DNA from: Breznakia sp. PF5-3
GTDB taxonomy: Bacteria; Bacillota_I; Bacilli_A; Erysipelotrichales; Erysipelotrichaceae
Assembly: GCF_029504745.1 (NCBI RefSeq)
Contig: NZ_JAQFIQ010000036.1
Span: 1-23,231, forward strand
Length of the DNA: 23,231 bases
Direction: 5' to 3'
Shown here: one piece after another, positions 1 through 23,231 of the stretch
Layout of the letters: each line of letters opens with the position of its first letter
How positions within the stretch are numbered: position 1 is the stretch's first letter
The notes under the pieces: generated by a model
What the model saw: only the letters and a program-made list of their open reading frames with translations
What the model was told of the DNA's origin: nothing
Database searches by the model: none
Made by a program: the position numbers and the translations under genes

Positions 1-417
1 TTCATTTTTAATACCTGCCTTTATTCCTGTATTGTATCAATCATTCTTACATTATTTTTGTACCATTAGGTATTCTTTGGTTGAATTAAGCGTAAAATAA
101 AAAAATGAACGTTTTTGTGATATTTACCCACTAATATATGCTCAAAGCTTTTTTGATTATAGGTAGAAGCTTTTAAATGAAGGGCAATTTTATTTAGATA
201 AACATGAAGGAGGGTAATAGATTTCAATATAATATTATATTATTAGCTCATGAAAAGGTTAAATGGTGCAGGAGCAGGAACCTGTATTTGACGGGAAAGA
301 AAAGTATTATATTTGTATAAAACACATTAAAAGATGATGAAAAAAAAGATTGTTTTATAGTGTAATTTAATCAAGAGAAAAGACAACGTTTTACAAGTAA
401 TTATAAAAAATAAAAAG

Positions 418-446
418 TTGAGAACTTTTCGCAACTTTCAAACGTC
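418..446 (+). promoter_or_regulatory. ECF-sigma-type promoter of the pilus operon: TTGAGAACTTTTC (-35 block), then CGTC (-10) 17 nt after GAAC
   Basis: GAAC at 422-425, a 17-nt gap, CGTC at 443-446. The 13-mer TTGAGAACTTTTC at 418-430 is identical to 8567-8579, with the same gap and the same CGTC. GAAC(TT)/CGTC is the classical ECF promoter architecture. Confidence 0.6.
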
Positions 447-558
447 ACTGAAAATAGAGGAAGGGAGATTGAATGGTATATTGAAGTATTACATAAATTG
501 GTACTGCGAATGAATGTTTCAATATACTAGAAAGAAAGATGAGGGCGGTGAAAAATGA

Positions 559-3324
559 ATGAAGAAAAAACCAAGTAAATGGCTAGCGAAACTAACATTT
601 ATTCTGTTAGTCACGTTTGTTGTCATTGGACAACTTACCATGAACAAACTTGGAGCGGAAGATAATTCTTCAGATACAAAGACGGAAGATGTTATGAAGG
701 ATGTTGATGAAAAGATATCGTTTAGATCGATACAGCCATTAATGTTTGAAGATGTTCCTATGTATTTGGAGGTGAATGGTGTGGTACAAGAAATCACAAT
801 ATCTCCAGGTTTAGTATCGGACGCAGTAGAAAAATTGACACTAGAGGATGGTGTAAAATTTCAAAGAGCAGTACTTAGAAGGGAAGAAGGTGGAAACACC
901 ACGGAAGTAGATATTATTCGAGTGGGGAAGCTCGATGATGAAATCTATTATTCTCTAGCAAATCAACAGAATACAGGAATTTTATTAAAGGAGAATGAGA
1001 AATTAGTAATTGTGTGTAAGTCAGTATATGGCTTTACATACGAATATGATCCACTAAAGGGGAGTGTGAGTGGACCAGCGACAACATGGAAAGATGATGC
1101 AGTTGATATCCATGTAAAGGCTGAAAAATATCATCATATTAGTAAGATTGAATACATTGATAAAAACAATGTAGTTACTCAGGTATCAATAAGTGATAAT
1201 AAGGATATGACTTTTTCAATACCTGCTAGCGCTTTAAATGGTGATATGAGAGTAAAAGCAGAGTTTCTATCAGATGCACTTTATACAATTACAGAAGCAC
1301 CATCCGATGGAATCCAGCAAGGTGATTTATGTTTAAATGCAACCACAAGTGGTGAGTTCATTCCAAGTGTTACACCAGGGAGTACACAATCGTTTATGTT
1401 GTTTTCACAATCATGGACAGGTGGGGATGAATGGTATTTGAATATGTTAGCAATTAATGGCGAAAGTGTAGAAGTGCCATTGGTTTATGATATTGGGTCA
1501 ACTACCACAACAACACTTAAAAACGGTTCAATTGTAACCATAGAGTTAACAGGTAAAGGTGCGAGCTTGGCTTGGAAGGCTGGCGATAGCAGTAAAAAGC
1601 GGTGCCTTTATGTAATCACGGTTAGTGATATTCAAGAAGATATGGTTTTAACTGGAAACTTTAAGCTTGGTGGAAAGCGTGAAATGATTATTCGTGACAT
1701 GATTGGTATTTCGAAAGTGGGAGCTGCCAAACAAACAGTAGTAAGAAATGCATGGGTAAGTGGAACAGGTTATGATAATCCTGGGGATCACTTCTTCTAC
1801 AACTTACAACCGAATGATGGGGATACTGTTTATGATGCATACTACAAGGAAAGAGATAATGTAGGAGATCCAGCACAAAGTTATAATATTTATTTATATA
1901 CAGTGAAGCCAGGATACAATCCAAATACGGCAACTTATAGAGTTTATTATAATGGTGTGGAAGGAGATTATTCAAAGATTTTTCTAGCTTCTGGTAATGC
2001 TCAAGAGGTGGCAGCCAGTCTGGTAACAAATTATCGGCATTTTGATCCTTTTAAGAAGTTGGGAATCGCTGGTGGAGGAAAAATCAATGGTGATGGTTTC
2101 TTTGTCGAAGCAGCAAGAGAAGGATATACACATGTGTTTGCACTAAAAGAACATCCTGCAAATAATCAAGTTATTGATTTGAAAGCTACACCATATCAAT
2201 ATAATTTAATTTTTGATATGGATGGTGGTACCTATGCTAATACGGATTTAAATTTAGAAAAATACACATTGAATGGAACAACTGCAACGGAAAAGAAAAG
2301 TGATGGTTCACTTGTAACGTATACATTAGAACATGATACGGCAACTGCACATATGCCTGTTGTTGCACCTAAGAAAGAAGATTATTTCTTTAAGGGATGG
2401 AAGCTTTATAAAGATGGTGTAGCAGTATCAGATACGTTATATTCATTAGGTCAATCATTTGAAATTAATGAAGATACAATAGCTTATGCAAAAGGTGATT
2501 TAAAGTATGATGAAGGTCATACATTTACCTTCGTAGCACAATGGAGCAATGTATTAGATAGTACAGATACGGCAGAGTATGATGCATATTTTTATAAAGA
2601 AGATCCATTAAATGGAACTCATGTTCATGATGGTAAAAAGTATACTATCGTCAAAGAGATTAATGATTTTGGAACGGTTGGCGGAACAATCGTGGTATTA
2701 AATGATTTTCATCCAGGAAGTGATTATGAATTGAATAATGATTCAAAAGTTAAAATCGTAGGATTAAAGGATGAAACGGAAAGTGGTTATAAAGCACATA
2801 ATCAAATTATTTATTATTATGATTTAATACCAAATAAACTTACCATTGAAAAAACGGTAAGCGGATCTTATGCAAATAGATCAACAGCGTTTGAAATAGA
2901 AATTCAATTGATAAATCCAGATAAGACGAATTTTAATGGAACAATTGATTATACAGGGAAAACAACACATGCAAACAATCAAGCTTTAGCAAATGGAACA
3001 TTAACATTTATTGATGGAAAGGCATCAATTACTTTAAAGCATGGACAAAGCATTACTTTTGAAACTACTCCTGGAGTGGAATACAAAGTAATAGCAAAAC
3101 CCTCTACAAGGGGATATGAATTTGCATATACAGGAACAGGAACGTGTACAAATGAACACGCGACAGGAACGTTGAGTGATGATCATGAAGTGTTGATTAC
3201 GGGAACAAGAGATTATATCCCAGATATGGGAATTCAAGGTTCACCTTTGGTAGTAATATTCATGGGTGTTGTTGGACTTAGTGGCATCTTAGTTAAGATG
3301 ATATATCGTAAAAGAAAATGTTAG
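559..3324 (+). CDS. Large sortase-substrate surface adhesin, probable pilus tip subunit (Cpa-position gene)
   Basis: 921-codon ORF with an N-terminal signal peptide (MKKKPSKWLAKLTFILLVTFVVIG). Internal Listeria-Bacteroides-type repeat at nt 2194-2547 (YNLIFDMDGG...FFKGWKLY...FVAQW). C-terminal pilin/Cna-B-like domain (TLKHGQSITFETTPGVEYKV). C-terminal sorting signal IPDMG (3217-3231), then a hydrophobic stretch and an RKRKC tail. First gene of the pilus operon. Confidence 0.8.
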   Translation: MKKKPSKWLAKLTFILLVTFVVIGQLTMNKLGAEDNSSDTKTEDVMKDVDEKISFRSIQPLMFEDVPMYLEVNGVVQEITISPGLVSDAVEKLTLEDGVKFQRAVLRREEGGNTTEVDIIRVGKLDDEIYYSLANQQNTGILLKENEKLVIVCKSVYGFTYEYDPLKGSVSGPATTWKDDAVDIHVKAEKYHHISKIEYIDKNNVVTQVSISDNKDMTFSIPASALNGDMRVKAEFLSDALYTITEAPSDGIQQGDLCLNATTSGEFIPSVTPGSTQSFMLFSQSWTGGDEWYLNMLAINGESVEVPLVYDIGSTTTTTLKNGSIVTIELTGKGASLAWKAGDSSKKRCLYVITVSDIQEDMVLTGNFKLGGKREMIIRDMIGISKVGAAKQTVVRNAWVSGTGYDNPGDHFFYNLQPNDGDTVYDAYYKERDNVGDPAQSYNIYLYTVKPGYNPNTATYRVYYNGVEGDYSKIFLASGNAQEVAASLVTNYRHFDPFKKLGIAGGGKINGDGFFVEAAREGYTHVFALKEHPANNQVIDLKATPYQYNLIFDMDGGTYANTDLNLEKYTLNGTTATEKKSDGSLVTYTLEHDTATAHMPVVAPKKEDYFFKGWKLYKDGVAVSDTLYSLGQSFEINEDTIAYAKGDLKYDEGHTFTFVAQWSNVLDSTDTAEYDAYFYKEDPLNGTHVHDGKKYTIVKEINDFGTVGGTIVVLNDFHPGSDYELNNDSKVKIVGLKDETESGYKAHNQIIYYYDLIPNKLTIEKTVSGSYANRSTAFEIEIQLINPDKTNFNGTIDYTGKTTHANNQALANGTLTFIDGKASITLKHGQSITFETTPGVEYKVIAKPSTRGYEFAYTGTGTCTNEHATGTLSDDHEVLITGTRDYIPDMGIQGSPLVVIFMGVVGLSGILVKMIYRKRKC

Positions 3325-3860
3325 CAATTAAAGAAAAAATAGAAAAACAGCGAGATCCAAATAAACAACCTACAGTATTACAAGATATTCTATATTTGTT
3401 TATTAAGATTATTGCAATTATTGGTATTTTTATCTTATTATTTACGCTTATATTTGGGATTCATCGCAATGCAAATGCAGATATGGATCCTGCAATCAAA
3501 GATGGTGATCTGATACTCTATTATCGATTTGATAAAAATTATACAGCTAAGGATTTGGTTATGTATGAGTATGATGACACGACTTATGTATCAAGAGTTG
3601 TTGCTGTAGCAGGAGATCAAGTGGATATCAATGAAGAAGGACTTATCATAAATGGTTCACTTCAACAAGAATACGATATTTATACAGATACTTTACGATA
3701 TGCAACTGATGTTGAATTTCCTTTGGAAGTAAAAACAGGAGAAATCTTTGTATTAGGTGATAATCGAGAGCAAGCAAGCGATAGTAGAATTTTTGGCTCA
3801 ATCAAGATAAAAAATACCTTTGGAAAAGTATTTATGATTATACGAAGAAGAAATTTATAA
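3318..3860 (+). CDS. Signal peptidase I (S26) homologue lacking the Ser/Lys catalytic dyad; SipA/LepA-like pilus assembly factor
   Basis: N-terminal TM helix plus S26 boxes (DPAIKDGDLILY, VLGDNREQASDSRIFG). The nucleophile position is Asp (ANADMDPA versus GDSMxPT, codon 3480-3482). The general-base position is Ser (YVSRVVAVAGD versus YVKRVIGLPGD, codon 3591-3593). The ATG at 3318 overlaps the adhesin stop at 3322-3324. Confidence 0.8.
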   Translation: MLAIKEKIEKQRDPNKQPTVLQDILYLFIKIIAIIGIFILLFTLIFGIHRNANADMDPAIKDGDLILYYRFDKNYTAKDLVMYEYDDTTYVSRVVAVAGDQVDINEEGLIINGSLQQEYDIYTDTLRYATDVEFPLEVKTGEIFVLGDNREQASDSRIFGSIKIKNTFGKVFMIIRRRNL

Positions 3861-3879
3861 AAATATAATGGAGGACAAT

Positions 3880-5019
3880 ATGACAAAATTAAGAAAAGTA
3901 TTATCAATAATGATGGTAAGTATTATGACATTTACACTTATTGCAGTTTCAACAGTGAACACAGCTGCAGCAAGTGATAGCAAGGAAGTAACAATTACAA
4001 AGACTTTATCAATTGCTGATGGTATTACAACACCAAGTGCAAGTTTTACCTTTGCATTTGCAGCAGATACAGCATTTGATGCTGCTACACCTGCGATTGC
4101 AAACAAAAGTGTGAATTTCACAAGTGCAGATGTAAAAGCAGCAAATACAAATGCAATTGAAAAAGAGACAACGAATATTTTCGCTGGAGTAACATATCCA
4201 CATGCAGGAGAGTTCTTTTATACAATTAGTGAAACAGCTGGTACAACAGCAATTGAAAATGGAGAAATGGCATACGATACAAGCAAATATAGAATGCAAG
4301 TAATCGTTGCTGAAGACACAGATGGAACACTTTATATTAGCGCGGTAAATGTTGCTACATTAGATGATCAAAATAACGTTGATCAAAAAGTTGGTTCACA
4401 ACCAAGTGATGATATTACTGGTGGAGAAACATTTAAATTATTTACAAATACCTTTACAAAAAATGGTGGTGCTGGTGTTGATCCTGGTGAAGAATTAGAT
4501 TCAGCATTGACAATCACACATAAAGTAGCTGGAACAGCAGCAGATAAGTCAAAATATTTCACATATAATGTAACATTAACACAATCACCAACGGCAAGAG
4601 CTGCATTATCATATACAGGGAAAGTTGGTAGTACACCTTATACATTTACAACAGGTCAAGCAACAACAGTTACTTTAAAACATGGTGAAACAATTGATTT
4701 TGAGGTACTTCCAGCAGGTACAAAGGTTAGTGTAGTAGCAACTGGTGTGGATACATATACACCATCTTATGAATATATATCAAATGGTGGAGCAAAAGTT
4801 ACACAAGCGGGTTCAAAAGCAACAACTTTAACGGCTTCTGACATATTAGTTGGTGAATATGAGAATACAATTGTATTTACACACACTCGTAATACAGAAG
4901 ATATTCCACCAATGGGTATTGATATTAATAACTTACCATTTATATTGTTTATTTTAGTATCTATGGGAGGATTTGCTTTCTATATTGTTAATAAGAGACG
5001 CACAAGAACACAAGGTTAG
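3880..5019 (+). CDS. Backbone (major) pilin, FctA/T-antigen-like, sortase substrate
   Basis: GGAGGA at 3870-3875 favours the ATG at 3880 over the track start at 3868. Signal peptide MTKLRKVLSIMMVSIMTFTLIAVSTVNTAAA. Pilin-like motifs (YPHAGEFFYTISE, YRMQVIV, TLKHGETIDFEVLPAGTKV). C-terminal IPPMG (4903-4917), then a hydrophobic segment and an NKRRTRTQG tail. Confidence 0.8.
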   Translation: MTKLRKVLSIMMVSIMTFTLIAVSTVNTAAASDSKEVTITKTLSIADGITTPSASFTFAFAADTAFDAATPAIANKSVNFTSADVKAANTNAIEKETTNIFAGVTYPHAGEFFYTISETAGTTAIENGEMAYDTSKYRMQVIVAEDTDGTLYISAVNVATLDDQNNVDQKVGSQPSDDITGGETFKLFTNTFTKNGGAGVDPGEELDSALTITHKVAGTAADKSKYFTYNVTLTQSPTARAALSYTGKVGSTPYTFTTGQATTVTLKHGETIDFEVLPAGTKVSVVATGVDTYTPSYEYISNGGAKVTQAGSKATTLTASDILVGEYENTIVFTHTRNTEDIPPMGIDINNLPFILFILVSMGGFAFYIVNKRRTRTQG

Positions 5020-5032
5020 TTAGAATAAAAAA

Positions 5033-6010
5033 ATGAAACAAAGAAAACAACTTTTCGTTGAAAAGAAGCAATCAAAGCGTTTCATAGAAAGAAAGATCAT
5101 TAAAGGGATACATGGAATTATAAATGCAAGTATATTTGTAGTGTTACTTTTATTGTTTATATATGGTTGTTATGCTTTATGGGATTCAAAGCAAGTAACG
5201 AATGAAGCACAGGCTATACAATATGAAGCATATAAGCCAAGCGAAGAAGATAATTTATCGTTTCAGGAATTACAGACGATAAATGATGAAGTATTTGGGT
5301 GGCTCACTGTTTATGGTACAAGGATTGATTATCCTTTTGTCCAAGCTGAAGACAATAAAAAGTATGTAAATACGGATAGCAAAGGAAAATATTCCATATC
5401 TGGTAGTATTTTCTTAGATTCAAGAAATAAACATGATTTCTCAGATTTTAATTCGATATTATTTGGGCATCATATGGTTGAATCAGCAATGTTTGGTGAT
5501 TTGAGTAATTTCACTGATTCTATGTATTTTAAAGATCGAAAATATGGAAATATTTATTATAGTGGAAAAAATCATGGTATTGAATTCTTTGCATTTTTAG
5601 AAACAGATAGTTATGATAGTGTGATTTTTCAACCAGCAATTATAAACGATGATCAAAGACAAGCAGCATTAGAGTATATTGAGGTGAACGCGCTTCACTA
5701 TCGTGATCTTCATGTTACAACAAAAGATCACATTGTGATATTGAGCACTTGTTCATCTGCATTAACCAATGGTAGATACATTTTGGTGGGACGGATTACC
5801 GACTCAACATATCCAGATTCTTTCAATCGTGCAAAAGATAATTTGTCTGAAAGTAATGTTGGAATATGGAATACATTTCTTCGTTTACCACTATGGGCAA
5901 AATTGGTTTTAGGAATATTACTTTTATGTATCGTATGGATGATCATTGAAAAAAGTAGAAAGGGTAATGGTGATGAAAACAGTTCAGGGAATAAAAAAGA
6001 TACAGTGTAA
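5033..6010 (+). CDS. Class B-type sortase (pilus-polymerising), with an additional C-terminal TM segment
   Basis: N-terminal TM helix. SrtB-like N-terminal block INDEVFGWLTVYGTRIDYPFVQAEDNKKYV. Catalytic His in ILFGHHM, Cys in VILSTCSS, Arg in GRYILVGRI. The gene sits between two pilin genes. Hydrophobic segment LPLWAKLVLGILLLCIVWMII lies near the C-terminus (about 5879-5948). Confidence 0.85.
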   Translation: MKQRKQLFVEKKQSKRFIERKIIKGIHGIINASIFVVLLLLFIYGCYALWDSKQVTNEAQAIQYEAYKPSEEDNLSFQELQTINDEVFGWLTVYGTRIDYPFVQAEDNKKYVNTDSKGKYSISGSIFLDSRNKHDFSDFNSILFGHHMVESAMFGDLSNFTDSMYFKDRKYGNIYYSGKNHGIEFFAFLETDSYDSVIFQPAIINDDQRQAALEYIEVNALHYRDLHVTTKDHIVILSTCSSALTNGRYILVGRITDSTYPDSFNRAKDNLSESNVGIWNTFLRLPLWAKLVLGILLLCIVWMIIEKSRKGNGDENSSGNKKDTV

Positions 6011-6614
6011 ATTTATTGTTTTAGTCATAGTGTTTTTGATATTACCTTTTGGTATCAAGGTGAATGCAGCAGAAAACGGTGTGGATGTAAATCTTCCTGT
6101 TGAGCAAATTTTTGAGGTTGAAAATGAAAATACAATTTCAAATGAGTTTAAGTATTGTCTGTTTGCAGTGACGGACAATGCTCCAATGCCAAAAAATAGT
6201 GGTCAAAAAAATTATATATTTTATTTGAAGGGAAACCAGAGGATAGATATAGAAGCGATTAATTATACACAAAGTGGAGTGTATGAATATGATCTTTATC
6301 AAGTCATAGAGGAAGAAAAAGGGGGCTATGTCTATGATAAAACAGTATATCGAATTATTGTTCATATTTCATACGATAGTCATAATGATTTCATTAGTGA
6401 GGTGACAATCGCTAATGAGAAGGGCTTAAAAGTGGATCGTGCAACATTTACTAATCAAGTGAGAATTAAAAATGCTGCAAGTGTTGCTAATACCATGTCG
6501 AAGCCAAGTACAGGAGATAATACGGATATATCTGCATGGTATGTCTTAATGTCGATTTCAAGTGTATTTATCTTTTTTGGAATATGGGAAAAAAGAAAAA
6601 AAGCGAAGATATGA
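5973..6614 (+). CDS. Small basal/minor pilin (FctB-position gene) with a KPSTG sorting signal
   Basis: The SD-like GAAAGGG at 5958-5964 fits the ATG at 5973; the track start at 5946 is a TTG inside the sortase gene. Signal peptide ends ...FGIKVNA/AENG. Streptococcal-pilin-like motifs (FKYCLFAVTDNAPMPKN, GVYEYDLYQV, YDKTVYRIIVHI). C-terminal KPSTGD (6501-6515), then a hydrophobic stretch and a KRKKAKI tail. Confidence 0.75.
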   Translation: MKTVQGIKKIQCKFIVLVIVFLILPFGIKVNAAENGVDVNLPVEQIFEVENENTISNEFKYCLFAVTDNAPMPKNSGQKNYIFYLKGNQRIDIEAINYTQSGVYEYDLYQVIEEEKGGYVYDKTVYRIIVHISYDSHNDFISEVTIANEKGLKVDRATFTNQVRIKNAASVANTMSKPSTGDNTDISAWYVLMSISSVFIFFGIWEKRKKAKI

Positions 6615-6653
6615 TGTAATCTTTGAAATTATTTGAAGGAATATGAAACTTAG

Positions 6654-6738
6654 TATCTAATGTGTGAGAAACATCTTTCATACATTAGATATAAGATGGG
6701 CTGGTGTATATTTATTGCACCAACGCATCTTATATCTA
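6654..6738 (+). terminator. Two long overlapping stem-loops downstream of the pilus operon (possible terminator or RNA stability element, no clear U-tract)
   Basis: TATCTAATGT (6654-6663) pairs with ACATTAGATA (6682-6691), with further inner pairs. TAGATATAAGATG (6686-6698) pairs with CATCTTATATCTA (6726-6738). The two hairpins share TAGATA at 6686-6691. Confidence 0.35.
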
Positions 6739-7051
6739 CAAAAACTAAGAAAAATAATGAAGTTTTTTGAAGGTTTCTTGTAATATGGGCTTTTTTATGC
6801 GATATTAATATTAAGAAATGTATATAAAAGCAGCATAATAAAAAAATATAATTAGTTAAATTGCATAATTGGCTTGGGAAGGCACACTATAATTATGCGG
6901 AGGGCAACTTTATCTTTTATATTTTTTTGTTATCTGCTGTTTCACTATTCTTGTTTTTTTAGGGTAGTGAGCGAGCTTTTTGATTTTAGTATCCCGTATG
7001 ACTAAGCCCTCTTATGAAACCATAATTTATAATTTATCAGGAGGGCGAAAT

Positions 7052-8365
7052 ATGAGTGGATTAAAAGCGGAAGAAATTCAAAAATTTATTGATGGTGATG
7101 ATACGGTATATCCTAAGATTTTTGCTGTGTATAAAAACAAAGTTAATTATATGGCCATCAAAATTCTTCGTAATGAAGCAGATTGTGAAGAAGTAGTGCA
7201 AAATACGTTTATTAAAGTATTCGAAAAAAGAAAAGATTTAAAAGATGCGAGTGCATTTAATACATGGATCTATCGAATTGCATACAATGCTAGTTTAGAT
7301 TTATACAGAAAGAATAAACGTAATTTAAGTAGTGATAATCATGATGTAGAAGAATTATCAGATTCTACAAGAGATACAAATTATGAAGTTAAAAAACATA
7401 CGATTTTGGAGTCTGTTCGTTTACAAATCGAAAGTTTACCAAAAGAGCTAAAAGAAATCTGTGATCTATGGTTTCTTTCTGGATGTAGCTTGGAAGAAAT
7501 TTCAGGTATTTTAAATGTGCCAAAAGGTACGGTTAAAAGCCGTTTACATCGTGCACGAAAACAACTACGTTCTGATTTGCAGAGGCAAGAGATAACCCCC
7601 AGGACGTTTTTAACGTTGTCGTTTCCAACCTTTGCATACCGGATATATGTTTCTATGATTGAAACACATAAGATTACAGCAGCATCAGGTGCTAGAATCA
7701 TGCGAAAGATTGAGGAAGCTACCAACGTCTCTGTAGATGCACTGGCATCTGCAATTGGAAATAATTCACTTGGAAGAGCAAGTATTGGAACTTTTGTATT
7801 ACTTTCATCTTTGCTACTTGGAGGTTTGGGAGCAGCAGGCGTGATGAATCCTACAGATACATCGGCAAAAAATATTACAGAAGTGATGTATCTAGATGAG
7901 ATAACGAATAAGAATTTACAAATTGGGATAATCTTTGATGGGACGATTAAGGCAAAGGATGTCAAAGTAACTCTTAATGGCAAGAAGATAAAGCTTGATG
8001 TTGTTGACAAAGATCGGTGTACTTTTATAGCTAGTGAAAATGGGCAGTATGTAATTAAATATAAGAATTCCAATGAAGAAATTGAAATAAAGAATATTGA
8101 TAAATCAGCACCTGTTTTATTAGGGATATCGGCAGATGATGGATTAATTAGTTTAAGTGCAGAAGATAATCATTCAGGGATTGACTTTGAAAAATCTTAT
8201 GTAGAAGCAGGCGATAAAAAAATATCATTAGTAAAGATTGATGAGAAGAATTTCTATTTAAGTGATGCATTAGAAAAAGATGCGACAGTGAGGTTTTATG
8301 ATATTGCAGGGAATTATGAAACTTACAAAATAAATGTTGAAAAAAAGATTAGTAGTACAGAATAG
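7052..8365 (+). CDS. ECF (group 4) sigma-70 factor fused to a TM helix and an extracytoplasmic Ig-like domain (single-chain sigma/anti-sigma-like sensor)
   Basis: GGAGGG at 7040-7045 sits 6 nt before the ATG at 7052; the track start at 6980 is a TTG with no SD. Region 2: EEVVQNTFIKVFEK...FNTWIYRIAYNASLDLYRKNKR. Region 4.2: LPKELKEICDLWFLSGCSLEEISGILNVPKGTVKSRLHRARKQLR. TM helix IGTFVLLSSLLLGGLGAAGVM (7784-7846). The C-terminal ~170 aa is beta-rich and ends with a RFYDIAGNYETYKINV motif typical of bacterial Ig-like domains. Confidence 0.85.
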   Translation: MSGLKAEEIQKFIDGDDTVYPKIFAVYKNKVNYMAIKILRNEADCEEVVQNTFIKVFEKRKDLKDASAFNTWIYRIAYNASLDLYRKNKRNLSSDNHDVEELSDSTRDTNYEVKKHTILESVRLQIESLPKELKEICDLWFLSGCSLEEISGILNVPKGTVKSRLHRARKQLRSDLQRQEITPRTFLTLSFPTFAYRIYVSMIETHKITAASGARIMRKIEEATNVSVDALASAIGNNSLGRASIGTFVLLSSLLLGGLGAAGVMNPTDTSAKNITEVMYLDEITNKNLQIGIIFDGTIKAKDVKVTLNGKKIKLDVVDKDRCTFIASENGQYVIKYKNSNEEIEIKNIDKSAPVLLGISADDGLISLSAEDNHSGIDFEKSYVEAGDKKISLVKIDEKNFYLSDALEKDATVRFYDIAGNYETYKINVEKKISSTE

Positions 8366-8416
8366 CAATATAAAAATTTATAATATATACAAAATGAGGG
8401 CGGCAAAAAATTTATA

Positions 8417-8458
8417 AAAAAGGATTTTCGCTTTTGATGATGATCCTTTTTATTTTTG
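8417..8458 (+). terminator. Rho-independent terminator after the sigma gene
   Basis: AAAAAGGAT (8417-8425) pairs with ATCCTTTTT (8443-8451), followed by ATTTTTGG. The loop is rather long at 17 nt. Confidence 0.5.
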
Positions 8459-8566
8459 GAATTATATTACCTTTCTAGTCTTAAACGCTTTATTTATGCA
8501 GTAATATTGAGTTTTTATGAAAGTATAAATAGGTGGAAAATAATAAGATAAGACGAATTTATTTTT

Positions 8567-8595
8567 TTGAGAACTTTTCATAAAATGCGGTCGTC
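8567..8595 (+). promoter_or_regulatory. ECF-sigma-type promoter of the cohesin-dockerin operon (second copy of TTGAGAACTTTTC-N-CGTC)
   Basis: GAAC at 8571-8574, a 17-nt gap, CGTC at 8592-8595. The 13-mer at 8567-8579 is identical to 418-430. It lies downstream of the sigma-gene terminator and 26 nt upstream of the ATG at 8621. Confidence 0.6.
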
Positions 8596-8620
8596 CCTAA
8601 AATAGAGAGGAGAATTGGAT

Positions 8621-11600
8621 ATGAAAAAAGTTATATCTAGCTTACGTAAATTTGGTTTAGGTTCTTTAGCTTTTTGCATGGCACTTGGAATGGCATTAAC
8701 GAATATTAATGCAATTGATAGTAGTTCTGAGATAAGTGTAAAAAATGAAATTACTTATAACGATGATAAAGCGCAAGCGACAATTCATTTAGATGTGGCA
8801 CAAGAAAACGAAAATGTTGAAGTGAGTAAAGTGTTAGATCCAAATGAAAATGAAATGAGTCTTGATGACTTAAACTATGTAGTCGATAACAACGCTACTT
8901 ATACATTTAAAGTAGAGTATCGTATGGAGGATAGTCAAGACCTTCAGACATATGACTATGAAGTTATTGTAAATGACATTATAGACGCAACAAGCAAGGG
9001 CGAGATATCAAGAGGGGCGCTAAGAAGTGATATTAGCACAAGAGCTAATATTCTTGGAGACAATGAGTATATTGTGTATACTCTTGATGAATTAAAAACA
9101 TATGCTGAAATACCAAATGCAACAGTTTATTTTGGAGCGGATATTATTTGGGCATCTGGTACATCTTCAGATAAGAGTATTTCTATTGCAGAAGGTGTAA
9201 CGATTAATGGAACTGATCCTAGAACAGGTATTCGTCATAAATATAGATACGATACAGGTAGTTCAAAATGGGAAGGTTTCCAACTTCGTCAAGATGATAG
9301 AAAAGTAACATTCAGTGATATTGATATTGAGGGAACTGGAGGATATGGTGTAGCAAATGGACATGATTATCGAAGAGTAGTAGTAACATTCCATAATGTG
9401 AATTTCAAAGGTTCAAATGCTCAAGGATTCTATGCTCCAAAAGGTGGAAAACTGATTATGTCAGGAGATACTACTTGGACACAAAAAGGAACAAATCCAT
9501 ATTCAGAAGAGTTTGCAGAAATTACAAACTTAGAATTTGCAGAAGGTGCAAATGTGACAATTGATCATGAATCAAGATTAGGAAAGAGTTACAATTCATT
9601 CTTCTATGCTTCTTACAATGATGATAAATATAAACATATTGACATTACAGTAGGAAAGAACGCAAAGGCAACAATCAAATCAAACAAAGGAATTTTTGCT
9701 GCAAATGCAAATGGTGGAACACACTCAATTACAGTAAATGAAGGTGCAAATTTTACGATTGATCAAACAAACAATACAGACAATGAATGTCAGTTAGCAA
9801 AACCTGGTAACAATTCACCAATTTACATTAGAGTAAAAGATGAAGGTACATTCAATTTCTATTCCAACACAAAAGCAGGGTATGGAATGTTGAATACACA
9901 ACAAGAAAGTGCAATCAATGTTGATGCAGGTGGATCAATCCGTGTTATTAACTATGGTAAAGGTGGAGCTGTCGGTGCAAACAGTACAGCAACATATATC
10001 AACCTTGATACACCTAAATATGCAGAATTTACAAGTCAATCAACATTTCCATTAGAAATGATGACAAGGGGTGGCGGAAATGTAACAGCAAGCAATGCTG
10101 TTGTATTAGCTAGTGCAGATAACAAAGCATACTATAACCTAGGTTATGTACATAACATTGCAATGAACCATAAAAGTAGTAGTAACACTTTAGTTGGTGT
10201 TAATCCTACAACTTGGACTGGTGCATATACATATACAGCAATGCAAAATGGACTTAAGAGTTTAGTGTTTAGAGGGGTTTCGATTGAAATTCAAGAACCT
10301 GTAAAAGATACTGATTCAATTGTGAATGTGAAAACAGAACCAAATGCGAAAGTAACAATTACAGGGACATATGAAGATGGAACACCTTGTGAATTAACAA
10401 AAGTAGCAGATGAAAACGGGGATGTTCAATTTGATTTAGGAGATAAAACACTAAAAGGTGGATCTGAATTATCTTCTAAAGCAACTGTAAATAACGATAT
10501 TGAACTTATTGGAAATACAGTAATTGTAGAAAAAACTCCAATTGAAGAAAAAGTAACGCTTACTGCAGAAGATGCATTCCTTCACCGTGATGATGCGAAA
10601 GCATTAGCTAATGTTGATGGATTAGCATACTACAACAAAGCAAAAGCAGTATTATGGAATAACACAGAAGATACACCTAGTGCATCATGTGCAGACTACG
10701 ACAAGATTAAAGCAGGTGTAATCGGTGTTTACGATGTGACATATTCTTATACGTTACATGAAGAAACAATTACAACAACAGCTAAAATTATTGTTCACAA
10801 TGGAGTACCAACACCAGATGGTGAATATGTATTGACAGCTTCAGATGGATTGATTTCTGAGAGTGAAGCGAAAGCTTTATCTGGAAAAGAGTATAGTTCA
10901 CTTCGTTCATACAACAAAGCTACAGCTTTCAATAAGAAAGGTGAGCAATTTGAGGTAAGTACATTTGTACAACCAGGAGACTGGATGAGTATTACAGATG
11001 GAAAAGTTGGATCTTATAGAGTTTTCTACTCATTTGGTGAAGGCGATAACTTAGTTCAAAAAATAGTTAAGATAACAGTATATGAAGATGGTGGTATCTT
11101 ATCACCAGATGAAGATTTTGTTCTTCATGCATTTGATGCTTGTATCTTAAAAAGTGAAGCAGAAGGATTAAATGTAAAAGAAGATTTAATTCCATATAAC
11201 CGAGGAAAAGTAACATTGGCAAGTGGAGATATTTTAGCGCCTAATGTGAAAGCAGATGATTTCGCAACGATTAAAAGTGGAACACTTGGAAACTATGATG
11301 TGACTTATAGTTATGGAAGTGAAAATAATGCAGTTAGCAAAGACGTAATCGTTAGTGTTAAGAAGAATGGTGGAATTGTTTCACCAGAAAGAGATTTTGT
11401 TCTTTATGCGGAAGATGGAGAAATCTTACAAACCGAAGCAGAAGGTATGGAATCAGAAACAGACGTATTAGATATAGTGAATGGATATGTTGAATTTGTA
11501 GATGGAACTACAGTAGCACCAGATATTTCAGTGGAAGACTTCGATAAAGTACAAGCTGGAAAAGATGGTGATTATAAAGTTACTGTTAGCTACGATGGTG

Positions 11601-11881
11601 TTGAAAAAGAAGTAGAATTGACACTAATTCAAGAATATGAAGCAAGGTATTTATTTGATTATAATAATGATGGAAAAGTAAATAGTGTAGATTATGTATA
11701 TTTCAATGATTTATTTAATAATCCAGATACTGTAACAGAACAAGATTTATTACTTTCTGATGCAAATGGAGATGGATATATAGATATGGTTGATTTAGGT
11801 ATGGTTCACTATTATTTAAACAATCCACAAGCAAAATTAAAAGAAATTAGAATACCAATTGATTTACTTAAAAAGAAATAA
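8621..11881 (+). CDS. Secreted dockerin-bearing adhesin-like protein: N-terminal Ig-like region, beta-helix-like central region, 4 Ig-like repeats, C-terminal type-I dockerin
   Basis: GAGAGGAG at 8604-8611 favours the ATG at 8621; the track start at 8615 is a TTG only 3 nt after the SD. Signal peptide ...GMALTNINA. Recurrent beta-helix-like rungs: EGANVTIDHES, GKNAKATIKSNKG, NEGANFTIDQTNN, DEGTFNFYSN, DAGGSIRVINYG. Repeats and dockerin are listed as separate features. Confidence 0.85.
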   Translation: MKKVISSLRKFGLGSLAFCMALGMALTNINAIDSSSEISVKNEITYNDDKAQATIHLDVAQENENVEVSKVLDPNENEMSLDDLNYVVDNNATYTFKVEYRMEDSQDLQTYDYEVIVNDIIDATSKGEISRGALRSDISTRANILGDNEYIVYTLDELKTYAEIPNATVYFGADIIWASGTSSDKSISIAEGVTINGTDPRTGIRHKYRYDTGSSKWEGFQLRQDDRKVTFSDIDIEGTGGYGVANGHDYRRVVVTFHNVNFKGSNAQGFYAPKGGKLIMSGDTTWTQKGTNPYSEEFAEITNLEFAEGANVTIDHESRLGKSYNSFFYASYNDDKYKHIDITVGKNAKATIKSNKGIFAANANGGTHSITVNEGANFTIDQTNNTDNECQLAKPGNNSPIYIRVKDEGTFNFYSNTKAGYGMLNTQQESAINVDAGGSIRVINYGKGGAVGANSTATYINLDTPKYAEFTSQSTFPLEMMTRGGGNVTASNAVVLASADNKAYYNLGYVHNIAMNHKSSSNTLVGVNPTTWTGAYTYTAMQNGLKSLVFRGVSIEIQEPVKDTDSIVNVKTEPNAKVTITGTYEDGTPCELTKVADENGDVQFDLGDKTLKGGSELSSKATVNNDIELIGNTVIVEKTPIEEKVTLTAEDAFLHRDDAKALANVDGLAYYNKAKAVLWNNTEDTPSASCADYDKIKAGVIGVYDVTYSYTLHEETITTTAKIIVHNGVPTPDGEYVLTASDGLISESEAKALSGKEYSSLRSYNKATAFNKKGEQFEVSTFVQPGDWMSITDGKVGSYRVFYSFGEGDNLVQKIVKITVYEDGGILSPDEDFVLHAFDACILKSEAEGLNVKEDLIPYNRGKVTLASGDILAPNVKADDFATIKSGTLGNYDVTYSYGSENNAVSKDVIVSVKKNGGIVSPERDFVLYAEDGEILQTEAEGMESETDVLDIVNGYVEFVDGTTVAPDISVEDFDKVQAGKDGDYKVTVSYDGVEKEVELTLIQEYEARYLFDYNNDGKVNSVDYVYFNDLFNNPDTVTEQDLLLSDANGDGYIDMVDLGMVHYYLNNPQAKLKEIRIPIDLLKKK
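10553..11644 (+). repeat. Four tandem ~91-aa Ig-like protein repeats (coding, diverged at DNA level)
   Basis: Each unit runs [LV]xAxDxxIxxxxAKAL...YN.A.V...G......V...D[FW]..I..G..G.Y.VTYSYG.....K.V.[IV].V. The signatures are GVIGVYDVTYSY, GKVGSYRVFYSF, GTLGNYDVTYSY and GKDGDYKVTVSY. Confidence 0.8.
11651..11824 (+). other. Type-I dockerin module (two Ca-binding loop/helix segments)
   Basis: LFDYNNDGKVNSVDYVYFNDLF ... LLSDANGDGYIDMVDLGMVHYYLNN. Both halves fit the DxNxDGxhxxxD dockerin/EF-hand-like loop followed by a helix. Confidence 0.8.
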
Positions 11882-11924
11882 TGAAGAAAGGAGATTGTTT
11901 ATTTTATAAATAAACAAACACGAT

Positions 11925-13451
11925 ATGAAATTAAAATTTATTAAAAAAGGATTTAAGAAAATCGCTGCTCTAGGGTTAGTGATGGCTGTGTTGATTCCTA
12001 TTGTTGGGAATGTTACTTCTTCAATAACAGCAGCTCAAACACCTTCATTTGACGTAGAGCCTACGATTACAATTACAAGAAATGATGGTGGTGGACTATA
12101 TTATGGAACACACGAACAAGAAGAAAGTTATGTAGATAATGGAAAACAATATTACCGTGATGGAGATATTATTCAAGTAGAAGTATCTTTACCGCAAGGA
12201 CATGGGTCATCAGCAGTATTTAATGTTGTGAAATATGATAATGAAAAATTACAATTATTATCAACAATGGATCATATTAAATATTCAATGGCTTCAAATT
12301 ATATGAATGCAGGATGGGATCCAGCAGTTGGATACTATGAAGGAGAGACAAACCAAATCTCAACAATATCAACAGGACCTGCAAATGAATTTGAAGGTGG
12401 AAATATTGCTGTAATGTATTTTAAAGTTAAACCTGGAGTTGAAAGTACAAAAGGAACAGATATTACATTCGAATTTCCAAACTTTAATAGTGCAACAAGA
12501 ATTGAAGGGGAAAGAATGCCTGTTAATAACCATAAAGGTTTTATAGCAGGAGATGAATCAACATATGAATATCACCCTGAATCAATTACAATTCAAGCGA
12601 AAACACCTTCTGCTCCTGAACCAGCAGTAAAACCTACATTGGAATTAACTGCTAATACAGTAACAGTTTATGAAGGAGATATTGTAAACCCTAAAGATTA
12701 CATAAAAAAAGCAAGCTGTACAAGTGATGCAAATGTTAATAAAGATAGTGTTGTAATTACTGGTGGAACTGATGAAACAGGAAAACATCAACCTGTAGCA
12801 GGAAACTATGAATTTACATATAAAGTAACAAATGCATCAAATGAAACAACAGAAAAAACATTGAAATTAAATGTTTTAGAAAGAACATACACTGTAAAAT
12901 CAGTAGAAACAGCTGGTCAAGGATTGAATATTCCTGCTGGAACAACAGATGCTGAATTCGAAGAAATTCTTGAAGGTCTTTTAGGTAAAGAATTTGTTGT
13001 TAATGTAGAAGGAAATGATGGATCTAAGTTTAAAGTTAAAGGAACTGTTTTCGGTGGAGAAACTGATGAATACGAAATTGATGGAAATGATGTTTTAACA
13101 ACACAAACATTTAATATGAAATTAGATTTATTATTGCCAGCAGTAGTATATAACGAAAATGGTGAAAGAGAAATCGTTTCATTACTTGGAAGAGCTGGTT
13201 TTGCTAGTTTAATCGATGATGGAACAGCAGAAGCAGTAATTAAAATTAGAGTTGGTGCAGGTTCAACAACACCAGGAAATGATTCTACAGGATCAAATAA
13301 TGGATCTACAGGTCATGCATCAATTGCTGCAGGTAATTCTGGAGCAGGAACAGATACAGGAGATACTACAAACACAGCAGGATTTATGACATTATTGGCA
13401 TTATCTGGACTTGTATTGGTAGGAACTAAATTAAGAAAAACATATCGCTAA
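11925..13451 (+). CDS. Cell-surface anchoring cohesin protein: signal peptide, cohesin-like module, Ig-like domain(s), Ser/Thr/Gly-rich linker, C-terminal sorting-signal-like tail
   Basis: Signal peptide ...NVTSSITAAQ. Cohesin-like module at 12039-12599. Ig-like domain ending AGNYEFTYKVTNASNETTEKTLKLNV. C-terminus GTDTGDTTNTAGFMTLLALSGLVLVGTKLRKTYR, i.e. xxDTGD, a hydrophobic stretch and a basic tail. No good SD before the ATG at 11925. Confidence 0.8.
   Translation: MKLKFIKKGFKKIAALGLVMAVLIPIVGNVTSSITAAQTPSFDVEPTITITRNDGGGLYYGTHEQEESYVDNGKQYYRDGDIIQVEVSLPQGHGSSAVFNVVKYDNEKLQLLSTMDHIKYSMASNYMNAGWDPAVGYYEGETNQISTISTGPANEFEGGNIAVMYFKVKPGVESTKGTDITFEFPNFNSATRIEGERMPVNNHKGFIAGDESTYEYHPESITIQAKTPSAPEPAVKPTLELTANTVTVYEGDIVNPKDYIKKASCTSDANVNKDSVVITGGTDETGKHQPVAGNYEFTYKVTNASNETTEKTLKLNVLERTYTVKSVETAGQGLNIPAGTTDAEFEEILEGLLGKEFVVNVEGNDGSKFKVKGTVFGGETDEYEIDGNDVLTTQTFNMKLDLLLPAVVYNENGEREIVSLLGRAGFASLIDDGTAEAVIKIRVGAGSTTPGNDSTGSNNGSTGHASIAAGNSGAGTDTGDTTNTAGFMTLLALSGLVLVGTKLRKTYR
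12039..12599 (+). other. Cohesin-like module A
   Basis: GDIIQVEVSLPQGHGSSAVFNVVKYDNEKLQLLS and GGNIAVMYFKVKPGVESTKGTDITFEFP match the cohesin pattern (GDxVxVxVxL ... F.h.YDp..Lehhs ... G.hA.h.FKV...G...I.F). Paralogous to modules B and C. Confidence 0.65.
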
Positions 13452-13486
13452 TTTATAGCAGAAAGAAAAGCATTTGAAAGTGGTGA

Positions 13487-13513
13487 GAAAAGGAAGTCTG
13501 GACACTCCTTTTC
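13487..13513 (+). other. Intercistronic stem-loop (GAAAAGGA / TCCTTTTC), possibly a partial terminator or mRNA-processing/stability element
   Basis: A perfect 8-bp stem (13487-13494 with 13506-13513) and an 11-nt loop, followed by CATTGCTTTTCG, which is only a weak U-tract. Located between the stop at 13451 and the ATG at 13539. Confidence 0.35.
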
Positions 13514-13538
13514 CATTGCTTTTCGAGAAAGGACATTT

Positions 13539-16500
13539 ATGAAAAAGATTATCATGAAAAGTCTTGTTCTTCTGCTAGCAATTACAACTATATTACCAAT
13601 GAGTGGTATTACGGTTGCAGCAGCGGAAGGAATAAAGACAGATATTACCATTACACGTAATAACGGAAATGGTGCTTATGGGGAACATACGCATCCATCA
13701 TACGTTGAAGATGGTGTTCAATATTATCGTGAAGGCGATATTATTGAATTGGATATTGCATTGCCTGCAAATCATGGGGCATCAGAACTTTGGAACGTAG
13801 TAAAGTATGATCCAACACAAGTAGCAGTTGTATCAACAAAGCTAAATGTTCAAAGTACGCTTGGTGATAATTATCGGGCAAAGGGTTATGAAGCTAATAC
13901 AAATTTAGCTTATCAAGGAACACAGGGATTAATATCAACTACGATTGTGCGTACATTCTATGGAAATGATGCACCTGATTTTGATACAGCTGGAGGAACA
14001 ACAGCTAAAATTTATTTTAGAGTTCTTAATGATGTGGAAACAGTAGAAGGAACAGAAATTACATTTGAATTTCCAATTTTCCAAGCAATCAGTAGAACTA
14101 GTATTACCGATTATGAATTTATACACGAAGGATTTGATGCGAATCGTTATGCGGAAACAAGAACTGTAAGTTTAGAATCACAAACGATTATTGCGAAAAA
14201 ACCAACGGTTGATTTTATTGCAGAGGATGGATTCATTACACGTAGTCAAGCACAAGCAATTGGTGAAAGTGCAGATTTAAAACCTTATAACTTTGTTAGT
14301 GCTACAGCAAGTGATGGACAAGAAGTGGCAGTAAAAGCAACAACAAGTAGTTTAGATACAATTAAGGCAGGAACATTGGGAACATATGATGTTACTTATT
14401 CATATACATTTGAAGGAACACCAATGTCAAAAACAGTAAAACTTACAGTTGTTGAAAACGACGTAGTTATTTCTGAAGATAGAACGGTAGCTTTAAGAGC
14501 GGATAGTGTTATCTTGACACAAACACAAGCAAAAGCCTTATCTGCAAAAGAAGCATTGCTTCCATTAAATAATGTATTTGTATACTTATCAAATGGAACA
14601 ACAGCAACAGCAAATGTTGATGTACCAGAGTTTGATAAGATCAAAGCAGGTACAATTGGTACATATAATGCAACATATTCTTATGGAATAGATAAAAGTT
14701 TTGCATCAAAAACAGTAAATGTAGTTGTTGTAAAAGATGGATCTGACATAAGCGATAATAAAAAAGTTTCCTTATATGCAAAAGATGGTTTTATTAGAGA
14801 GTCACAAGCAAGAGCATTGTCACTACGTTCAGCCGTAGCACCATATAACAGTGCTGTAGTAACATTAGCGGATGGATCAACTACAACTCCAACAACAGAA
14901 ATTGAAGCAAATGCTTGGAATAAGATGAGAGCTGGAACATTAGGAACATACAATGTATATTATCACCATGGAACAGGTGATAGTGAAGTTGAAATGAATG
15001 TGAAAGCTACGGTTATTTCAGATGATGCAGTTGTTTCAAAAGATGAAACAGTTAGTTTAGTAGCGGATGATGTTGATATGTATCAAGAAGATGCAAAAGC
15101 GCTTGGTAAAGTGGATGATTTAATTGATTACGCAAATGCTGAAGTAACACTATCAGATGGTACAAAAGTAGCACCTAGTGTAGAAACAGATGATTTTGAT
15201 AGTATCAAAGCTGGAATCATTGGTGAATATGAAGTTACATTTAAATATGGTGAAGGTGATAGTGCTGTTGAAAAGACAGTAACAATTACAATAAAAGAAG
15301 ATTTAAGACATTTAATCTCAGCTACAGATAACTTTATTACTCAAAGTAAAGCACAAGAATTAACTTCAAAAGAAAGTTTACGTGCAGTGAATTCAGTTAG
15401 TGTAACAGACTATAATGGTGTTGACCAAGATGCAGTTGTAACAACAAGTGACTTTAATACAATTAAAGCAGGAACTTTGGGAAGCTACATAATTACTTAT
15501 AGTTATGGTACAGGAACAAAAGAAGTTTCAGTTACTGCAAAAGTAAATGTTATTCCTGATGATTCTATTGTTGATGGTGATGTAAGTTTATATGCAAGAG
15601 ATAAAGCGATTACAGTAACACAAGCAAAAGCATTGAATACGAAAGAAGACCTAATTCCATATAATGAAGCATCTGTAAGATTGCTTGATGGAACTACACC
15701 AGCACCAAGTGTTGCAGTTTCTGTAGGCGATTGGTCATTGATAAACAGTGGTAAAGAAGGTTCTTATAATGTTACTTATAGTTATGGAACGGTTTCAAAG
15801 ACAGTAAAGATTACAGTTGTAAAAGATGGCTCTGAAGAGTCTGAAGACAAAACAGCAACATTATATGCGAAAAATGCTTTTATAACCGTATCAGATGCAA
15901 AAAAAGTTAGCAATAAGACGCAATTGATTCCATACAACAAAGCAGAAGTAGTATTGGCGAGTGGTGATAAAAAAGTGCCAGATGTGACGATATCAAATGA
16001 TGATTTATTAGCAATTAGTGCAGGAACAATTGGTGGCTATAACGTACTTTATTCATACGGTAGTGGAAAACAACAAGTACAAAAAATGGTAAAAATAGTT
16101 GTAATTGCAGATGATCCGATAATTTCAGAAGATGAAAGTGTTGCGTTGAGTGCAAATGATGAAGAAATTGATGATGCAGCTGCTAAGAAATTAACAAGTA
16201 GAAACGAATTGATTGATATTAGTAATGCAGTGGTTACTTTCGATGATGGAACAACACAAGCACCTACATTAGCGGTTGCTGATGAAGATTGGGATGCAAT
16301 ACGTTCAGGGAAATTAGGTACATATTCATTAACATATTCTTATGGTACATTAGGAAATAAAGATTATGTTACAAAAACAGTAAGTTTGACAGTAGTGAAA
16401 CTTACAGAAGACCGTACTTTATTTGATTACAACAGAGATAATATAATTAATAGTGTGGATTACATGTATTTCCATGAGTTATTCAATAATCCTCAATTTG

Positions 16501-16634
16501 TGACACCAACAGATGTATTGTTGTCTGATGCAAATGGTGATGGATATATTGATATGGTTGACTTAGGAATGATTCATTATTATGTGAACAATCCAAAAGT
16601 AAAACCTCCAACTATTAAAGTACCAATAGGTTAA
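13539..16634 (+). CDS. Scaffoldin/adaptor-like protein: N-terminal cohesin-like module, 8 Ig-like repeats, C-terminal type-I dockerin
   Basis: SD GAGAAAGGA lies before the ATG. Signal peptide ...GITVAAAEG. Module, repeat and dockerin evidence is listed under separate features. Confidence 0.85.
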   Translation: MKKIIMKSLVLLLAITTILPMSGITVAAAEGIKTDITITRNNGNGAYGEHTHPSYVEDGVQYYREGDIIELDIALPANHGASELWNVVKYDPTQVAVVSTKLNVQSTLGDNYRAKGYEANTNLAYQGTQGLISTTIVRTFYGNDAPDFDTAGGTTAKIYFRVLNDVETVEGTEITFEFPIFQAISRTSITDYEFIHEGFDANRYAETRTVSLESQTIIAKKPTVDFIAEDGFITRSQAQAIGESADLKPYNFVSATASDGQEVAVKATTSSLDTIKAGTLGTYDVTYSYTFEGTPMSKTVKLTVVENDVVISEDRTVALRADSVILTQTQAKALSAKEALLPLNNVFVYLSNGTTATANVDVPEFDKIKAGTIGTYNATYSYGIDKSFASKTVNVVVVKDGSDISDNKKVSLYAKDGFIRESQARALSLRSAVAPYNSAVVTLADGSTTTPTTEIEANAWNKMRAGTLGTYNVYYHHGTGDSEVEMNVKATVISDDAVVSKDETVSLVADDVDMYQEDAKALGKVDDLIDYANAEVTLSDGTKVAPSVETDDFDSIKAGIIGEYEVTFKYGEGDSAVEKTVTITIKEDLRHLISATDNFITQSKAQELTSKESLRAVNSVSVTDYNGVDQDAVVTTSDFNTIKAGTLGSYIITYSYGTGTKEVSVTAKVNVIPDDSIVDGDVSLYARDKAITVTQAKALNTKEDLIPYNEASVRLLDGTTPAPSVAVSVGDWSLINSGKEGSYNVTYSYGTVSKTVKITVVKDGSEESEDKTATLYAKNAFITVSDAKKVSNKTQLIPYNKAEVVLASGDKKVPDVTISNDDLLAISAGTIGGYNVLYSYGSGKQQVQKMVKIVVIADDPIISEDESVALSANDEEIDDAAAKKLTSRNELIDISNAVVTFDDGTTQAPTLAVADEDWDAIRSGKLGTYSLTYSYGTLGNKDYVTKTVSLTVVKLTEDRTLFDYNRDNIINSVDYMYFHELFNNPQFVTPTDVLLSDANGDGYIDMVDLGMIHYYVNNPKVKPPTIKVPIG
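13626..14207 (+). other. Cohesin-like module B
   Basis: GDIIELDIALPANHGASELWNVVKYDPTQVAVVS and GGTTAKIYFRVLNDVETVEGTEITFEFP. Collinear with modules A and C, including the shared YV[DE][DN]G.QYYR[DE]GDII. Confidence 0.65.
14208..16400 (+). repeat. Eight tandem ~91-aa Ig-like protein repeats, same family as 10553-11644
   Basis: Signatures GTLGTYDVTYSY, GTIGTYNATYSY, GTLGTYNVYYHH, GIIGEYEVTFKY, GTLGSYIITYSY, GKEGSYNVTYSY, GTIGGYNVLYSY and GKLGTYSLTYSY. Each is preceded by [VL]xLxAxDxxI..xxAKAL and followed by K.V.[IV].V[VI].D. Confidence 0.85.
16419..16592 (+). other. Type-I dockerin module
   Basis: LFDYNRDNIINSVDYMYFHELF ... LLSDANGDGYIDMVDLGMIHYYVNN. The second segment matches the dockerin at 11651-11824 at 24 of 26 residues (my own count). 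Confidence 0.8.
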
Positions 16635-16661
16635 AACATTTTTAAAGAAAGGGCGATTCAT

Positions 16662-17882
16662 ATGAAAAAAAGATTTATAAAACTAGCAATAATAATTTTT
16701 ACTATATCAATAACTATACCACCCAAAATAAATATCTCTGCAGAAGTAAATAAGAACTTAGTTGGAGATCAAAATTGGGTTAACAATGAAACGCCTATTT
16801 CTAAGCTGGGAGCCTTAGTCGAGAAATCGACTAGGGTTCTTAGTGCAAATGTTATGAATCACAATGTAGCGAATTCAAGAGCATTAACACCGTCATTTGA
16901 TGTAGCACCGATTGTTGAAATATCAAGAAATGATGGTGGCGGTGTATATGGTAGTCCAAAATATGATAGCTATGTAGAAAATGGGACACAGTATTATCGA
17001 GATGGTGATATTATACGTGTAAAAATATCTTTACCTGCTGGTCATGGATCGACAGGTTACTCTAATGTGATAAAATACGATTCATCCAAATTACAGTTGG
17101 TGTCGGATTTTAATGCGATTAGAAGTTCTATAGGGAAAAACTATACAGGATGGGATGCATATGCAGCATATTATAGTGGGGATAAAAACTGTATTCGTCA
17201 TTATGCTGTTTCACAATCACAAGAATATCAAGGTGGACAAGTGGCAACCCTTTATTTTAGAGTTCGAACAGGTACGGAAACAGAAGGTGGAACAAATATG
17301 GTATTTGAATTCCCAATGTTTCAATCAACAACAAAATTGGCTGGGGATGAATATCCAATAAAAAACCATCGTGGTTATAATGCAGGTGATCCATCAACTG
17401 AATATATGACAGTGGGAAGTGTTTCTATTCAGTCCAAGAAACCGTCAAATAACGGAATTGGGACGAACCCTTCTCAACCAGAAAAGCCAGGACCTGGAAA
17501 ACCATCTATCACTCCAGGGATAAATACAGATAAAGAAAAAGTTATCAATGAAAATTTTACTCCTGAACAACTTGAAAAAATAGCTGAAATTAGTAGCAAG
17601 TATCTGTATTCACTTGATCGTCTTTCAAATGGAATTTATGGTCTTGATGAATATGATTCAATATTAAAAGATTTACGTTCAAAAGGTAATACATCTTCTG
17701 GGGTACGTTATAAAAAATCATCTTTTGATAACAAAGGAATCATGGGTAGTAAGAATAGCATATCAAGCGGTTCTTCAAATTACTATATGCTTTTCTTATT
17801 GTTGAGTATTTTGGTTGTAATTATGACGTTATCTTATGATTATTATGAAGATCGTAAATTAAAAGAAAAGTTGGAGGACTAA
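16662..17882 (+). CDS. Membrane-anchored cohesin protein: signal peptide, cohesin-like module, Pro-rich linker, unknown ~90-aa region, C-terminal TM helix
   Basis: SD GAAAGGG lies before the ATG. Signal peptide ...PPKINISAEV. Cohesin-like module at 16887-17438. Linker NPSQPEKPGPGKPSITPG. C-terminal YYMLFLLLSILVVIMTLSY followed by the charged EDRKLKEKLED. No LPXTG-like motif. Confidence 0.8.
   Translation: MKKRFIKLAIIIFTISITIPPKINISAEVNKNLVGDQNWVNNETPISKLGALVEKSTRVLSANVMNHNVANSRALTPSFDVAPIVEISRNDGGGVYGSPKYDSYVENGTQYYRDGDIIRVKISLPAGHGSTGYSNVIKYDSSKLQLVSDFNAIRSSIGKNYTGWDAYAAYYSGDKNCIRHYAVSQSQEYQGGQVATLYFRVRTGTETEGGTNMVFEFPMFQSTTKLAGDEYPIKNHRGYNAGDPSTEYMTVGSVSIQSKKPSNNGIGTNPSQPEKPGPGKPSITPGINTDKEKVINENFTPEQLEKIAEISSKYLYSLDRLSNGIYGLDEYDSILKDLRSKGNTSSGVRYKKSSFDNKGIMGSKNSISSGSSNYYMLFLLLSILVVIMTLSYDYYEDRKLKEKLED
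16887..17438 (+). other. Cohesin-like module C
   Basis: TPSFDVAPIVEISRNDGGGVYG (compare TPSFDVEPTITITRNDGGGLYYG in module A), GDIIRVKISLPAGHGSTGYSNVIKYDSSKLQLVS, and GGQVATLYFRVRTGTETEGGTNMVFEFP. Confidence 0.65.
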
Positions 17883-17883
17883 T

Positions 17884-18063
17884 ATGGCTACATTATATTT
17901 AATAATATCAATTATCATATTTATATGTACTTGTTTCTTTTGTTTTATATACTTACGAAGAAGAAATGCAATGCGTCGTGAAGCATTAGCGATTTATGAA
18001 GAAGTGCAAAGACATCAATGTATAAAATCATCTAGTTCAAAACCATTGGAAGAACGTGTATGA
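17884..18063 (+). CDS. Small (59 aa) single-pass membrane protein, absent from the supplied ORF track
   Basis: GGAGG at 17873-17877 sits 6 nt before the ATG at 17884, which follows the upstream stop (17880-17882) by 1 nt. My translation is MATLYLIISIIIFICTCFFCFIYLRRRNAMRREALAIYEEVQRHQCIKSSSSKPLEERV. The TGA at 18061-18063 overlaps the next ATG at 18060 (ATGA). Confidence 0.6.
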   Translation: MATLYLIISIIIFICTCFFCFIYLRRRNAMRREALAIYEEVQRHQCIKSSSSKPLEERV

Positions 18064-18512
18064 AAAAAATAAGTATAGTTATAGCAATGATGCTTTGCAT
18101 TCTTATCGGATGTGAAAGTAATGAAGAAAAAAAGACCGTATGTGAAAATTTGCAAATTGAAGATTCTGCAATTAGAGAACAACATCAGATTTATTATATA
18201 CAGGATGAAGTTAGTAAAATTGAAATGACCAATACATTTGATCTAACAAAAACTAGTATTCAAGAAAATTCTTTAGATTCATATAAAGAAAGTATGGAAG
18301 CGCGATATAAAGGTGCAAAAGGAATTACCTATTCTTTTGAATCTAACGATAATGATTTCAAAGAAATCCTTGTTTTTGAGATTAGTGATGATAATTTAAA
18401 AGGTACTTTGATGCAAAATTTATTACTTACATATTATGGAGTTGAGGATAATAATCTTGATGCAAAGACGATTATCAAGCATTTAAAAGACAAAGGAATG
18501 AAGTGTAAATAG
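18060..18512 (+). CDS. Lipoprotein of unknown function (possibly YehR/DUF1307-like)
   Basis: Lipobox MKKISIVIAMMLCILIGC/ESNEE. About 130 aa of mature hydrophilic protein. Last gene of the cohesin-dockerin operon, translationally coupled to the small ORF. The family assignment rests only on size and loose pattern. Confidence 0.7.
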   Translation: MKKISIVIAMMLCILIGCESNEEKKTVCENLQIEDSAIREQHQIYYIQDEVSKIEMTNTFDLTKTSIQENSLDSYKESMEARYKGAKGITYSFESNDNDFKEILVFEISDDNLKGTLMQNLLLTYYGVEDNNLDAKTIIKHLKDKGMKCK

Positions 18513-18520
18513 TGATGTAT

Positions 18521-18550
18521 AAAGAGTATTGATATCAATACTCTTTTTTT
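18521..18550 (+). terminator. Rho-independent terminator ending the cohesin-dockerin operon
   Basis: Palindrome AAAGAGTATTGATATCAATACTCTTT followed by a T-run (CTCTTTTTTTGC). Confidence 0.8.
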
Positions 18551-18873
18551 GCTTTATATAGAGTTCAATAATTCCAGAAAAGTGCAAAAACTACCACCTC
18601 AATATACACCAATCATAAAATATATTATAATGTAGGTGAAAGGAAGGAGAGGACTAGAATGGTAAGAAATTTATTTTTTAATATGAGTGAAATAGTGGAA
18701 TACAATAAGTCTATACTCCTTATGGTGGACAAAAGCCGTATTTCCTAATTCTTCGTTAGTAGCGAAGTAAAAGATAAGTATATGAGAAGGATGAGTATTA
18801 TTATATAACACATTGAAAATCAAAACGGTATATAAGAGCATAATAAGAAATGATTCATTCTTTTCATATCAAA

Positions 18874-18907
18874 GAGGCCTACTTGAAAAAGTAGGTCTTA
18901 TTTTTTA
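18874..18907 (+). terminator. Rho-independent terminator of a short orphan transcript
   Basis: GAGGCCTAC (18874-18882) pairs with GTAGGTCTT (18891-18899, including two G-U pairs). The loop is 8 nt, followed by ATTTTTTATT. Confidence 0.6.
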
Positions 18908-18937
18908 TTAAAACAATAAAAAACAATAATAAATACT

Positions 18938-18965
18938 TTGACAACAATAAAAACTAATATATAAT
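18938..18965 (+). promoter_or_regulatory. Sigma-A-type promoter of the glycyl-radical enzyme operon
   Basis: TTGACA (18938-18943), a 16-nt spacer, TATAAT (18960-18965). GGAGG at 18993-18997 sits 6 nt before the ATG at 19004. Confidence 0.55.
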
Positions 18966-19003
18966 ATAAATGTAAAAGATTAATTATTTATTGGAGGTAC
19001 TTT

Positions 19004-21355
19004 ATGGAGCTAAAACAGAGTAGTCGAATTGCTATTTTAAAAGAGAAAATGCTTTCGCAAAAACGGTATGTAAGTATTGAGCAAGCAAAAATCATTACGG
19101 ATGTTTATAAGCGAAATGAGAATAAACCAATGATATTAAAGAGAGCATTGGCTTTAAAAGAAGCGCTTGAATATATTGAGATAGGAATTGAACCAGAAGA
19201 ACAAATTGTTGGTAATCGTACAAAGGGAGTTCGCTCAGGAGTAGTGTTTCCTGAAGGTGGCTGTTCTTGGGTAGATAGGGAATTGGAAACCTTGCCTAAA
19301 AGACCACAAGATAAATTTCATGTTCATCCAGAGGATATTCAAACCTTTAGAGAAGTAATATTACCATATTGGCAAGGAAAATCATTAGAAGATGTAATTG
19401 CATATCGTGGTGGTGAACAGATAACTGCGATTTCAAAGGTCGCGAAAATTAATCAAACGGATCATGCACAAGGGCATATTTGTCCCAATTGTGAGACGTG
19501 GTTAGAAAAAGGGCCGGCAATTTTAAAGGCAGAGGCATTAGCTAAAATAGATAGTGCACCAGCTGAGCAAAAGGATTTTTATGAAAGTATTGTGATTGTA
19601 ATGGATGGTGCAATCATGTTTATGCAAAGATATCGTGATTTATTAAAAGAAACAGCAAGTAGGGCTGAGAATAAAGGATATAGAGAAGATTTACTTAACC
19701 TGTCAGGTATTTGTGATCGACTGAGTAAATACCCTGCACAGAGCTTCCATGAAGCTGTACAATCAGTTTGGTTTTTGTTTGTAATTTTACAGATGGAATC
19801 AAATGCTTCTTCTTTCTCTCCGGGACGAATGGATAAATTTTTATATCCATATTATCGTAATGATATTGATCATCACATAATAGATGATCAGCAAGCTTTA
19901 GAACTCATAGAATCGATTTGGCTAAAGTTTAATCAAATTGTGTATTTACGAAACAAAAGTGGGGCGAAATATTTTGCTGGTTTTCCGATTGGCTTCAATA
20001 TTGCTATTGGTGGATTGGATGAAAAAGGAGAAGCTTATGAAAATGAATTATCTTATTTGTTTTTAAAAGCACAAGAACACTTAGGGTTGCCTCAACCCAA
20101 CCTTTCGCTGAGATTGAATCATAAGACAAGTGATAAACTATTAAAAGCATCTATTCATGTTGTTGCCAAGGGAAGTGGAATGCCACAGTTTTTCAATGAT
20201 GAATGTATTGTTCCTGGAATGATTGATTTAGGAATTGAGAAAAAAGATGCTATGGACTATGCGATTGTAGGATGTGTAGAACTAACAACCCAAGGAAACA
20301 ATTTAGGTTGGAGTGATTCTGCTATGTTTAATTTTAATAAAGCATTGGAATTAACTCTAAATCATGGAACCTGTTTGATTACCAATCAAAAGTTGGCACC
20401 AGATTTTGGTGGTTTAGAAATCTATGACACTTACGAAGCATTAGAAATAGCATTTGAAAAGACCATTGATTTTTATATGGAACAGATGATTGCATGTTGT
20501 GAAATTGTTGAAAAAGCTCATATTGATATTCTTCCTTCACCGTTTCTTTCTTCAGTGATTGACAATTGTATGGAAAAGGGAGTTGATGTAACAGCAGGAG
20601 GAGCAAAATATAATTTAAATGGAATTCAAATGATTCAAGTAGCAAATCTAGCTGATTCACTTGCAGCATTAAAAAAACTTGTCTATGAAGAAAAACGAAT
20701 TCAAAGAAAAGCTTTATTAAATGCATTACAAACAAATTTCGAAAATAATGAAATCATGCGTCAAATATTACTAAACAAGGTAGATAAGTATGGAAATGAT
20801 GTAGAATGGGTAGATACATTAGGTATCACATGGGCAAAGAAGTTTAGGAATAAATTACGTTCATTCAAAAATTATCGTGGTGGTGTTTATCATACAGGTA
20901 TGTATACAGTAAGCGCCCATGTTCCTATGGGAGAAAATGTAGGAGCTAGTCCAGATGGGAGGTTCTCACAAACACCTTTAGCAGATGGGGGGATGTCAGC
21001 TGTATATGGAAGGGATACAAAAGGTCCTACTGCGGTGTTTAAATCTGTGTCTAGGATAGATAACGATCTAACAACCAATGGTGGGTTGTTGAATATGAAG
21101 TTTTTACCAACGTTCTTCAAACATGATACAGGCATTGATAAATTTTCATCATTTTTACGTTCATTTGTTGATTTGAAAATTCCTCATGTGCAGTTTAATG
21201 TTGTTTGTAAAGAAGATTTATTGGCTGCCCAAGAGCATCCAGAACAATATCGTTCATTGACGATTCGAGTTGCTGGATATACAGCATACTTCACGGAATT
21301 GGCAGGGGAATTGCAAAATGAAATCATTGCAAGAACAAGTTATGAAGATATCTAA
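19004..21355 (+). CDS. Glycyl radical enzyme of the PFL2/1,2-eliminase class, YbiW/PflD-like (candidate anhydrohexitol-6-phosphate C-O lyase)
   Basis: 783 aa. C-terminal glycyl-radical fingerprint TIRVAGYTAYF (RVAGY at 21266-21280, Gly codon 21275-21277). Single-Cys loop AIVGCVELT (Cys codon 20273-20275) with the adjacent Glu typical of dehydratase/eliminase GREs, not the CC of pyruvate formate-lyase. Followed by an activase and an FSA-type aldolase. Confidence 0.85.
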   Translation: MELKQSSRIAILKEKMLSQKRYVSIEQAKIITDVYKRNENKPMILKRALALKEALEYIEIGIEPEEQIVGNRTKGVRSGVVFPEGGCSWVDRELETLPKRPQDKFHVHPEDIQTFREVILPYWQGKSLEDVIAYRGGEQITAISKVAKINQTDHAQGHICPNCETWLEKGPAILKAEALAKIDSAPAEQKDFYESIVIVMDGAIMFMQRYRDLLKETASRAENKGYREDLLNLSGICDRLSKYPAQSFHEAVQSVWFLFVILQMESNASSFSPGRMDKFLYPYYRNDIDHHIIDDQQALELIESIWLKFNQIVYLRNKSGAKYFAGFPIGFNIAIGGLDEKGEAYENELSYLFLKAQEHLGLPQPNLSLRLNHKTSDKLLKASIHVVAKGSGMPQFFNDECIVPGMIDLGIEKKDAMDYAIVGCVELTTQGNNLGWSDSAMFNFNKALELTLNHGTCLITNQKLAPDFGGLEIYDTYEALEIAFEKTIDFYMEQMIACCEIVEKAHIDILPSPFLSSVIDNCMEKGVDVTAGGAKYNLNGIQMIQVANLADSLAALKKLVYEEKRIQRKALLNALQTNFENNEIMRQILLNKVDKYGNDVEWVDTLGITWAKKFRNKLRSFKNYRGGVYHTGMYTVSAHVPMGENVGASPDGRFSQTPLADGGMSAVYGRDTKGPTAVFKSVSRIDNDLTTNGGLLNMKFLPTFFKHDTGIDKFSSFLRSFVDLKIPHVQFNVVCKEDLLAAQEHPEQYRSLTIRVAGYTAYFTELAGELQNEIIARTSYEDI

Positions 21356-22265
21356 TAAGTGTGGAACGGTGTTTGATATTAAACGTTTTGCTACGCATGA
21401 TGGTGAGGGAATTCGAACAACTATTTTCTTAAAAGGGTGTCCATTAAACTGTGTTTGGTGTCAAAATCCAGAAGGTATTCAAAAGCAACGTCAAGTTTTA
21501 TATTTGAAGCGTAAATGTATTAAATGTGGACTTTGTGTAAAAGCTTCTACACATGGAGGCATAAAGATGACAAGTGATGGTATTCTTTATGAACGTAATA
21601 TAGAGGAAGATTGGGATCATATTTTATATCTTTGTCCAACTAATGCGCTTCACTTTGATAGTAGAGAATATACGCTTACAGAAATCATGAATGAAATAGC
21701 AAAGGATCAAGTATTTTATAAGCATAATGGAGGCGTTACCCTTTCGGGTGGAGAACCTTTGTATCAATTTGATTTTGCTTATGCAATTGCTAAAGAATGC
21801 AAAGCAAAGGGAATACATGTCGCTATTGAAACAACCTTAGCTATCGACAAAGAAAAATTACAACAGATAGTACCTTATTTGGATCAGATATATGTAGATT
21901 TAAAAATTATGGATGATAAACAACATCGCACATATGTAGGAGCTGGTAATAAGCAGATACTTGCAAACATTTCATATTTATTAACATCAGAATATAAAGA
22001 TAAGGTTATCATTAGAACACCACTTATTCCCAAATTGAGTGCTACAAAAACAAATATTAAGCAAATTTCAAAATTTATAAGTAATTTGGATTCAGAAGTA
22101 AGGTATGAATTATTGAATTATAATCCATTGGCAAAAGCTAAATATGAATACCTTAATCAACCATATTGTTTTGATCAAAATCCAGACCCCTTTACCCAAA
22201 GTGAGATGGAATCGTATTATGAACTAGCAAGAAGTAATGGAATAAAACATATAATTGTAGAATAA
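21318..22265 (+). CDS. Glycyl-radical enzyme activating enzyme (radical SAM, with ferredoxin-like insert)
   Basis: GTVFDIKRFATHDGEGIRTTIFLKGCPLNCVWCQNPE with CxxxCxxC at 21438-21461. Auxiliary Cys motifs CIKCGLCVKA ... CPTNAL. SAM-binding GGVTLSGGEP. The start is uncertain: AGGGGA precedes the ATG at 21318, the ATG at 21342 is also possible, and the track start at 21270 is an 86-nt overlap with no SD. Confidence 0.85.
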   Translation: MKSLQEQVMKISNKCGTVFDIKRFATHDGEGIRTTIFLKGCPLNCVWCQNPEGIQKQRQVLYLKRKCIKCGLCVKASTHGGIKMTSDGILYERNIEEDWDHILYLCPTNALHFDSREYTLTEIMNEIAKDQVFYKHNGGVTLSGGEPLYQFDFAYAIAKECKAKGIHVAIETTLAIDKEKLQQIVPYLDQIYVDLKIMDDKQHRTYVGAGNKQILANISYLLTSEYKDKVIIRTPLIPKLSATKTNIKQISKFISNLDSEVRYELLNYNPLAKAKYEYLNQPYCFDQNPDPFTQSEMESYYELARSNGIKHIIVE

Positions 22266-22276
22266 AAGGAGATATT

Positions 22277-22963
22277 ATGAAATTATTAATTGATAATGCA
22301 AATATAGAGGACATTAAAAGAATATATGAATATTATCCAATGGATGGTGTAACATGCAATCCAACTATTTTATTGAAGGAAGGAAAGAATCCGTATAAGA
22401 TATTAAAAGAAATCCGTGAATTTATTGGAAGTGATGCCCAATTACATGTGCAAGTAATATCATTAGTAGCAGAAGAAATGGTGAAAGAAGCGCATCAAAT
22501 TCAAAAAATATTAGGAAAGCATACATTTATTAAAATCCCAGTGATTCCAGAAGGTCTAAAAGCGATAAAGCAATTGGCTAGTGAAGGGGTAAATGTCACA
22601 GGAACGGCGGTTTATTCACCCATGCAGGGGTATTTAGCGGGCAAAGCAGGAGCGAAGTATGTAGCGCCATATGTAAATCGAATTGATAATCTTGGTTACA
22701 ATGGTATTGCTGTTGCGAAACAAATTCATGATATGCTAAAAGATACCAATATAGATTGTGAAGTAATAGCAGCTAGTTTTAAAAATGCTCAACAGGTAAT
22801 TGAATTATGCGAGTATGGAGTAGGGGCTTCAACTATATCTGCAGATGTGGTCGAAGGGCTTATAAAAAATGACACAATCAATGCAGCAGTGGATGTCTTT
22901 GTTAAAGATTTTGAAACATTGTGTGGAACCCATGCAACCATGCTTACTTGTCTTGATGATTAA
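22277..22963 (+). CDS. fsa: Fructose-6-phosphate aldolase / TalC-type transaldolase-family enzyme
   Basis: AAGGAGA SD before the ATG. N-terminus MKLLIDNANIEDIKRIYEYYPMDGVTCNPTIL matches the FSA/TalC signature. The Schiff-base Lys context is TFIKIPV (Lys codon 22532-22534, residue 86). The 228-aa size matches short FSA-type enzymes. Confidence 0.8.
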   Translation: MKLLIDNANIEDIKRIYEYYPMDGVTCNPTILLKEGKNPYKILKEIREFIGSDAQLHVQVISLVAEEMVKEAHQIQKILGKHTFIKIPVIPEGLKAIKQLASEGVNVTGTAVYSPMQGYLAGKAGAKYVAPYVNRIDNLGYNGIAVAKQIHDMLKDTNIDCEVIAASFKNAQQVIELCEYGVGASTISADVVEGLIKNDTINAAVDVFVKDFETLCGTHATMLTCLDD

Positions 22964-22979
22964 AAACTTTCAAAAAAAA

Positions 22980-23009
22980 TTGACATTACAATCGTAATCG
23001 ATATATAAT
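22980..23009 (+). promoter_or_regulatory. Sigma-A-type promoter for a downstream transcription unit beyond the window
   Basis: TTGACA (22980-22985), an 18-nt spacer, TATAAT (23004-23009). Confidence 0.5.
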
Positions 23010-23056
23010 TTGTATAACAAAAGAAAACGCTTTCACCTACAACAAGGTGAGAGAGT

Positions 23057-23089
23057 GAGTATGTTACTGGAATGCAGGCAGACTCAAAC
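23057..23089 (+). promoter_or_regulatory. RAT (ribonucleic antiterminator) site for a BglG/SacY/LicT-family antiterminator
   Basis: GAGTATGTTACTGGAATGCAGGCAGACTCAAAC compared with B. subtilis RAT sequences of the form GGATTGTTACTG-(4-5 nt)-GCAGGCAAAACCTAAA. The TGTTACTG and GCAGGCA cores are identical. The 3' part overlaps the 5' arm of the terminator, as in known RAT/terminator pairs. Confidence 0.6.
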
Positions 23090-23130
23090 TGTATGAAAAG
23101 CCTTTTTTCTGCGGTTTGAGTTTTCTTTTT
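23080..23130 (+). terminator. Leader terminator (attenuator) overlapping the RAT
   Basis: AGACTCAAAC (23080-23089) pairs with GTTTGAGTTT (23114-23123), and inner pairing extends the stem. Followed by TTCTTTTT. Located between the promoter at 22980-23009 and the AAAGGAG at 23136-23142. Confidence 0.65.
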
Positions 23131-23231
23131 GTAAGAAAGGAGCTAACTATAAGGAAGTCAAGCAATATTGACCAACTTTAAAAAGTTTTTAAAGATCTTT
23201 GAAAAGTGAATAAGTGTACACTGAAAATAAC

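Follow-up and report, generated by a model that had tools for sequence, protein, structure and literature searches.

A membrane-tethered ECF sigma factor of Breznakia sp. PF5-3 and two predicted ECF-type promoters preceding a pilus operon and a cohesin-dockerin operon

The window, meaning the whole stretch of 23,231 nucleotides analysed from Breznakia sp. PF5-3 (contig NZ_JAQFIQ010000036.1), carries a sortase pilus operon, a sigma factor gene and a cohesin-dockerin operon, together with two predicted promoters, P1 and P2 (Table 1). Breznakia belongs to the insect-gut Erysipelotrichaceae, and the host group consists of poorly studied insect and animal gut Firmicutes. An earlier note on this DNA had proposed that one membrane-bound ECF sigma factor switches on both operons from the same promoter sequence, and the gene that it named is indeed the sole sigma gene of the window.

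Table 1. Features of the locus, in order of position
Feature	Position	Strand	Basis or remark
P1, predicted ECF-type promoter	418..449	+	top PWM match, 23.3 bits, non-window sites only
FCT-type sortase pilus operon	559..6614	+	Pfam, NCBIfam
Tip-adhesin-like pilin	559-3324	+	pilus operon gene
SipA-like inactive S26 peptidase	3318-3860	+	catalytic Ser and Lys replaced
FctA backbone pilin	3868-5019	+	Pfam FctA 1.4e-10
Class B sortase	5033-6010	+	TIGR03064 192.9 bits vs cut-off 153.75
Minor pilin	5946-6614	+	pilus operon gene
Strong hairpin without U-tract, between pilus operon and sigma leader	6686..6738	+	-30.5 kcal/mol, z -7.4
Sigma leader	6773..7051	+	6773-6849 homologous to L003 leader (blastn)
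Membrane-tethered ECF sigma, 437 aa	7052..8365	+	domain searches, hydropathy, AF2 model
Terminator-like hairpin then U-run, 3' of sigma gene	8417..8458	+	weak fold energy, z -0.86
P2, predicted ECF-type promoter	8567..8598	+	PWM score 19.3 bits, non-window sites only
Cohesin-dockerin surface-protein operon	8621..18546	+	domain and fold searches
Dockerin protein, 1086 aa	8621-11881	+	C-terminal Dockerin_1
Cohesin-like protein with TGD sorting-like signal	11925-13451	+	
Cohesin-like + Big_3 repeats + dockerin, 1031 aa	13539-16634	+	C-terminal Dockerin_1
Membrane-anchored cohesin-like protein	16662-17882	+	
59-aa TM ORF	17884-18063	+	
Lipoprotein	18060-18512	+	
Terminator	18521-18546	+	

The pilus operon recognised by the earlier note is of the FCT type: its sortase is of class B, and in its SipA-like peptidase DMDPA and VSRV replace SMxPT and VKRV. 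The FCT pili of Streptococcus pyogenes have the same FctA-type backbone, ancillary/tip pilin, SipA-like catalytically dead signal peptidase and class B-type sortase. FCT pili are under the control of stand-alone regulators (RofA/Nra, MsmR). The assignment of the other operon to cohesin-dockerin proteins stands for the dockerins, given that two proteins have a C-terminal Dockerin_1 domain above the Pfam cut-off (34.4 bits in the 1086-aa and 32.8 bits in the 1031-aa protein, versus 22.9), while the cohesins are recognised by predicted fold and weakly by Pfam. The Pfam Cohesin family matches one of the three copies, with E=0.006 and 17.1 bits, which is under the cut-off of 24.1, and a Foldseek search with the AF2 model (pLDDT 59, pTM 0.64) gave 22 matches at E<=0.001, 19 of them cohesin modules, with E about 1e-4 and TM of 0.35-0.6. 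The domain search gave no glycoside hydrolase domain in the dockerin proteins, and the complex may therefore not be cellulolytic.

The sigma protein is organised as a sigma2-sigma4 portion (residues 1-180), a helical linker (181-242), a transmembrane helix (approximately 243-266) and two Ig-like extracytoplasmic domains (approximately 275-430). Pfam matches Sigma70_r2 (2e-12), Sigma70_r4_2 (1e-11) and Sigma70_ECF (6e-7) and gives no r3 or r1 match, so that sigma3 and sigma1 regions were not found by this search. TIGR02937 (sigma70-ECF) scores 93.7 bits versus a cut-off of 42.9, and the nearest PDB match is SigW (5wuq, 3e-19). The NCBIfam SigW model is matched at 1e-32 with 113 bits, below its equivalog cut-off of 209, and no NCBIfam equivalog cut-off is reached by the protein. 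Judged by its sequence, this is a bona fide ECF (group 4) sigma-70 factor. That it is membrane-bound, as the earlier note held, agrees with the single predicted transmembrane helix, seen as a hydropathy peak at 243-266 and in the AF2 model as a helix (246-263) with two beta domains behind it; the linker is modelled as three helices at 183-238 with a pLDDT below 52. No separate anti-sigma gene adjoins the sigma gene, and a Pfam search of residues 180-437 with E up to 10 gave no FecR-like or ZAS anti-sigma domain. Approximately 70 of the best 150 matches, each a 50%-identity cluster, share the size and layout of this protein. The ECF N-terminus was confirmed in all eight full-length family members tested, and a ninth, truncated match retains only sigma4.

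A similar build is known from the sigma/anti-sigma hybrid ECFs: the C-terminus of the sigma continues into an extension that crosses the membrane and has an extracytoplasmic domain, and the sigma is expected to be activated through proteolytic release (PMC8999054). The hybrids IutY of Pseudomonas putida (ECF243), SCO4117 (ECF52), ECF48 and ECF53 have the same C-terminal membrane fusion. However, their hosts are Proteobacteria and Actinobacteria, and their anti-sigma domains are of the FecR-like or zinc-finger kind, whereas the present protein is from Erysipelotrichaceae, has no detectable anti-sigma domain, and has an outer part of two Ig-like domains.

The two predicted promoters begin with the same 13-mer, TTGAGAACTTTTC, found exactly at 418-430 and 8567-8579 on the + strand, as described before. 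In both, an extended -35 element TTGAGAAC with GAAC (422-425 in P1, 8571-8574 in P2) and a T-tract (426-429 in P1) are followed by a 17-nt spacer, counted from GAAC to CGTC (443-446 and 8592-8595), and by the -10 elements CGTCACT (443-449) and CGTCCCT (8592-8598). The ECF promoter consensus has AAC in the -35 element, CGT(C) in the -10 element and a T-tract right behind the -35 (PMC5758882), and the canonical ECF shape ascribed to the two sites by the earlier note matches it in all these elements. The sigmaW, X, M and V promoters of B. subtilis have the same -35 AAC, -10 CGT(C), gap of 16-17 nt and T-tract (PMC5758882). Each site lies 5' of the first gene of its operon, on the coding strand, with 112 nt from the end of the -10 to the pilus gene ATG at 559 for P1 and 25 nt to the dockerin gene ATG at 8621 for P2. 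Transcription would start near 452-455 at P1, and near 8601-8604 at P2, immediately 5' of the Shine-Dalgarno sequence AGAGAGGAG. The claim that the sequence occurs exactly twice holds within the window and is restricted to it: there is no third copy of the 13-mer with 0-1 mismatch, and the mismatch-tolerant search for GAGAAC-N17-CGTC gave two extra matches at two mismatches, both in coding sequence (four found with up to two mismatches, versus 5.3 expected by chance). It was also correctly observed that neither site has an obvious sigma-A promoter nearby, since no match of at least 10/12 was found near P1 or P2.

Comparative promoter conservation is the usual test for assigning target promoters to ECF sigma factors (PMC7826278). 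At the L003 locus, which encodes a sigma 63% identical to that of the window (an ortholog), two sites, Pa and Pb, both keep TTGnGAACTTTT-N13-CGTCnCT, while their spacers are identical to those of the window at only 3/12 and 7/12 positions. Comparison of the flanks makes P1 orthologous to Pa and P2 to Pb. At L003 the pilus operon is absent from this position, and the first gene after Pa is the sigma gene. A paralog clade (L001, L004, L009) has GGAACCTTTT-N12/13-CGTC at 29-43 nt 5' of the sigma ATG, and in L001 and L004 a second GGAACCTTTT-type copy is found before a cohesin-like gene. Other relatives have variants of their own: GGAACTTTTTT..GTCTAA before a cohesin-like gene only (L005), TCAAACT..ATCTAAC in two copies (L006), GAAACC..GTGCGTCTTACT in two copies (L194), TGAACC..CnCTAA in two copies (L197) and GAAC-N17-CGAC before the sigma gene only (L198). 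Most relatives have one motif copy 5' of the sigma gene and another 5' of an adjoining surface-protein gene, and the motif variant co-varies with the sigma clade. This pattern is the standard in-silico signature of the cognate promoters of an ECF sigma. The link to cohesin-dockerin genes is present in every relative for which downstream DNA is available, while the link to a pilus is present in this genome only.

The transcription units suggest how the sigma gene itself may be expressed. No motif was found in its own upstream region of approximately 438 nt (6615-7051). Given that P1 is orthologous to the sigma promoter of L003, the sigma gene probably belongs to the P1 transcription unit and is probably autoregulated through read-through of the pilus operon; because no motif lies directly 5' of the gene, this autoregulation would rest on putative read-through past the hairpin that precedes the sigma leader, which lacks a U-tract and is not a canonical terminator. 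Folding of the leader in both species predicts base pairing between a GCCCUC segment (7006-7018) and the Shine-Dalgarno region of the sigma gene (7033-7046). The hairpin 3' of the sigma gene was not listed by the terminator scan, and the equivalent place in L003 has a stronger terminator (z -3.8). A terminator-like hairpin at this position means that a promoter at P2 is needed.

Taken as a whole, the locus is likely to work as a tethered-sigma switch, in which P1 and P2 are read by RNA polymerase with the sigma encoded at 7052-8365. One protein would combine a cytoplasmic sigma2-sigma4 part, a linker of approximately 60 helical residues, one membrane helix and two outer Ig-like domains, and would be inactive while tethered. 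On a cue from outside, the soluble sigma part would be freed by proteolysis, as for IutY, the ECF52 hybrids and RsiV/sigmaV, and would then start transcription 6-9 nt past each CGTC. From P1 it would transcribe the pilus operon and then, by read-through of the U-tract-less hairpin, its own gene, giving positive feedback; from P2, which lies 3' of the terminator-like hairpin behind the sigma gene, it would transcribe the cohesin-dockerin operon. As far as sequence comparison can tell, the locus very probably forms a real, self-contained switch that controls structures of the cell surface, and related genomes keep its design. The earlier proposal of one sigma for both operons thus gains from the conserved orthologous sites, the co-variation with clade and the autoregulatory position of the motif in relatives, but its single-reader part is not assertable, because a paralog of the sigma, whose motif is nearly identical, is encoded in the same genome.

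This paralog, P0004, lies on another contig and is 45% identical to the window sigma. It is the obvious candidate if P1 and P2 are true ECF promoters that are mainly read by another sigma, in a two-module hierarchy or by cross-talk, with the sigma between them as a passenger or secondary reader. The sigma4 recognition helix KGTVKSRL is identical in the two proteins and their region 2 residues are very similar, and the P0004 motif, GGAACCTTTT-N12-CGTC, differs from P1 and P2 only at the positions flanking GAAC. A PWM built from the paralog-clade sites alone still gives P1 and P2 its two highest scores in the window (17.4 and 14.1 bits), so P0004 could read these sites in place of the window sigma or alongside it. 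Promoters of B. subtilis are recognised more broadly, by several ECF sigmas, through CGTC -10 elements and T-tracts (PMC5758882). The difference between AGAACT and GGAACC is nevertheless constant within each clade across species, which suggests selection for separate specificities; the L003 ortholog retains the AGAAC/CGAAC type beside the orthologous sigma, and each paralog already has sites of its own beside its own genes. We thus consider that another main reader is unlikely.

Explanations in which the sites are not ECF promoters at all fare worse. The conserved blocks could be a regulator operator or the remnant of a duplicated segment, with weak sigma-A promoters driving transcription. An ATAGAG and an RBS-like stretch downstream are also common to P1 and P2, which resembles duplication of a whole 5' region, and a weak sigma-A-like TTTTCA-17-TAAAAT (9/12) overlaps P2. 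However, sigma-A-like matches are rarer in the window than in shuffles (78 versus 101), and the P1/P2 pair is older than the split from L003 and is therefore not a recent duplication. Bipartite conservation with a fixed gap of 16-17 nt and spacer identity at chance level fits a sigma, unlike a dimeric operator; the conserved blocks have neither inverted nor direct symmetry, and the motif changes in step with the sigma clade. All this makes an operator or a duplication remnant very improbable. As for two AT-rich 13-mers matching by coincidence, repeats of this length are common (in the AT-rich window, 86 different 13-mers occur more than once, versus approximately 23 in shuffles), and the identity of the 13-mer alone is for this reason weak evidence. 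The composite motif, with its strand, position and cross-species conservation, goes far past this. Non-redundant sigma-homolog loci totalling 103 kb contain nine copies of GAAC-N16/17-CGTC, always on the gene strand (9/9) and always intergenic (9/9), while shuffled sequence gives 1.36 +/- 1.1 over its two strands and reaches five at most in 200 shuffles; the bipartite motif in its context is more than chance. With a PWM made from sites in other loci only, the window sites being left out, P1 and P2 rank first and second in the window with 23.3 and 19.3 bits, against a 95th percentile of 17.2 bits and a maximum of 20.6 bits in shuffles. The 17-base consensus is rare, with 39 scattered matches in 596 Gb of genomes, and the one match inspected (L146) is inside a coding region. 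Motif enrichment, shuffles and the PWM test effectively refute chance coincidence.

The tethered-sigma switch invites comparison with known systems. An ECF sigma with cognate promoters beside its own gene is textbook, and a known principle would be extended here rather than overturned. As in the autoregulated local ECF regulons of B. subtilis, the relatives have a promoter copy 5' of the sigma gene. In contrast to those ECFs, there is no separate anti-sigma gene, the predicted targets are surface organelles and not envelope-stress genes, and the sigma-proximal copy of the window is set apart from the sigma gene by the 6-kb pilus operon. In Clostridium thermocellum, cellulosome genes are controlled by alternative sigma factors with transmembrane sensors, SigmaI/RsgI and sigma24C/Rsi24C (PMC6056542, PMC4711584). 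Like SigmaI/RsgI, the present system would couple a sigma to a transmembrane sensor for the control of cohesin/dockerin genes, with several paralogous modules per genome. SigmaI differs in being non-ECF, in its separate sensor protein with carbohydrate-binding modules and in its promoter consensus; the domain search gave no RsgI-like gene in the window, and the resemblance is functional only. If the switch model is true, it would be an ECF-based counterpart of the clostridial control over cohesin-dockerin complexes, which would suggest more than one origin for the coupling of surface complexes to transmembrane sigmas. For ECF sigma control of a sortase-dependent pilus, no precedent came up in the literature search, and this would be the first case found. 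It would also be a compact switch that is tractable in experiments, in which a single tethered sigma acts through a pair of clean promoters to produce two surface structures. The self-contained sigma and the paired, clade-specific promoters could find use as orthogonal expression parts, and the family offers a natural series for the co-evolution of promoter specificity and sigma.

A wider reading, which is tentative, is that ECF-linker-TM-two-Ig one-protein sigmas form a large, unnamed and unstudied family in which each is dedicated to an adjoining surface-organelle operon. The family is seen in Erysipelotrichaceae/Coprobacillaceae-type gut bacteria; most members would have their own promoter variant, usually duplicated beside the sigma, and the target operons would encode a cohesin-dockerin assembly, a pilus or a giant adhesin. 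By analogy with site-1 cleavage in RsiV/sigmaV, members may be activated by a dedicated S26 signal peptidase encoded adjacently: an active S26 signal peptidase gene is found directly 5' of the sigma gene in L001, L004, L005 and L009.

The + strand carries the 13-mer TTGAGAACTTTTC in two exact copies, at 418-430 and at 8567-8579, and in each case a gap of 17 nt separates GAAC from the downstream CGTC (443-446 and 8592-8595), confirming the paired ECF-type motif described in the earlier note. No further copy of TTGAGAACTTTTC at fewer than 2 mismatches occurs in the window, the extra matches to GAGAAC-N17-CGTC found there with 2 mismatches are coding and not more frequent than chance, and the intra-operon gaps at 11881-11925, 13451-13539, and 17882-18060 contain no more copies of the motif. 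The exact 13-mer match alone is not significant, because 86 distinct 13-mers recur in the window versus approximately 23 in shuffled sequences; what counts as evidence is the composite motif, taken together with its context. With a position weight matrix built only from sites outside the window, the predicted promoters P1 (before the pilus operon) and P2 (before the cohesin-dockerin operon) rank first and second in the window, with 23.3 and 19.3 bits, against a 95th percentile of 17.2 bits in shuffles. A candidate internal site at 7788, with a good -35 and a poor -10, scored 15.9-16.5 bits, at or just under this percentile, and was rejected. Judged by sequence, the motif of P1 and P2 fits the promoter grammar determined experimentally for B. 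subtilis ECF sigma factors, in which the -35 has AAC, the -10 has CGT(C), and a T-tract immediately following the -35 is stimulatory (PMC5758882). Given that in this grammar AAC is followed by the T-tract, the shared 13-mer can be read as GAAC plus TTTT.

Few full-length relatives of the window sigma were found in a word-indexed homolog search. In 103 kb of non-redundant sigma-homolog loci, GAAC-N16/17-CGTC occurs nine times, always on the gene strand and in intergenic sequence, while shuffles searched on both strands gave 1.36 +/- 1.1 occurrences, with a maximum of 5 in 200 shuffles. Among these loci, L003, from a different organism and with a sigma 63% identical to that of the window, has two sites (Pa and Pb) matching the two of the window. 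Comparison of the flanks equates P1 with Pa and P2 with Pb, and blastn shows the leader, the sigma gene, P2, and the dockerin gene to be syntenic. TTGnGAACTTTT and CGTCnCT are invariant in all four sites, and the spacers are identical at 3/12 positions between P1 and Pa and at 7/12 between P2 and Pb, a pattern of conservation that amounts to a bipartite footprint. In the paralog locus of the same genome (L001) and in L004, GGAACCTTTT-N12/13-CGTC is present again before the cohesin-like gene. Most of the loci with clade variants of the motif have one copy for the sigma gene and another for the adjoining surface-protein gene, and such pairing is the field's basis for assigning ECF target promoters (PMC7826278). 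Across these loci, the motif varies together with the sigma clade.

Features of the window and of the related sigma loci, with positions and motif forms or contents
Feature	Position	Motif or content
FCT-type sortase pilus operon, window	559-6614	tip-like pilin, S26 peptidase homolog, FctA backbone pilin, class B sortase, minor pilin
Second operon, window	8621-18512	terminator 18521-18546
First site (Pa), L003	411 nt before sigma ATG	TTGAGAACTTTTG-N12-CGTCACT
Second site (Pb), L003	25 nt before ortholog of first dockerin gene	TTGCGAACTTTTG-N12-CGTCACT
Sites of L001 and its orthologs L004, L009	29-43 nt before sigma ATG	GGAACCTTTT-N12/13-CGTC
Site of L005	before cohesin-like gene only	GGAACTTTTTT..GTCTAA
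Sites of L006 (B. blatticola), two copies		AGTTCAAACT..ATATCTAAC
Sites of L194, two copies		GAAACC..GTGCGTCTTACT
Sites of L197, two copies		TGAACC..CnCTAA
Site of L198	before sigma gene only	GAAC-N17-CGAC
Catalytically intact S26 gene, L001	9373-9933	
Catalytically intact S26 gene, L004	8624-9196	
Catalytically intact S26 gene, L005	1342-1890	
Catalytically intact S26 gene, L009	1086-1625	

The gene at 7052-8365 does encode an ECF sigma, and its product matches a protein of the Erysipelotrichaceae bacterium Breznakia sp. PF5-3 with 100% identity. Hydropathy and the AF2 model agree on one transmembrane helix at about 243-266; the order along the protein is sigma2 and sigma4, a linker of three helices modelled with low confidence, this transmembrane helix, and then two beta-sandwich domains. 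A profile of the outer part, run against 1.84 billion representatives, matched 613 proteins. About 70 of the best 150 of these have a length of 415-465 aa and carry the domain C-terminally, so the fused architecture represents a sizeable family; ECF sigma2 and sigma4 were present at the N-terminus in all eight full-length proteins tested, and a ninth, truncated match had sigma4 only. Members of this family carry only generic sigma factor names in the sources. Most of the other matches are giant surface proteins rich in Ig-like repeats. In such proteins with lengths of 1500-5000 aa (P0121-P0131), repeats that match the sigma's two outer Ig-like domains are present in as many as 31 copies; in Pfam terms, these repeats are BiPBP_C- and DUF7743-like. 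Repetition of the ectodomain in the surface proteins adjoining the sigma genes was also considered and rejected, as the profile there matches the sigma proteins alone.

Signal peptidase cleaves RsiV in the sigmaV pathway. In four related loci, the gene immediately before that of the sigma encodes an S26 peptidase with both catalytic residues kept, an arrangement that recalls this cleavage and is a lead only. These peptidases may serve as a dedicated site-1 protease or have a dedicated role in processing. Precedents for joining a sigma to its own membrane sensor in one protein are IutY and groups ECF52, ECF48, and ECF53 (PMC8999054); the window sigma resembles these in its architecture but differs in that an anti-sigma domain is not recognisable.

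The earlier note proposed that a single sigma switches on both operons. The comparative evidence for an ECF sigma reading P1 and P2 is strong, and it supports P1 and P2 as putative cognate promoters of the local membrane-tethered sigma, which would govern the pilus and the cohesin-dockerin complex; the proposal is amended with respect to the paralog and to the transcription of the sigma gene itself. The paralog module (L001 9373-21302, GCA_029504775.1, contig JAQFIR010000007) is in the same genome and contains, in order, an active S26 peptidase, GGAACCTTTT-N12-CGTC, a fused sigma, a 1671-aa protein, the motif again, a cohesin-like 510-aa protein, and a 1031-aa protein. Its sigma is 45% identical to that of the window, and the genome therefore has two or more of these switches, whose promoter motifs closely resemble each other. 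Given that the two sigmas have the sigma4 recognition helix in common, and that P1 and P2 are still the best matches in the window when the matrix is built from paralog-clade sites alone, the paralog may also recognise P1 and P2. The motif varies with the clade, and the L003 ortholog retains both sites in synteny; the local sigma is the reading that these comparisons support. An ECF sigma with local cognate promoters is a known principle; here the sigma has a membrane-tethered form and its putative targets are a pilus and a cohesin-dockerin complex, and our literature search found no paper on such a system.

No motif is present in the region directly upstream of the window sigma gene. In L003, a leader alone separates the P1-orthologous site from the sigma gene, and this leader is conserved in part in the window at 6773-6849 (blastn). 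Since P1 is the ortholog of the sigma-proximal site of L003, the pilus operon separates the sigma gene from its ancestral promoter, and this link to the pilus was seen in this genome only. The P1 transcript would read through the pilus operon and a downstream hairpin into the sigma gene, which would give positive autoregulation. This hairpin (6686-6738; -30.5 kcal/mol, z -7.4), which separates the pilus operon from the sigma leader, has a U-tract on neither strand; it might act in RNA processing or stability, or terminate transcription in part. The sigma gene is followed by a hairpin with a U-run, a weak one in the window and a stronger one in L003, and P2 is therefore necessary.

Fold predictions for the sigma leader place GGAGGG (7040-7045), the Shine-Dalgarno sequence of the sigma gene, in a stem with a GCCCUC segment farther upstream (7006-7018 with 7033-7046). 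An equivalent pairing is predicted in the L003 leader (about 4088-4140), and this recurrence suggests that sigma translation may be damped. GGAGGGC is apparently the usual Shine-Dalgarno sequence in these genomes. A 15-mer, AGATAAGACGAATTT, occurs at 2919-2933 inside the tip-pilin gene and again at 8546-8560, just upstream of the -35 of P2; ACGAATTTA, which is part of it, is also retained upstream of the -35 at Pb (about 5524-5535). These sequences upstream of P2 may represent a UP-like element or a site for a second regulator. An Rfam scan of the window found no known RNA family.

In the pilus operon, the class B sortase exceeds the NCBIfam cut-off. The S26 homolog of this operon (3318-3860) is predicted to be SipA-like and inactive, as in SipA-type pilus chaperones, because DMDPA and VSRV replace the catalytic SMxPT and VKRV, with loss of Ser and Lys. 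The second operon encodes two proteins whose Dockerin_1 modules exceed the Pfam cut-off, three copies of a module of approximately 190 aa, a 59-aa membrane ORF, and a lipoprotein. The match of the 190-aa module to Pfam Cohesin is sub-threshold, and cohesin structures make up 19 of the 22 PDB matches at E<=0.001 of its AF2 model, which is of modest confidence. The name cohesin-dockerin operon is thus a reasonable but provisional one. Queried with the cohesin-like domain, the word-indexed homolog search gave no match, and the 508-aa protein gave no useful match to PDB sequences. As the probable fifth gene in the P2 operon, the 59-aa ORF (17884-18063) encodes one hydrophobic helix and has a 4-nt overlap with the lipoprotein gene start.

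Farther afield, TTGNGAACTTTT-N13-CGTCNCT has 39 scattered matches in genome_contigs, a collection without the source genome, and none in Breznakia; the match in L146 (Erysipelotrichaceae) is inside a coding region and was dismissed as chance. A metagenome scan with an extended pattern including ATAGAG gave 25 matches, all unrelated and mostly on GC-rich contigs, and no additional relatives of the window sigma. In nine metagenome contigs (L169-L171, L175, L177, L186, L189, L191, and L193; GC 0.52-0.58), GCCGAACTTTTC(C/G/A/T)GAGGGGCGTGACGTCTCTAA(A/G)ATAGAGGCCATCAT is near-identical, and by its sequence looks like an unrelated conserved ECF-type promoter of GC-rich bacteria.

The C-terminal part of the minor pilin (coded at 6530-6614) has KPSTGDNTD, a transmembrane segment, and KRKKAKI, and that of the 508-aa cohesin-like protein (coded at 13350-13451) has DTGDTTN, a transmembrane segment, and KLRKTYR. 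Both have TGD ahead of a hydrophobic segment and then a basic tail. The motif is kept in the L001, L004, and L005 homologs and resembles a sortase sorting signal of a non-LPXTG type. A perfect sigma-A consensus, TTGACA-16-TATAAT (18938-18965), precedes a unit that has no relation to the sigma module: a PFL-like glycyl-radical enzyme gene (19004-21355), then the gene for its activating enzyme and one of the transaldolase/FSA family.

Follow-up and report, generated by a model that had tools for sequence, protein, structure and literature searches.

Two sorting signals of a predicted pilus operon in Breznakia sp. PF5-3 carry methionine at P1, the residue after which a sortase is predicted to cleave, at the position where their closest homologues carry Thr or Ser. 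The reading that we favor, with moderate confidence, is that this is an FCT/PI-2-type operon in which Met is tolerated at P1, and that there is no dedicated clade of Met-Gly sortases. The initial annotation knew of no characterized sortase that cleaves a Met-Gly bond, and in the open-access literature we likewise found no natural substrate with P1 Met described for any sortase.

The window, by which we mean the whole stretch of 23,231 nucleotides analyzed here, is DNA of Breznakia sp. PF5-3 (Erysipelotrichaceae; assembly GCA_029504715.1), an insect-gut Breznakia and probably a cultured strain. Reading of the ORFs gives, in order, a tip adhesin, a SipA-like protein, an FctA/PitB-type backbone pilin, a class B sortase and a base pilin (Table 1), and all five are intact. 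They are co-linear with PI-2/FCT-type operons, here with a base pilin that has a housekeeping-type signal, and the order adhesin, SipA, backbone pilin and class B sortase is also that of most of 80 related genome loci. From gene content and order the locus is thus predicted to be a PI-2/FCT-type pilus operon, and the identities of the sortase (TIGR03064, 4y4q) and of the SipA-like protein (4n31, 4k8w) support this. The public annotation starts the backbone pilin at 3880, giving 379 aa rather than 383 aa, and starts the base pilin, whose ORF overlaps the 3' end of the sortase gene, at 5973.

Table 1. Features of the Breznakia sp. PF5-3 pilus locus, in coordinates of the window.
Feature	Coordinates	Strand	Evidence or content
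Tip adhesin, 921 aa	559..3324	+	Pfam DUF7601 1.9e-17; homologues 32-43% identity
Adhesin IPDMG pentapeptide, Met890 at P1	3217..3231	+	DNA reading; aligns with TPDSG/VPDTG
Adhesin hydrophobic segment and basic tail	3232..3321	+	QGSPLVVIFMGVVGLSGILV then KMIYRKRKC, stop
SipA/LepA-like signal-peptidase homologue, without catalytic Ser/Lys	3318..3860	+	Peptidase_S26 9.3e-23
Backbone pilin, FctA/PitB type, 383 aa	3868..5019	+	Pfam FctA 1.4e-10, DUF7601 7.1e-16
Lys174, candidate inter-subunit acceptor lysine	4387..4389	+	Lys in 90% of 102 aligned family pilins
Pilin IPPMG pentapeptide, Met at P1, Pro at P2 and P3	4903..4917	+	aligns with ISPTG, ITPTG, VTPTG
Pilin primed side I-D-I-N-N-L-P-F, TM segment, basic tail	4918..5016	+	DINNLPFILFILVSMGGFAFYIV then NKRRTRTQG, stop
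Class B pilus sortase, 325 aa	5033..6010	+	TIGR03064 192.9 bits (cut-off 153.75)
Sortase catalytic residues His147, Cys240, Arg248	5471-5473, 5750-5752, 5774-5776	+	alignment of relatives
Base (minor) pilin ORF	5946..6614	+	FctA domain 4.7e-07, strep_pil_rpt; gene position after sortase
Base pilin KPSTG motif, then Asp	6501..6515	+	housekeeping-sortase type

The adhesin, the backbone pilin and the base pilin each end, in this order, with a pentapeptide, a hydrophobic segment and a basic tail. The DNA confirms IPDMG and IPPMG in this layout, with adhesin codons GAT TAT ATC CCA GAT ATG GGA ATT (D Y I P D M G I) and pilin codons GAA GAT ATT CCA CCA ATG GGT ATT (E D I P P M G I). Both ATG codons recur in four independent assemblies (that of the window, GCA_030266565.1 and two independent Logan read-set assemblies), so the Met residues are not sequencing errors. 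Nor is the pilin Met a chance look-alike. At the aligned position 119 pilin homologues have Thr (ISPTGI, ITPTGI, VTPTGL), immediately followed by a matching G-I-x-I-N-N-L-P-F segment, and in the homologue alignment the Met falls exactly on the P1 Thr of the PitB-type [IV]TPTG signals. The C-termini of adhesin homologues have VTPDSG, VVPDTG or PSDTG ahead of a TM segment and a basic tail, and the adhesin Met aligns with the Ser or Thr of the VTPDSG and VVPDTG signals. The proposal that Met stands at the scissile-bond Thr position is therefore borne out by alignment to P1 of both PitB/FctA-type pilins and adhesin homologues.

The adhesin consists of a signal peptide, a large N-terminal region, a C-terminal DUF7601/CnaB-like stalk domain and the sorting signal, and the pilin of Spy0128-like N-terminal and DUF7601/CnaB-like C-terminal domains. 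The best PDB matches of the pilin are 7w7i (5e-47) and PitB 4s3l (6e-37), the PitB-type matches ranging from 5e-47 to 3e-36, and S. oralis PitB is a homologue with 35% identity. A Lys-Asn isopeptide triad is retained in only one of the two pilin domains; that of the N-domain (K45/E122/N194) is conserved, and that of the C-domain (K 93%, E 92% and N 98% in the family) is replaced by H218/A291/H339. The adhesin also lacks a Lys/Glu/Asn triad in its last domain, and loss of the last-domain triad in both proteins could signal relaxed constraint, an observation that does not favor the tolerance reading. Lys174 is not part of the K45/E122/N194 triad, and by analogy with Spy0128 K161 and FctA K173 (PMC7900414) it is a candidate acceptor for the inter-subunit bond.

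The SipA-like protein, encoded between adhesin and backbone pilin, has a signal peptidase I fold, with best PDB matches to S. pyogenes SipA 4n31 (3.5e-25) and LepA 4k8w, and contains the motifs ADMDP (NDMSP in GAS SipA) and YVSRVV (against YVKRII). Alignment with the true signal peptidase I 4nv4 shows the nucleophile Ser replaced by Asp and the general-base Lys by Ser; with no Ser/Lys dyad, the protein is predicted to be catalytically dead. The sortase has TM segments at both its N-terminus and its C-terminus, and residues 21-250 align to positions 2-234/235 of TIGR03064, above the equivalog cut-off, with NF040525 a weak match. Its closest solved structures are pilus class B sortases (SrtG1 4y4q, 1.6e-65; Spy0129 3psq, 6.9e-45), with haem-uptake SrtB matches at ~1e-24 to 1e-29, and its GHHM (H146/H147), LSTC (C240) and NGR (R248) motifs are invariant over 22 relatives. 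These features indicate a class B pilus sortase, predicted to cleave after P1 and to polymerize pilins.

The S. pneumoniae/mitis-group PI-2 pilus (PitA, SipA, PitB, SrtG1, SrtG2) has the same adhesin-SipA-backbone-class B sortase order and includes the closest solved relatives of the window proteins (SrtG1 4y4q for the sortase; PitB-like 7w7i and PitB 4s3l and 7f7y for the pilin). Its backbone signal shares with the window the layout x-x-P-[P1]-G followed by hydrophobic-x-hydrophobic-[ND]-N-L-P-F, the PitB and PitA signals being VTPTG and VPETG respectively (PMC3178606). The window differs from PI-2 in having Met instead of Thr at P1 of adhesin and backbone, a KPSTGD base pilin, an adhesin that is not of the vWA-type PitA kind, a pilin that has lost its C-terminal-domain isopeptide triad, and no second sortase gene, where PI-2 has SrtG1 and SrtG2. 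[quoted passage not shown] The FCT signals EVPTG, VVPTG, QVPTG and VPPTG have Pro at P2, and all characterized FCT signals have Thr at P1, in contrast to Met in the window.

The key Pro of PitB/FctA-type signals lies at P2 (xxPTG) rather than at P3 as in LPXTG, and in this family Met is the commonest non-Thr residue at P1. The best 150 cluster representatives at 50% identity yielded 136 matches to our regular expression, with P1 being T in 124, M in 9 (including the query) and A, G and E in one each; excluding the query, Met is present in 8 of the 149 closest representatives. Pooling 202 unique family signals gives T 90%, M 4% and A 2%. A DNA-pattern scan of metagenomes returned 64 matches, 48 of which are C-terminal signals of long ORFs with xxPMG, a TM segment and a basic tail, so that there are ~48 metagenome xxPMG pilins, mostly from termite gut. 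Met at P1 is thus a recurrent minority variant, with consensus x-[TA]-P-M-G and accounting for roughly 4-6% of the family; it is polyphyletic and occurs mostly in insect-gut Firmicutes. Divergence among the Met pilins is deep: their pairwise identity has a median of 30% overall and is 35-43% inside Met-rich clades. The initial annotation had looked to homologues for conservation of Met, and the outcome was mixed: Met recurs elsewhere in the family but is absent from the nearest homologues, since the closest pilins (at most 46% identity), the nearest adhesins (at most 43%) and other Breznakia species have Thr or Ser at P1.

One way to account for Met at a position that is 90% Thr in the family and thought to be mechanistically important is that it blocks sortase cleavage, so that the proteins stay membrane-anchored or the operon is heading to pseudogenization. 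Loss of the last-domain triads in both window proteins would fit such decay, as would the LPXTG-anchor model TIGR01167, which scores the pilin tail at 14.4 bits, below its cut-off of 15.9, and does not match the adhesin tail. We nonetheless consider decay improbable. The five ORFs are intact and the catalytic residues of the sortase invariant; Breznakia sp. OttesenSCG-928-G09 (GCA_030266565.1) differs from the window by 13 nt over 9148 nt, of which 10 are synonymous and three non-synonymous, with five synonymous changes and none non-synonymous in the pilin. In addition, xxPMG persists in ~55 other pilins that are highly diverged and belong to intact operons encoding sortase and SipA, and a dead signal would be unlikely to last in this way.

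A second alternative is co-evolved specificity, in which the Breznakia sortase has acquired a preference or a requirement for Met, and IPxMG and this enzyme form a matched pair distinct from Thr-type systems. Both class-B-type substrates of the window have gone from Thr to Met and the base pilin has kept Thr; two Met substrates in one locus would be unlikely under pure tolerance and independent drift. Met adhesins were seen in three of 15 Met-backbone loci and in none of ~41 Thr-backbone loci (Fisher p ~0.016 by hand calculation, or ~0.06 without the window), which hints at some lineage-specific preference. Some sortase clades are also Met-rich across deep divergence, and the window sortase has two unique substitutions at otherwise conserved positions, A193S (Ala in 99% of the family) and Y212A (Tyr in 84%). 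However, neither substitution was found in sortases of other Met loci, and the adhesin P1 is Thr, Ser or Ala in 12 of the 15 Met-backbone loci. In a neighbor-joining tree of 124 sortases, which is crude and includes metagenome loci selected for Met that bias the appearance of clades, Met loci are scattered, at least 17 state changes being required, and the window sortase falls among Thr-type loci of Breznakia, Erysipelotrichaceae and Enterococcus. We found no column of the sortase alignment that separates Met from Thr loci; residue frequencies of the two groups differ by at most 0.43 in a column, and the residues concerned are absent from the window sortase. A further contrast is between locus L016 (IAPMG, ATG) and loci L010 and L022 (ITPTG, ACG), whose pilins are 73% identical; L016 has gone to Met with a sortase that is 82-83% identical to those of its Thr-type neighbors, with identical catalytic motifs. 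Conservation of IPxMG in step with a sortase clade, which the initial annotation had put forward as a check, is supported neither by the Thr or Ser signals of near relatives nor by the sortase comparison, and we judge a matched pair to be unlikely, though less so than decay. In many related loci the base pilin gene is followed by a second, distant sortase gene, and mixed Thr/Met loci are therefore no proof that one enzyme takes both.

Tolerance, our preferred reading, also has to be set against the idea that processing occurs elsewhere than at Met-Gly, either through a shifted scissile bond or through a different enzyme acting on these tails. The non-primed side is indeed loose, with P2 Pro in 47 and P3 Thr in 34 of 76 backbone signals from genome loci, and the primed side is strongly conserved, although the figures for the 202 unique signals (L at P7' 91%, P at P8' 97%, F/Y at P9' 97%) are partly imposed by the regular expression that collected them. 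But Gly at P1' is invariant, Met lies in the Thr column with no indels around it, an ORF and domain search of the operon found no other candidate processing enzyme, and in the homologous S. pyogenes system one sortase joins adhesin and backbone to a pilin lysine, with a Thr311-Lys161 link shown (PMC7900414). Processing elsewhere seems to us about as improbable as decay.

Under tolerance at P1, the adhesin and backbone signals would be the xxPTG/xPDTG pentapeptides of the family with Thr replaced by Met, which requires only one ACG-to-ATG transition. By homology, the class B sortase would use Cys240, His147 and Arg248 to cleave Met-Gly and form a Met-thioacyl enzyme, and would then transfer the Met carboxyl to the following pilin, with Lys174 the probable acceptor. 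A part in the oxyanion hole has been proposed for the hydroxyl of the P1 Thr (PMC11987632), and Met might therefore be a poor substrate. From the distribution of signals, pilus sortases of the PitB/FctA-type family probably tolerate Met, and the Thr side chain probably matters less for recognition than do the P2 Pro, the P1' Gly and the conserved primed-side G-hydrophobic-x-hydrophobic-N-N-L-P-F. A stronger proposition, which we offer only tentatively, is that these enzymes naturally form Met-thioacyl intermediates and Met-Lys isopeptides, the P1 Thr hydroxyl being dispensable and substrate choice being driven by P2 Pro, P1' Gly and the primed side, possibly with SipA. With both of its substrates carrying Met, the Breznakia enzyme may prefer it.

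After the KPSTG of the base pilin come D, a hydrophobic segment and EKRKKAKI, and both gene position and xPxTGD signal agree with the base pilins of related loci, where ~50 signals are xPKTG[DE], mostly xPKTGD. Base-pilin P1 is Thr in 48 of 53 regular-expression matches and Met in none. It is in the adhesin and backbone signals, those that the class B sortase handles, that all of the variation at P1 is found. The division of labor between two motif classes proposed at the outset fits this family pattern; by homology, the KPSTGD base pilin would end the fiber, and a housekeeping sortase encoded outside the window would attach this pilin to the wall.

Recognition by class B sortases extends to a range of non-LPXTG signals and to residues outside the pentapeptide (PMC11987632, PMC5118464, PMC4974636). 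The variants NPQTN and NPKTG of S. aureus and B. anthracis, (S/P)PXTG of C. difficile and LPKTxAVK of the oral streptococcal SrtB-AbpA system nevertheless all keep Thr at P1, where the window has Met. Laboratory-evolved sortase A variants specific for LPXSG or LMVGG accept non-Thr residues next to the scissile bond; these are engineered class A enzymes, whereas the class B system of the window would be a natural one. No other feature of sortase signals is as constant over all classes as Thr at P1, and current mechanistic models give its hydroxyl a catalytic role; a natural, recurrent and maintained Met, if true, would mean that Thr is dispensable for at least one subgroup of sortases. If Met is tolerated merely at low efficiency, this would be a modest footnote on class B sortase promiscuity; if the Breznakia enzyme prefers Met, it would provide a natural sortase/tag pair orthogonal to LPXTG systems, and more generally these loci are a source of enzymes and tags that could be tried in orthogonal sortase-mediated ligation. 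The comparison of the near-isogenic L016 with L010 and L022, together with the Breznakia operon, is directly testable material. Rules for predicting surface proteins would also widen, as such pilins fall below the cut-off of the LPXTG-anchor model, and Met-type pilins are currently annotated as hypothetical or DUF proteins.

The window operon is of a known kind, encoding a class B sortase, SipA-dependent pilus, and shares with the PI-2 and FCT-2/3/4 pili the order adhesin, SipA, backbone, class B sortase and base pilin. In those pili a single class B sortase acting with SipA attaches the adhesin to the backbone, whose subunits it also polymerises via a Thr-Lys bond, and the base pilin is anchored by a housekeeping sortase (PMC7900414, PMC3178606, PMC10548224). 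The window sortase scores 192.9 bits against the TIGR03064 class B equivalog (cut-off 153.75), and its nearest solved relatives are SrtG1 of the S. pneumoniae PI-2 pilus (4y4q, 1.6e-65) and Spy0129 of S. pyogenes (3psq, 6.9e-45); the catalytic residues are intact, with His146/147, Cys240 and Arg248 invariant. The second ORF encodes a signal-peptidase-fold protein with S. pyogenes SipA and LepA as its best solved relatives and, as in SipA/LepA, Asp stands in for the nucleophile Ser and the general-base Lys is missing. The 383-aa pilin has FctA and DUF7601 domains and matches the PitB-type structures 7w7i, 4s3l and 7f7y (35% identity to S. oralis PitB), the small ORF that follows the sortase encodes a minor pilin with an FctA domain, and the C-terminal stalk domain is the only part of the 921-aa adhesin common to known pilus adhesins. 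The operon is tightly packed: the adhesin gene runs 7 nt into the SipA gene (3318-3324), and the base-pilin ORF overlaps the sortase 3' end (5946-6010) by 38-65 nt, with a start at either the annotated 5973 or TTG 5946.

Features of the window, and second sortase genes of related loci (L handles, each followed by its own coordinates)
Feature	Coordinates	Details
Adhesin ORF, 921 aa	559-3324	tail ...TRDY-IPDMG-IQGSPLVVIFMGVVGLSGILVKMIYRKRKC; IPDMG 3217-3231; direct DNA reading
SipA-like ORF	3318-3860	
Backbone pilin ORF, 383 aa	3868-5019	tail ...NTED-IPPMG-IDINNLPFILFILVSMGGFAFYIVNKRRTRTQG; IPPMG 4903-4917; direct DNA reading
Class B sortase	5033-6010	
Base pilin ORF	5946-6614	tail ...MS-KPSTG-DNTDISAWYVLMSISSVFIFFGIWEKRKKAKI; KPSTG 6501-6515; direct DNA reading
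Adhesin triad replacements	3094-3096; 3202-3204	A846 (E->A); G882 (N->G); Lys kept
Pilin triad replacements	4519-4521; 4738-4740; 4882-4884	H218 (K->H); A291 (E->A); H339 (N->H)
ECF-type sigma factor	6980-8365	regions 2 and 4 fused to a TM segment; extracytoplasmic C-terminal region of ~200 aa
Secreted proteins, each with a type I dockerin domain at the C-terminus	8615-11881; 13539-16634	
508-aa protein	11925-13451	ends ...AGTDTGDTTNTAGFMTLLALSGLVLVGTKLRKTYR; sorting-signal-like tail, degenerate xxDTGD (TDTGD-type)
Second sortase genes	L109 5975-6949(-); L095 8353-9120; L129 4015-4875(-); L141 4951-5775(-); L118 4292-5134(-)	

All three pilus proteins (3/3) end in the sortase sorting-signal layout of a pentapeptide, a hydrophobic segment and a basic tail, and direct reading of the window DNA confirms the Met-containing signals that the initial annotation placed on the adhesin and the backbone pilin. 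Protein matches of 100% assign the window to Breznakia sp. PF5-3 (Erysipelotrichaceae). Both ATG codons are present in four independent assemblies, among them that of Breznakia sp. OttesenSCG-928-G09, whose locus has 13 differences in 9148 nt, and two read-set assemblies, so the Met codons are real and sequencing or assembly error is ruled out as their source. The 119 listed pilin homologues have the tail [IV]-[ST]-P-T-G-[IL]-x-[IV]-[ND]-N-L-P-F, to which the I-P-P-M-G-I-D-I-N-N-L-P-F of the window pilin aligns without gaps, and its Met thus falls on the Thr column, at P1, as the counterpart of the acyl-donor Thr. The conserved Pro of PitB/FctA-type signals is at P2 (xxPTG, compare EVPTG and VTPTG), and that of LPXTG is at P3. 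In adhesin homologues from Lachnospiraceae metagenomes (32-43% identity) the C-terminal signal is VTPDSG, VVPDTG or PSDTG, which identifies IPDMG as a P1-Met form of [IV]PD[ST]G. Curated models (NCBIfam, E <= 10) gave no match to the 50-aa adhesin tail and only a sub-threshold match, TIGR01167, to that of the pilin; P1-Met signals go unrecognised as LPXTG-type anchors by current models. Candidate Met substrate peptides for the window sortase are TEDIPPMGIDINN and RDYIPDMGIQGS.

On the primed side, the backbone pilins (window 4915-4944; related loci L001-L141) have G-[ILV]-x-[ILVM]-[ND]-[ND]-L-P-[FY], conserved at least as strongly as the pentapeptide (L 91%, P 97%, figures partly imposed by the regex used in collecting), and this pattern was not found in adhesin or base-pilin signals. 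These observations suggest that the sortase or SipA reads the backbone signal beyond the pentapeptide.

We found no Met at P1 in the closest relatives, whose identity reaches 46% for pilin and 43% for adhesin homologues, and the other Breznakia loci have TSITG (B. blatticola) and VSITG (B. pachnodae); the proposal that IPxMG is conserved among related pilins is therefore not borne out. When the sortase was used to retrieve 80 genome loci, their backbone signals had T at P1 in 67 cases, A in 3, I in 2 and M, S, G and E in one each; the single Met is that of locus L016 (IAPMG). A scan of metagenome DNA with the pattern M-G-hydrophobic-x-hydrophobic-[ND]-[ND]-L-P-[FY] gave 64 matches on 61 contigs, 48 of the 64 being C-terminal signals of long ORFs; the Met signals are mostly x-[TA]-P-M-G and the majority adjoin a class B sortase and a SipA-like gene. 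For an unbiased sample we searched with the window pilin and kept the top 150 representatives of 50%-identity clusters, and among the 136 that fit the signal regex P1 is T in 124, M in 9 (query included) and A, G and E in one each; over 202 pooled unique signals it is T in 90%, M in 4% and A in 2%. P1 Met thus recurs widely, and is less singular, yet better grounded, than the initial annotation held. The Met representatives examined are metagenomic proteins, and among the named organisms searched only Breznakia sp. PF5-3 appears to have P1 Met. Our searches, confined to open-access literature and hence weak evidence, found no paper on a P1-Met sortase signal, which is undescribed as far as they reach. 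Termite-gut metagenomes are the main source of Met-type pilins (L081-L141; Ga0123353-57, Ga0131853, JGI20163J and others), an apparent insect-gut enrichment that is read from contig names as collected.

Met at P1 is polyphyletic. In a neighbour-joining tree built from 124 sortases, Met loci are spread over the branches and Fitch parsimony counts at least 17 switches between Met and non-Met, which rules out a single Met clade; the window sortase falls among Thr-type loci of Erysipelotrichaceae and Enterococcus. Column-by-column comparison of 34 Met-associated and 61 Thr-associated sortases revealed no column separating the two (best frequency difference 0.43), and the window sortase lacks the residues at the columns of best difference. 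With Met loci so scattered and no discriminating column, the suggestion that IPxMG co-varies with one sortase clade is not supported. A near-isogenic contrast is provided by L016 (IAPMG, codon ATG) and loci L010/L022 (ITPTG, codon ACG), whose sortases share their catalytic motifs and 82-83% identity, and whose pilins are 73% identical. Loss of SipA is also ruled out as a correlate of Met, since 31 of 44 Met loci have a SipA-like gene, as do 58 of the 68 others, counts that are limited by contig ends. One termite-gut clade (L096, L098, L081, L131, L137, L140, L104, L108) has unusually long sortase ORFs of ~560-650 aa, as against ~320, and its loci each contain several backbone pilins in tandem (up to 4, in L131) with PMG and PTG signals mixed.

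Some coupling of Met within loci persists. Both window substrates have Met, and Met adhesins occur only beside Met backbones: in 15 Met-backbone loci with a visible adhesin tail, adhesin P1 is T in 9, A in 2, S in 1 and M in 3, and it is never Met in ~41 Thr-backbone loci (Fisher p ~0.016, or ~0.06 without the window, by hand calculation). The Breznakia sortase may have changed its preference in a lineage-specific way, and the substitutions A193S and Y212A, unique to the window enzyme, are candidates for such a change, although neither is found in the other Met loci. The simplest account of these sequences is that PitB/FctA-type pilus sortases tolerate several P1 residues, with Thr strongly preferred, Met the commonest alternative, and Ala and Ser frequent on adhesins; lineages would then repeatedly drift, or be selected, to Met through a one-base change. 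That the Met signals are simply dead is unlikely, since Met is kept in pilins diverged to about 30-40% identity and the Breznakia adhesin and pilin genes differ between strains by 10 synonymous and only 3 non-synonymous changes.

P1 is looser in adhesin than in backbone signals: Ser is common on tip adhesins of the family (VTPDSG, TPESG, PVPSG), and Ala also occurs (IVPAG, VVPAG), as seen in proteins P0242-P0248 and loci L047, L052, L053, L030 and L074. The base pilins of related loci have Thr at P1 in 48 of 53 and Met in none. In many of these loci the base pilin is directly followed by a second, distant sortase gene (~24-27% identity to the window sortase; motif STCSYEFDDARYVV). Mixed Thr/Met loci are for this reason suggestive of a single enzyme that uses both residues, but do not prove it. 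The window has no second sortase gene, and an ECF sigma gene takes its place after the base pilin.

By homology, the window sortase would cleave between Met and Gly, form a Met-thioacyl intermediate on Cys240 and transfer it to a pilin lysine, for which Lys174 (90% conserved, outside the K45/E122/N194 triad) is a candidate; the KPSTGD base pilin would be anchored by a housekeeping sortase encoded outside the window. According to one proposal, the oxyanion hole is formed in part by the hydroxyl of the P1 Thr (PMC11987632), and an Arg-Thr contact has been modelled (PMC5118464). Met is unable to supply this contribution, which is both the chief mechanistic interest of these signals and the chief ground for caution.

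In its signal-proximal DUF7601/CnaB-like domain the family conserves a Lys/Glu/Asn isopeptide triad (K 93%, E 92%, N 98%) that has been lost from both window proteins. The N-domain triad of the window pilin, K45/E122/N194, is intact, and the FTNT Asn is kept in other Met-type pilins.

The ECF sigma gene, lying between the operon and a dockerin cluster, may encode a local regulator. Four secreted proteins are encoded downstream (8615-17882), several with repeated ~90-aa, Big_3-like modules, and the cluster looks like a cellulosome-like surface assembly; no cohesin was recognised in it. Three of these proteins (starting at 11925, 13539 and 16662) have in common an N-terminal module of ~200 aa for which neither Pfam nor PDB gave a match, including in a PDB search with that of the 508-aa protein. 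The xxDTGD tail of the latter, together with the QPDTGD and TPTTGD of the B. blatticola and B. pachnodae base pilins, suggests that the Breznakia housekeeping sortase may read a loose x-x-x-T-G-D. The 3' end of the window (19004-22963) holds a glycyl-radical enzyme cluster unrelated to the pilus, with a PFL-like and Gly_radical enzyme, a radical-SAM activase overlapping the 3' end of the enzyme gene and then a transaldolase/fructose-6-phosphate aldolase family protein.

Follow-up and report, generated by a model that had tools for sequence, protein, structure and literature searches.

How can a sigma factor that is built into a membrane-spanning chain be kept inactive, and how does it reach its promoters? 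This question is raised by a gene of Breznakia sp. PF5-3 at positions 7052–8365 on the (+) strand of the 23,231-nt stretch of DNA analyzed here (the window), in which a first-pass annotation had read a sigma factor, a linker, a transmembrane helix, and an external Ig-like domain in one polypeptide. Our analysis indicates that the product is probably a single-chain transmembrane signaling sigma factor, which stays inactive at the membrane until regulated proteolysis sets it free.

An ECF sigma factor, a membrane anchor, and two Ig-like domains in one reading frame

The gene is a single open frame of 437 codons plus stop. A Shine-Dalgarno sequence read from the DNA, AGGAGG at 7039–7044 (+), lies 7 nt 5′ of the ATG at 7052, and the start Met coincides with the start in 7/7 close homologs. 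The product is 100% identical to an NCBI entry for Breznakia sp. PF5-3 that carries the name "RNA polymerase sigma factor." It has four parts, namely, an ECF sigma factor, a helical linker of ~60 aa, one transmembrane helix, and two tandem Ig-like domains. The open frame, Pfam matches, hydropathy, and the AF2 model confirm the arrangement proposed on first pass, a whole alternative sigma factor in a single chain with a membrane anchor and an external Ig-like part, and resolve this external part into two domains.

An assembly error or a frameshift that merges an ordinary sigma gene with a separate anti-sigma gene could also produce such a fusion. However, no frameshift or stop interrupts the frame from 7052 to 8365, and the whole architecture is common to at least 85 protein clusters (50% identity), which are independent of one another and include isolates, MAGs, and raw-read assemblies; it also recurs in several paralogs inside single genomes. 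These 85 clusters are the members of 400–470 aa among the best 150 matches to a profile of the C-terminal part, and an N-terminal sigma domain was found in 85/85 of them. We rejected the artifact on the basis of these clusters and consider its probability negligible.

Sigma region 2 occupies aa 26–90 (7127–7321 [+]; Pfam PF04542, Sigma70_r2, E = 2.2e-12, 47 bits) and region 4.2 occupies aa 120–173 (7409–7570 [+]; PF08281, Sigma70_r4_2, aa 120–172, E = 1e-11, 44.7 bits; also PF04545), so both regions are complete, as had been claimed. PF04542, PF08281, and PF07638 all exceeded their cutoffs, and the NCBIfam model TIGR02937 (sigma70-ECF) scored 93.7 bits against a cutoff of 42.9, while Pfam and NCBIfam revealed no region 3, region 1.1, or other sigma region in the protein. 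Predicted promoters with a GAAC-type −35 and a CGTC-type −10 element lie beside the gene, at 418 and 8567. The sigma part thus belongs to the ECF (group 4) class of the sigma-70 family. Foldseek and phmmer matched sigma region 2 or the sigma domain to SigW, sigmaE, AlgU, and SigH; the protein is not a SigW ortholog, because it scored 113 bits with the NCBIfam SigW equivalog model, below the cutoff of 209.

Transmembrane topology and the Ig-like ectodomain

The protein has a single transmembrane helix, Gly/Ser-rich, at aa 243–266 (7778–7849 [+]), which forms its sole strong Kyte-Doolittle peak (KD19 peak 1.87) and agrees with the segment called earlier at 7784–7846. A hydrophobic peak is present in 85/85 family members (median position, aa 241). 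Helix-destabilizing residues (G, P, N, or S) average 3.8 per 19 aa of this helix across the family and number 6 in the protein of ORF 7052–8365. In the family, the charge flanking the helix is +1.36 N-terminally and −1.22 C-terminally, with a positive-inside bias in 78/85 members, and stand-alone relatives (P0130, P0136, and one in locus L008) have a Lys-rich signal anchor ahead of the same Ig domains. Because of this charge bias and these signal-anchor relatives, an N-in/C-out topology is predicted for the fusion protein. A second transmembrane helix at aa 185–206, which would place the Ig domains inside the cell, was rejected because its KD19 is low (1.08; family median 1.04; ≥1.6 in only 2/85) and because both the charge bias and the signal-anchor relatives point to a C-out orientation.

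The structure prediction and Foldseek search that the first-pass annotation had suggested for the C-terminal part yielded two β-sandwich domains across the last ~170 aa (AF2, pLDDT > 90), which match tandem Ig/IPT/Fn3-like modules. Extracytoplasmic Ig-like domain 1 (aa 275–347; 7874–8092 [+]; pLDDT about 90–97, with Foldseek matches) carries a conserved ENGxY motif, in which N330, G331, and Y333 are nearly invariant across the family. Domain 2, likewise extracytoplasmic (aa 348–430; 8093–8341 [+]; delimited by AF2, Foldseek, and conservation), starts with NIDKxxP and ends with LYDxxGN, a family-conserved strand that includes the "DIAGN" Ig-like motif noticed earlier. No Pfam carbohydrate-binding module (CBM) was matched in the ectodomain.

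The same Ig module as domain 2 is found as 5–31 tandem repeats in giant surface proteins, whose stalks it forms. This sharing is in keeping with a reading that we regard as quite unlikely, in which the protein monitors its own regulon by feedback and does not sense the environment. Co-regulated pili, dockerin proteins, or unassembled subunits would then be ligands of the Ig domains, and sigma activity would mirror how surface assembly or secretion stands, a role that fits either release or tethered action. Against it, the ectodomain profile matches no other ORF of the window and no neighboring protein.

The cytoplasmic linker and the conformation of the sigma domain

A cytoplasmic helical linker (aa 181–240; 7592–7771 [+]), delimited by AF2 helices and conservation, separates region 4.2 from the membrane. 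It carries a conserved motif (G-x-x-P-x-x-Y-x-S…P…F), continues into a second helix, and ends in a variable spacer; the AF2 model places helices at aa 191–205, 210–224, and 229–238 (pLDDT 67–86), and conservation is 0.31 at aa 181–206 versus 0.18 at aa 207–240. Across the family, the distance from sigma4 to the membrane has a median of 62 aa (range, 37–88), and the distal half of the linker is poorly conserved and often rich in Ser/Thr/Ala/Gly.

None of the linkers in the family matched an anti-sigma domain in Pfam (0/85), and none contained the HxxxCxxC (ZAS) motif (0/85); two or more Cys residues occur in 1/85 linkers, and the linker of ORF 7052–8365 has none. Homology to known anti-sigma domains was also sought by comparing the linker profile with PDB sequences, which gave only summed TALE-repeat artifacts. 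A hit to SEA_Gpr126 (PF25307) at aa 185–232 was discarded (E = 0.022; 15 bits versus a cutoff of 29), the segment being cytoplasmic and helical. The helices that follow sigma4 are a candidate intramolecular anti-sigma element, i.e., a fused, minimal one that would share no sequence homology with known anti-sigma domains.

The AF2 model of the fusion protein, built from an 85-sequence alignment (pLDDT 82, pTM 0.59), replaced a first model from 7 sequences whose pLDDT of 60 was too low. In it, sigma2 and sigma4 are compact, as in anti-sigma-bound ECFs: the sigma part resembles SigW/RsiW (TM score 0.71), CnrH/CnrY (TM score 0.76, rmsd 5.3 Å), and EcfG/NepR (TM score 0.72, rmsd 4.0 Å) and fits RNAP-bound ECF forms poorly (TM score 0.33–0.44, rmsd 21–27 Å; all by Foldseek), with the proviso that ECF sigma factors are often compact in AF2 models even without a partner.

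These features bear on an alternative that we judge unlikely, in which the tethered sigma is never released and, in the manner of ToxR, CadC, or TcpP, recruits core RNA polymerase to adjacent promoters near the membrane. The ectodomain would then tune activity by conformation or oligomerization, and transcription of giant secreted proteins would be spatially coupled to their export. The long linker, whose variable distal half resembles a flexible tether, would suit such an arrangement, as would the lack of a recognizable anti-sigma domain in the 85 members (Pfam) and in the PDB profile comparison, whereas the compact sigma2/sigma4 of the AF2 model is incompatible with core RNAP binding. ToxR, CadC, and TcpP act while membrane-anchored; we are aware of no sigma factor that does so.

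Candidate target promoters and operons

Two identical predicted ECF-type promoters flank the sigma gene. The first, TTGAGAACTTTTC-N12-13-CGTC at 418–446 (+), precedes a sortase-pilus operon, and the second, at 8567–8595 (+), lies about 25 nt 5′ of the gene for a 1088-aa dockerin protein. The pattern GAACTT-N14-16-CGTC has exactly two matches in the window, at 418 and 8567, versus 0.04 expected by chance. Identical promoters are present in L011, the locus of a 63%-identical ortholog, with which the 418 and 8567 copies align; specifically, the 8567 promoter is kept at the orthologous L011 position 5534. The two promoters that had been named as targets on first pass are thus conserved and are candidate targets.

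One promoter copy in L011 lies 5′ of the sigma gene, and paralog-specific variant pairs, placed before the sigma gene and before a neighboring gene, were found in loci L001, L007, L006, L013, and L003. Because the sigma genes of these relatives appear autoregulated, the sigma factor must be restrained once it is made. An autoregulatory promoter was sought before the window's own sigma gene and not found; the segment is absent in the alignment with L011. Adjacency and covariation across loci are the grounds for the putative assignment of the 418 and 8567 promoters to the sigma of ORF 7052–8365, and not to some other ECF sigma or to its paralog P0004, whose own promoters read GGAACC-N16-CGTC.

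Candidate target operon 1 (559–6614 [+]), which the 418 promoter precedes, is a sortase-dependent pilus locus (Pfam DUF7601, Peptidase_S26, FctA, and Sortase) encoding a tip protein, a catalytically dead S26/SipA-like factor, an FctA backbone pilin, a sortase, and an FctA minor pilin. Candidate target operon 2 (8615–17882 [+]), preceded by the 8567 promoter, encodes secreted surface proteins of 1088, 508, 1031, and 406 aa, two of which carry Dockerin_1 and Big_3, and its gene order is kept in the paralogous loci L001, L006, and L007. An unannotated N-terminal module of ~195 aa is common to the 508-, 1031-, and 406-aa proteins; a cohesin identity for it was dismissed, as it had no Pfam or PDB sequence support. 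From this arrangement we infer that the sigma of ORF 7052–8365 regulates both operons.

The immediate neighbors of the sigma gene encode the minor pilin (5946–6614) and the 1088-aa dockerin protein (8615–11881), and the earlier statement that no anti-sigma gene is adjacent holds. The window contains no site-2 protease gene and no TonB-dependent receptor gene, and an Rfam search over its whole length returned nothing usable. The S26 protein of the window was rejected as a dedicated site-1 protease: its catalytic Ser is replaced by Asp and its catalytic Lys by Ser, as in SipA-type pilus factors. Active S26 genes are located directly 5′ of the paralogs in L001, L006, L007, and L012, and it is possible that S26 serves as a dedicated site-1 protease for those copies.

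A multi-copy family beside surface-protein genes

The named members of the family all belong to Breznakia or other Coprobacillaceae, and their annotation reads "RNA polymerase sigma factor" only. B. pachnodae has at least five paralogs of the sigma/transmembrane/2×Ig protein. Genes for secreted or cell-surface proteins, or a sortase gene, directly adjoin the sigma gene in all of the sigma loci examined (11/11), the neighboring protein is a secreted or surface protein of at least 500 aa in 10/11, and a different surface-protein cassette stands beside each paralog. Collectively, these proteins form an unnamed, multi-copy, lineage-specific family that appears to switch on neighboring pilus and surface-protein genes.

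The constant adjacency of surface-protein or sortase genes is what a sigma working from the membrane would lead one to expect, but adjacent targets are also typical of ordinary ECF sigma factors. A ToxR-like one-component system, in which a never-released sigma is gated by its ectodomain and transcription of adhesin, pilus, and dockerin genes is coupled to secretion, is in our estimate very unlikely. As for feedback sensing by the Ig domains, the pairing of each paralog with its own cassette is consistent with it, and so is locus L008, where a sigma-less protein made of an anchor and two Ig domains ends a homologous dockerin operon.

Proposed mechanism

Under the reading that we favor, proteolytic release, the sigma factor would at rest be tethered to the membrane, with the conserved post-sigma4 helices keeping it in a compact inactive form. 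The Ig ectodomain would read a cue, which may be a surface, some ligand, or the condition of the co-regulated surface structures, and the fusion protein would thereby become open to proteolysis in steps, beginning with trimming of the ectodomain. A site-2 protease would then cut within the Gly/Ser-rich transmembrane helix and free a sigma fragment of ~22–28 kDa. As comparative sequence evidence suggests, the freed sigma would then join RNA polymerase at the two promoters that flank its gene and turn on the sortase-pilus and dockerin surface-protein operons.

Comparison with known sigma/anti-sigma systems

A sigma factor covalently joined to a membrane-spanning regulatory extension is already known, from IutY and from ECF48/52/53. 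IutY of P. putida, a hybrid within ECF243 (PMC5411451, PMC8999054), is a fused sigma/anti-sigma protein that Prc and RseP release by sequential proteolysis (PMC5411451). Like the Breznakia protein, it has an N-terminal cytoplasmic ECF sigma, one transmembrane helix, and an extracytoplasmic C-terminal regulatory part, and it has no separate anti-sigma gene. In contrast, its periplasmic anti-sigma domain is of the FecR type, whereas the Breznakia protein carries two Ig-like domains, and its signal comes from a TonB-dependent outer-membrane receptor in Gram-negative iron uptake, whereas the Breznakia protein belongs to a monoderm Bacillota with pilus and adhesin neighbors. No FecR domain was matched by Pfam in the protein of ORF 7052–8365 or in the 85 family members; the protein thus shares the sigma/transmembrane/extracytoplasmic chain of IutY and lacks the FecR domain and, within the window, a TonB-dependent transducer gene. 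As the sole experimentally studied single-chain case, IutY, with its proteolytic release, also argues against a sigma that stays tethered (PMC5411451).

The actinobacterial groups ECF48/52/53, e.g., SCO4117 of Streptomyces coelicolor, consist of a sigma factor fused to a membrane-spanning extension (PMC5826349, PMC8999054), are autoregulated (PMC5826349, PMC8999054), and are predicted to be activated by proteolysis (PMC8999054). They share with the Breznakia protein an ECF sigma and a long C-terminal extension with transmembrane helices (a single one in the Breznakia protein) and an extracytoplasmic domain. ECF52, described as exclusive to Actinobacteria (PMC5826349, PMC8999054), unites a ZAS-like zinc finger with a Pro-rich region and a domain for carbohydrate binding; HxxxCxxC is absent from the Breznakia protein, which bears tandem Ig domains instead. 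Neither the zinc-finger segment nor the combination of a Pro-rich region and a carbohydrate-binding ectodomain that marks ECF52/53/48 was found. What is new here, judging from the sequences, is a family without the FecR or zinc-finger anti-sigma domains of IutY and ECF52/53/48.

The first-pass annotation had likened the protein to RsgI/SigI, and the likeness stands for the logic only. As in the SigI/RsgI systems of Clostridium thermocellum and Bacillus (PMC10556640, PMC10575876), the Breznakia family has multiple paralogous modules of sensor and sigma per genome, each with its own surface cassette, and combines an extracellular sensing domain with a dedicated promoter set for surface complexes, dockerin proteins being among the presumed downstream targets. 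None of the defining features of SigI/RsgI is shared: SigI is not an ECF sigma, and RsgI, a protein apart from the sigma, has an anti-sigmaI domain at its N terminus and a SEAL domain capable of autoproteolysis, whereas Pfam gave no RsgI_N match and no SEA/SEAL match above threshold in the Breznakia protein or family. SigW/RsiW and SigV/RsiV of Bacillus subtilis (PMC4183432), canonical two-protein cases of regulated intramembrane proteolysis, share the logic of a membrane-spanning inhibitor removed by site-1 and then site-2 cleavage, and SigW, along with sigmaE and AlgU, is nearest to the Breznakia sigma domain by sequence and fold. However, sigma and anti-sigma are separate genes in both systems, with a ZAS in RsiW and a lysozyme-binding domain in RsiV.

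Implications for the family

If the proposed model is true, sensor, anchor, inhibitor, and sigma factor are united in one 437-aa chain in a Gram-positive lineage, and single-chain sigma/anti-sigma signaling would no longer be confined to iron uptake in Pseudomonas and to Actinobacteria. The linker, short and unrecognized, may turn out to be a new type of minimal anti-sigma element, and the family makes the function of a tethered sigma directly testable. Single genomes hold many duplicates of the gene, and each copy has a promoter variant and an adhesin, pilus, or dockerin cassette of its own, so that the family could offer synthetic biology a natural collection of sensor-sigma-promoter triplets that may be orthogonal. 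It may also help to explain how insect-gut Erysipelotrichia select the surface structures that they display.

A membrane-anchored ECF sigma factor encoded in one open frame

Computational analysis established the architecture, topology and family of the fusion protein (P0001), as well as the promoters described below. Its gene, a single open frame on the (+) strand, begins at ATG 7052 and ends with the stop at 8365; it encodes 437 aa and has a Shine-Dalgarno sequence (AGGAGG) 7 nt 5′ of the ATG. An in-frame TTG at 6980 was ruled out as the start because all close homologues begin at the Met equivalent to ATG 7052. Residues 1–180 form a complete ECF sigma factor according to Pfam (Sigma70_r2, aa 26–90; Sigma70_r4_2, aa 120–172) and NCBIfam (sigma70-ECF, 93.7 bits; cutoff, 42.9), with SigW, sigmaE and AlgU as the closest solved structures. 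The protein has the defining features of the ECF sigma family, to which it belongs, and aa 185–437 match no Pfam model.

A word-index search returned six full-length homologues (24–63% identity), one of them a second copy within Breznakia sp. PF5-3 itself. Searching exhaustively with an HMM of the C-terminal 260 aa recovered 433 proteins (E ≤ 1e-3); 85 of the best 150 matches are 400–470 aa long, each with a match that starts near aa 180. A sigma domain at the N terminus is present in every one of the 85, as is a hydrophobic peak (median position, aa 241), and none carries a Pfam annotation other than the sigma regions. The first-pass annotation had proposed a single-chain sigma-membrane fusion that a frameshift or stop between the two parts would refute; the one open frame and the same architecture in 85 of 85 members establish that the fusion is real. 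Family members with a named organism all come from Breznakia or Coprobacillaceae MAGs, with at least five paralogues in B. pachnodae DSM 16784, and databases uniformly annotate them as "RNA polymerase sigma factor."

Structure and topology

The AlphaFold2 model (85-sequence alignment; mean pLDDT, 82.3; pTM, 0.59) contains sigma2 and sigma4, three linker helices (aa 191–205, 210–224 and 229–238; pLDDT 67–86), a membrane segment of low confidence and two beta-sandwich domains (aa 275–347 and 348–430; pLDDT above 90). In Foldseek, the C-terminal ~190 aa match tandem Ig/IPT/Fn3-like modules (for example, MET IPT, Dscam Ig1-2 and CbhA Fn3), which bears out the earlier description of a beta-rich, Ig-like C terminus. 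The sole strong hydrophobic peak (aa 243–266) coincides exactly with the transmembrane helix first proposed. Across the family, net charge is +1.36 over the 15 residues preceding this helix and −1.22 over the 15 following it, and 78 of the 85 proteins have the greater positive charge on the N side. Three sigma-less relatives (P0130, P0136 and one at locus L008) are made up of a Lys-rich signal anchor and then this pair of Ig domains. Both features indicate an N-in/C-out topology. The helix after sigma4 was rejected as a second transmembrane helix, being only moderately hydrophobic (family median KD19, 1.04).

The L008 protein (7854–8468; Thomasclavelia sp. MAG) is 204 aa long, and its gene is the last in a homologous operon of dockerin proteins. 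The ectodomain Ig module also occurs in 5–31 tandem copies in giant proteins of 900–3200 aa (P0121–P0126 and others), some of which also bear SLH, Cadherin-like, DUF7743 or BiPBP_C domains.

Control of sigma activity

The fusion protein appears to work similarly to the IutY-type and ECF52-type fused sigma/anti-sigma proteins but belongs to neither, since it has no FecR domain or TonB partner (IutY) and no zinc finger or carbohydrate-binding domain (ECF52). The resemblance to SigI/RsgI raised initially holds for the logic of the family, namely, many paralogues, external sensors, dedicated promoters and dockerin-bearing targets, but not for the protein, which has none of the SigI/RsgI defining domains. 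In the literature searches and in the texts of the ECF reviews and classification (PMC7826278, PMC8999054 and PMC8103513), no group from Bacillota is mentioned that combines one transmembrane helix with an extension of tandem Ig domains.

How sigma activity is controlled we infer as follows. Relatives are autoregulated (see below), and the sigma must therefore be restrained once made; the conserved helical segment directly after sigma4 would be the best candidate for this restraint. Searches for homology between the linker and known anti-sigma domains (Pfam across 85 members; profile against PDB sequences) detected none, and no zinc motif was found in the 85 linkers. By Foldseek, the modeled sigma domain adopts the compact conformation of anti-sigma complexes (CnrH/CnrY, TM-score 0.76, rmsd 5.3 Å; EcfG/NepR, 0.72, 4.0 Å; SigW/RsiW, 0.71, 8.7 Å) rather than that of open, RNAP-bound ECF forms (0.33–0.44, 21–27 Å), which is only suggestive of restraint by the linker, as AlphaFold2 may default to compact sigmas. 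The transmembrane helix is rich in Gly and Ser, a composition compatible with site-2 protease cleavage. Release by sequential proteolysis has experimental precedent in IutY (PMC5411451), and ECF48, ECF52 and ECF53 are predicted to follow a similar route (PMC8999054). Taken together, the compact model, the IutY precedent and the helix composition place the main weight on proteolytic release of a single-chain sigma/anti-sigma, which we consider the probable mechanism, and make it rather unlikely that the sigma is active while still tethered to the membrane.

Genomic neighborhood

The fusion gene adjoins secreted or cell-surface genes in all 11 loci examined, and a protein of at least 500 aa is encoded one or two genes downstream in 10 of them. 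The neighbors include pilus genes (window and L011, the locus of the 63%-identical orthologue P0002), Dockerin/Big_3 proteins (window and the L001 group), LRR proteins (L010 and L013), a 5054-aa pectate-lyase-like giant (L013), an adhesin of >2600 aa with SdrD_B and CLIPPER domains (L009) and a sortase (L014). That the cue is the state of the protein's own surface regulon is an improbable reading, and one that overlaps with either release or tethered activity.

Immediately 5′ of the fusion gene at L001, L006, L007 and L012 is a gene for a type I signal peptidase, and at L014 such a gene lies divergent to it; the L001 copy, the one examined, retains the S26 catalytic motifs (SMEP and KRV). The window's S26 homologue (3318–3860, (+) strand), inside the pilus operon, has Asp for the catalytic Ser (ADMDP) and Ser for the catalytic Lys (SRVVAV); it is probably a pilus assembly factor of the SipA/LepA-like kind that has no enzymatic activity. 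The pilus proteins (921, 383 and 222 aa; 559–6614, (+) strand) end in IPDMG, IPPMG and KPSTG, with a hydrophobic stretch and then a basic tail behind each motif; these noncanonical, non-LPXTG endings suggest an unusual specificity of the sortase (5033–6010, (+) strand).

Three further (+)-strand genes (11925–13451, 13539–16634 and 16662–17882) encode a common N-terminal module of ~195 aa (36–48% identity) with no match in Pfam or among the sequences of solved structures. Type I dockerins in two neighboring proteins (8615–11881 and 13539–16634, (+) strand) make this module a candidate dockerin partner, possibly a divergent cohesin. Beyond the surface-protein cluster, 19004–22963 (+) encodes a PFL-like glycyl-radical enzyme, its radical-SAM activase and a transaldolase/FSA-family protein, which look like ordinary metabolism unrelated to the fusion gene; PFL-like and radical-SAM genes also lie nearby at L003 (B. 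blatticola homologue).

Promoters and a putative local regulon

The 23-kb window contains exactly two copies of the 13-mer TTGAGAACTTTTC with CGTC downstream at the same spacing (chance expectation for GAACTT-N14-16-CGTC, 0.04), at the two places previously suggested as target promoters: 418–446 (+), 5′ of the sortase-pilus operon (559–6614), and 8567–8595 (+), ~25 nt 5′ of the gene for the 1088-aa dockerin protein. A mechanical ORF call starts this gene at TTG 8615 (+); ATG 8621 (MKKVISS...), after GAGAGGAG, is the more likely start. The fusion gene of the window itself lacks an autoregulatory promoter. The interval separating it from the pilus operon contains a very stable double hairpin (6640–6750, (+) strand; MFE, −41.9 kcal/mol; z = −9.0 vs shuffles) with no Rfam match and no U-tract, which may be a terminator, an insulator or a processing site.

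At L011, the same promoter precedes both the sigma gene and the orthologous downstream gene. Each paralogous locus has its own variant 5′ of the sigma gene and of a neighboring surface-protein gene: GGAACCTTTT...CGTC at L001 (9948–9971 and 16529–16552), L007 (7109 and 11973) and L005 (where the contig reaches only the sigma-upstream copy), GGAACCTTTT...TTCGCC at L006, (G/A)AAACC-N16-GCGTCTTACT at L013 and GTTCAAACT-N17-ATATCTAAC at L003. This covariation of promoter and sigma paralogue matches what would be expected of functional, mutually insulated ECF sigmas, and the variant loci seem to form a naturally occurring panel, within individual genomes, of sigma/promoter pairs that look insulated from one another.

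Follow-up and report, generated by a model that had tools for sequence, protein, structure and literature searches.

Several described systems resemble the six-gene operon (ORF1-ORF6) analysed here. In Ruminococcus flavefaciens (ScaE/ScaB/CttA; type III cohesin-dockerin), ScaE is sortase-anchored and holds an adaptor scaffoldin plus a non-enzymatic dockerin adhesin. The likeness covers three parts: a single-cohesin protein anchored to the cell, an adaptor that combines cohesin with dockerin, and an adhesion protein that bears a dockerin but is not catalytic; moreover, the ScaE cohesins 2zf9 and 4iu2 are among the Foldseek matches of the ORF2 module. However, the present operon harbours no multi-cohesin scaffoldin, dockerin-bearing enzyme or recognised CBM; its cohesins are too divergent for Pfam, its stalk repeats are Big_3-like, it features two distinct anchors (a non-LPXTG tail and a TM helix) and its own fused ECF sigma factor, and its host belongs to the Erysipelotrichaceae and is no fibre-degrading ruminococcus.

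The best profile and fold matches are the type II cohesins of Acetivibrio cellulolyticus ScaB and Clostridium thermocellum (3l8q, profile E 2e-7; 3ghp, Foldseek E 1e-5), and the Ig-like module immediately before the dockerin occupies the position of the X module in type II X-Doc; yet identities are 12-21% with TM-scores of about 0.5, and here SLH anchors are absent and the system does not belong to a cellulosome. The Clostridium perfringens system (2jh2, 2vo8, 2w1n), whose glycosidases are large and secreted, likewise represents non-cellulosomal cohesin-dockerin use in gut-associated Bacillota, and its cohesins are also among the fold matches. There, both partners are enzymes, whereas the partners in this operon are apparently anchors, a stalk and a non-catalytic head.

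More widely, non-cellulosomal cohesin- and dockerin-like modules were surveyed by Peer et al. 2009 (cited in PMC10066038), giant Omnitrophota proteins with dockerins were proposed as adhesins (PMC10066038), and a corrosive Methanococcus carries cohesins (PMC11452385). All of these place cohesins or dockerins outside the cellulosome, and a part in surface attachment has been proposed for them; most are single modules that lack a defined set of partners, whereas here anchors, adaptor, tip and regulator appear complete in one conserved operon. Finally, sortase-assembled Gram-positive pili (tip adhesin, shaft pilin and basal pilin), such as that encoded at 559-6614 next to the present cassette and probably co-regulated with it, follow the same tip/shaft/base logic with Ig-like stalks, but their sortase-made isopeptide bonds differ from the non-covalent cohesin-dockerin joints proposed here, and sequence homology is absent.

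Non-cellulosomal cohesin-dockerin systems are already known; what is new is the variant of such a system in this operon. We propose, with a probability of roughly 60%, that it encodes a self-contained, enzyme-free cohesin-dockerin surface assembly, a tip/shaft/base fibre most likely for adhesion. If so, cellulosome-type cohesin and dockerin parts are apparently used without an enzyme to form a stalked surface fibre under sigma control.

Operon structure

The window (the whole 23,231-nt stretch of DNA that was analysed) is from an unclassified Breznakia (Erysipelotrichaceae), an insect-gut bacterium. Six genes (8621-18512), co-directional as a sequence-only reading had claimed and all on the + strand, lie between an ECF-type promoter candidate (8571-8595) and a hairpin terminator (18521-18546), and signal peptides were found on all four large proteins (ORF1-ORF4):

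8571-8595, +, ECF-type promoter candidate, GAACTTTTC-N12-CGTC, inside the 13-nt box TTGAGAACTTTTC
8615/8621-11881, +, ORF1, proposed tip/cargo protein: signal peptide, variable head, 4 Ig-like repeats, dockerin
11925-13451, +, ORF2, proposed anchor 1: signal peptide, cohesin, two uncharacterised domains, spacer, sorting-signal-like tail
13539-16634, +, ORF3, proposed shaft/adaptor: signal peptide, cohesin, 8 Ig-like repeats, dockerin
16662-17882, +, ORF4, proposed anchor 2: signal peptide, cohesin, Pro/Gly-rich linker, juxtamembrane segment, C-terminal TM helix
17884-18063, +, ORF5, 59 aa, single N-terminal TM segment
18060-18512, +, ORF6, DUF1307-like lipoprotein, lipobox LIGC
18521-18556, +, intrinsic terminator-like hairpin: 11-bp stem, 4-nt loop, then the T-run TTTTGCTTTA

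The same reading had placed a terminator after the operon, and the hairpin with its T-run indeed lies directly 3′ of ORF6. Intergenic gaps from ORF1 to ORF6 are 43, 87, 27, 1 and −4 nt, the last two being tight enough for translational coupling and thus compatible with the coupling suggested for the last three genes. In NCBI the three cohesin carriers are labelled ‘hypothetical’ or ‘bacterial Ig-like domain-containing’ proteins.

Cohesin and dockerin modules

The N-terminal modules of ORF2, ORF3 and ORF4 (~187 aa) are as follows:

12039-12599, +, cohesin module of ORF2, N-terminal (module profile and AlphaFold model)
13626-14207, +, cohesin module of ORF3, N-terminal (family HMM E 8e-66)
16887-17438, +, cohesin module of ORF4, N-terminal (family HMM E 2e-64; Pfam Cohesin below threshold)

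They share 39-50% identity by alignment (E 4e-36 between those of ORF2 and ORF3; BLASTP), bearing out the earlier proposal of paralogous modules. For Pfam Cohesin, that of ORF4 scored 15.2 bits against a threshold of 24.1, while those of ORF2 and ORF3 returned no score; therefore, cohesin identity depends on profile and fold evidence. A search of 1.84 billion representatives with a three-module profile matched only 25 proteins, six of them bona fide Pfam Cohesin proteins (E 6e-8 to 5e-4), and a 20-sequence family profile matched solved ScaB cohesins (3l8q at E 2e-7, 3fnk, 3ghp and 4u3s). With the AlphaFold model of the ORF2 module (pLDDT 93.8, pTM 0.89), one of the three structure predictions that had been suggested, all of the top 50 Foldseek matches in PDB were cohesins (50/50). 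TM-scores reach just 0.4-0.5, owing to extensions of ~35 residues at both the N- and the C-terminus of the modules, and identity to solved cohesins is 12-21%. By profile and predicted fold, these modules are divergent cohesins; the cohesin claim stands on these two lines, though not at the Pfam threshold. Their dockerin-binding face could have diverged as well.

The C-terminal modules of ORF1 and ORF3, judged by sequence, are dockerins:

11654-11821 (aa 1014-1069), +, Dockerin_1 of ORF1, Pfam 34.4 bits against a gathering score of 22.9
16422-16589 (aa 962-1017), +, Dockerin_1 of ORF3, Pfam 32.8 bits, above the gathering score

The two are 69% identical, with Ca-loops intact in both (DYNNDGKVNSVD or DYNRDNIINSVD, and DANGDGYIDMVD), and NCBI names ORF1 a ‘dockerin type I repeat-containing protein’. 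They had been called textbook type-I dockerins: the dockerin part holds above the Pfam threshold, but ‘type I’ comes here from the name of a Pfam model and is no assignment of type, and by profile the closest solved structures are those of type II cohesins.

Conservation across relatives

The cassette was found in at least seven other loci, in Breznakia and one Thomasclavelia-labelled MAG, with gene order kept in L003 (Breznakia pachnodae DSM 16784), L004, L005, L006, L008, L009 and L010. The anchor, adaptor and payload layout of the sequence-only reading is thus real as a domain layout and conserved, and the survey for recurrence that it had called for also recovered the sigma factor link (below). 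In complete loci the count is always exactly three genes with a single cohesin and two with a dockerin.

This conservation bears on whether the modules still bind dockerins. They may have kept the cohesin fold but lost this binding, with a structural or ligand-binding role as beta-sandwich domains instead; the operon would then simply group six surface proteins that act independently. Such a loss would fit the sub-threshold Pfam Cohesin result, the low identity (12-21%) and TM-scores (0.4-0.5) against solved cohesins and the family-specific terminal extensions; many non-cellulosomal cohesin-like modules have no known function. Yet the cohesin modules and the specific dockerin subtype strictly co-occur within one operon at all loci examined, cohesins and dockerins have been homogenised in parallel within the genomes of the window lineage and of L006, as expected of interacting partners, and a partnerless dockerin would have no evident role. 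We consider the loss of binding improbable.

Ig-like repeats, variable head and search for enzymes

Using phmmer, the 12 Ig-like repeats counted earlier were recovered in full, four in ORF1 (aa 644-998) and eight in ORF3 (aa 212-937):

10544-11608, +, Ig-like repeats of ORF1, 4 repeats (phmmer)
14172-16349, +, Ig-like repeats of ORF3, 8 repeats (phmmer; Pfam Big_3, 51.7 bits)

The variable head of ORF1 spans ~610 aa. It weakly matches PF20585 (‘pectate lyase-like adhesive domain’; sub-threshold, E 0.002), which is all that speaks for the beta-helix proposed earlier, and the ORF1 N-terminus is weakly similar to the N-terminal domain of Listeria LCP (‘cellulose-binding protein LCP’; E 7e-6). Stalk and dockerin of the cargo protein are conserved across species, whereas the head gave no alignment with those of its Breznakia counterparts, which is the usual pattern of an adhesin. 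Pfam and NCBIfam searches of the six operon proteins, even at E<=1, gave no family of glycoside hydrolases, lyases or esterases, in agreement with the predicted lack of a carbohydrate-active enzyme, and the cargo proteins of L003, L004 and L008 likewise returned no catalytic family (Pfam). The head, being without confident annotation, may still carry a novel catalytic activity.

Directly downstream of the L008 cluster, however, is a protein of 2334 aa that combines GH31, F5/8 type C, Big_2 and fn3 domains with an internal Dockerin_1 (29.3 bits, above threshold). It resembles C. perfringens enzymes and hints that enzymes might be displayed too; such cargo may be encoded elsewhere in the genome. 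Accordingly, the operon could be a platform for enzyme display, like a minimal cellulosome or the complexes of C. perfringens, which joins large glycosidases by cohesin-dockerin pairs: the anchor cohesins would mainly hold dockerin-bearing glycoside hydrolases encoded elsewhere, with ORF1 and ORF3 as accessory scaffold or substrate-targeting subunits, a role to which the similarity to Listeria LCP also lends some weight. But the GH31 dockerin differs in sequence style and gave no hit with the dockerin HMM of this family (E<=1e-3), no adjacent dockerin-bearing enzyme was present at the other loci examined, and the make-up of each locus is constant at three cohesins and two dockerins, with dockerin proteins of the operon that carry no catalytic domains. 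Enzyme display is thus an unlikely main function, if the most credible of the alternatives.

Regulation and the neighbouring pilus operon

Upstream of the cassette are the following features:

422-446, +, ECF-type promoter motif, second copy, 113 nt before the first pilus gene (ATG at 559)
559-6614, sortase-type pilus operon, confirmed as neighbour
6980/7052-8365, +, membrane-tethered ECF sigma factor, candidate regulator (Sigma70_r2 and Sigma70_r4_2 above gathering score)

The sigma factor is a fusion that joins regions 2 and 4 with a TM helix (nt 7778-7849) and a ~170-aa extracytoplasmic domain. Full-length orthologues (35-43% identity) adjoin the cassette in L003, L004, L006 and L010, so that the gene is adjacent to the cassette in five loci. 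Two copies of the motif GAACYTTT-N11-14-CGTC are present in the window, where shuffles predict 0.01, and each lies directly upstream of an operon, although these statistics are partly circular as the motif was defined after the sites were seen. The regions upstream of the cassette and pilus operons align and share the 13-nt −35 box TTGAGAACTTTTC, and L004 and L008 likewise carry the motif ahead of cassette genes. The shared motif suggests co-regulation of pilus operon and cassette in this strain; promoter function and sigma dependence of the cassette are likewise predicted from sequence. Of the neighbourhood first described, both pilus and sigma genes are present, but only the sigma link is conserved in relatives, pilus adjacency being specific to this strain.

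Cell anchoring and proposed assembly

Two cohesin carriers had been considered cell-anchored, and for both a candidate anchor was found:

13353-13448, +, sorting-signal-like tail of ORF2: DTGDTTN, hydrophobic stretch (aa 485-503), basic residues
17766-17846 (aa 369-395), +, C-terminal TM helix of ORF4 (hydropathy scan)

The ORF2 tail follows a G/S/T/N-rich spacer and lacks a canonical LPXTG motif; its consensus x-T-G/N-D-T/S-T-N is found in five of six ORF2 orthologues (KTGDYSP in L006). In ORF4, the juxtamembrane segment is conserved.

In the assembly we envisage, transcription would start at the ECF-type promoter read by the adjoining membrane-tethered sigma factor. ORF2 and ORF4, retained on the cell via the tail and the TM helix, respectively, would each show one N-terminal cohesin; the ORF3 dockerin would plug into an anchor cohesin and ORF3 would present its own cohesin further out; and ORF1, which has a dockerin but no cohesin, would terminate the chain as the tip. 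The product would be a Ca2+-dependent non-covalent stalk of at least 12 Ig-like domains, presenting a species-variable head that most likely adheres to an insect-gut substrate. Pairing, order and adhesive role are inferences.

With three cohesins for two dockerins per locus, such a set has spare sockets, through which dockerin-tipped fibres might plug into the free anchor cohesins of a neighbouring cell, for cell-to-cell aggregation or biofilm formation instead of head-substrate binding; the apparent co-regulation with a pilus operon is consistent with this, pili often being biofilm factors. We find this improbable compared with recognition of an external ligand, which better explains the variable ORF1 head; furthermore, with an outward-pointing head, the C-terminal dockerin of ORF1 would lie at the end nearest the cell.

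ORF5 and ORF6

At the position of ORF5, L005, L006 and L010 carry a gene of 44-50 aa. The DUF1307 match of ORF6 itself is weak (E 0.008; Pfam), and its L003 orthologue, at 30% identity, matches DUF1307 at 46.4 bits.

Organization of the operon

Six co-directional genes (ORF1-ORF6) occupy 8621-18512 of the window, whose G+C content is ~33% and whose genes lie nearly all on the + strand. Together with the elements upstream and downstream, they are arranged as follows.

Features of the cohesin-dockerin operon and its upstream neighbourhood (coordinates, strand, description)
422-446: second copy of the promoter motif, 113 nt upstream of the first pilus gene
559-6614, +: sortase-pilus operon upstream of the cassette (DUF7601 tip-like protein, S26 signal peptidase, Spy0128/FctA pilin, sortase, second FctA pilin)
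6980/7052-8365, +: ECF sigma gene upstream of ORF1, with Sigma-70 regions 2 and 4
8571-8595: candidate ECF-type promoter GAGAACTTTTC-N12-CGTC, just upstream of ORF1
8621-11881, +: ORF1 (ATG; a TTG lies further upstream at 8615), 1086/1088 aa
11925-13451, +: ORF2, 508 aa
13539-16634, +: ORF3, 1031 aa
16662-17882, +: ORF4, 406 aa
17884-18063, +: ORF5, 59 aa, single-TM peptide
18060-18512, +: ORF6, 150 aa, DUF1307-type lipoprotein
18521-18546: terminator-like hairpin downstream of ORF6, 11-bp stem followed by a T-run

The intergenic gaps from ORF1 to ORF6 are, in order, 43, 87, 27, 1 and -4 nt, and the hairpin with its T-run agrees with the sequence-only reading, in which one terminator closes the operon. 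Signal peptides are carried by 4/4 large proteins. Exact sequence matching assigns all four to unclassified Breznakia; in Breznakia sp. PF5-3, for instance, they bear the locus tags M2475_001742-45, and their NCBI names are ‘hypothetical', ‘bacterial Ig-like domain-containing' or ‘dockerin type I repeat-containing'.

The N-terminal modules as divergent cohesins

The paralogous N-terminal modules of ORF2, ORF3 and ORF4 align pairwise at 39-50% identity (ORF2 versus ORF3, E 4e-36). Their earlier identification as cohesins was not borne out at the Pfam gathering score, since PF00963 gave 15.2 bits on ORF4 (E 0.026; gathering score 24.1) and no match in ORF2 or ORF3, yet it stood on profile homology and on fold. 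A profile of the three modules, searched exhaustively by HMMER against 1.84 billion representative proteins, matched 25, among which 19 belong to the same family; the other six (E 6e-8 to 5e-4) each harbour multiple Pfam Cohesin domains of 50-230 bits, several with Dockerin_1 as well. Furthermore, a 20-sequence family profile matched solved ScaB cohesins of Acetivibrio cellulolyticus (3l8q, E 2e-7; 3fnk, 6e-5; 3ghp, 1e-4; 4u3s, 1e-3), type II cohesins being the closest structures by profile. CheY-like matches of the three-sequence profile were gone or outranked once it was deepened to 20 sequences, and were dismissed as chance.

An AlphaFold2 model of the ORF2 module from the 20-sequence alignment reached a pLDDT of 93.8 and a pTM of 0.89 (that from the three sequences alone, at pLDDT 55.7, was discarded). 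Cohesins accounted for every one of its best 50 Foldseek matches in PDB, with types I, II and III represented as well as C. perfringens (probability 1.00; E 1e-5 to 8e-4; TM 0.39-0.51), as expected for a jelly-roll beta-sandwich. The moderate TM-scores fit the family-specific extensions of the modules, ~35 residues ahead of the canonical first strand, including an RNDGGGxYG...SYVENGxQYY motif, and ~35 after the core. The HMMER matches, the profile matches to solved structures and the AlphaFold2/Foldseek results converge: judged by sequence and predicted fold, the N-terminal modules are divergent cohesins, exactly one of which is found per carrier protein at every locus.

Dockerins, stalks, anchors and the variable head

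Several other elements proposed from the sequence were recovered by domain models, repeat counting or inspection of the termini, namely the dockerins that end two proteins, a total of 12 Ig-like repeats, the sorting-signal-like tail of ORF2 and the C-terminal TM helix of ORF4. Against a gathering score of 22.9, Pfam Dockerin_1 (PF00404) scored 34.4 bits in ORF1 (aa 1014-1069) and 32.8 bits in ORF3 (aa 962-1017). Ca-loops of the form D-x-N-x-D-x-x-x-N/D-x-x-D are present in both segments of either dockerin, and the second segment (LLSDANGDGYIDMVDLGM-HYY) is the same in ORF1 and ORF3 but for one conservative V/I change; from this near-identity and from the 69% identity between the two domains, they probably share specificity. 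Within each dockerin the segments are asymmetrical, reading SV/ND versus MV/HY at positions 10-11 and 17-18. ‘Type I' is here the name of the Pfam model. For the candidate partner cohesins, the best profile match is the type II ScaB, whereas cohesins of all three types are found among the fold matches.

Counted by phmmer with one repeat as query, eight Ig-like repeats were found in ORF3 (aa 212-937) and four in ORF1 (aa 644-998), which Pfam sees as partial Big_3. The C-terminus of ORF2 consists of a low-complexity G/S/T/N-rich stretch (...AGTDTGDTTN...), a hydrophobic segment (aa 485-503) and a basic end (KLRKTYR). The LPXTG pentapeptide is absent from this tail; orthologues read GTGD, ETGD, KTGD or PTND, with x-T-G/N-D-T/S-T-N in common. 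Sorting motifs in place of LPXTG were also read in three pilus subunits, IPDMG (3200-3324), IPPMG (4900-5019) and PSTGD (6500-6614), the last being similar to the DTGD tail of ORF2. The C-terminal TM helix of ORF4 is common to all its orthologues. Between a Pro-rich linker and this helix (ORF4 aa 260-368; 17439-17765), all ORF4-like proteins have a conserved juxtamembrane segment of ~70 aa (...YSF...L.G.N.Y..I...L...) with no Pfam match. The DUF1307 match is weak in ORF6 and reaches 46 bits in the orthologue from B. pachnodae DSM 16784 (locus L003).

The head of ORF1 (aa about 30-640), ahead of its Ig-like repeats, received no confident annotation. Its weak matches were to PF20585, ‘putative pectate lyase-like adhesive domain' (18.7 bits versus a cut-off of 24.3; E 0.002), and, scoring far short of the cut-off, to the N-terminal domain of Listeria LCP (E 7e-6). 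It had no match in PDB sequences, nor in plasmids by tblastn, and a search of the operon DNA against plasmids found nothing. Searches of a large word-indexed protein collection with the module alignment (nothing useful), the dockerin alignment (one 106-aa generic dockerin) and the head (nothing) also miss the window's own proteins, although these are cluster representatives there and the exhaustive HMMER search recovered them, so that for this family a negative result from that collection does not signify absence.

As the sequence-only reading had it, the operon shows no recognisable carbohydrate-active enzyme: none of the six proteins matched a GH, PL, CE or CBM family in Pfam or NCBIfam, even at E<=1. 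With neither enzyme nor CBM found, and one cohesin per protein, a conventional small cellulosome was rejected; the multi-cohesin scaffoldin, the dockerin enzyme and the CBM of cellulosomes have no counterpart in the operon.

Distribution and divergence of the cassette

Breznakia is a genus of Erysipelotrichaceae. Scanning genome contigs with a 7-sequence alignment identified two loci (L003 and L004), while the scan with ORF4 alone gave no match. These and the other loci with a related cassette are listed below. In addition, one near-identical fragment was found in a Breznakia single-cell genome from a cockroach.

Loci with a related cassette
L003: Breznakia pachnodae DSM 16784
L004: Breznakia MAG
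L005, L008 and L009: Logan assemblies
L006: MAG labelled Thomasclavelia
L010: sample whose accession series also includes those carrying the window's proteins

The conserved gene order is (sometimes with S26 first) the fused ECF sigma factor, the dockerin cargo (the ORF1-like protein), a cohesin protein with a sorting tail (~510 aa), a protein with cohesin, Ig repeats and dockerin (about 1030-1060 aa), a cohesin protein ending in a TM helix (about 340-406 aa), a small TM peptide and a DUF1307 lipoprotein. In L006 the cargo gene is upstream of the sigma gene, and in the fetched part of L010 no cargo gene was seen. L010 (1319-9448) represents a second cassette type in the order DUF1307, a 214-aa gene, S26, sigma and three cohesin genes, with no cargo gene between sigma and the first cohesin gene. 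The window's strain encodes a second ORF3-like paralogue (P0009, M2475_001695), ~47 locus tags from the cassette.

By the family HMMs, each complete locus has exactly three cohesin and two dockerin genes. That the modules retain the cohesin fold and no longer bind dockerins is accordingly a reading of very low probability, because the two module types co-occur strictly. An enzyme-display platform, the strongest alternative, is also doubtful, if less so. At L008, a 2334-aa protein (11477-18481) with GH31, two F5/8 type C, fn3 and Big_2 domains plus an internal Dockerin_1 (aa 1120-1179) is encoded directly downstream of the cohesin cluster, as such a platform would have it; however, its dockerin differs in sequence style from those of the operon and is missed by the family dockerin HMM, and no other locus shows such a dockerin-enzyme neighbour.

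Between species the stalk and dockerin of the cargo share 38-39% identity and nothing aligns before about residue 580, thus the head is the variable part. In neighbour-joining trees, the cohesins of the B. pachnodae-like loci fall into three orthologous classes and their dockerins into two. For the window lineage and L006, the closest relatives are paralogues from the same genome (in the window, the ORF2 and ORF4 cohesins and the ORF1 and ORF3 dockerins) rather than positional orthologues. This within-genome closeness would fit partners that co-evolve or are homogenised, and could reflect gene conversion or binding-partner co-evolution.

An S26 signal peptidase gene is directly upstream of the sigma gene in L003 (2747-3337), L004 (4319-4849), L006 (2756-3304) and L010 (1319-1894). 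The window's sole S26 gene (3318-3860), inside the pilus operon, shares 25-35% identity with these over partial length and is therefore probably not the same gene; orthology is unlikely, and it probably belongs to the pilus operon.

A membrane-tethered sigma factor and a shared promoter motif

The sigma protein (7052-8365) scores above the cut-offs for Sigma70_r2 (46.4 bits), Sigma70_r4_2 (44.7 bits) and TIGR02937 (93.7 bits), and combines regions 2 and 4 with a TM helix (aa 267-290 of the 461-aa ORF; 7778-7849) and an extracytoplasmic domain of ~170 aa. No separate cognate anti-sigma gene is present at the locus. The whole sigma-TM-extracytoplasmic fusion is kept beside the cassette, at 35-43% identity, in L003, L004, L006 and L010. 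It looks like a one-component, membrane-tethered type.

The candidate promoter ahead of ORF1 resembles the usual ECF signals, a -35 ‘GAAC' and a -10 ‘CGTC', as known from the consensus for sigW, sigX and sigM in B. subtilis. Exactly two matches to GAACYTTT-N11-14-CGTC are present in the window versus 0.01 expected, statistics that are indicative only because the pattern was refined after inspection. The two sites, at 422-446 and 8571-8595, share the identical 13-mer TTGAGAACTTTTC and further bases downstream. Among the relatives, L004 has the motif ahead of its sigma gene, its ORF2-like gene and its small-TM/DUF1307 genes, and L008 has it ahead of the cargo gene, with a GAACTTTC variant ahead of the ORF2-like gene; near-variants are present in L003 and L006.

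With the motif upstream of both operons and the ECF sigma gene between them, this arrangement suggests that the pilus and cohesin-dockerin operons form a single regulon. The joint recurrence of cohesin, dockerin, ECF sigma and pilus genes, raised when the sequence was first read, was confirmed for the first three in relatives and failed for the pilus, which is not adjacent in L003 or L004. For that reason the sigma-cassette link is regarded as conserved and the pilus link as strain-specific, though the latter is probably regulatory. Pilus adjacency as a conserved part of the system was rejected, as L003 and L004 carry housekeeping genes upstream instead.

A proposed stalked fibre

From the predicted domains, the most likely arrangement is a stalked surface fibre. 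ORF2 and ORF4, each with a cohesin and an anchor and without a dockerin, would be its bases; ORF3, having both cohesin and dockerin, would serve as shaft or adaptor; and ORF1, which has a dockerin but lacks a cohesin, would cap the fibre and bear the variable head. Held together by Ca2+-dependent cohesin-dockerin contacts, these parts would make up a stalk with at least 12 Ig-like domains. An adhesion role is proposed because a variable head sits on a conserved stalk, the head has weak ‘adhesive domain' matches and co-regulation with the pilus is probable; a role in cell-to-cell aggregation appears much less plausible.

If the ORF1 and ORF3 dockerins share specificity, as their close similarity makes probable, one ORF3 molecule might also pair with the next through its dockerin, so that ORF3 would polymerise. 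On this rather unlikely reading the fibre would be a non-covalent ‘cohesin-dockerin pilus', in which head-to-tail ORF3 polymers of variable length stand on an ORF2/ORF4 base, carry an ORF1 cap and are co-controlled with the sortase pilus by one membrane-tethered ECF sigma factor sensing an extracytoplasmic signal. If true, it would constitute a third Gram-positive route to a surface fibre, beside sortase pili and type IV pili.

Cohesins and dockerins are common outside cellulosomes and well known as a class, yet in almost no case, to our knowledge, has it been established what they assemble, or why. Roles in attachment to surfaces have been proposed (Peer et al. 2009, as cited in PMC10066038; PMC11452385), and a search for such a system in Breznakia or Erysipelotrichaceae found no publication. 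In its proposed workings the present system is closest to ScaE, ScaB and CttA of R. flavefaciens, while C. perfringens offers the closest non-cellulosomal precedent. What is new is that a cohesin subfamily so far unannotated occurs in a cassette that is complete, enzyme-free and equipped with its own regulator.

The operon thus provides a small complete parts list (two anchors, one adaptor, one tip, one regulator and no enzyme) in a genus with cultured strains, and the role of non-cellulosomal cohesin-dockerin pairs becomes directly testable by six binding assays and a few knock-outs. Since current domain models miss the whole cohesin subfamily, whose members NCBI lists as ‘hypothetical' or ‘bacterial Ig-like domain-containing', censuses of cohesins and dockerins in gut Bacillota are likely underestimates. 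Should the fibre model hold, it would describe a non-covalent, modular route to Gram-positive surface appendages and supply new orthogonal cohesin-dockerin pairs for protein engineering.

Downstream of the cassette (19004-22963), a PFL-like glycyl-radical enzyme, a radical-SAM activase and a fructose-6-phosphate aldolase/transaldolase of the FSA family are encoded, and L001 (12343-20606) goes on to encode a BglG-type antiterminator, a beta-glucoside PTS EIIBCA and a GH1. Together these genes look like an island for sugar utilisation that has no relation to the cohesin-dockerin cassette.

Follow-up and report, generated by a model that had tools for sequence, protein, structure and literature searches.

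A secreted Breznakia protein joining a divergent cohesin, eight Ig-like repeats and a dockerin is a candidate adaptor scaffoldin of a non-cellulosomal surface-display system

INTRODUCTION

Cohesin-dockerin systems are known mainly from the cellulosomes and amylosomes of Clostridia and Ruminococci. In ScaC and ScaH of Ruminococcus flavefaciens, the dockerin plugs into the cohesin of another scaffoldin, while the cohesin recruits a different set of dockerins. ScaC is the best-studied monovalent adaptor, and its own dockerin group is not bound by its cohesin. In the Ruminococcus bromii amylosome, experiments showed that the cohesin of Amy4 (Sca1) binds both the dockerin of Amy4 itself and those of other proteins, with potential multimerization. 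With Amy4 already known, a self-binding cohesin-dockerin protein is not unprecedented.

Here we have analyzed a 23,231-nucleotide stretch of DNA (contig NZ_JAQFIQ010000036.1, hereafter the window) from the insect-gut bacterium Breznakia sp. PF5-3. It encodes a secreted protein, B, in which, as in ScaC and ScaH, one polypeptide combines a single cohesin with a single dockerin. ScaC is short, has no Ig stalk and recruits hemicellulases into the cellulosome, whereas B has eight Big_3 spacers. The Breznakia system further differs from that of ScaC in that it lacks a cellulosome, has two closely similar dockerins, uses a cohesin family unrecognized by Pfam and seems to carry an adhesin-like, non-enzymatic cargo. 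Amy4 shares with B the presence of both modules, but it is an enzyme (GH13) without a long Ig stalk, and its self-binding is demonstrated whereas that of B is only conjectured. The toxin and glycosidase complexes of Clostridium perfringens are comparable in that they use cohesin-dockerin pairing outside cellulose degradation, among secreted proteins of a Gram-positive, host-associated bacterium. The C. perfringens systems join enzymes pairwise and, to our knowledge, lack an anchored cassette and an Ig-stalk adaptor and are not linked to an ECF sigma factor.

RESULTS

Modular layout of protein B

Protein B is exactly MDF9825286.1 of Breznakia sp. PF5-3, recorded as a "hypothetical / bacterial Ig-like domain-containing protein." Its gene is laid out as follows.

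13539 to 16634, plus strand: gene for adaptor protein B, an ORF of 1031 aa (signal peptide, cohesin, eight Big_3 repeats, dockerin)
13539 to 13625, plus strand: predicted signal peptide, aa 1-29, MKKIIMKSLVLLLAITTILPMSGITVAAA (from the sequence: basic N-terminus, hydrophobic core, AXA-like site)
13626 to 14204, plus strand: CohB, divergent cohesin module, aa 30-222 (profile homology and AF2/Foldseek; no Pfam match)
14193 to 16412, plus strand: eight tandem Big_3 Ig-like repeats, aa 219-958 (HMM, Pfam PF07523)
16419 to 16604, plus strand: DocB, dockerin with two Ca-loop/helix segments, aa 961-1022 (Pfam, AF2, Foldseek)
16605 to 16634, plus strand: tail after the dockerin, KVKPPTIKVPIG, plus stop codon (conserved; beta-strand in the model)

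A sequence-only reading of this DNA had proposed a 1031-aa protein with an N-terminal cohesin, eight Ig-like repeats and a C-terminal dockerin. All three modules were recovered: the cohesin by profile searches and an AF2 model (pLDDT 93.9), exactly eight Big_3 repeats of ~92 aa by motif anchors and HMM, and the dockerin by a Pfam PF00404 match with both calcium loops intact (DYNRDNIINSVD and DANGDGYIDMVD).

The PF00404 match (32.8 bits, cutoff 22.9, E = 8e-8) covered aa 962-1017 and 56 of the 57 model positions. DocB has the duplicated ~22-residue segments of a dockerin, a DxNxDxxxD/NxxD calcium loop being followed by a helix, and a profile search against the PDB matched solved dockerins, including those of R. 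bromii (9qf9, 9qf8) and, more weakly, of C. perfringens (2jnk/2ozn). The AF2 model (pLDDT 96.8) contained three helices (model residues 110-121, 128-134 and 144-155) and resembled the dockerins 4fl4_G, 4uyp_B and 2ccl_B in Foldseek (TMt 0.58-0.75). We have also considered an X-module-dockerin dyad formed by the last Big_3 repeat and DocB; no X-Doc structures were present among the Foldseek matches, and a type II/III X-Doc is therefore not claimed for B.

The recognition positions 10, 11, 17, 18 and 22 of DocB read SV-HE-N in segment 1 and MV-HY-N in segment 2. The two segments share only 10 of 23 residues and thus lack the internal symmetry for a dual binding mode, and segment asymmetry has been tied to single-mode binding in the literature. 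Membership of the dockerin family does not require internal symmetry.

The tail keeps a PPxxxVP motif in all B orthologues, and its strand spans E163-167 of the AF2 model. The C-terminus of B, ...NNPKVKPPTIKVPIG (...KVPIG), has no hydrophobic anchor, sorting signal or pilin motif, and Pfam gave no FctA match in B, which therefore does not have the makeup of a sortase-assembled pilin.

In the stalk, Big_3 (PF07523) was matched at 51.7 bits against a cutoff of 21.2 (E = 1e-13). The AF2 model of repeat 8 (pLDDT >96) adopted an Ig-like beta fold and resembled Ig-like domains of MmChi60 and InlK in Foldseek, at modest E values of 3e-3 to 2e-2. The repeats are old, being only 29-50% identical among themselves. 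Exactly eight are found in six of eight B orthologues, where the cohesins are only 35-45% identical. Such retention of old repeats in number, despite diverged cohesins, argues for selection on stalk length.

A divergent cohesin family missed by Pfam

Pfam gave no PF00963 match in B, and the CohC' paralogue encoded at 16662 matched at only 15.2 bits (E = 0.026), below the cutoff of 24.1. Single-sequence phmmer searches of the cohesin against the PDB returned spurious CheY matches only, and a profile of 20 sequences was needed. This family profile matched the type II cohesin 3l8q of Acetivibrio cellulolyticus (E = 5e-7), and hhalign aligned the family with six classical cohesins at a probability of 97.3% (E = 2e-11). 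An exhaustive HMMER profile search of 1.84e9 representatives gave 19 members (clusters) and six weak matches, and all six of these outsiders were Pfam-verified cohesin proteins. The family is rare.

The AF2 model of CohB showed a nine-stranded jelly-roll beta-sandwich with the strands in canonical order. Nearly all of its best 50 Foldseek matches in the PDB were type I, II or III cohesins (E 3e-6 to 5e-4, TMt <=0.67 among these 50), those of ScaC and ScaH included (5lxv, 8ajy), with weaker matches to C. perfringens (2jh2, 2o4e). Profile homology and the predicted fold thus indicate that CohB is a genuine cohesin although Pfam misses the module.

The solved sequences closest to the family profile were the ScaA/ScaB type II cohesins of A. 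cellulolyticus (3l8q, 3fnk, 3ghp, 4u3s). CohB shares their fold, including the helices between strands 4 and 5, but at only 12-17% identity and TM-scores of about 0.5. At ~190 aa it is also larger and bears an additional hairpin near its N-terminus (module aa 26-34), and the putative Breznakia partner dockerin differs in being type-I-like by Pfam, with no recognizable X-module dyad.

Genes surrounding B

The gene for B lies among the following features.

6980 to 8365, plus strand: ECF sigma factor, 461 aa, with a fused TM segment and extracytoplasmic C-terminal domain
8571 to 8595, plus strand: ECF-type promoter motif (GAACTTTTC-N12-CGTC), located 20 nt before the payload start
8615 to 11881, plus strand: payload, a secreted protein of 1088 aa (orphan head at aa ~130-640, four Big_3 repeats, C-terminal dockerin)
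11651 to 11836, plus strand: DocPay, the payload dockerin, sharing 75% of 58 core residues with DocB (segment 2, 24/26)
11925 to 13451, plus strand: CohA anchor protein, 508 aa, with signal peptide and cohesin at aa 36-231 (nt 12030-12617)
16662 to 17882, plus strand: CohC' membrane protein, 406 aa, with signal peptide and cohesin at aa 73-264 (nt 16878-17453)
17884 to 18512, plus strand: conserved operon tail, a 59-aa ORF and a DUF1307-like lipoprotein (18060-18512)
18521 to 18546, plus strand: terminator-like hairpin closing the operon

Beyond its cohesin, CohA has a ~270-aa stalk, a G/S/N/T-rich linker and a TGDTTN motif followed by a TM segment and a basic tail; CohC' has a short stalk, a TM helix and a charged cytoplasmic tail. 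Both proteins thus combine a signal peptide with a C-terminal TM/sorting-like end, and B has no such end. Their cohesins are homologous to CohB (38-39% identity), in agreement with the earlier designation of the products of 11925 and 16662 as anchored cohesin proteins. The sortase pilus that had been placed upstream was also confirmed, with genes for FctA pilins, a sortase and an S26 peptidase.

Between any two of the three cohesins of Breznakia sp. PF5-3, identity is only 36-49%. Within the strands of the putative 8-3-6-5 face, a binding face assigned from strand order only, 56-64% of positions differ, so that the three need not share a ligand. CohB of the window forms the longest and most divergent branch of the family tree, and the CohC' cohesin is A-like in this genome.

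The payload head had no Pfam or PDB match, and NCBIfam gave only a weak N-terminal LCP-like match; judged from its architecture only, the payload would be adhesin-like. Intergenic distances in the operon are short, no terminator comparable to the hairpin after the DUF1307 gene occurs within 8615-18512, and B is on these grounds predicted to be co-transcribed with the payload and the two anchored cohesin proteins. Exactly two copies of the ECF-type promoter motif occur in the window, where chance would give 0.02. It also precedes the sortase (FctA-type) pilus genes of the window and is found upstream of the sigma genes in the related loci L002, L003 and L005.

Conservation of the cassette

The cassette is ordered ECF sigma, dockerin-bearing payload, CohA, B, CohC, small ORF and DUF1307 lipoprotein, the sigma gene being at its head in other loci too. 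Seven related loci, including that of B. pachnodae DSM 16784, carry sigma, CohA, B, CohC and DUF1307. The payload is present in five of the seven and partial in a sixth (L004); in L006, the recovered part of the contig contains no payload, and B is the only dockerin protein there. Across loci, the payloads keep their Big_3-dockerin tail and swap their heads, as expected for exchangeable cargo. CohB retains its fold, with a high-confidence cohesin model, in all orthologues. A cellulosome reading was rejected, since none of the seven cassettes contains a glycoside hydrolase or CBM.

Likeness of the two dockerins

The 24 of 26 residues said earlier to be shared by the second dockerin segments of B and payload proved exact on recount (21 of 23 over the 23-residue segment). 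The equivalent pairs in three other genomes compared (L002, L003 and L005) share 11/23, 11/23 and 18/23, so that this likeness is unusual for the family. DocB and DocPay are identical at eight of the ten canonical specificity positions (10, 11, 17, 18 and 22 of each segment) and have only two conservative changes there, segment 2 reading MV-HY-N in both. Among the identical residues of segment 2, 7 of 24 are encoded by different codons, and nucleotide identity is 67/78. This ruled out recent gene conversion as the cause and points to selection rather than recent copying; the identity of segment 2 is, by this codon evidence, held by purifying selection. A cohesin accepting DocPay would thus probably accept DocB.

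The payload and B dockerins of L003, L004 and L005 (Breznakia) carry distinct, conserved orthologue-specific signatures: payloads have R at position 18 of segment 2 where B has Y, and the tails read LxExxIP and PPxxxVP, respectively. In the window, the tails are likewise orthologue-specific, and the segment-2 signature separating the two is lost.

DISCUSSION

On balance, B is probably a secreted monovalent adaptor (extender) scaffoldin in a small non-cellulosomal surface-display system of Breznakia-type Erysipelotrichaceae. A cohesin and a dockerin are united in this secreted protein, whose gene lies beside those of anchoring cohesins and dockerin cargo, as expected of an adaptor scaffoldin. 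The sequence-only reading had kept a classical adaptor scaffoldin, extending reach by eight Ig domains, as its fallback; this is now the best-supported option, and the architecture, the shared segment and the anchored cohesins are real. DocB would plug in a Ca2+-dependent manner into an anchored cohesin, either that of CohA, which is probably wall-linked via its TGDTTN/TM/basic sorting-like signal, or that of the membrane protein CohC'. CohB would capture the payload dockerin and hold the payload head roughly 30 nm further out than direct docking on an anchor, a route that the payload could also take. Because DocB and DocPay agree at eight of ten specificity positions, largely degenerate specificity is expected. 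It is plausible, at somewhat below even chances, that they cross-react and so allow anchor-(B)n-payload chaining; such B-to-B chaining may occur as a by-product and not as the designed function.

CohB and DocB would not meet in a strictly hierarchical, ScaC-type arrangement, in which CohB takes only DocPay and DocB only an anchor cohesin, and which we consider rather unlikely. CohB would there have to discriminate via helix-1 positions 17/18 (ND vs HE), position 14 (V vs M) or the orthologue-specific tails. The tails do still differ in the window, payload and B dockerins are told apart by their signatures in L003, L004 and L005, no branch of the tree diverges more than that of window CohB, and ScaC cannot bind its own dockerin group. 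However, the segment-2 signature is lost precisely in the window, where both dockerins read MV-HY-N and differ by only the two conservative changes at canonical positions. It is these positions that usually set specificity in type I dockerins.

At the other extreme, and as the leading idea of the sequence-only reading, CohB:DocB pairing could build a dedicated non-covalent fibre, a Ca2+-dependent head-to-tail homopolymer seeded on CohA/CohC', capped by the payload and analogous to a sortase pilus. We regard this as improbable, and to the same degree the idea of a new kind of surface fibre co-regulated with the covalent sortase pilus by one ECF sigma factor. The near-identical dockerins under apparent purifying selection, the promoter motif shared with the covalent pilus, the Amy4 precedent for self-binding and the recovered L006 locus with B as sole dockerin protein would all fit such a fibre. 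So would the concerted evolution of CohA and CohB in some lineages (79% identity within the locus in L008, 55% in L004), since a dockerin binding anchor A there would almost certainly bind CohB as well. In the window lineage, the payload dockerin turned B-like where the third cohesin turned A-like, which is consistent with DocB having originally paired with A/B-type cohesins. These points are indirect and rest on single evolutionary events, however, and the co-variation of CohA and CohB is weakly enriched on the putative binding sheet (7/25 columns vs 10/90 elsewhere; Fisher p = 0.04, or 0.16 without L008). When dockerin and cohesin distance matrices were compared by the mirror-tree method, every correlation was positive (r = 0.36-0.84) and dominated by phylogeny, and the pairings were not separated. 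Against a fibre, moreover, A and B binding-face strands are less alike than the opposite sheet in most genomes, the three PF5-3 cohesins differ at more than half of the putative face positions, and selection for a constant eight repeats makes better sense in a spacer than in the subunit of a polymer. The parallel homogenization of CohA with CohC' and of DocPay with DocB in the window lineage would also fit two dockerins that bind only the two anchors, CohB having lost dockerin binding or serving dockerin proteins encoded elsewhere in the genome, as the lack of a linked payload in L006 might suggest. This seems very improbable, since CohB, with its confidently predicted cohesin fold, is kept in every orthologue.

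Sortase-assembled (FctA-type) pili are a functional analogy only: like them, B would be a long surface stalk of Ig-like domains bearing an adhesin. Pilins are joined covalently by sortase via sorting signals and pilin motifs, and B has neither. If B does self-chain, it would provide a modular, reversible alternative to covalent pili.

The cassette extends the range of cohesin-dockerin systems to Erysipelotrichaceae of insect guts and would give them a non-enzymatic, adhesin-display role. NCBI annotates all three cohesin proteins as "hypothetical" or "Ig-like," and surveys that count PF00963, such as a cockroach-gut study, would miss a family invisible to Pfam and NCBI annotation. The system comprises three cohesins and two dockerins and is conserved in B. 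pachnodae DSM 16784, a cultured type strain, and its specificity modules swap between lineages. Its small size, the type strain and the natural swaps make it a tractable model for the co-evolution of cohesin-dockerin specificity, and it may yield new protein connectors, either orthogonal or self-assembling.

Architecture of the probable adaptor protein

The 1031-aa protein B of Breznakia sp. PF5-3 (Erysipelotrichaceae) is identical to database entry MDF9825286.1, which goes by "hypothetical protein" or "bacterial Ig-like domain-containing protein"; the two cohesin-bearing neighbours of B are plainly "hypothetical." The sequence-only reading had placed a cohesin, eight Ig-like repeats and a dockerin in this one protein, an architecture borne out by profiles, HMM, Pfam and AF2 models. 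The genes concerned are as follows.

Cohesin and dockerin genes
8615-11881, +, payload (1088-aa secreted protein): orphan head, four Big_3 repeats, dockerin (DocPay)
11925-13451, +, anchored 508-aa cohesin protein (CohA; cohesin aa 36-231), between payload and B
13539-16634, +, B: 1031-aa ORF with cohesin (CohB, aa 30-222) and dockerin (DocB)
16662-17882, +, membrane cohesin protein (CohC'; cohesin aa 73-264), after B

Pfam made no cohesin call on the N-terminal module of B, with only the paralogue encoded at 16662 giving a match below threshold (E=0.026), and a single-sequence PDB search with the B module returned only noise. We have then used the three cohesin modules of the window as an HMMER query, run exhaustively over 1.84 billion representatives. 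The search retrieved 25 proteins, 19 of them family members. The six others (E 1e-7 to 5e-4) were all Pfam-verified cohesins, three of them also combining cohesin and dockerin. A 20-sequence family profile matched the type II cohesins of A. cellulolyticus in the PDB (E=5e-7), and profile-profile comparison of the family with six classical cohesins gave a probability of 97.3% (E=2e-11). The AF2 model of the module (pLDDT 93.9) displayed the cohesin strand order, and its 50 best Foldseek matches were almost all cohesins of types I-III. These four independent tests agree that the module is a genuine, though divergent, cohesin. Across the full library the family forms just 19 clusters at 50% identity, which makes it a rare one.

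The identity of the C-terminal dockerin is unambiguous. It scored 32.8 bits with Pfam PF00404 (cutoff 22.9), both of its calcium loops are intact and the dockerin family profile matched solved dockerins. The AF2 model of the last B repeat plus dockerin (pLDDT 96.8, pTM 0.79) contained the expected three helices, with the dockerin superposing on 4fl4_G and 2ccl_B (TMt 0.68-0.75).

The stalk (aa 219-958) comprises, by motif and HMM, exactly eight repeats of ~92 aa, which match Pfam Big_3 (51.7 bits) and, as modelled, resemble Ig-like domains in structure. Identity among the repeats is only 29-50%, and the eight-repeat stalk is found in six of eight B orthologues, whose cohesins are only 35-45% identical to that of the window. 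The retention of eight repeats together with their low identity points to an old stalk, apparently with selection acting on its length.

Related cassettes, anchors and payloads

Beyond the window, the cassette is shared by the cultured B. pachnodae DSM 16784, a Breznakia MAG, GCA_028749475.1 and three other metagenome contigs. Part of the GCA_028749475.1 arrangement recurs in one more fragment, L009. None of the cassettes contained a glycoside hydrolase or CBM.

All seven CohA proteins (window, ~13330-13451, +, and loci L002-L008) share one C-terminal layout: a G/S/N/T-rich linker, a conserved (A/V/K)TGD(T/A)TN-like motif, a hydrophobic segment and, last, a basic tail. This TGDTTN-like end looks like a non-LPXTG sortase-type sorting signal, and the pilins of the window end in IPPMG, IPDMG and KPSTGD motifs. 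The CohC proteins carry a C-terminal TM helix and a conserved cytoplasmic tail. The CohC' cohesin groups with the A-type (49% identity to CohA vs. 24-31% to the C-type of four other loci), whereas in stalk, TM helix and cytoplasmic tail the protein is C-type, with a near match in L004_C/P0019. CohC' thus looks chimeric, which suggests that a module swap produced it in the window lineage.

Payload orthologues retained the Big_3-dockerin tail, with 4 to 13 repeats and differing heads. The head of the window payload (aa ~130-640; region 8615-10540, +) was matched by nothing in Pfam, NCBIfam or the PDB, and a word-indexed search, which also missed proteins in its own collection, gave no homologue. 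A beta-helix is suggested by the repetitive, G/N/T-rich pattern of strands in the head, and the first ~100 aa of the payload weakly matched the Listeria LCP model (E=7e-6). The payloads of L002, L003 and L005 have an unrelated head that, by eye, looks lectin-like.

Comparison of the two dockerins

Over 58 core residues DocB and DocPay share 75% identity, compared with 39-56% in the five other genomes with both dockerins, and the earlier count of 24 identical residues out of 26 in their second segment was exact on recount. They agree at eight of ten canonical specificity positions (SV-ND-N / MV-HY-N in DocPay, SV-HE-N / MV-HY-N in DocB); helix-1 position 14 also differs, with V in DocPay and M in DocB. 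Recent gene conversion as the source of the segment-2 identity was ruled out, since 7 of the 24 identical residues use different codons, indicating that the identity was kept by selection. This implies that the two dockerins would have at least one cohesin partner in common. At segment-2 position 18, L003, L004 and L005 have R in the payload and Y in B; the window payload dockerin has the B-type state there and retains a payload-type C-terminal tail. The conserved tails that follow the dockerins are these.

Post-dockerin tails
11837-11866, +, payload tail, LxExxIP in payloads
16605-16631, +, B tail, PPxxxVP in B orthologues

The tail was modelled as a beta-strand (E163-167), possibly pairing with the pre-dockerin strand E94-98 as a clasp.

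Probable adaptor function and possible self-polymerisation

Proteins that combine a cohesin with a dockerin are standard adaptor scaffoldins, and the anatomy of B is most likely that of a monovalent adaptor, of which ScaC of R. flavefaciens is the exemplar. The likeness lies in the adaptor anatomy, with a dockerin directed to an anchored cohesin and a cohesin directed to the cargo dockerin. On the B side, we infer that the dockerin would plug into the anchored cohesin and that the cohesin would capture the dockerin of the cargo. Judged by the usual size of an Ig domain, the eight Ig-like domains would extend the reach by ~30 nm.

The same anatomy could allow B molecules to chain, each dockerin entering the cohesin of the next. 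The closeness of DocB and DocPay, including their agreement in specificity positions, and the codon differences pointing to selection on segment 2 both count toward such self-polymerisation. So do the switch of the window payload dockerin to the B-type position 18, the A-like turn of the third-gene cohesin in this same lineage, and the concerted evolution of CohA and CohB seen in certain lineages (identities of 79% in L008 and 55% in L004), close enough in L008 that a dockerin fitting A should also fit B. Together, these changes would fit a scheme in which the B dockerin recognises A/B-type cohesins, permitting B-B contacts. R. bromii Amy4 offers a documented instance of self-recognition, with further cases cited by the same authors.

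However, each of these arguments amounts to one or a few evolutionary events, and ScaC, the prototype adaptor, fails to bind dockerins of the class it carries. The three cohesins of the window differ at 56-64% of putative binding-face strand positions, assigned by strand order alone, and the B cohesin is the longest branch of the cohesin tree. The CohA/CohB covariation test was marginal (p=0.04; p=0.16 without L008), and mirror-tree correlations did not discriminate between pairings. On balance, the chances that CohB binds DocB appreciably seem slightly short of even, and polymerisation is quite unlikely to be the main function of B.

Relative to known adaptors, what is new in the monovalent adaptor reading is the insect-gut Erysipelotrichaceae setting, with cassettes free of glycoside hydrolases and CBMs, the cohesin family, divergent and unannotated, the Ig stalk, both long and conserved, the adhesin-like cargo and the link of the cassette to an ECF sigma factor. 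We found no literature linking Breznakia to cohesins; two papers contain both "Breznakia" and "dockerin," and the system is not described in them.

Probable operon and regulation

The payload, CohA, B and CohC' genes probably form one operon with the 59-aa ORF and lipoprotein genes, just downstream of an ECF sigma factor gene.

Regulatory and flanking features
422-446, +, ECF-type promoter motif GAACTTTTC-N12-CGTC
6980-8365, +, ECF sigma factor gene, just upstream of the operon
8571-8595, +, second copy of the promoter motif
17884-18512, +, operon tail: 59-aa ORF and DUF1307-like lipoprotein gene (18060-18512)
18521-18546, +, terminator-like hairpin after the DUF1307-like gene

The sigma factor has regions 2 and 4 (aa ~50-200) fused to a hydrophobic TM segment (aa ~270-290) and then to a C-terminal domain of ~170 aa, which would lie outside the cytoplasm; the protein resembles a one-component sigma/sensor. 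It is conserved at full length in L002, L003 and L005 (42-43% identity). The window has exactly two copies of GAACTTTTC-N12-CGTC, where chance alone predicts 0.02. One is upstream of a pilus-cluster gene for a 921-aa protein (start 559), the other upstream of the payload gene (start 8615), and a near-identical GGAACC-T-rich...CG(T/C)C precedes the sigma genes of L002, L003 and L005. Given this common motif, a single autoregulated ECF regulon seems to take in both the cohesin-dockerin operon and the sortase pilus operon, the latter running on into the sigma gene.

An S26 signal peptidase gene lies directly upstream of the sigma gene in L005, L006 and L008. In the window, pilin-sortase-pilin genes (3868-6614, +) separate the S26 gene (3318-3860) from the sigma gene, an arrangement that suggests insertion of a pilus module into the cassette. 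In the window and L008, CohC is followed by a small ORF of 44-59 aa and a gene for a DUF1307-like lipoprotein; L006 also has the small ORF after CohC, and L004 and L005 a DUF1307 gene downstream. A ~204-214-aa protein is encoded beside the DUF1307 gene in L006 and L008. Further downstream in the window (19004-22963, +) are genes for a PFL-like glycyl-radical enzyme of 783 aa, the radical-SAM activase of this enzyme and a protein of the fructose-6-phosphate aldolase/transaldolase family. In L001, the locus of the window, a PRD antiterminator, a PTS EIIBCA and a GH1 come next; together these genes are apparently a sugar-catabolic cluster unrelated to the cassette.
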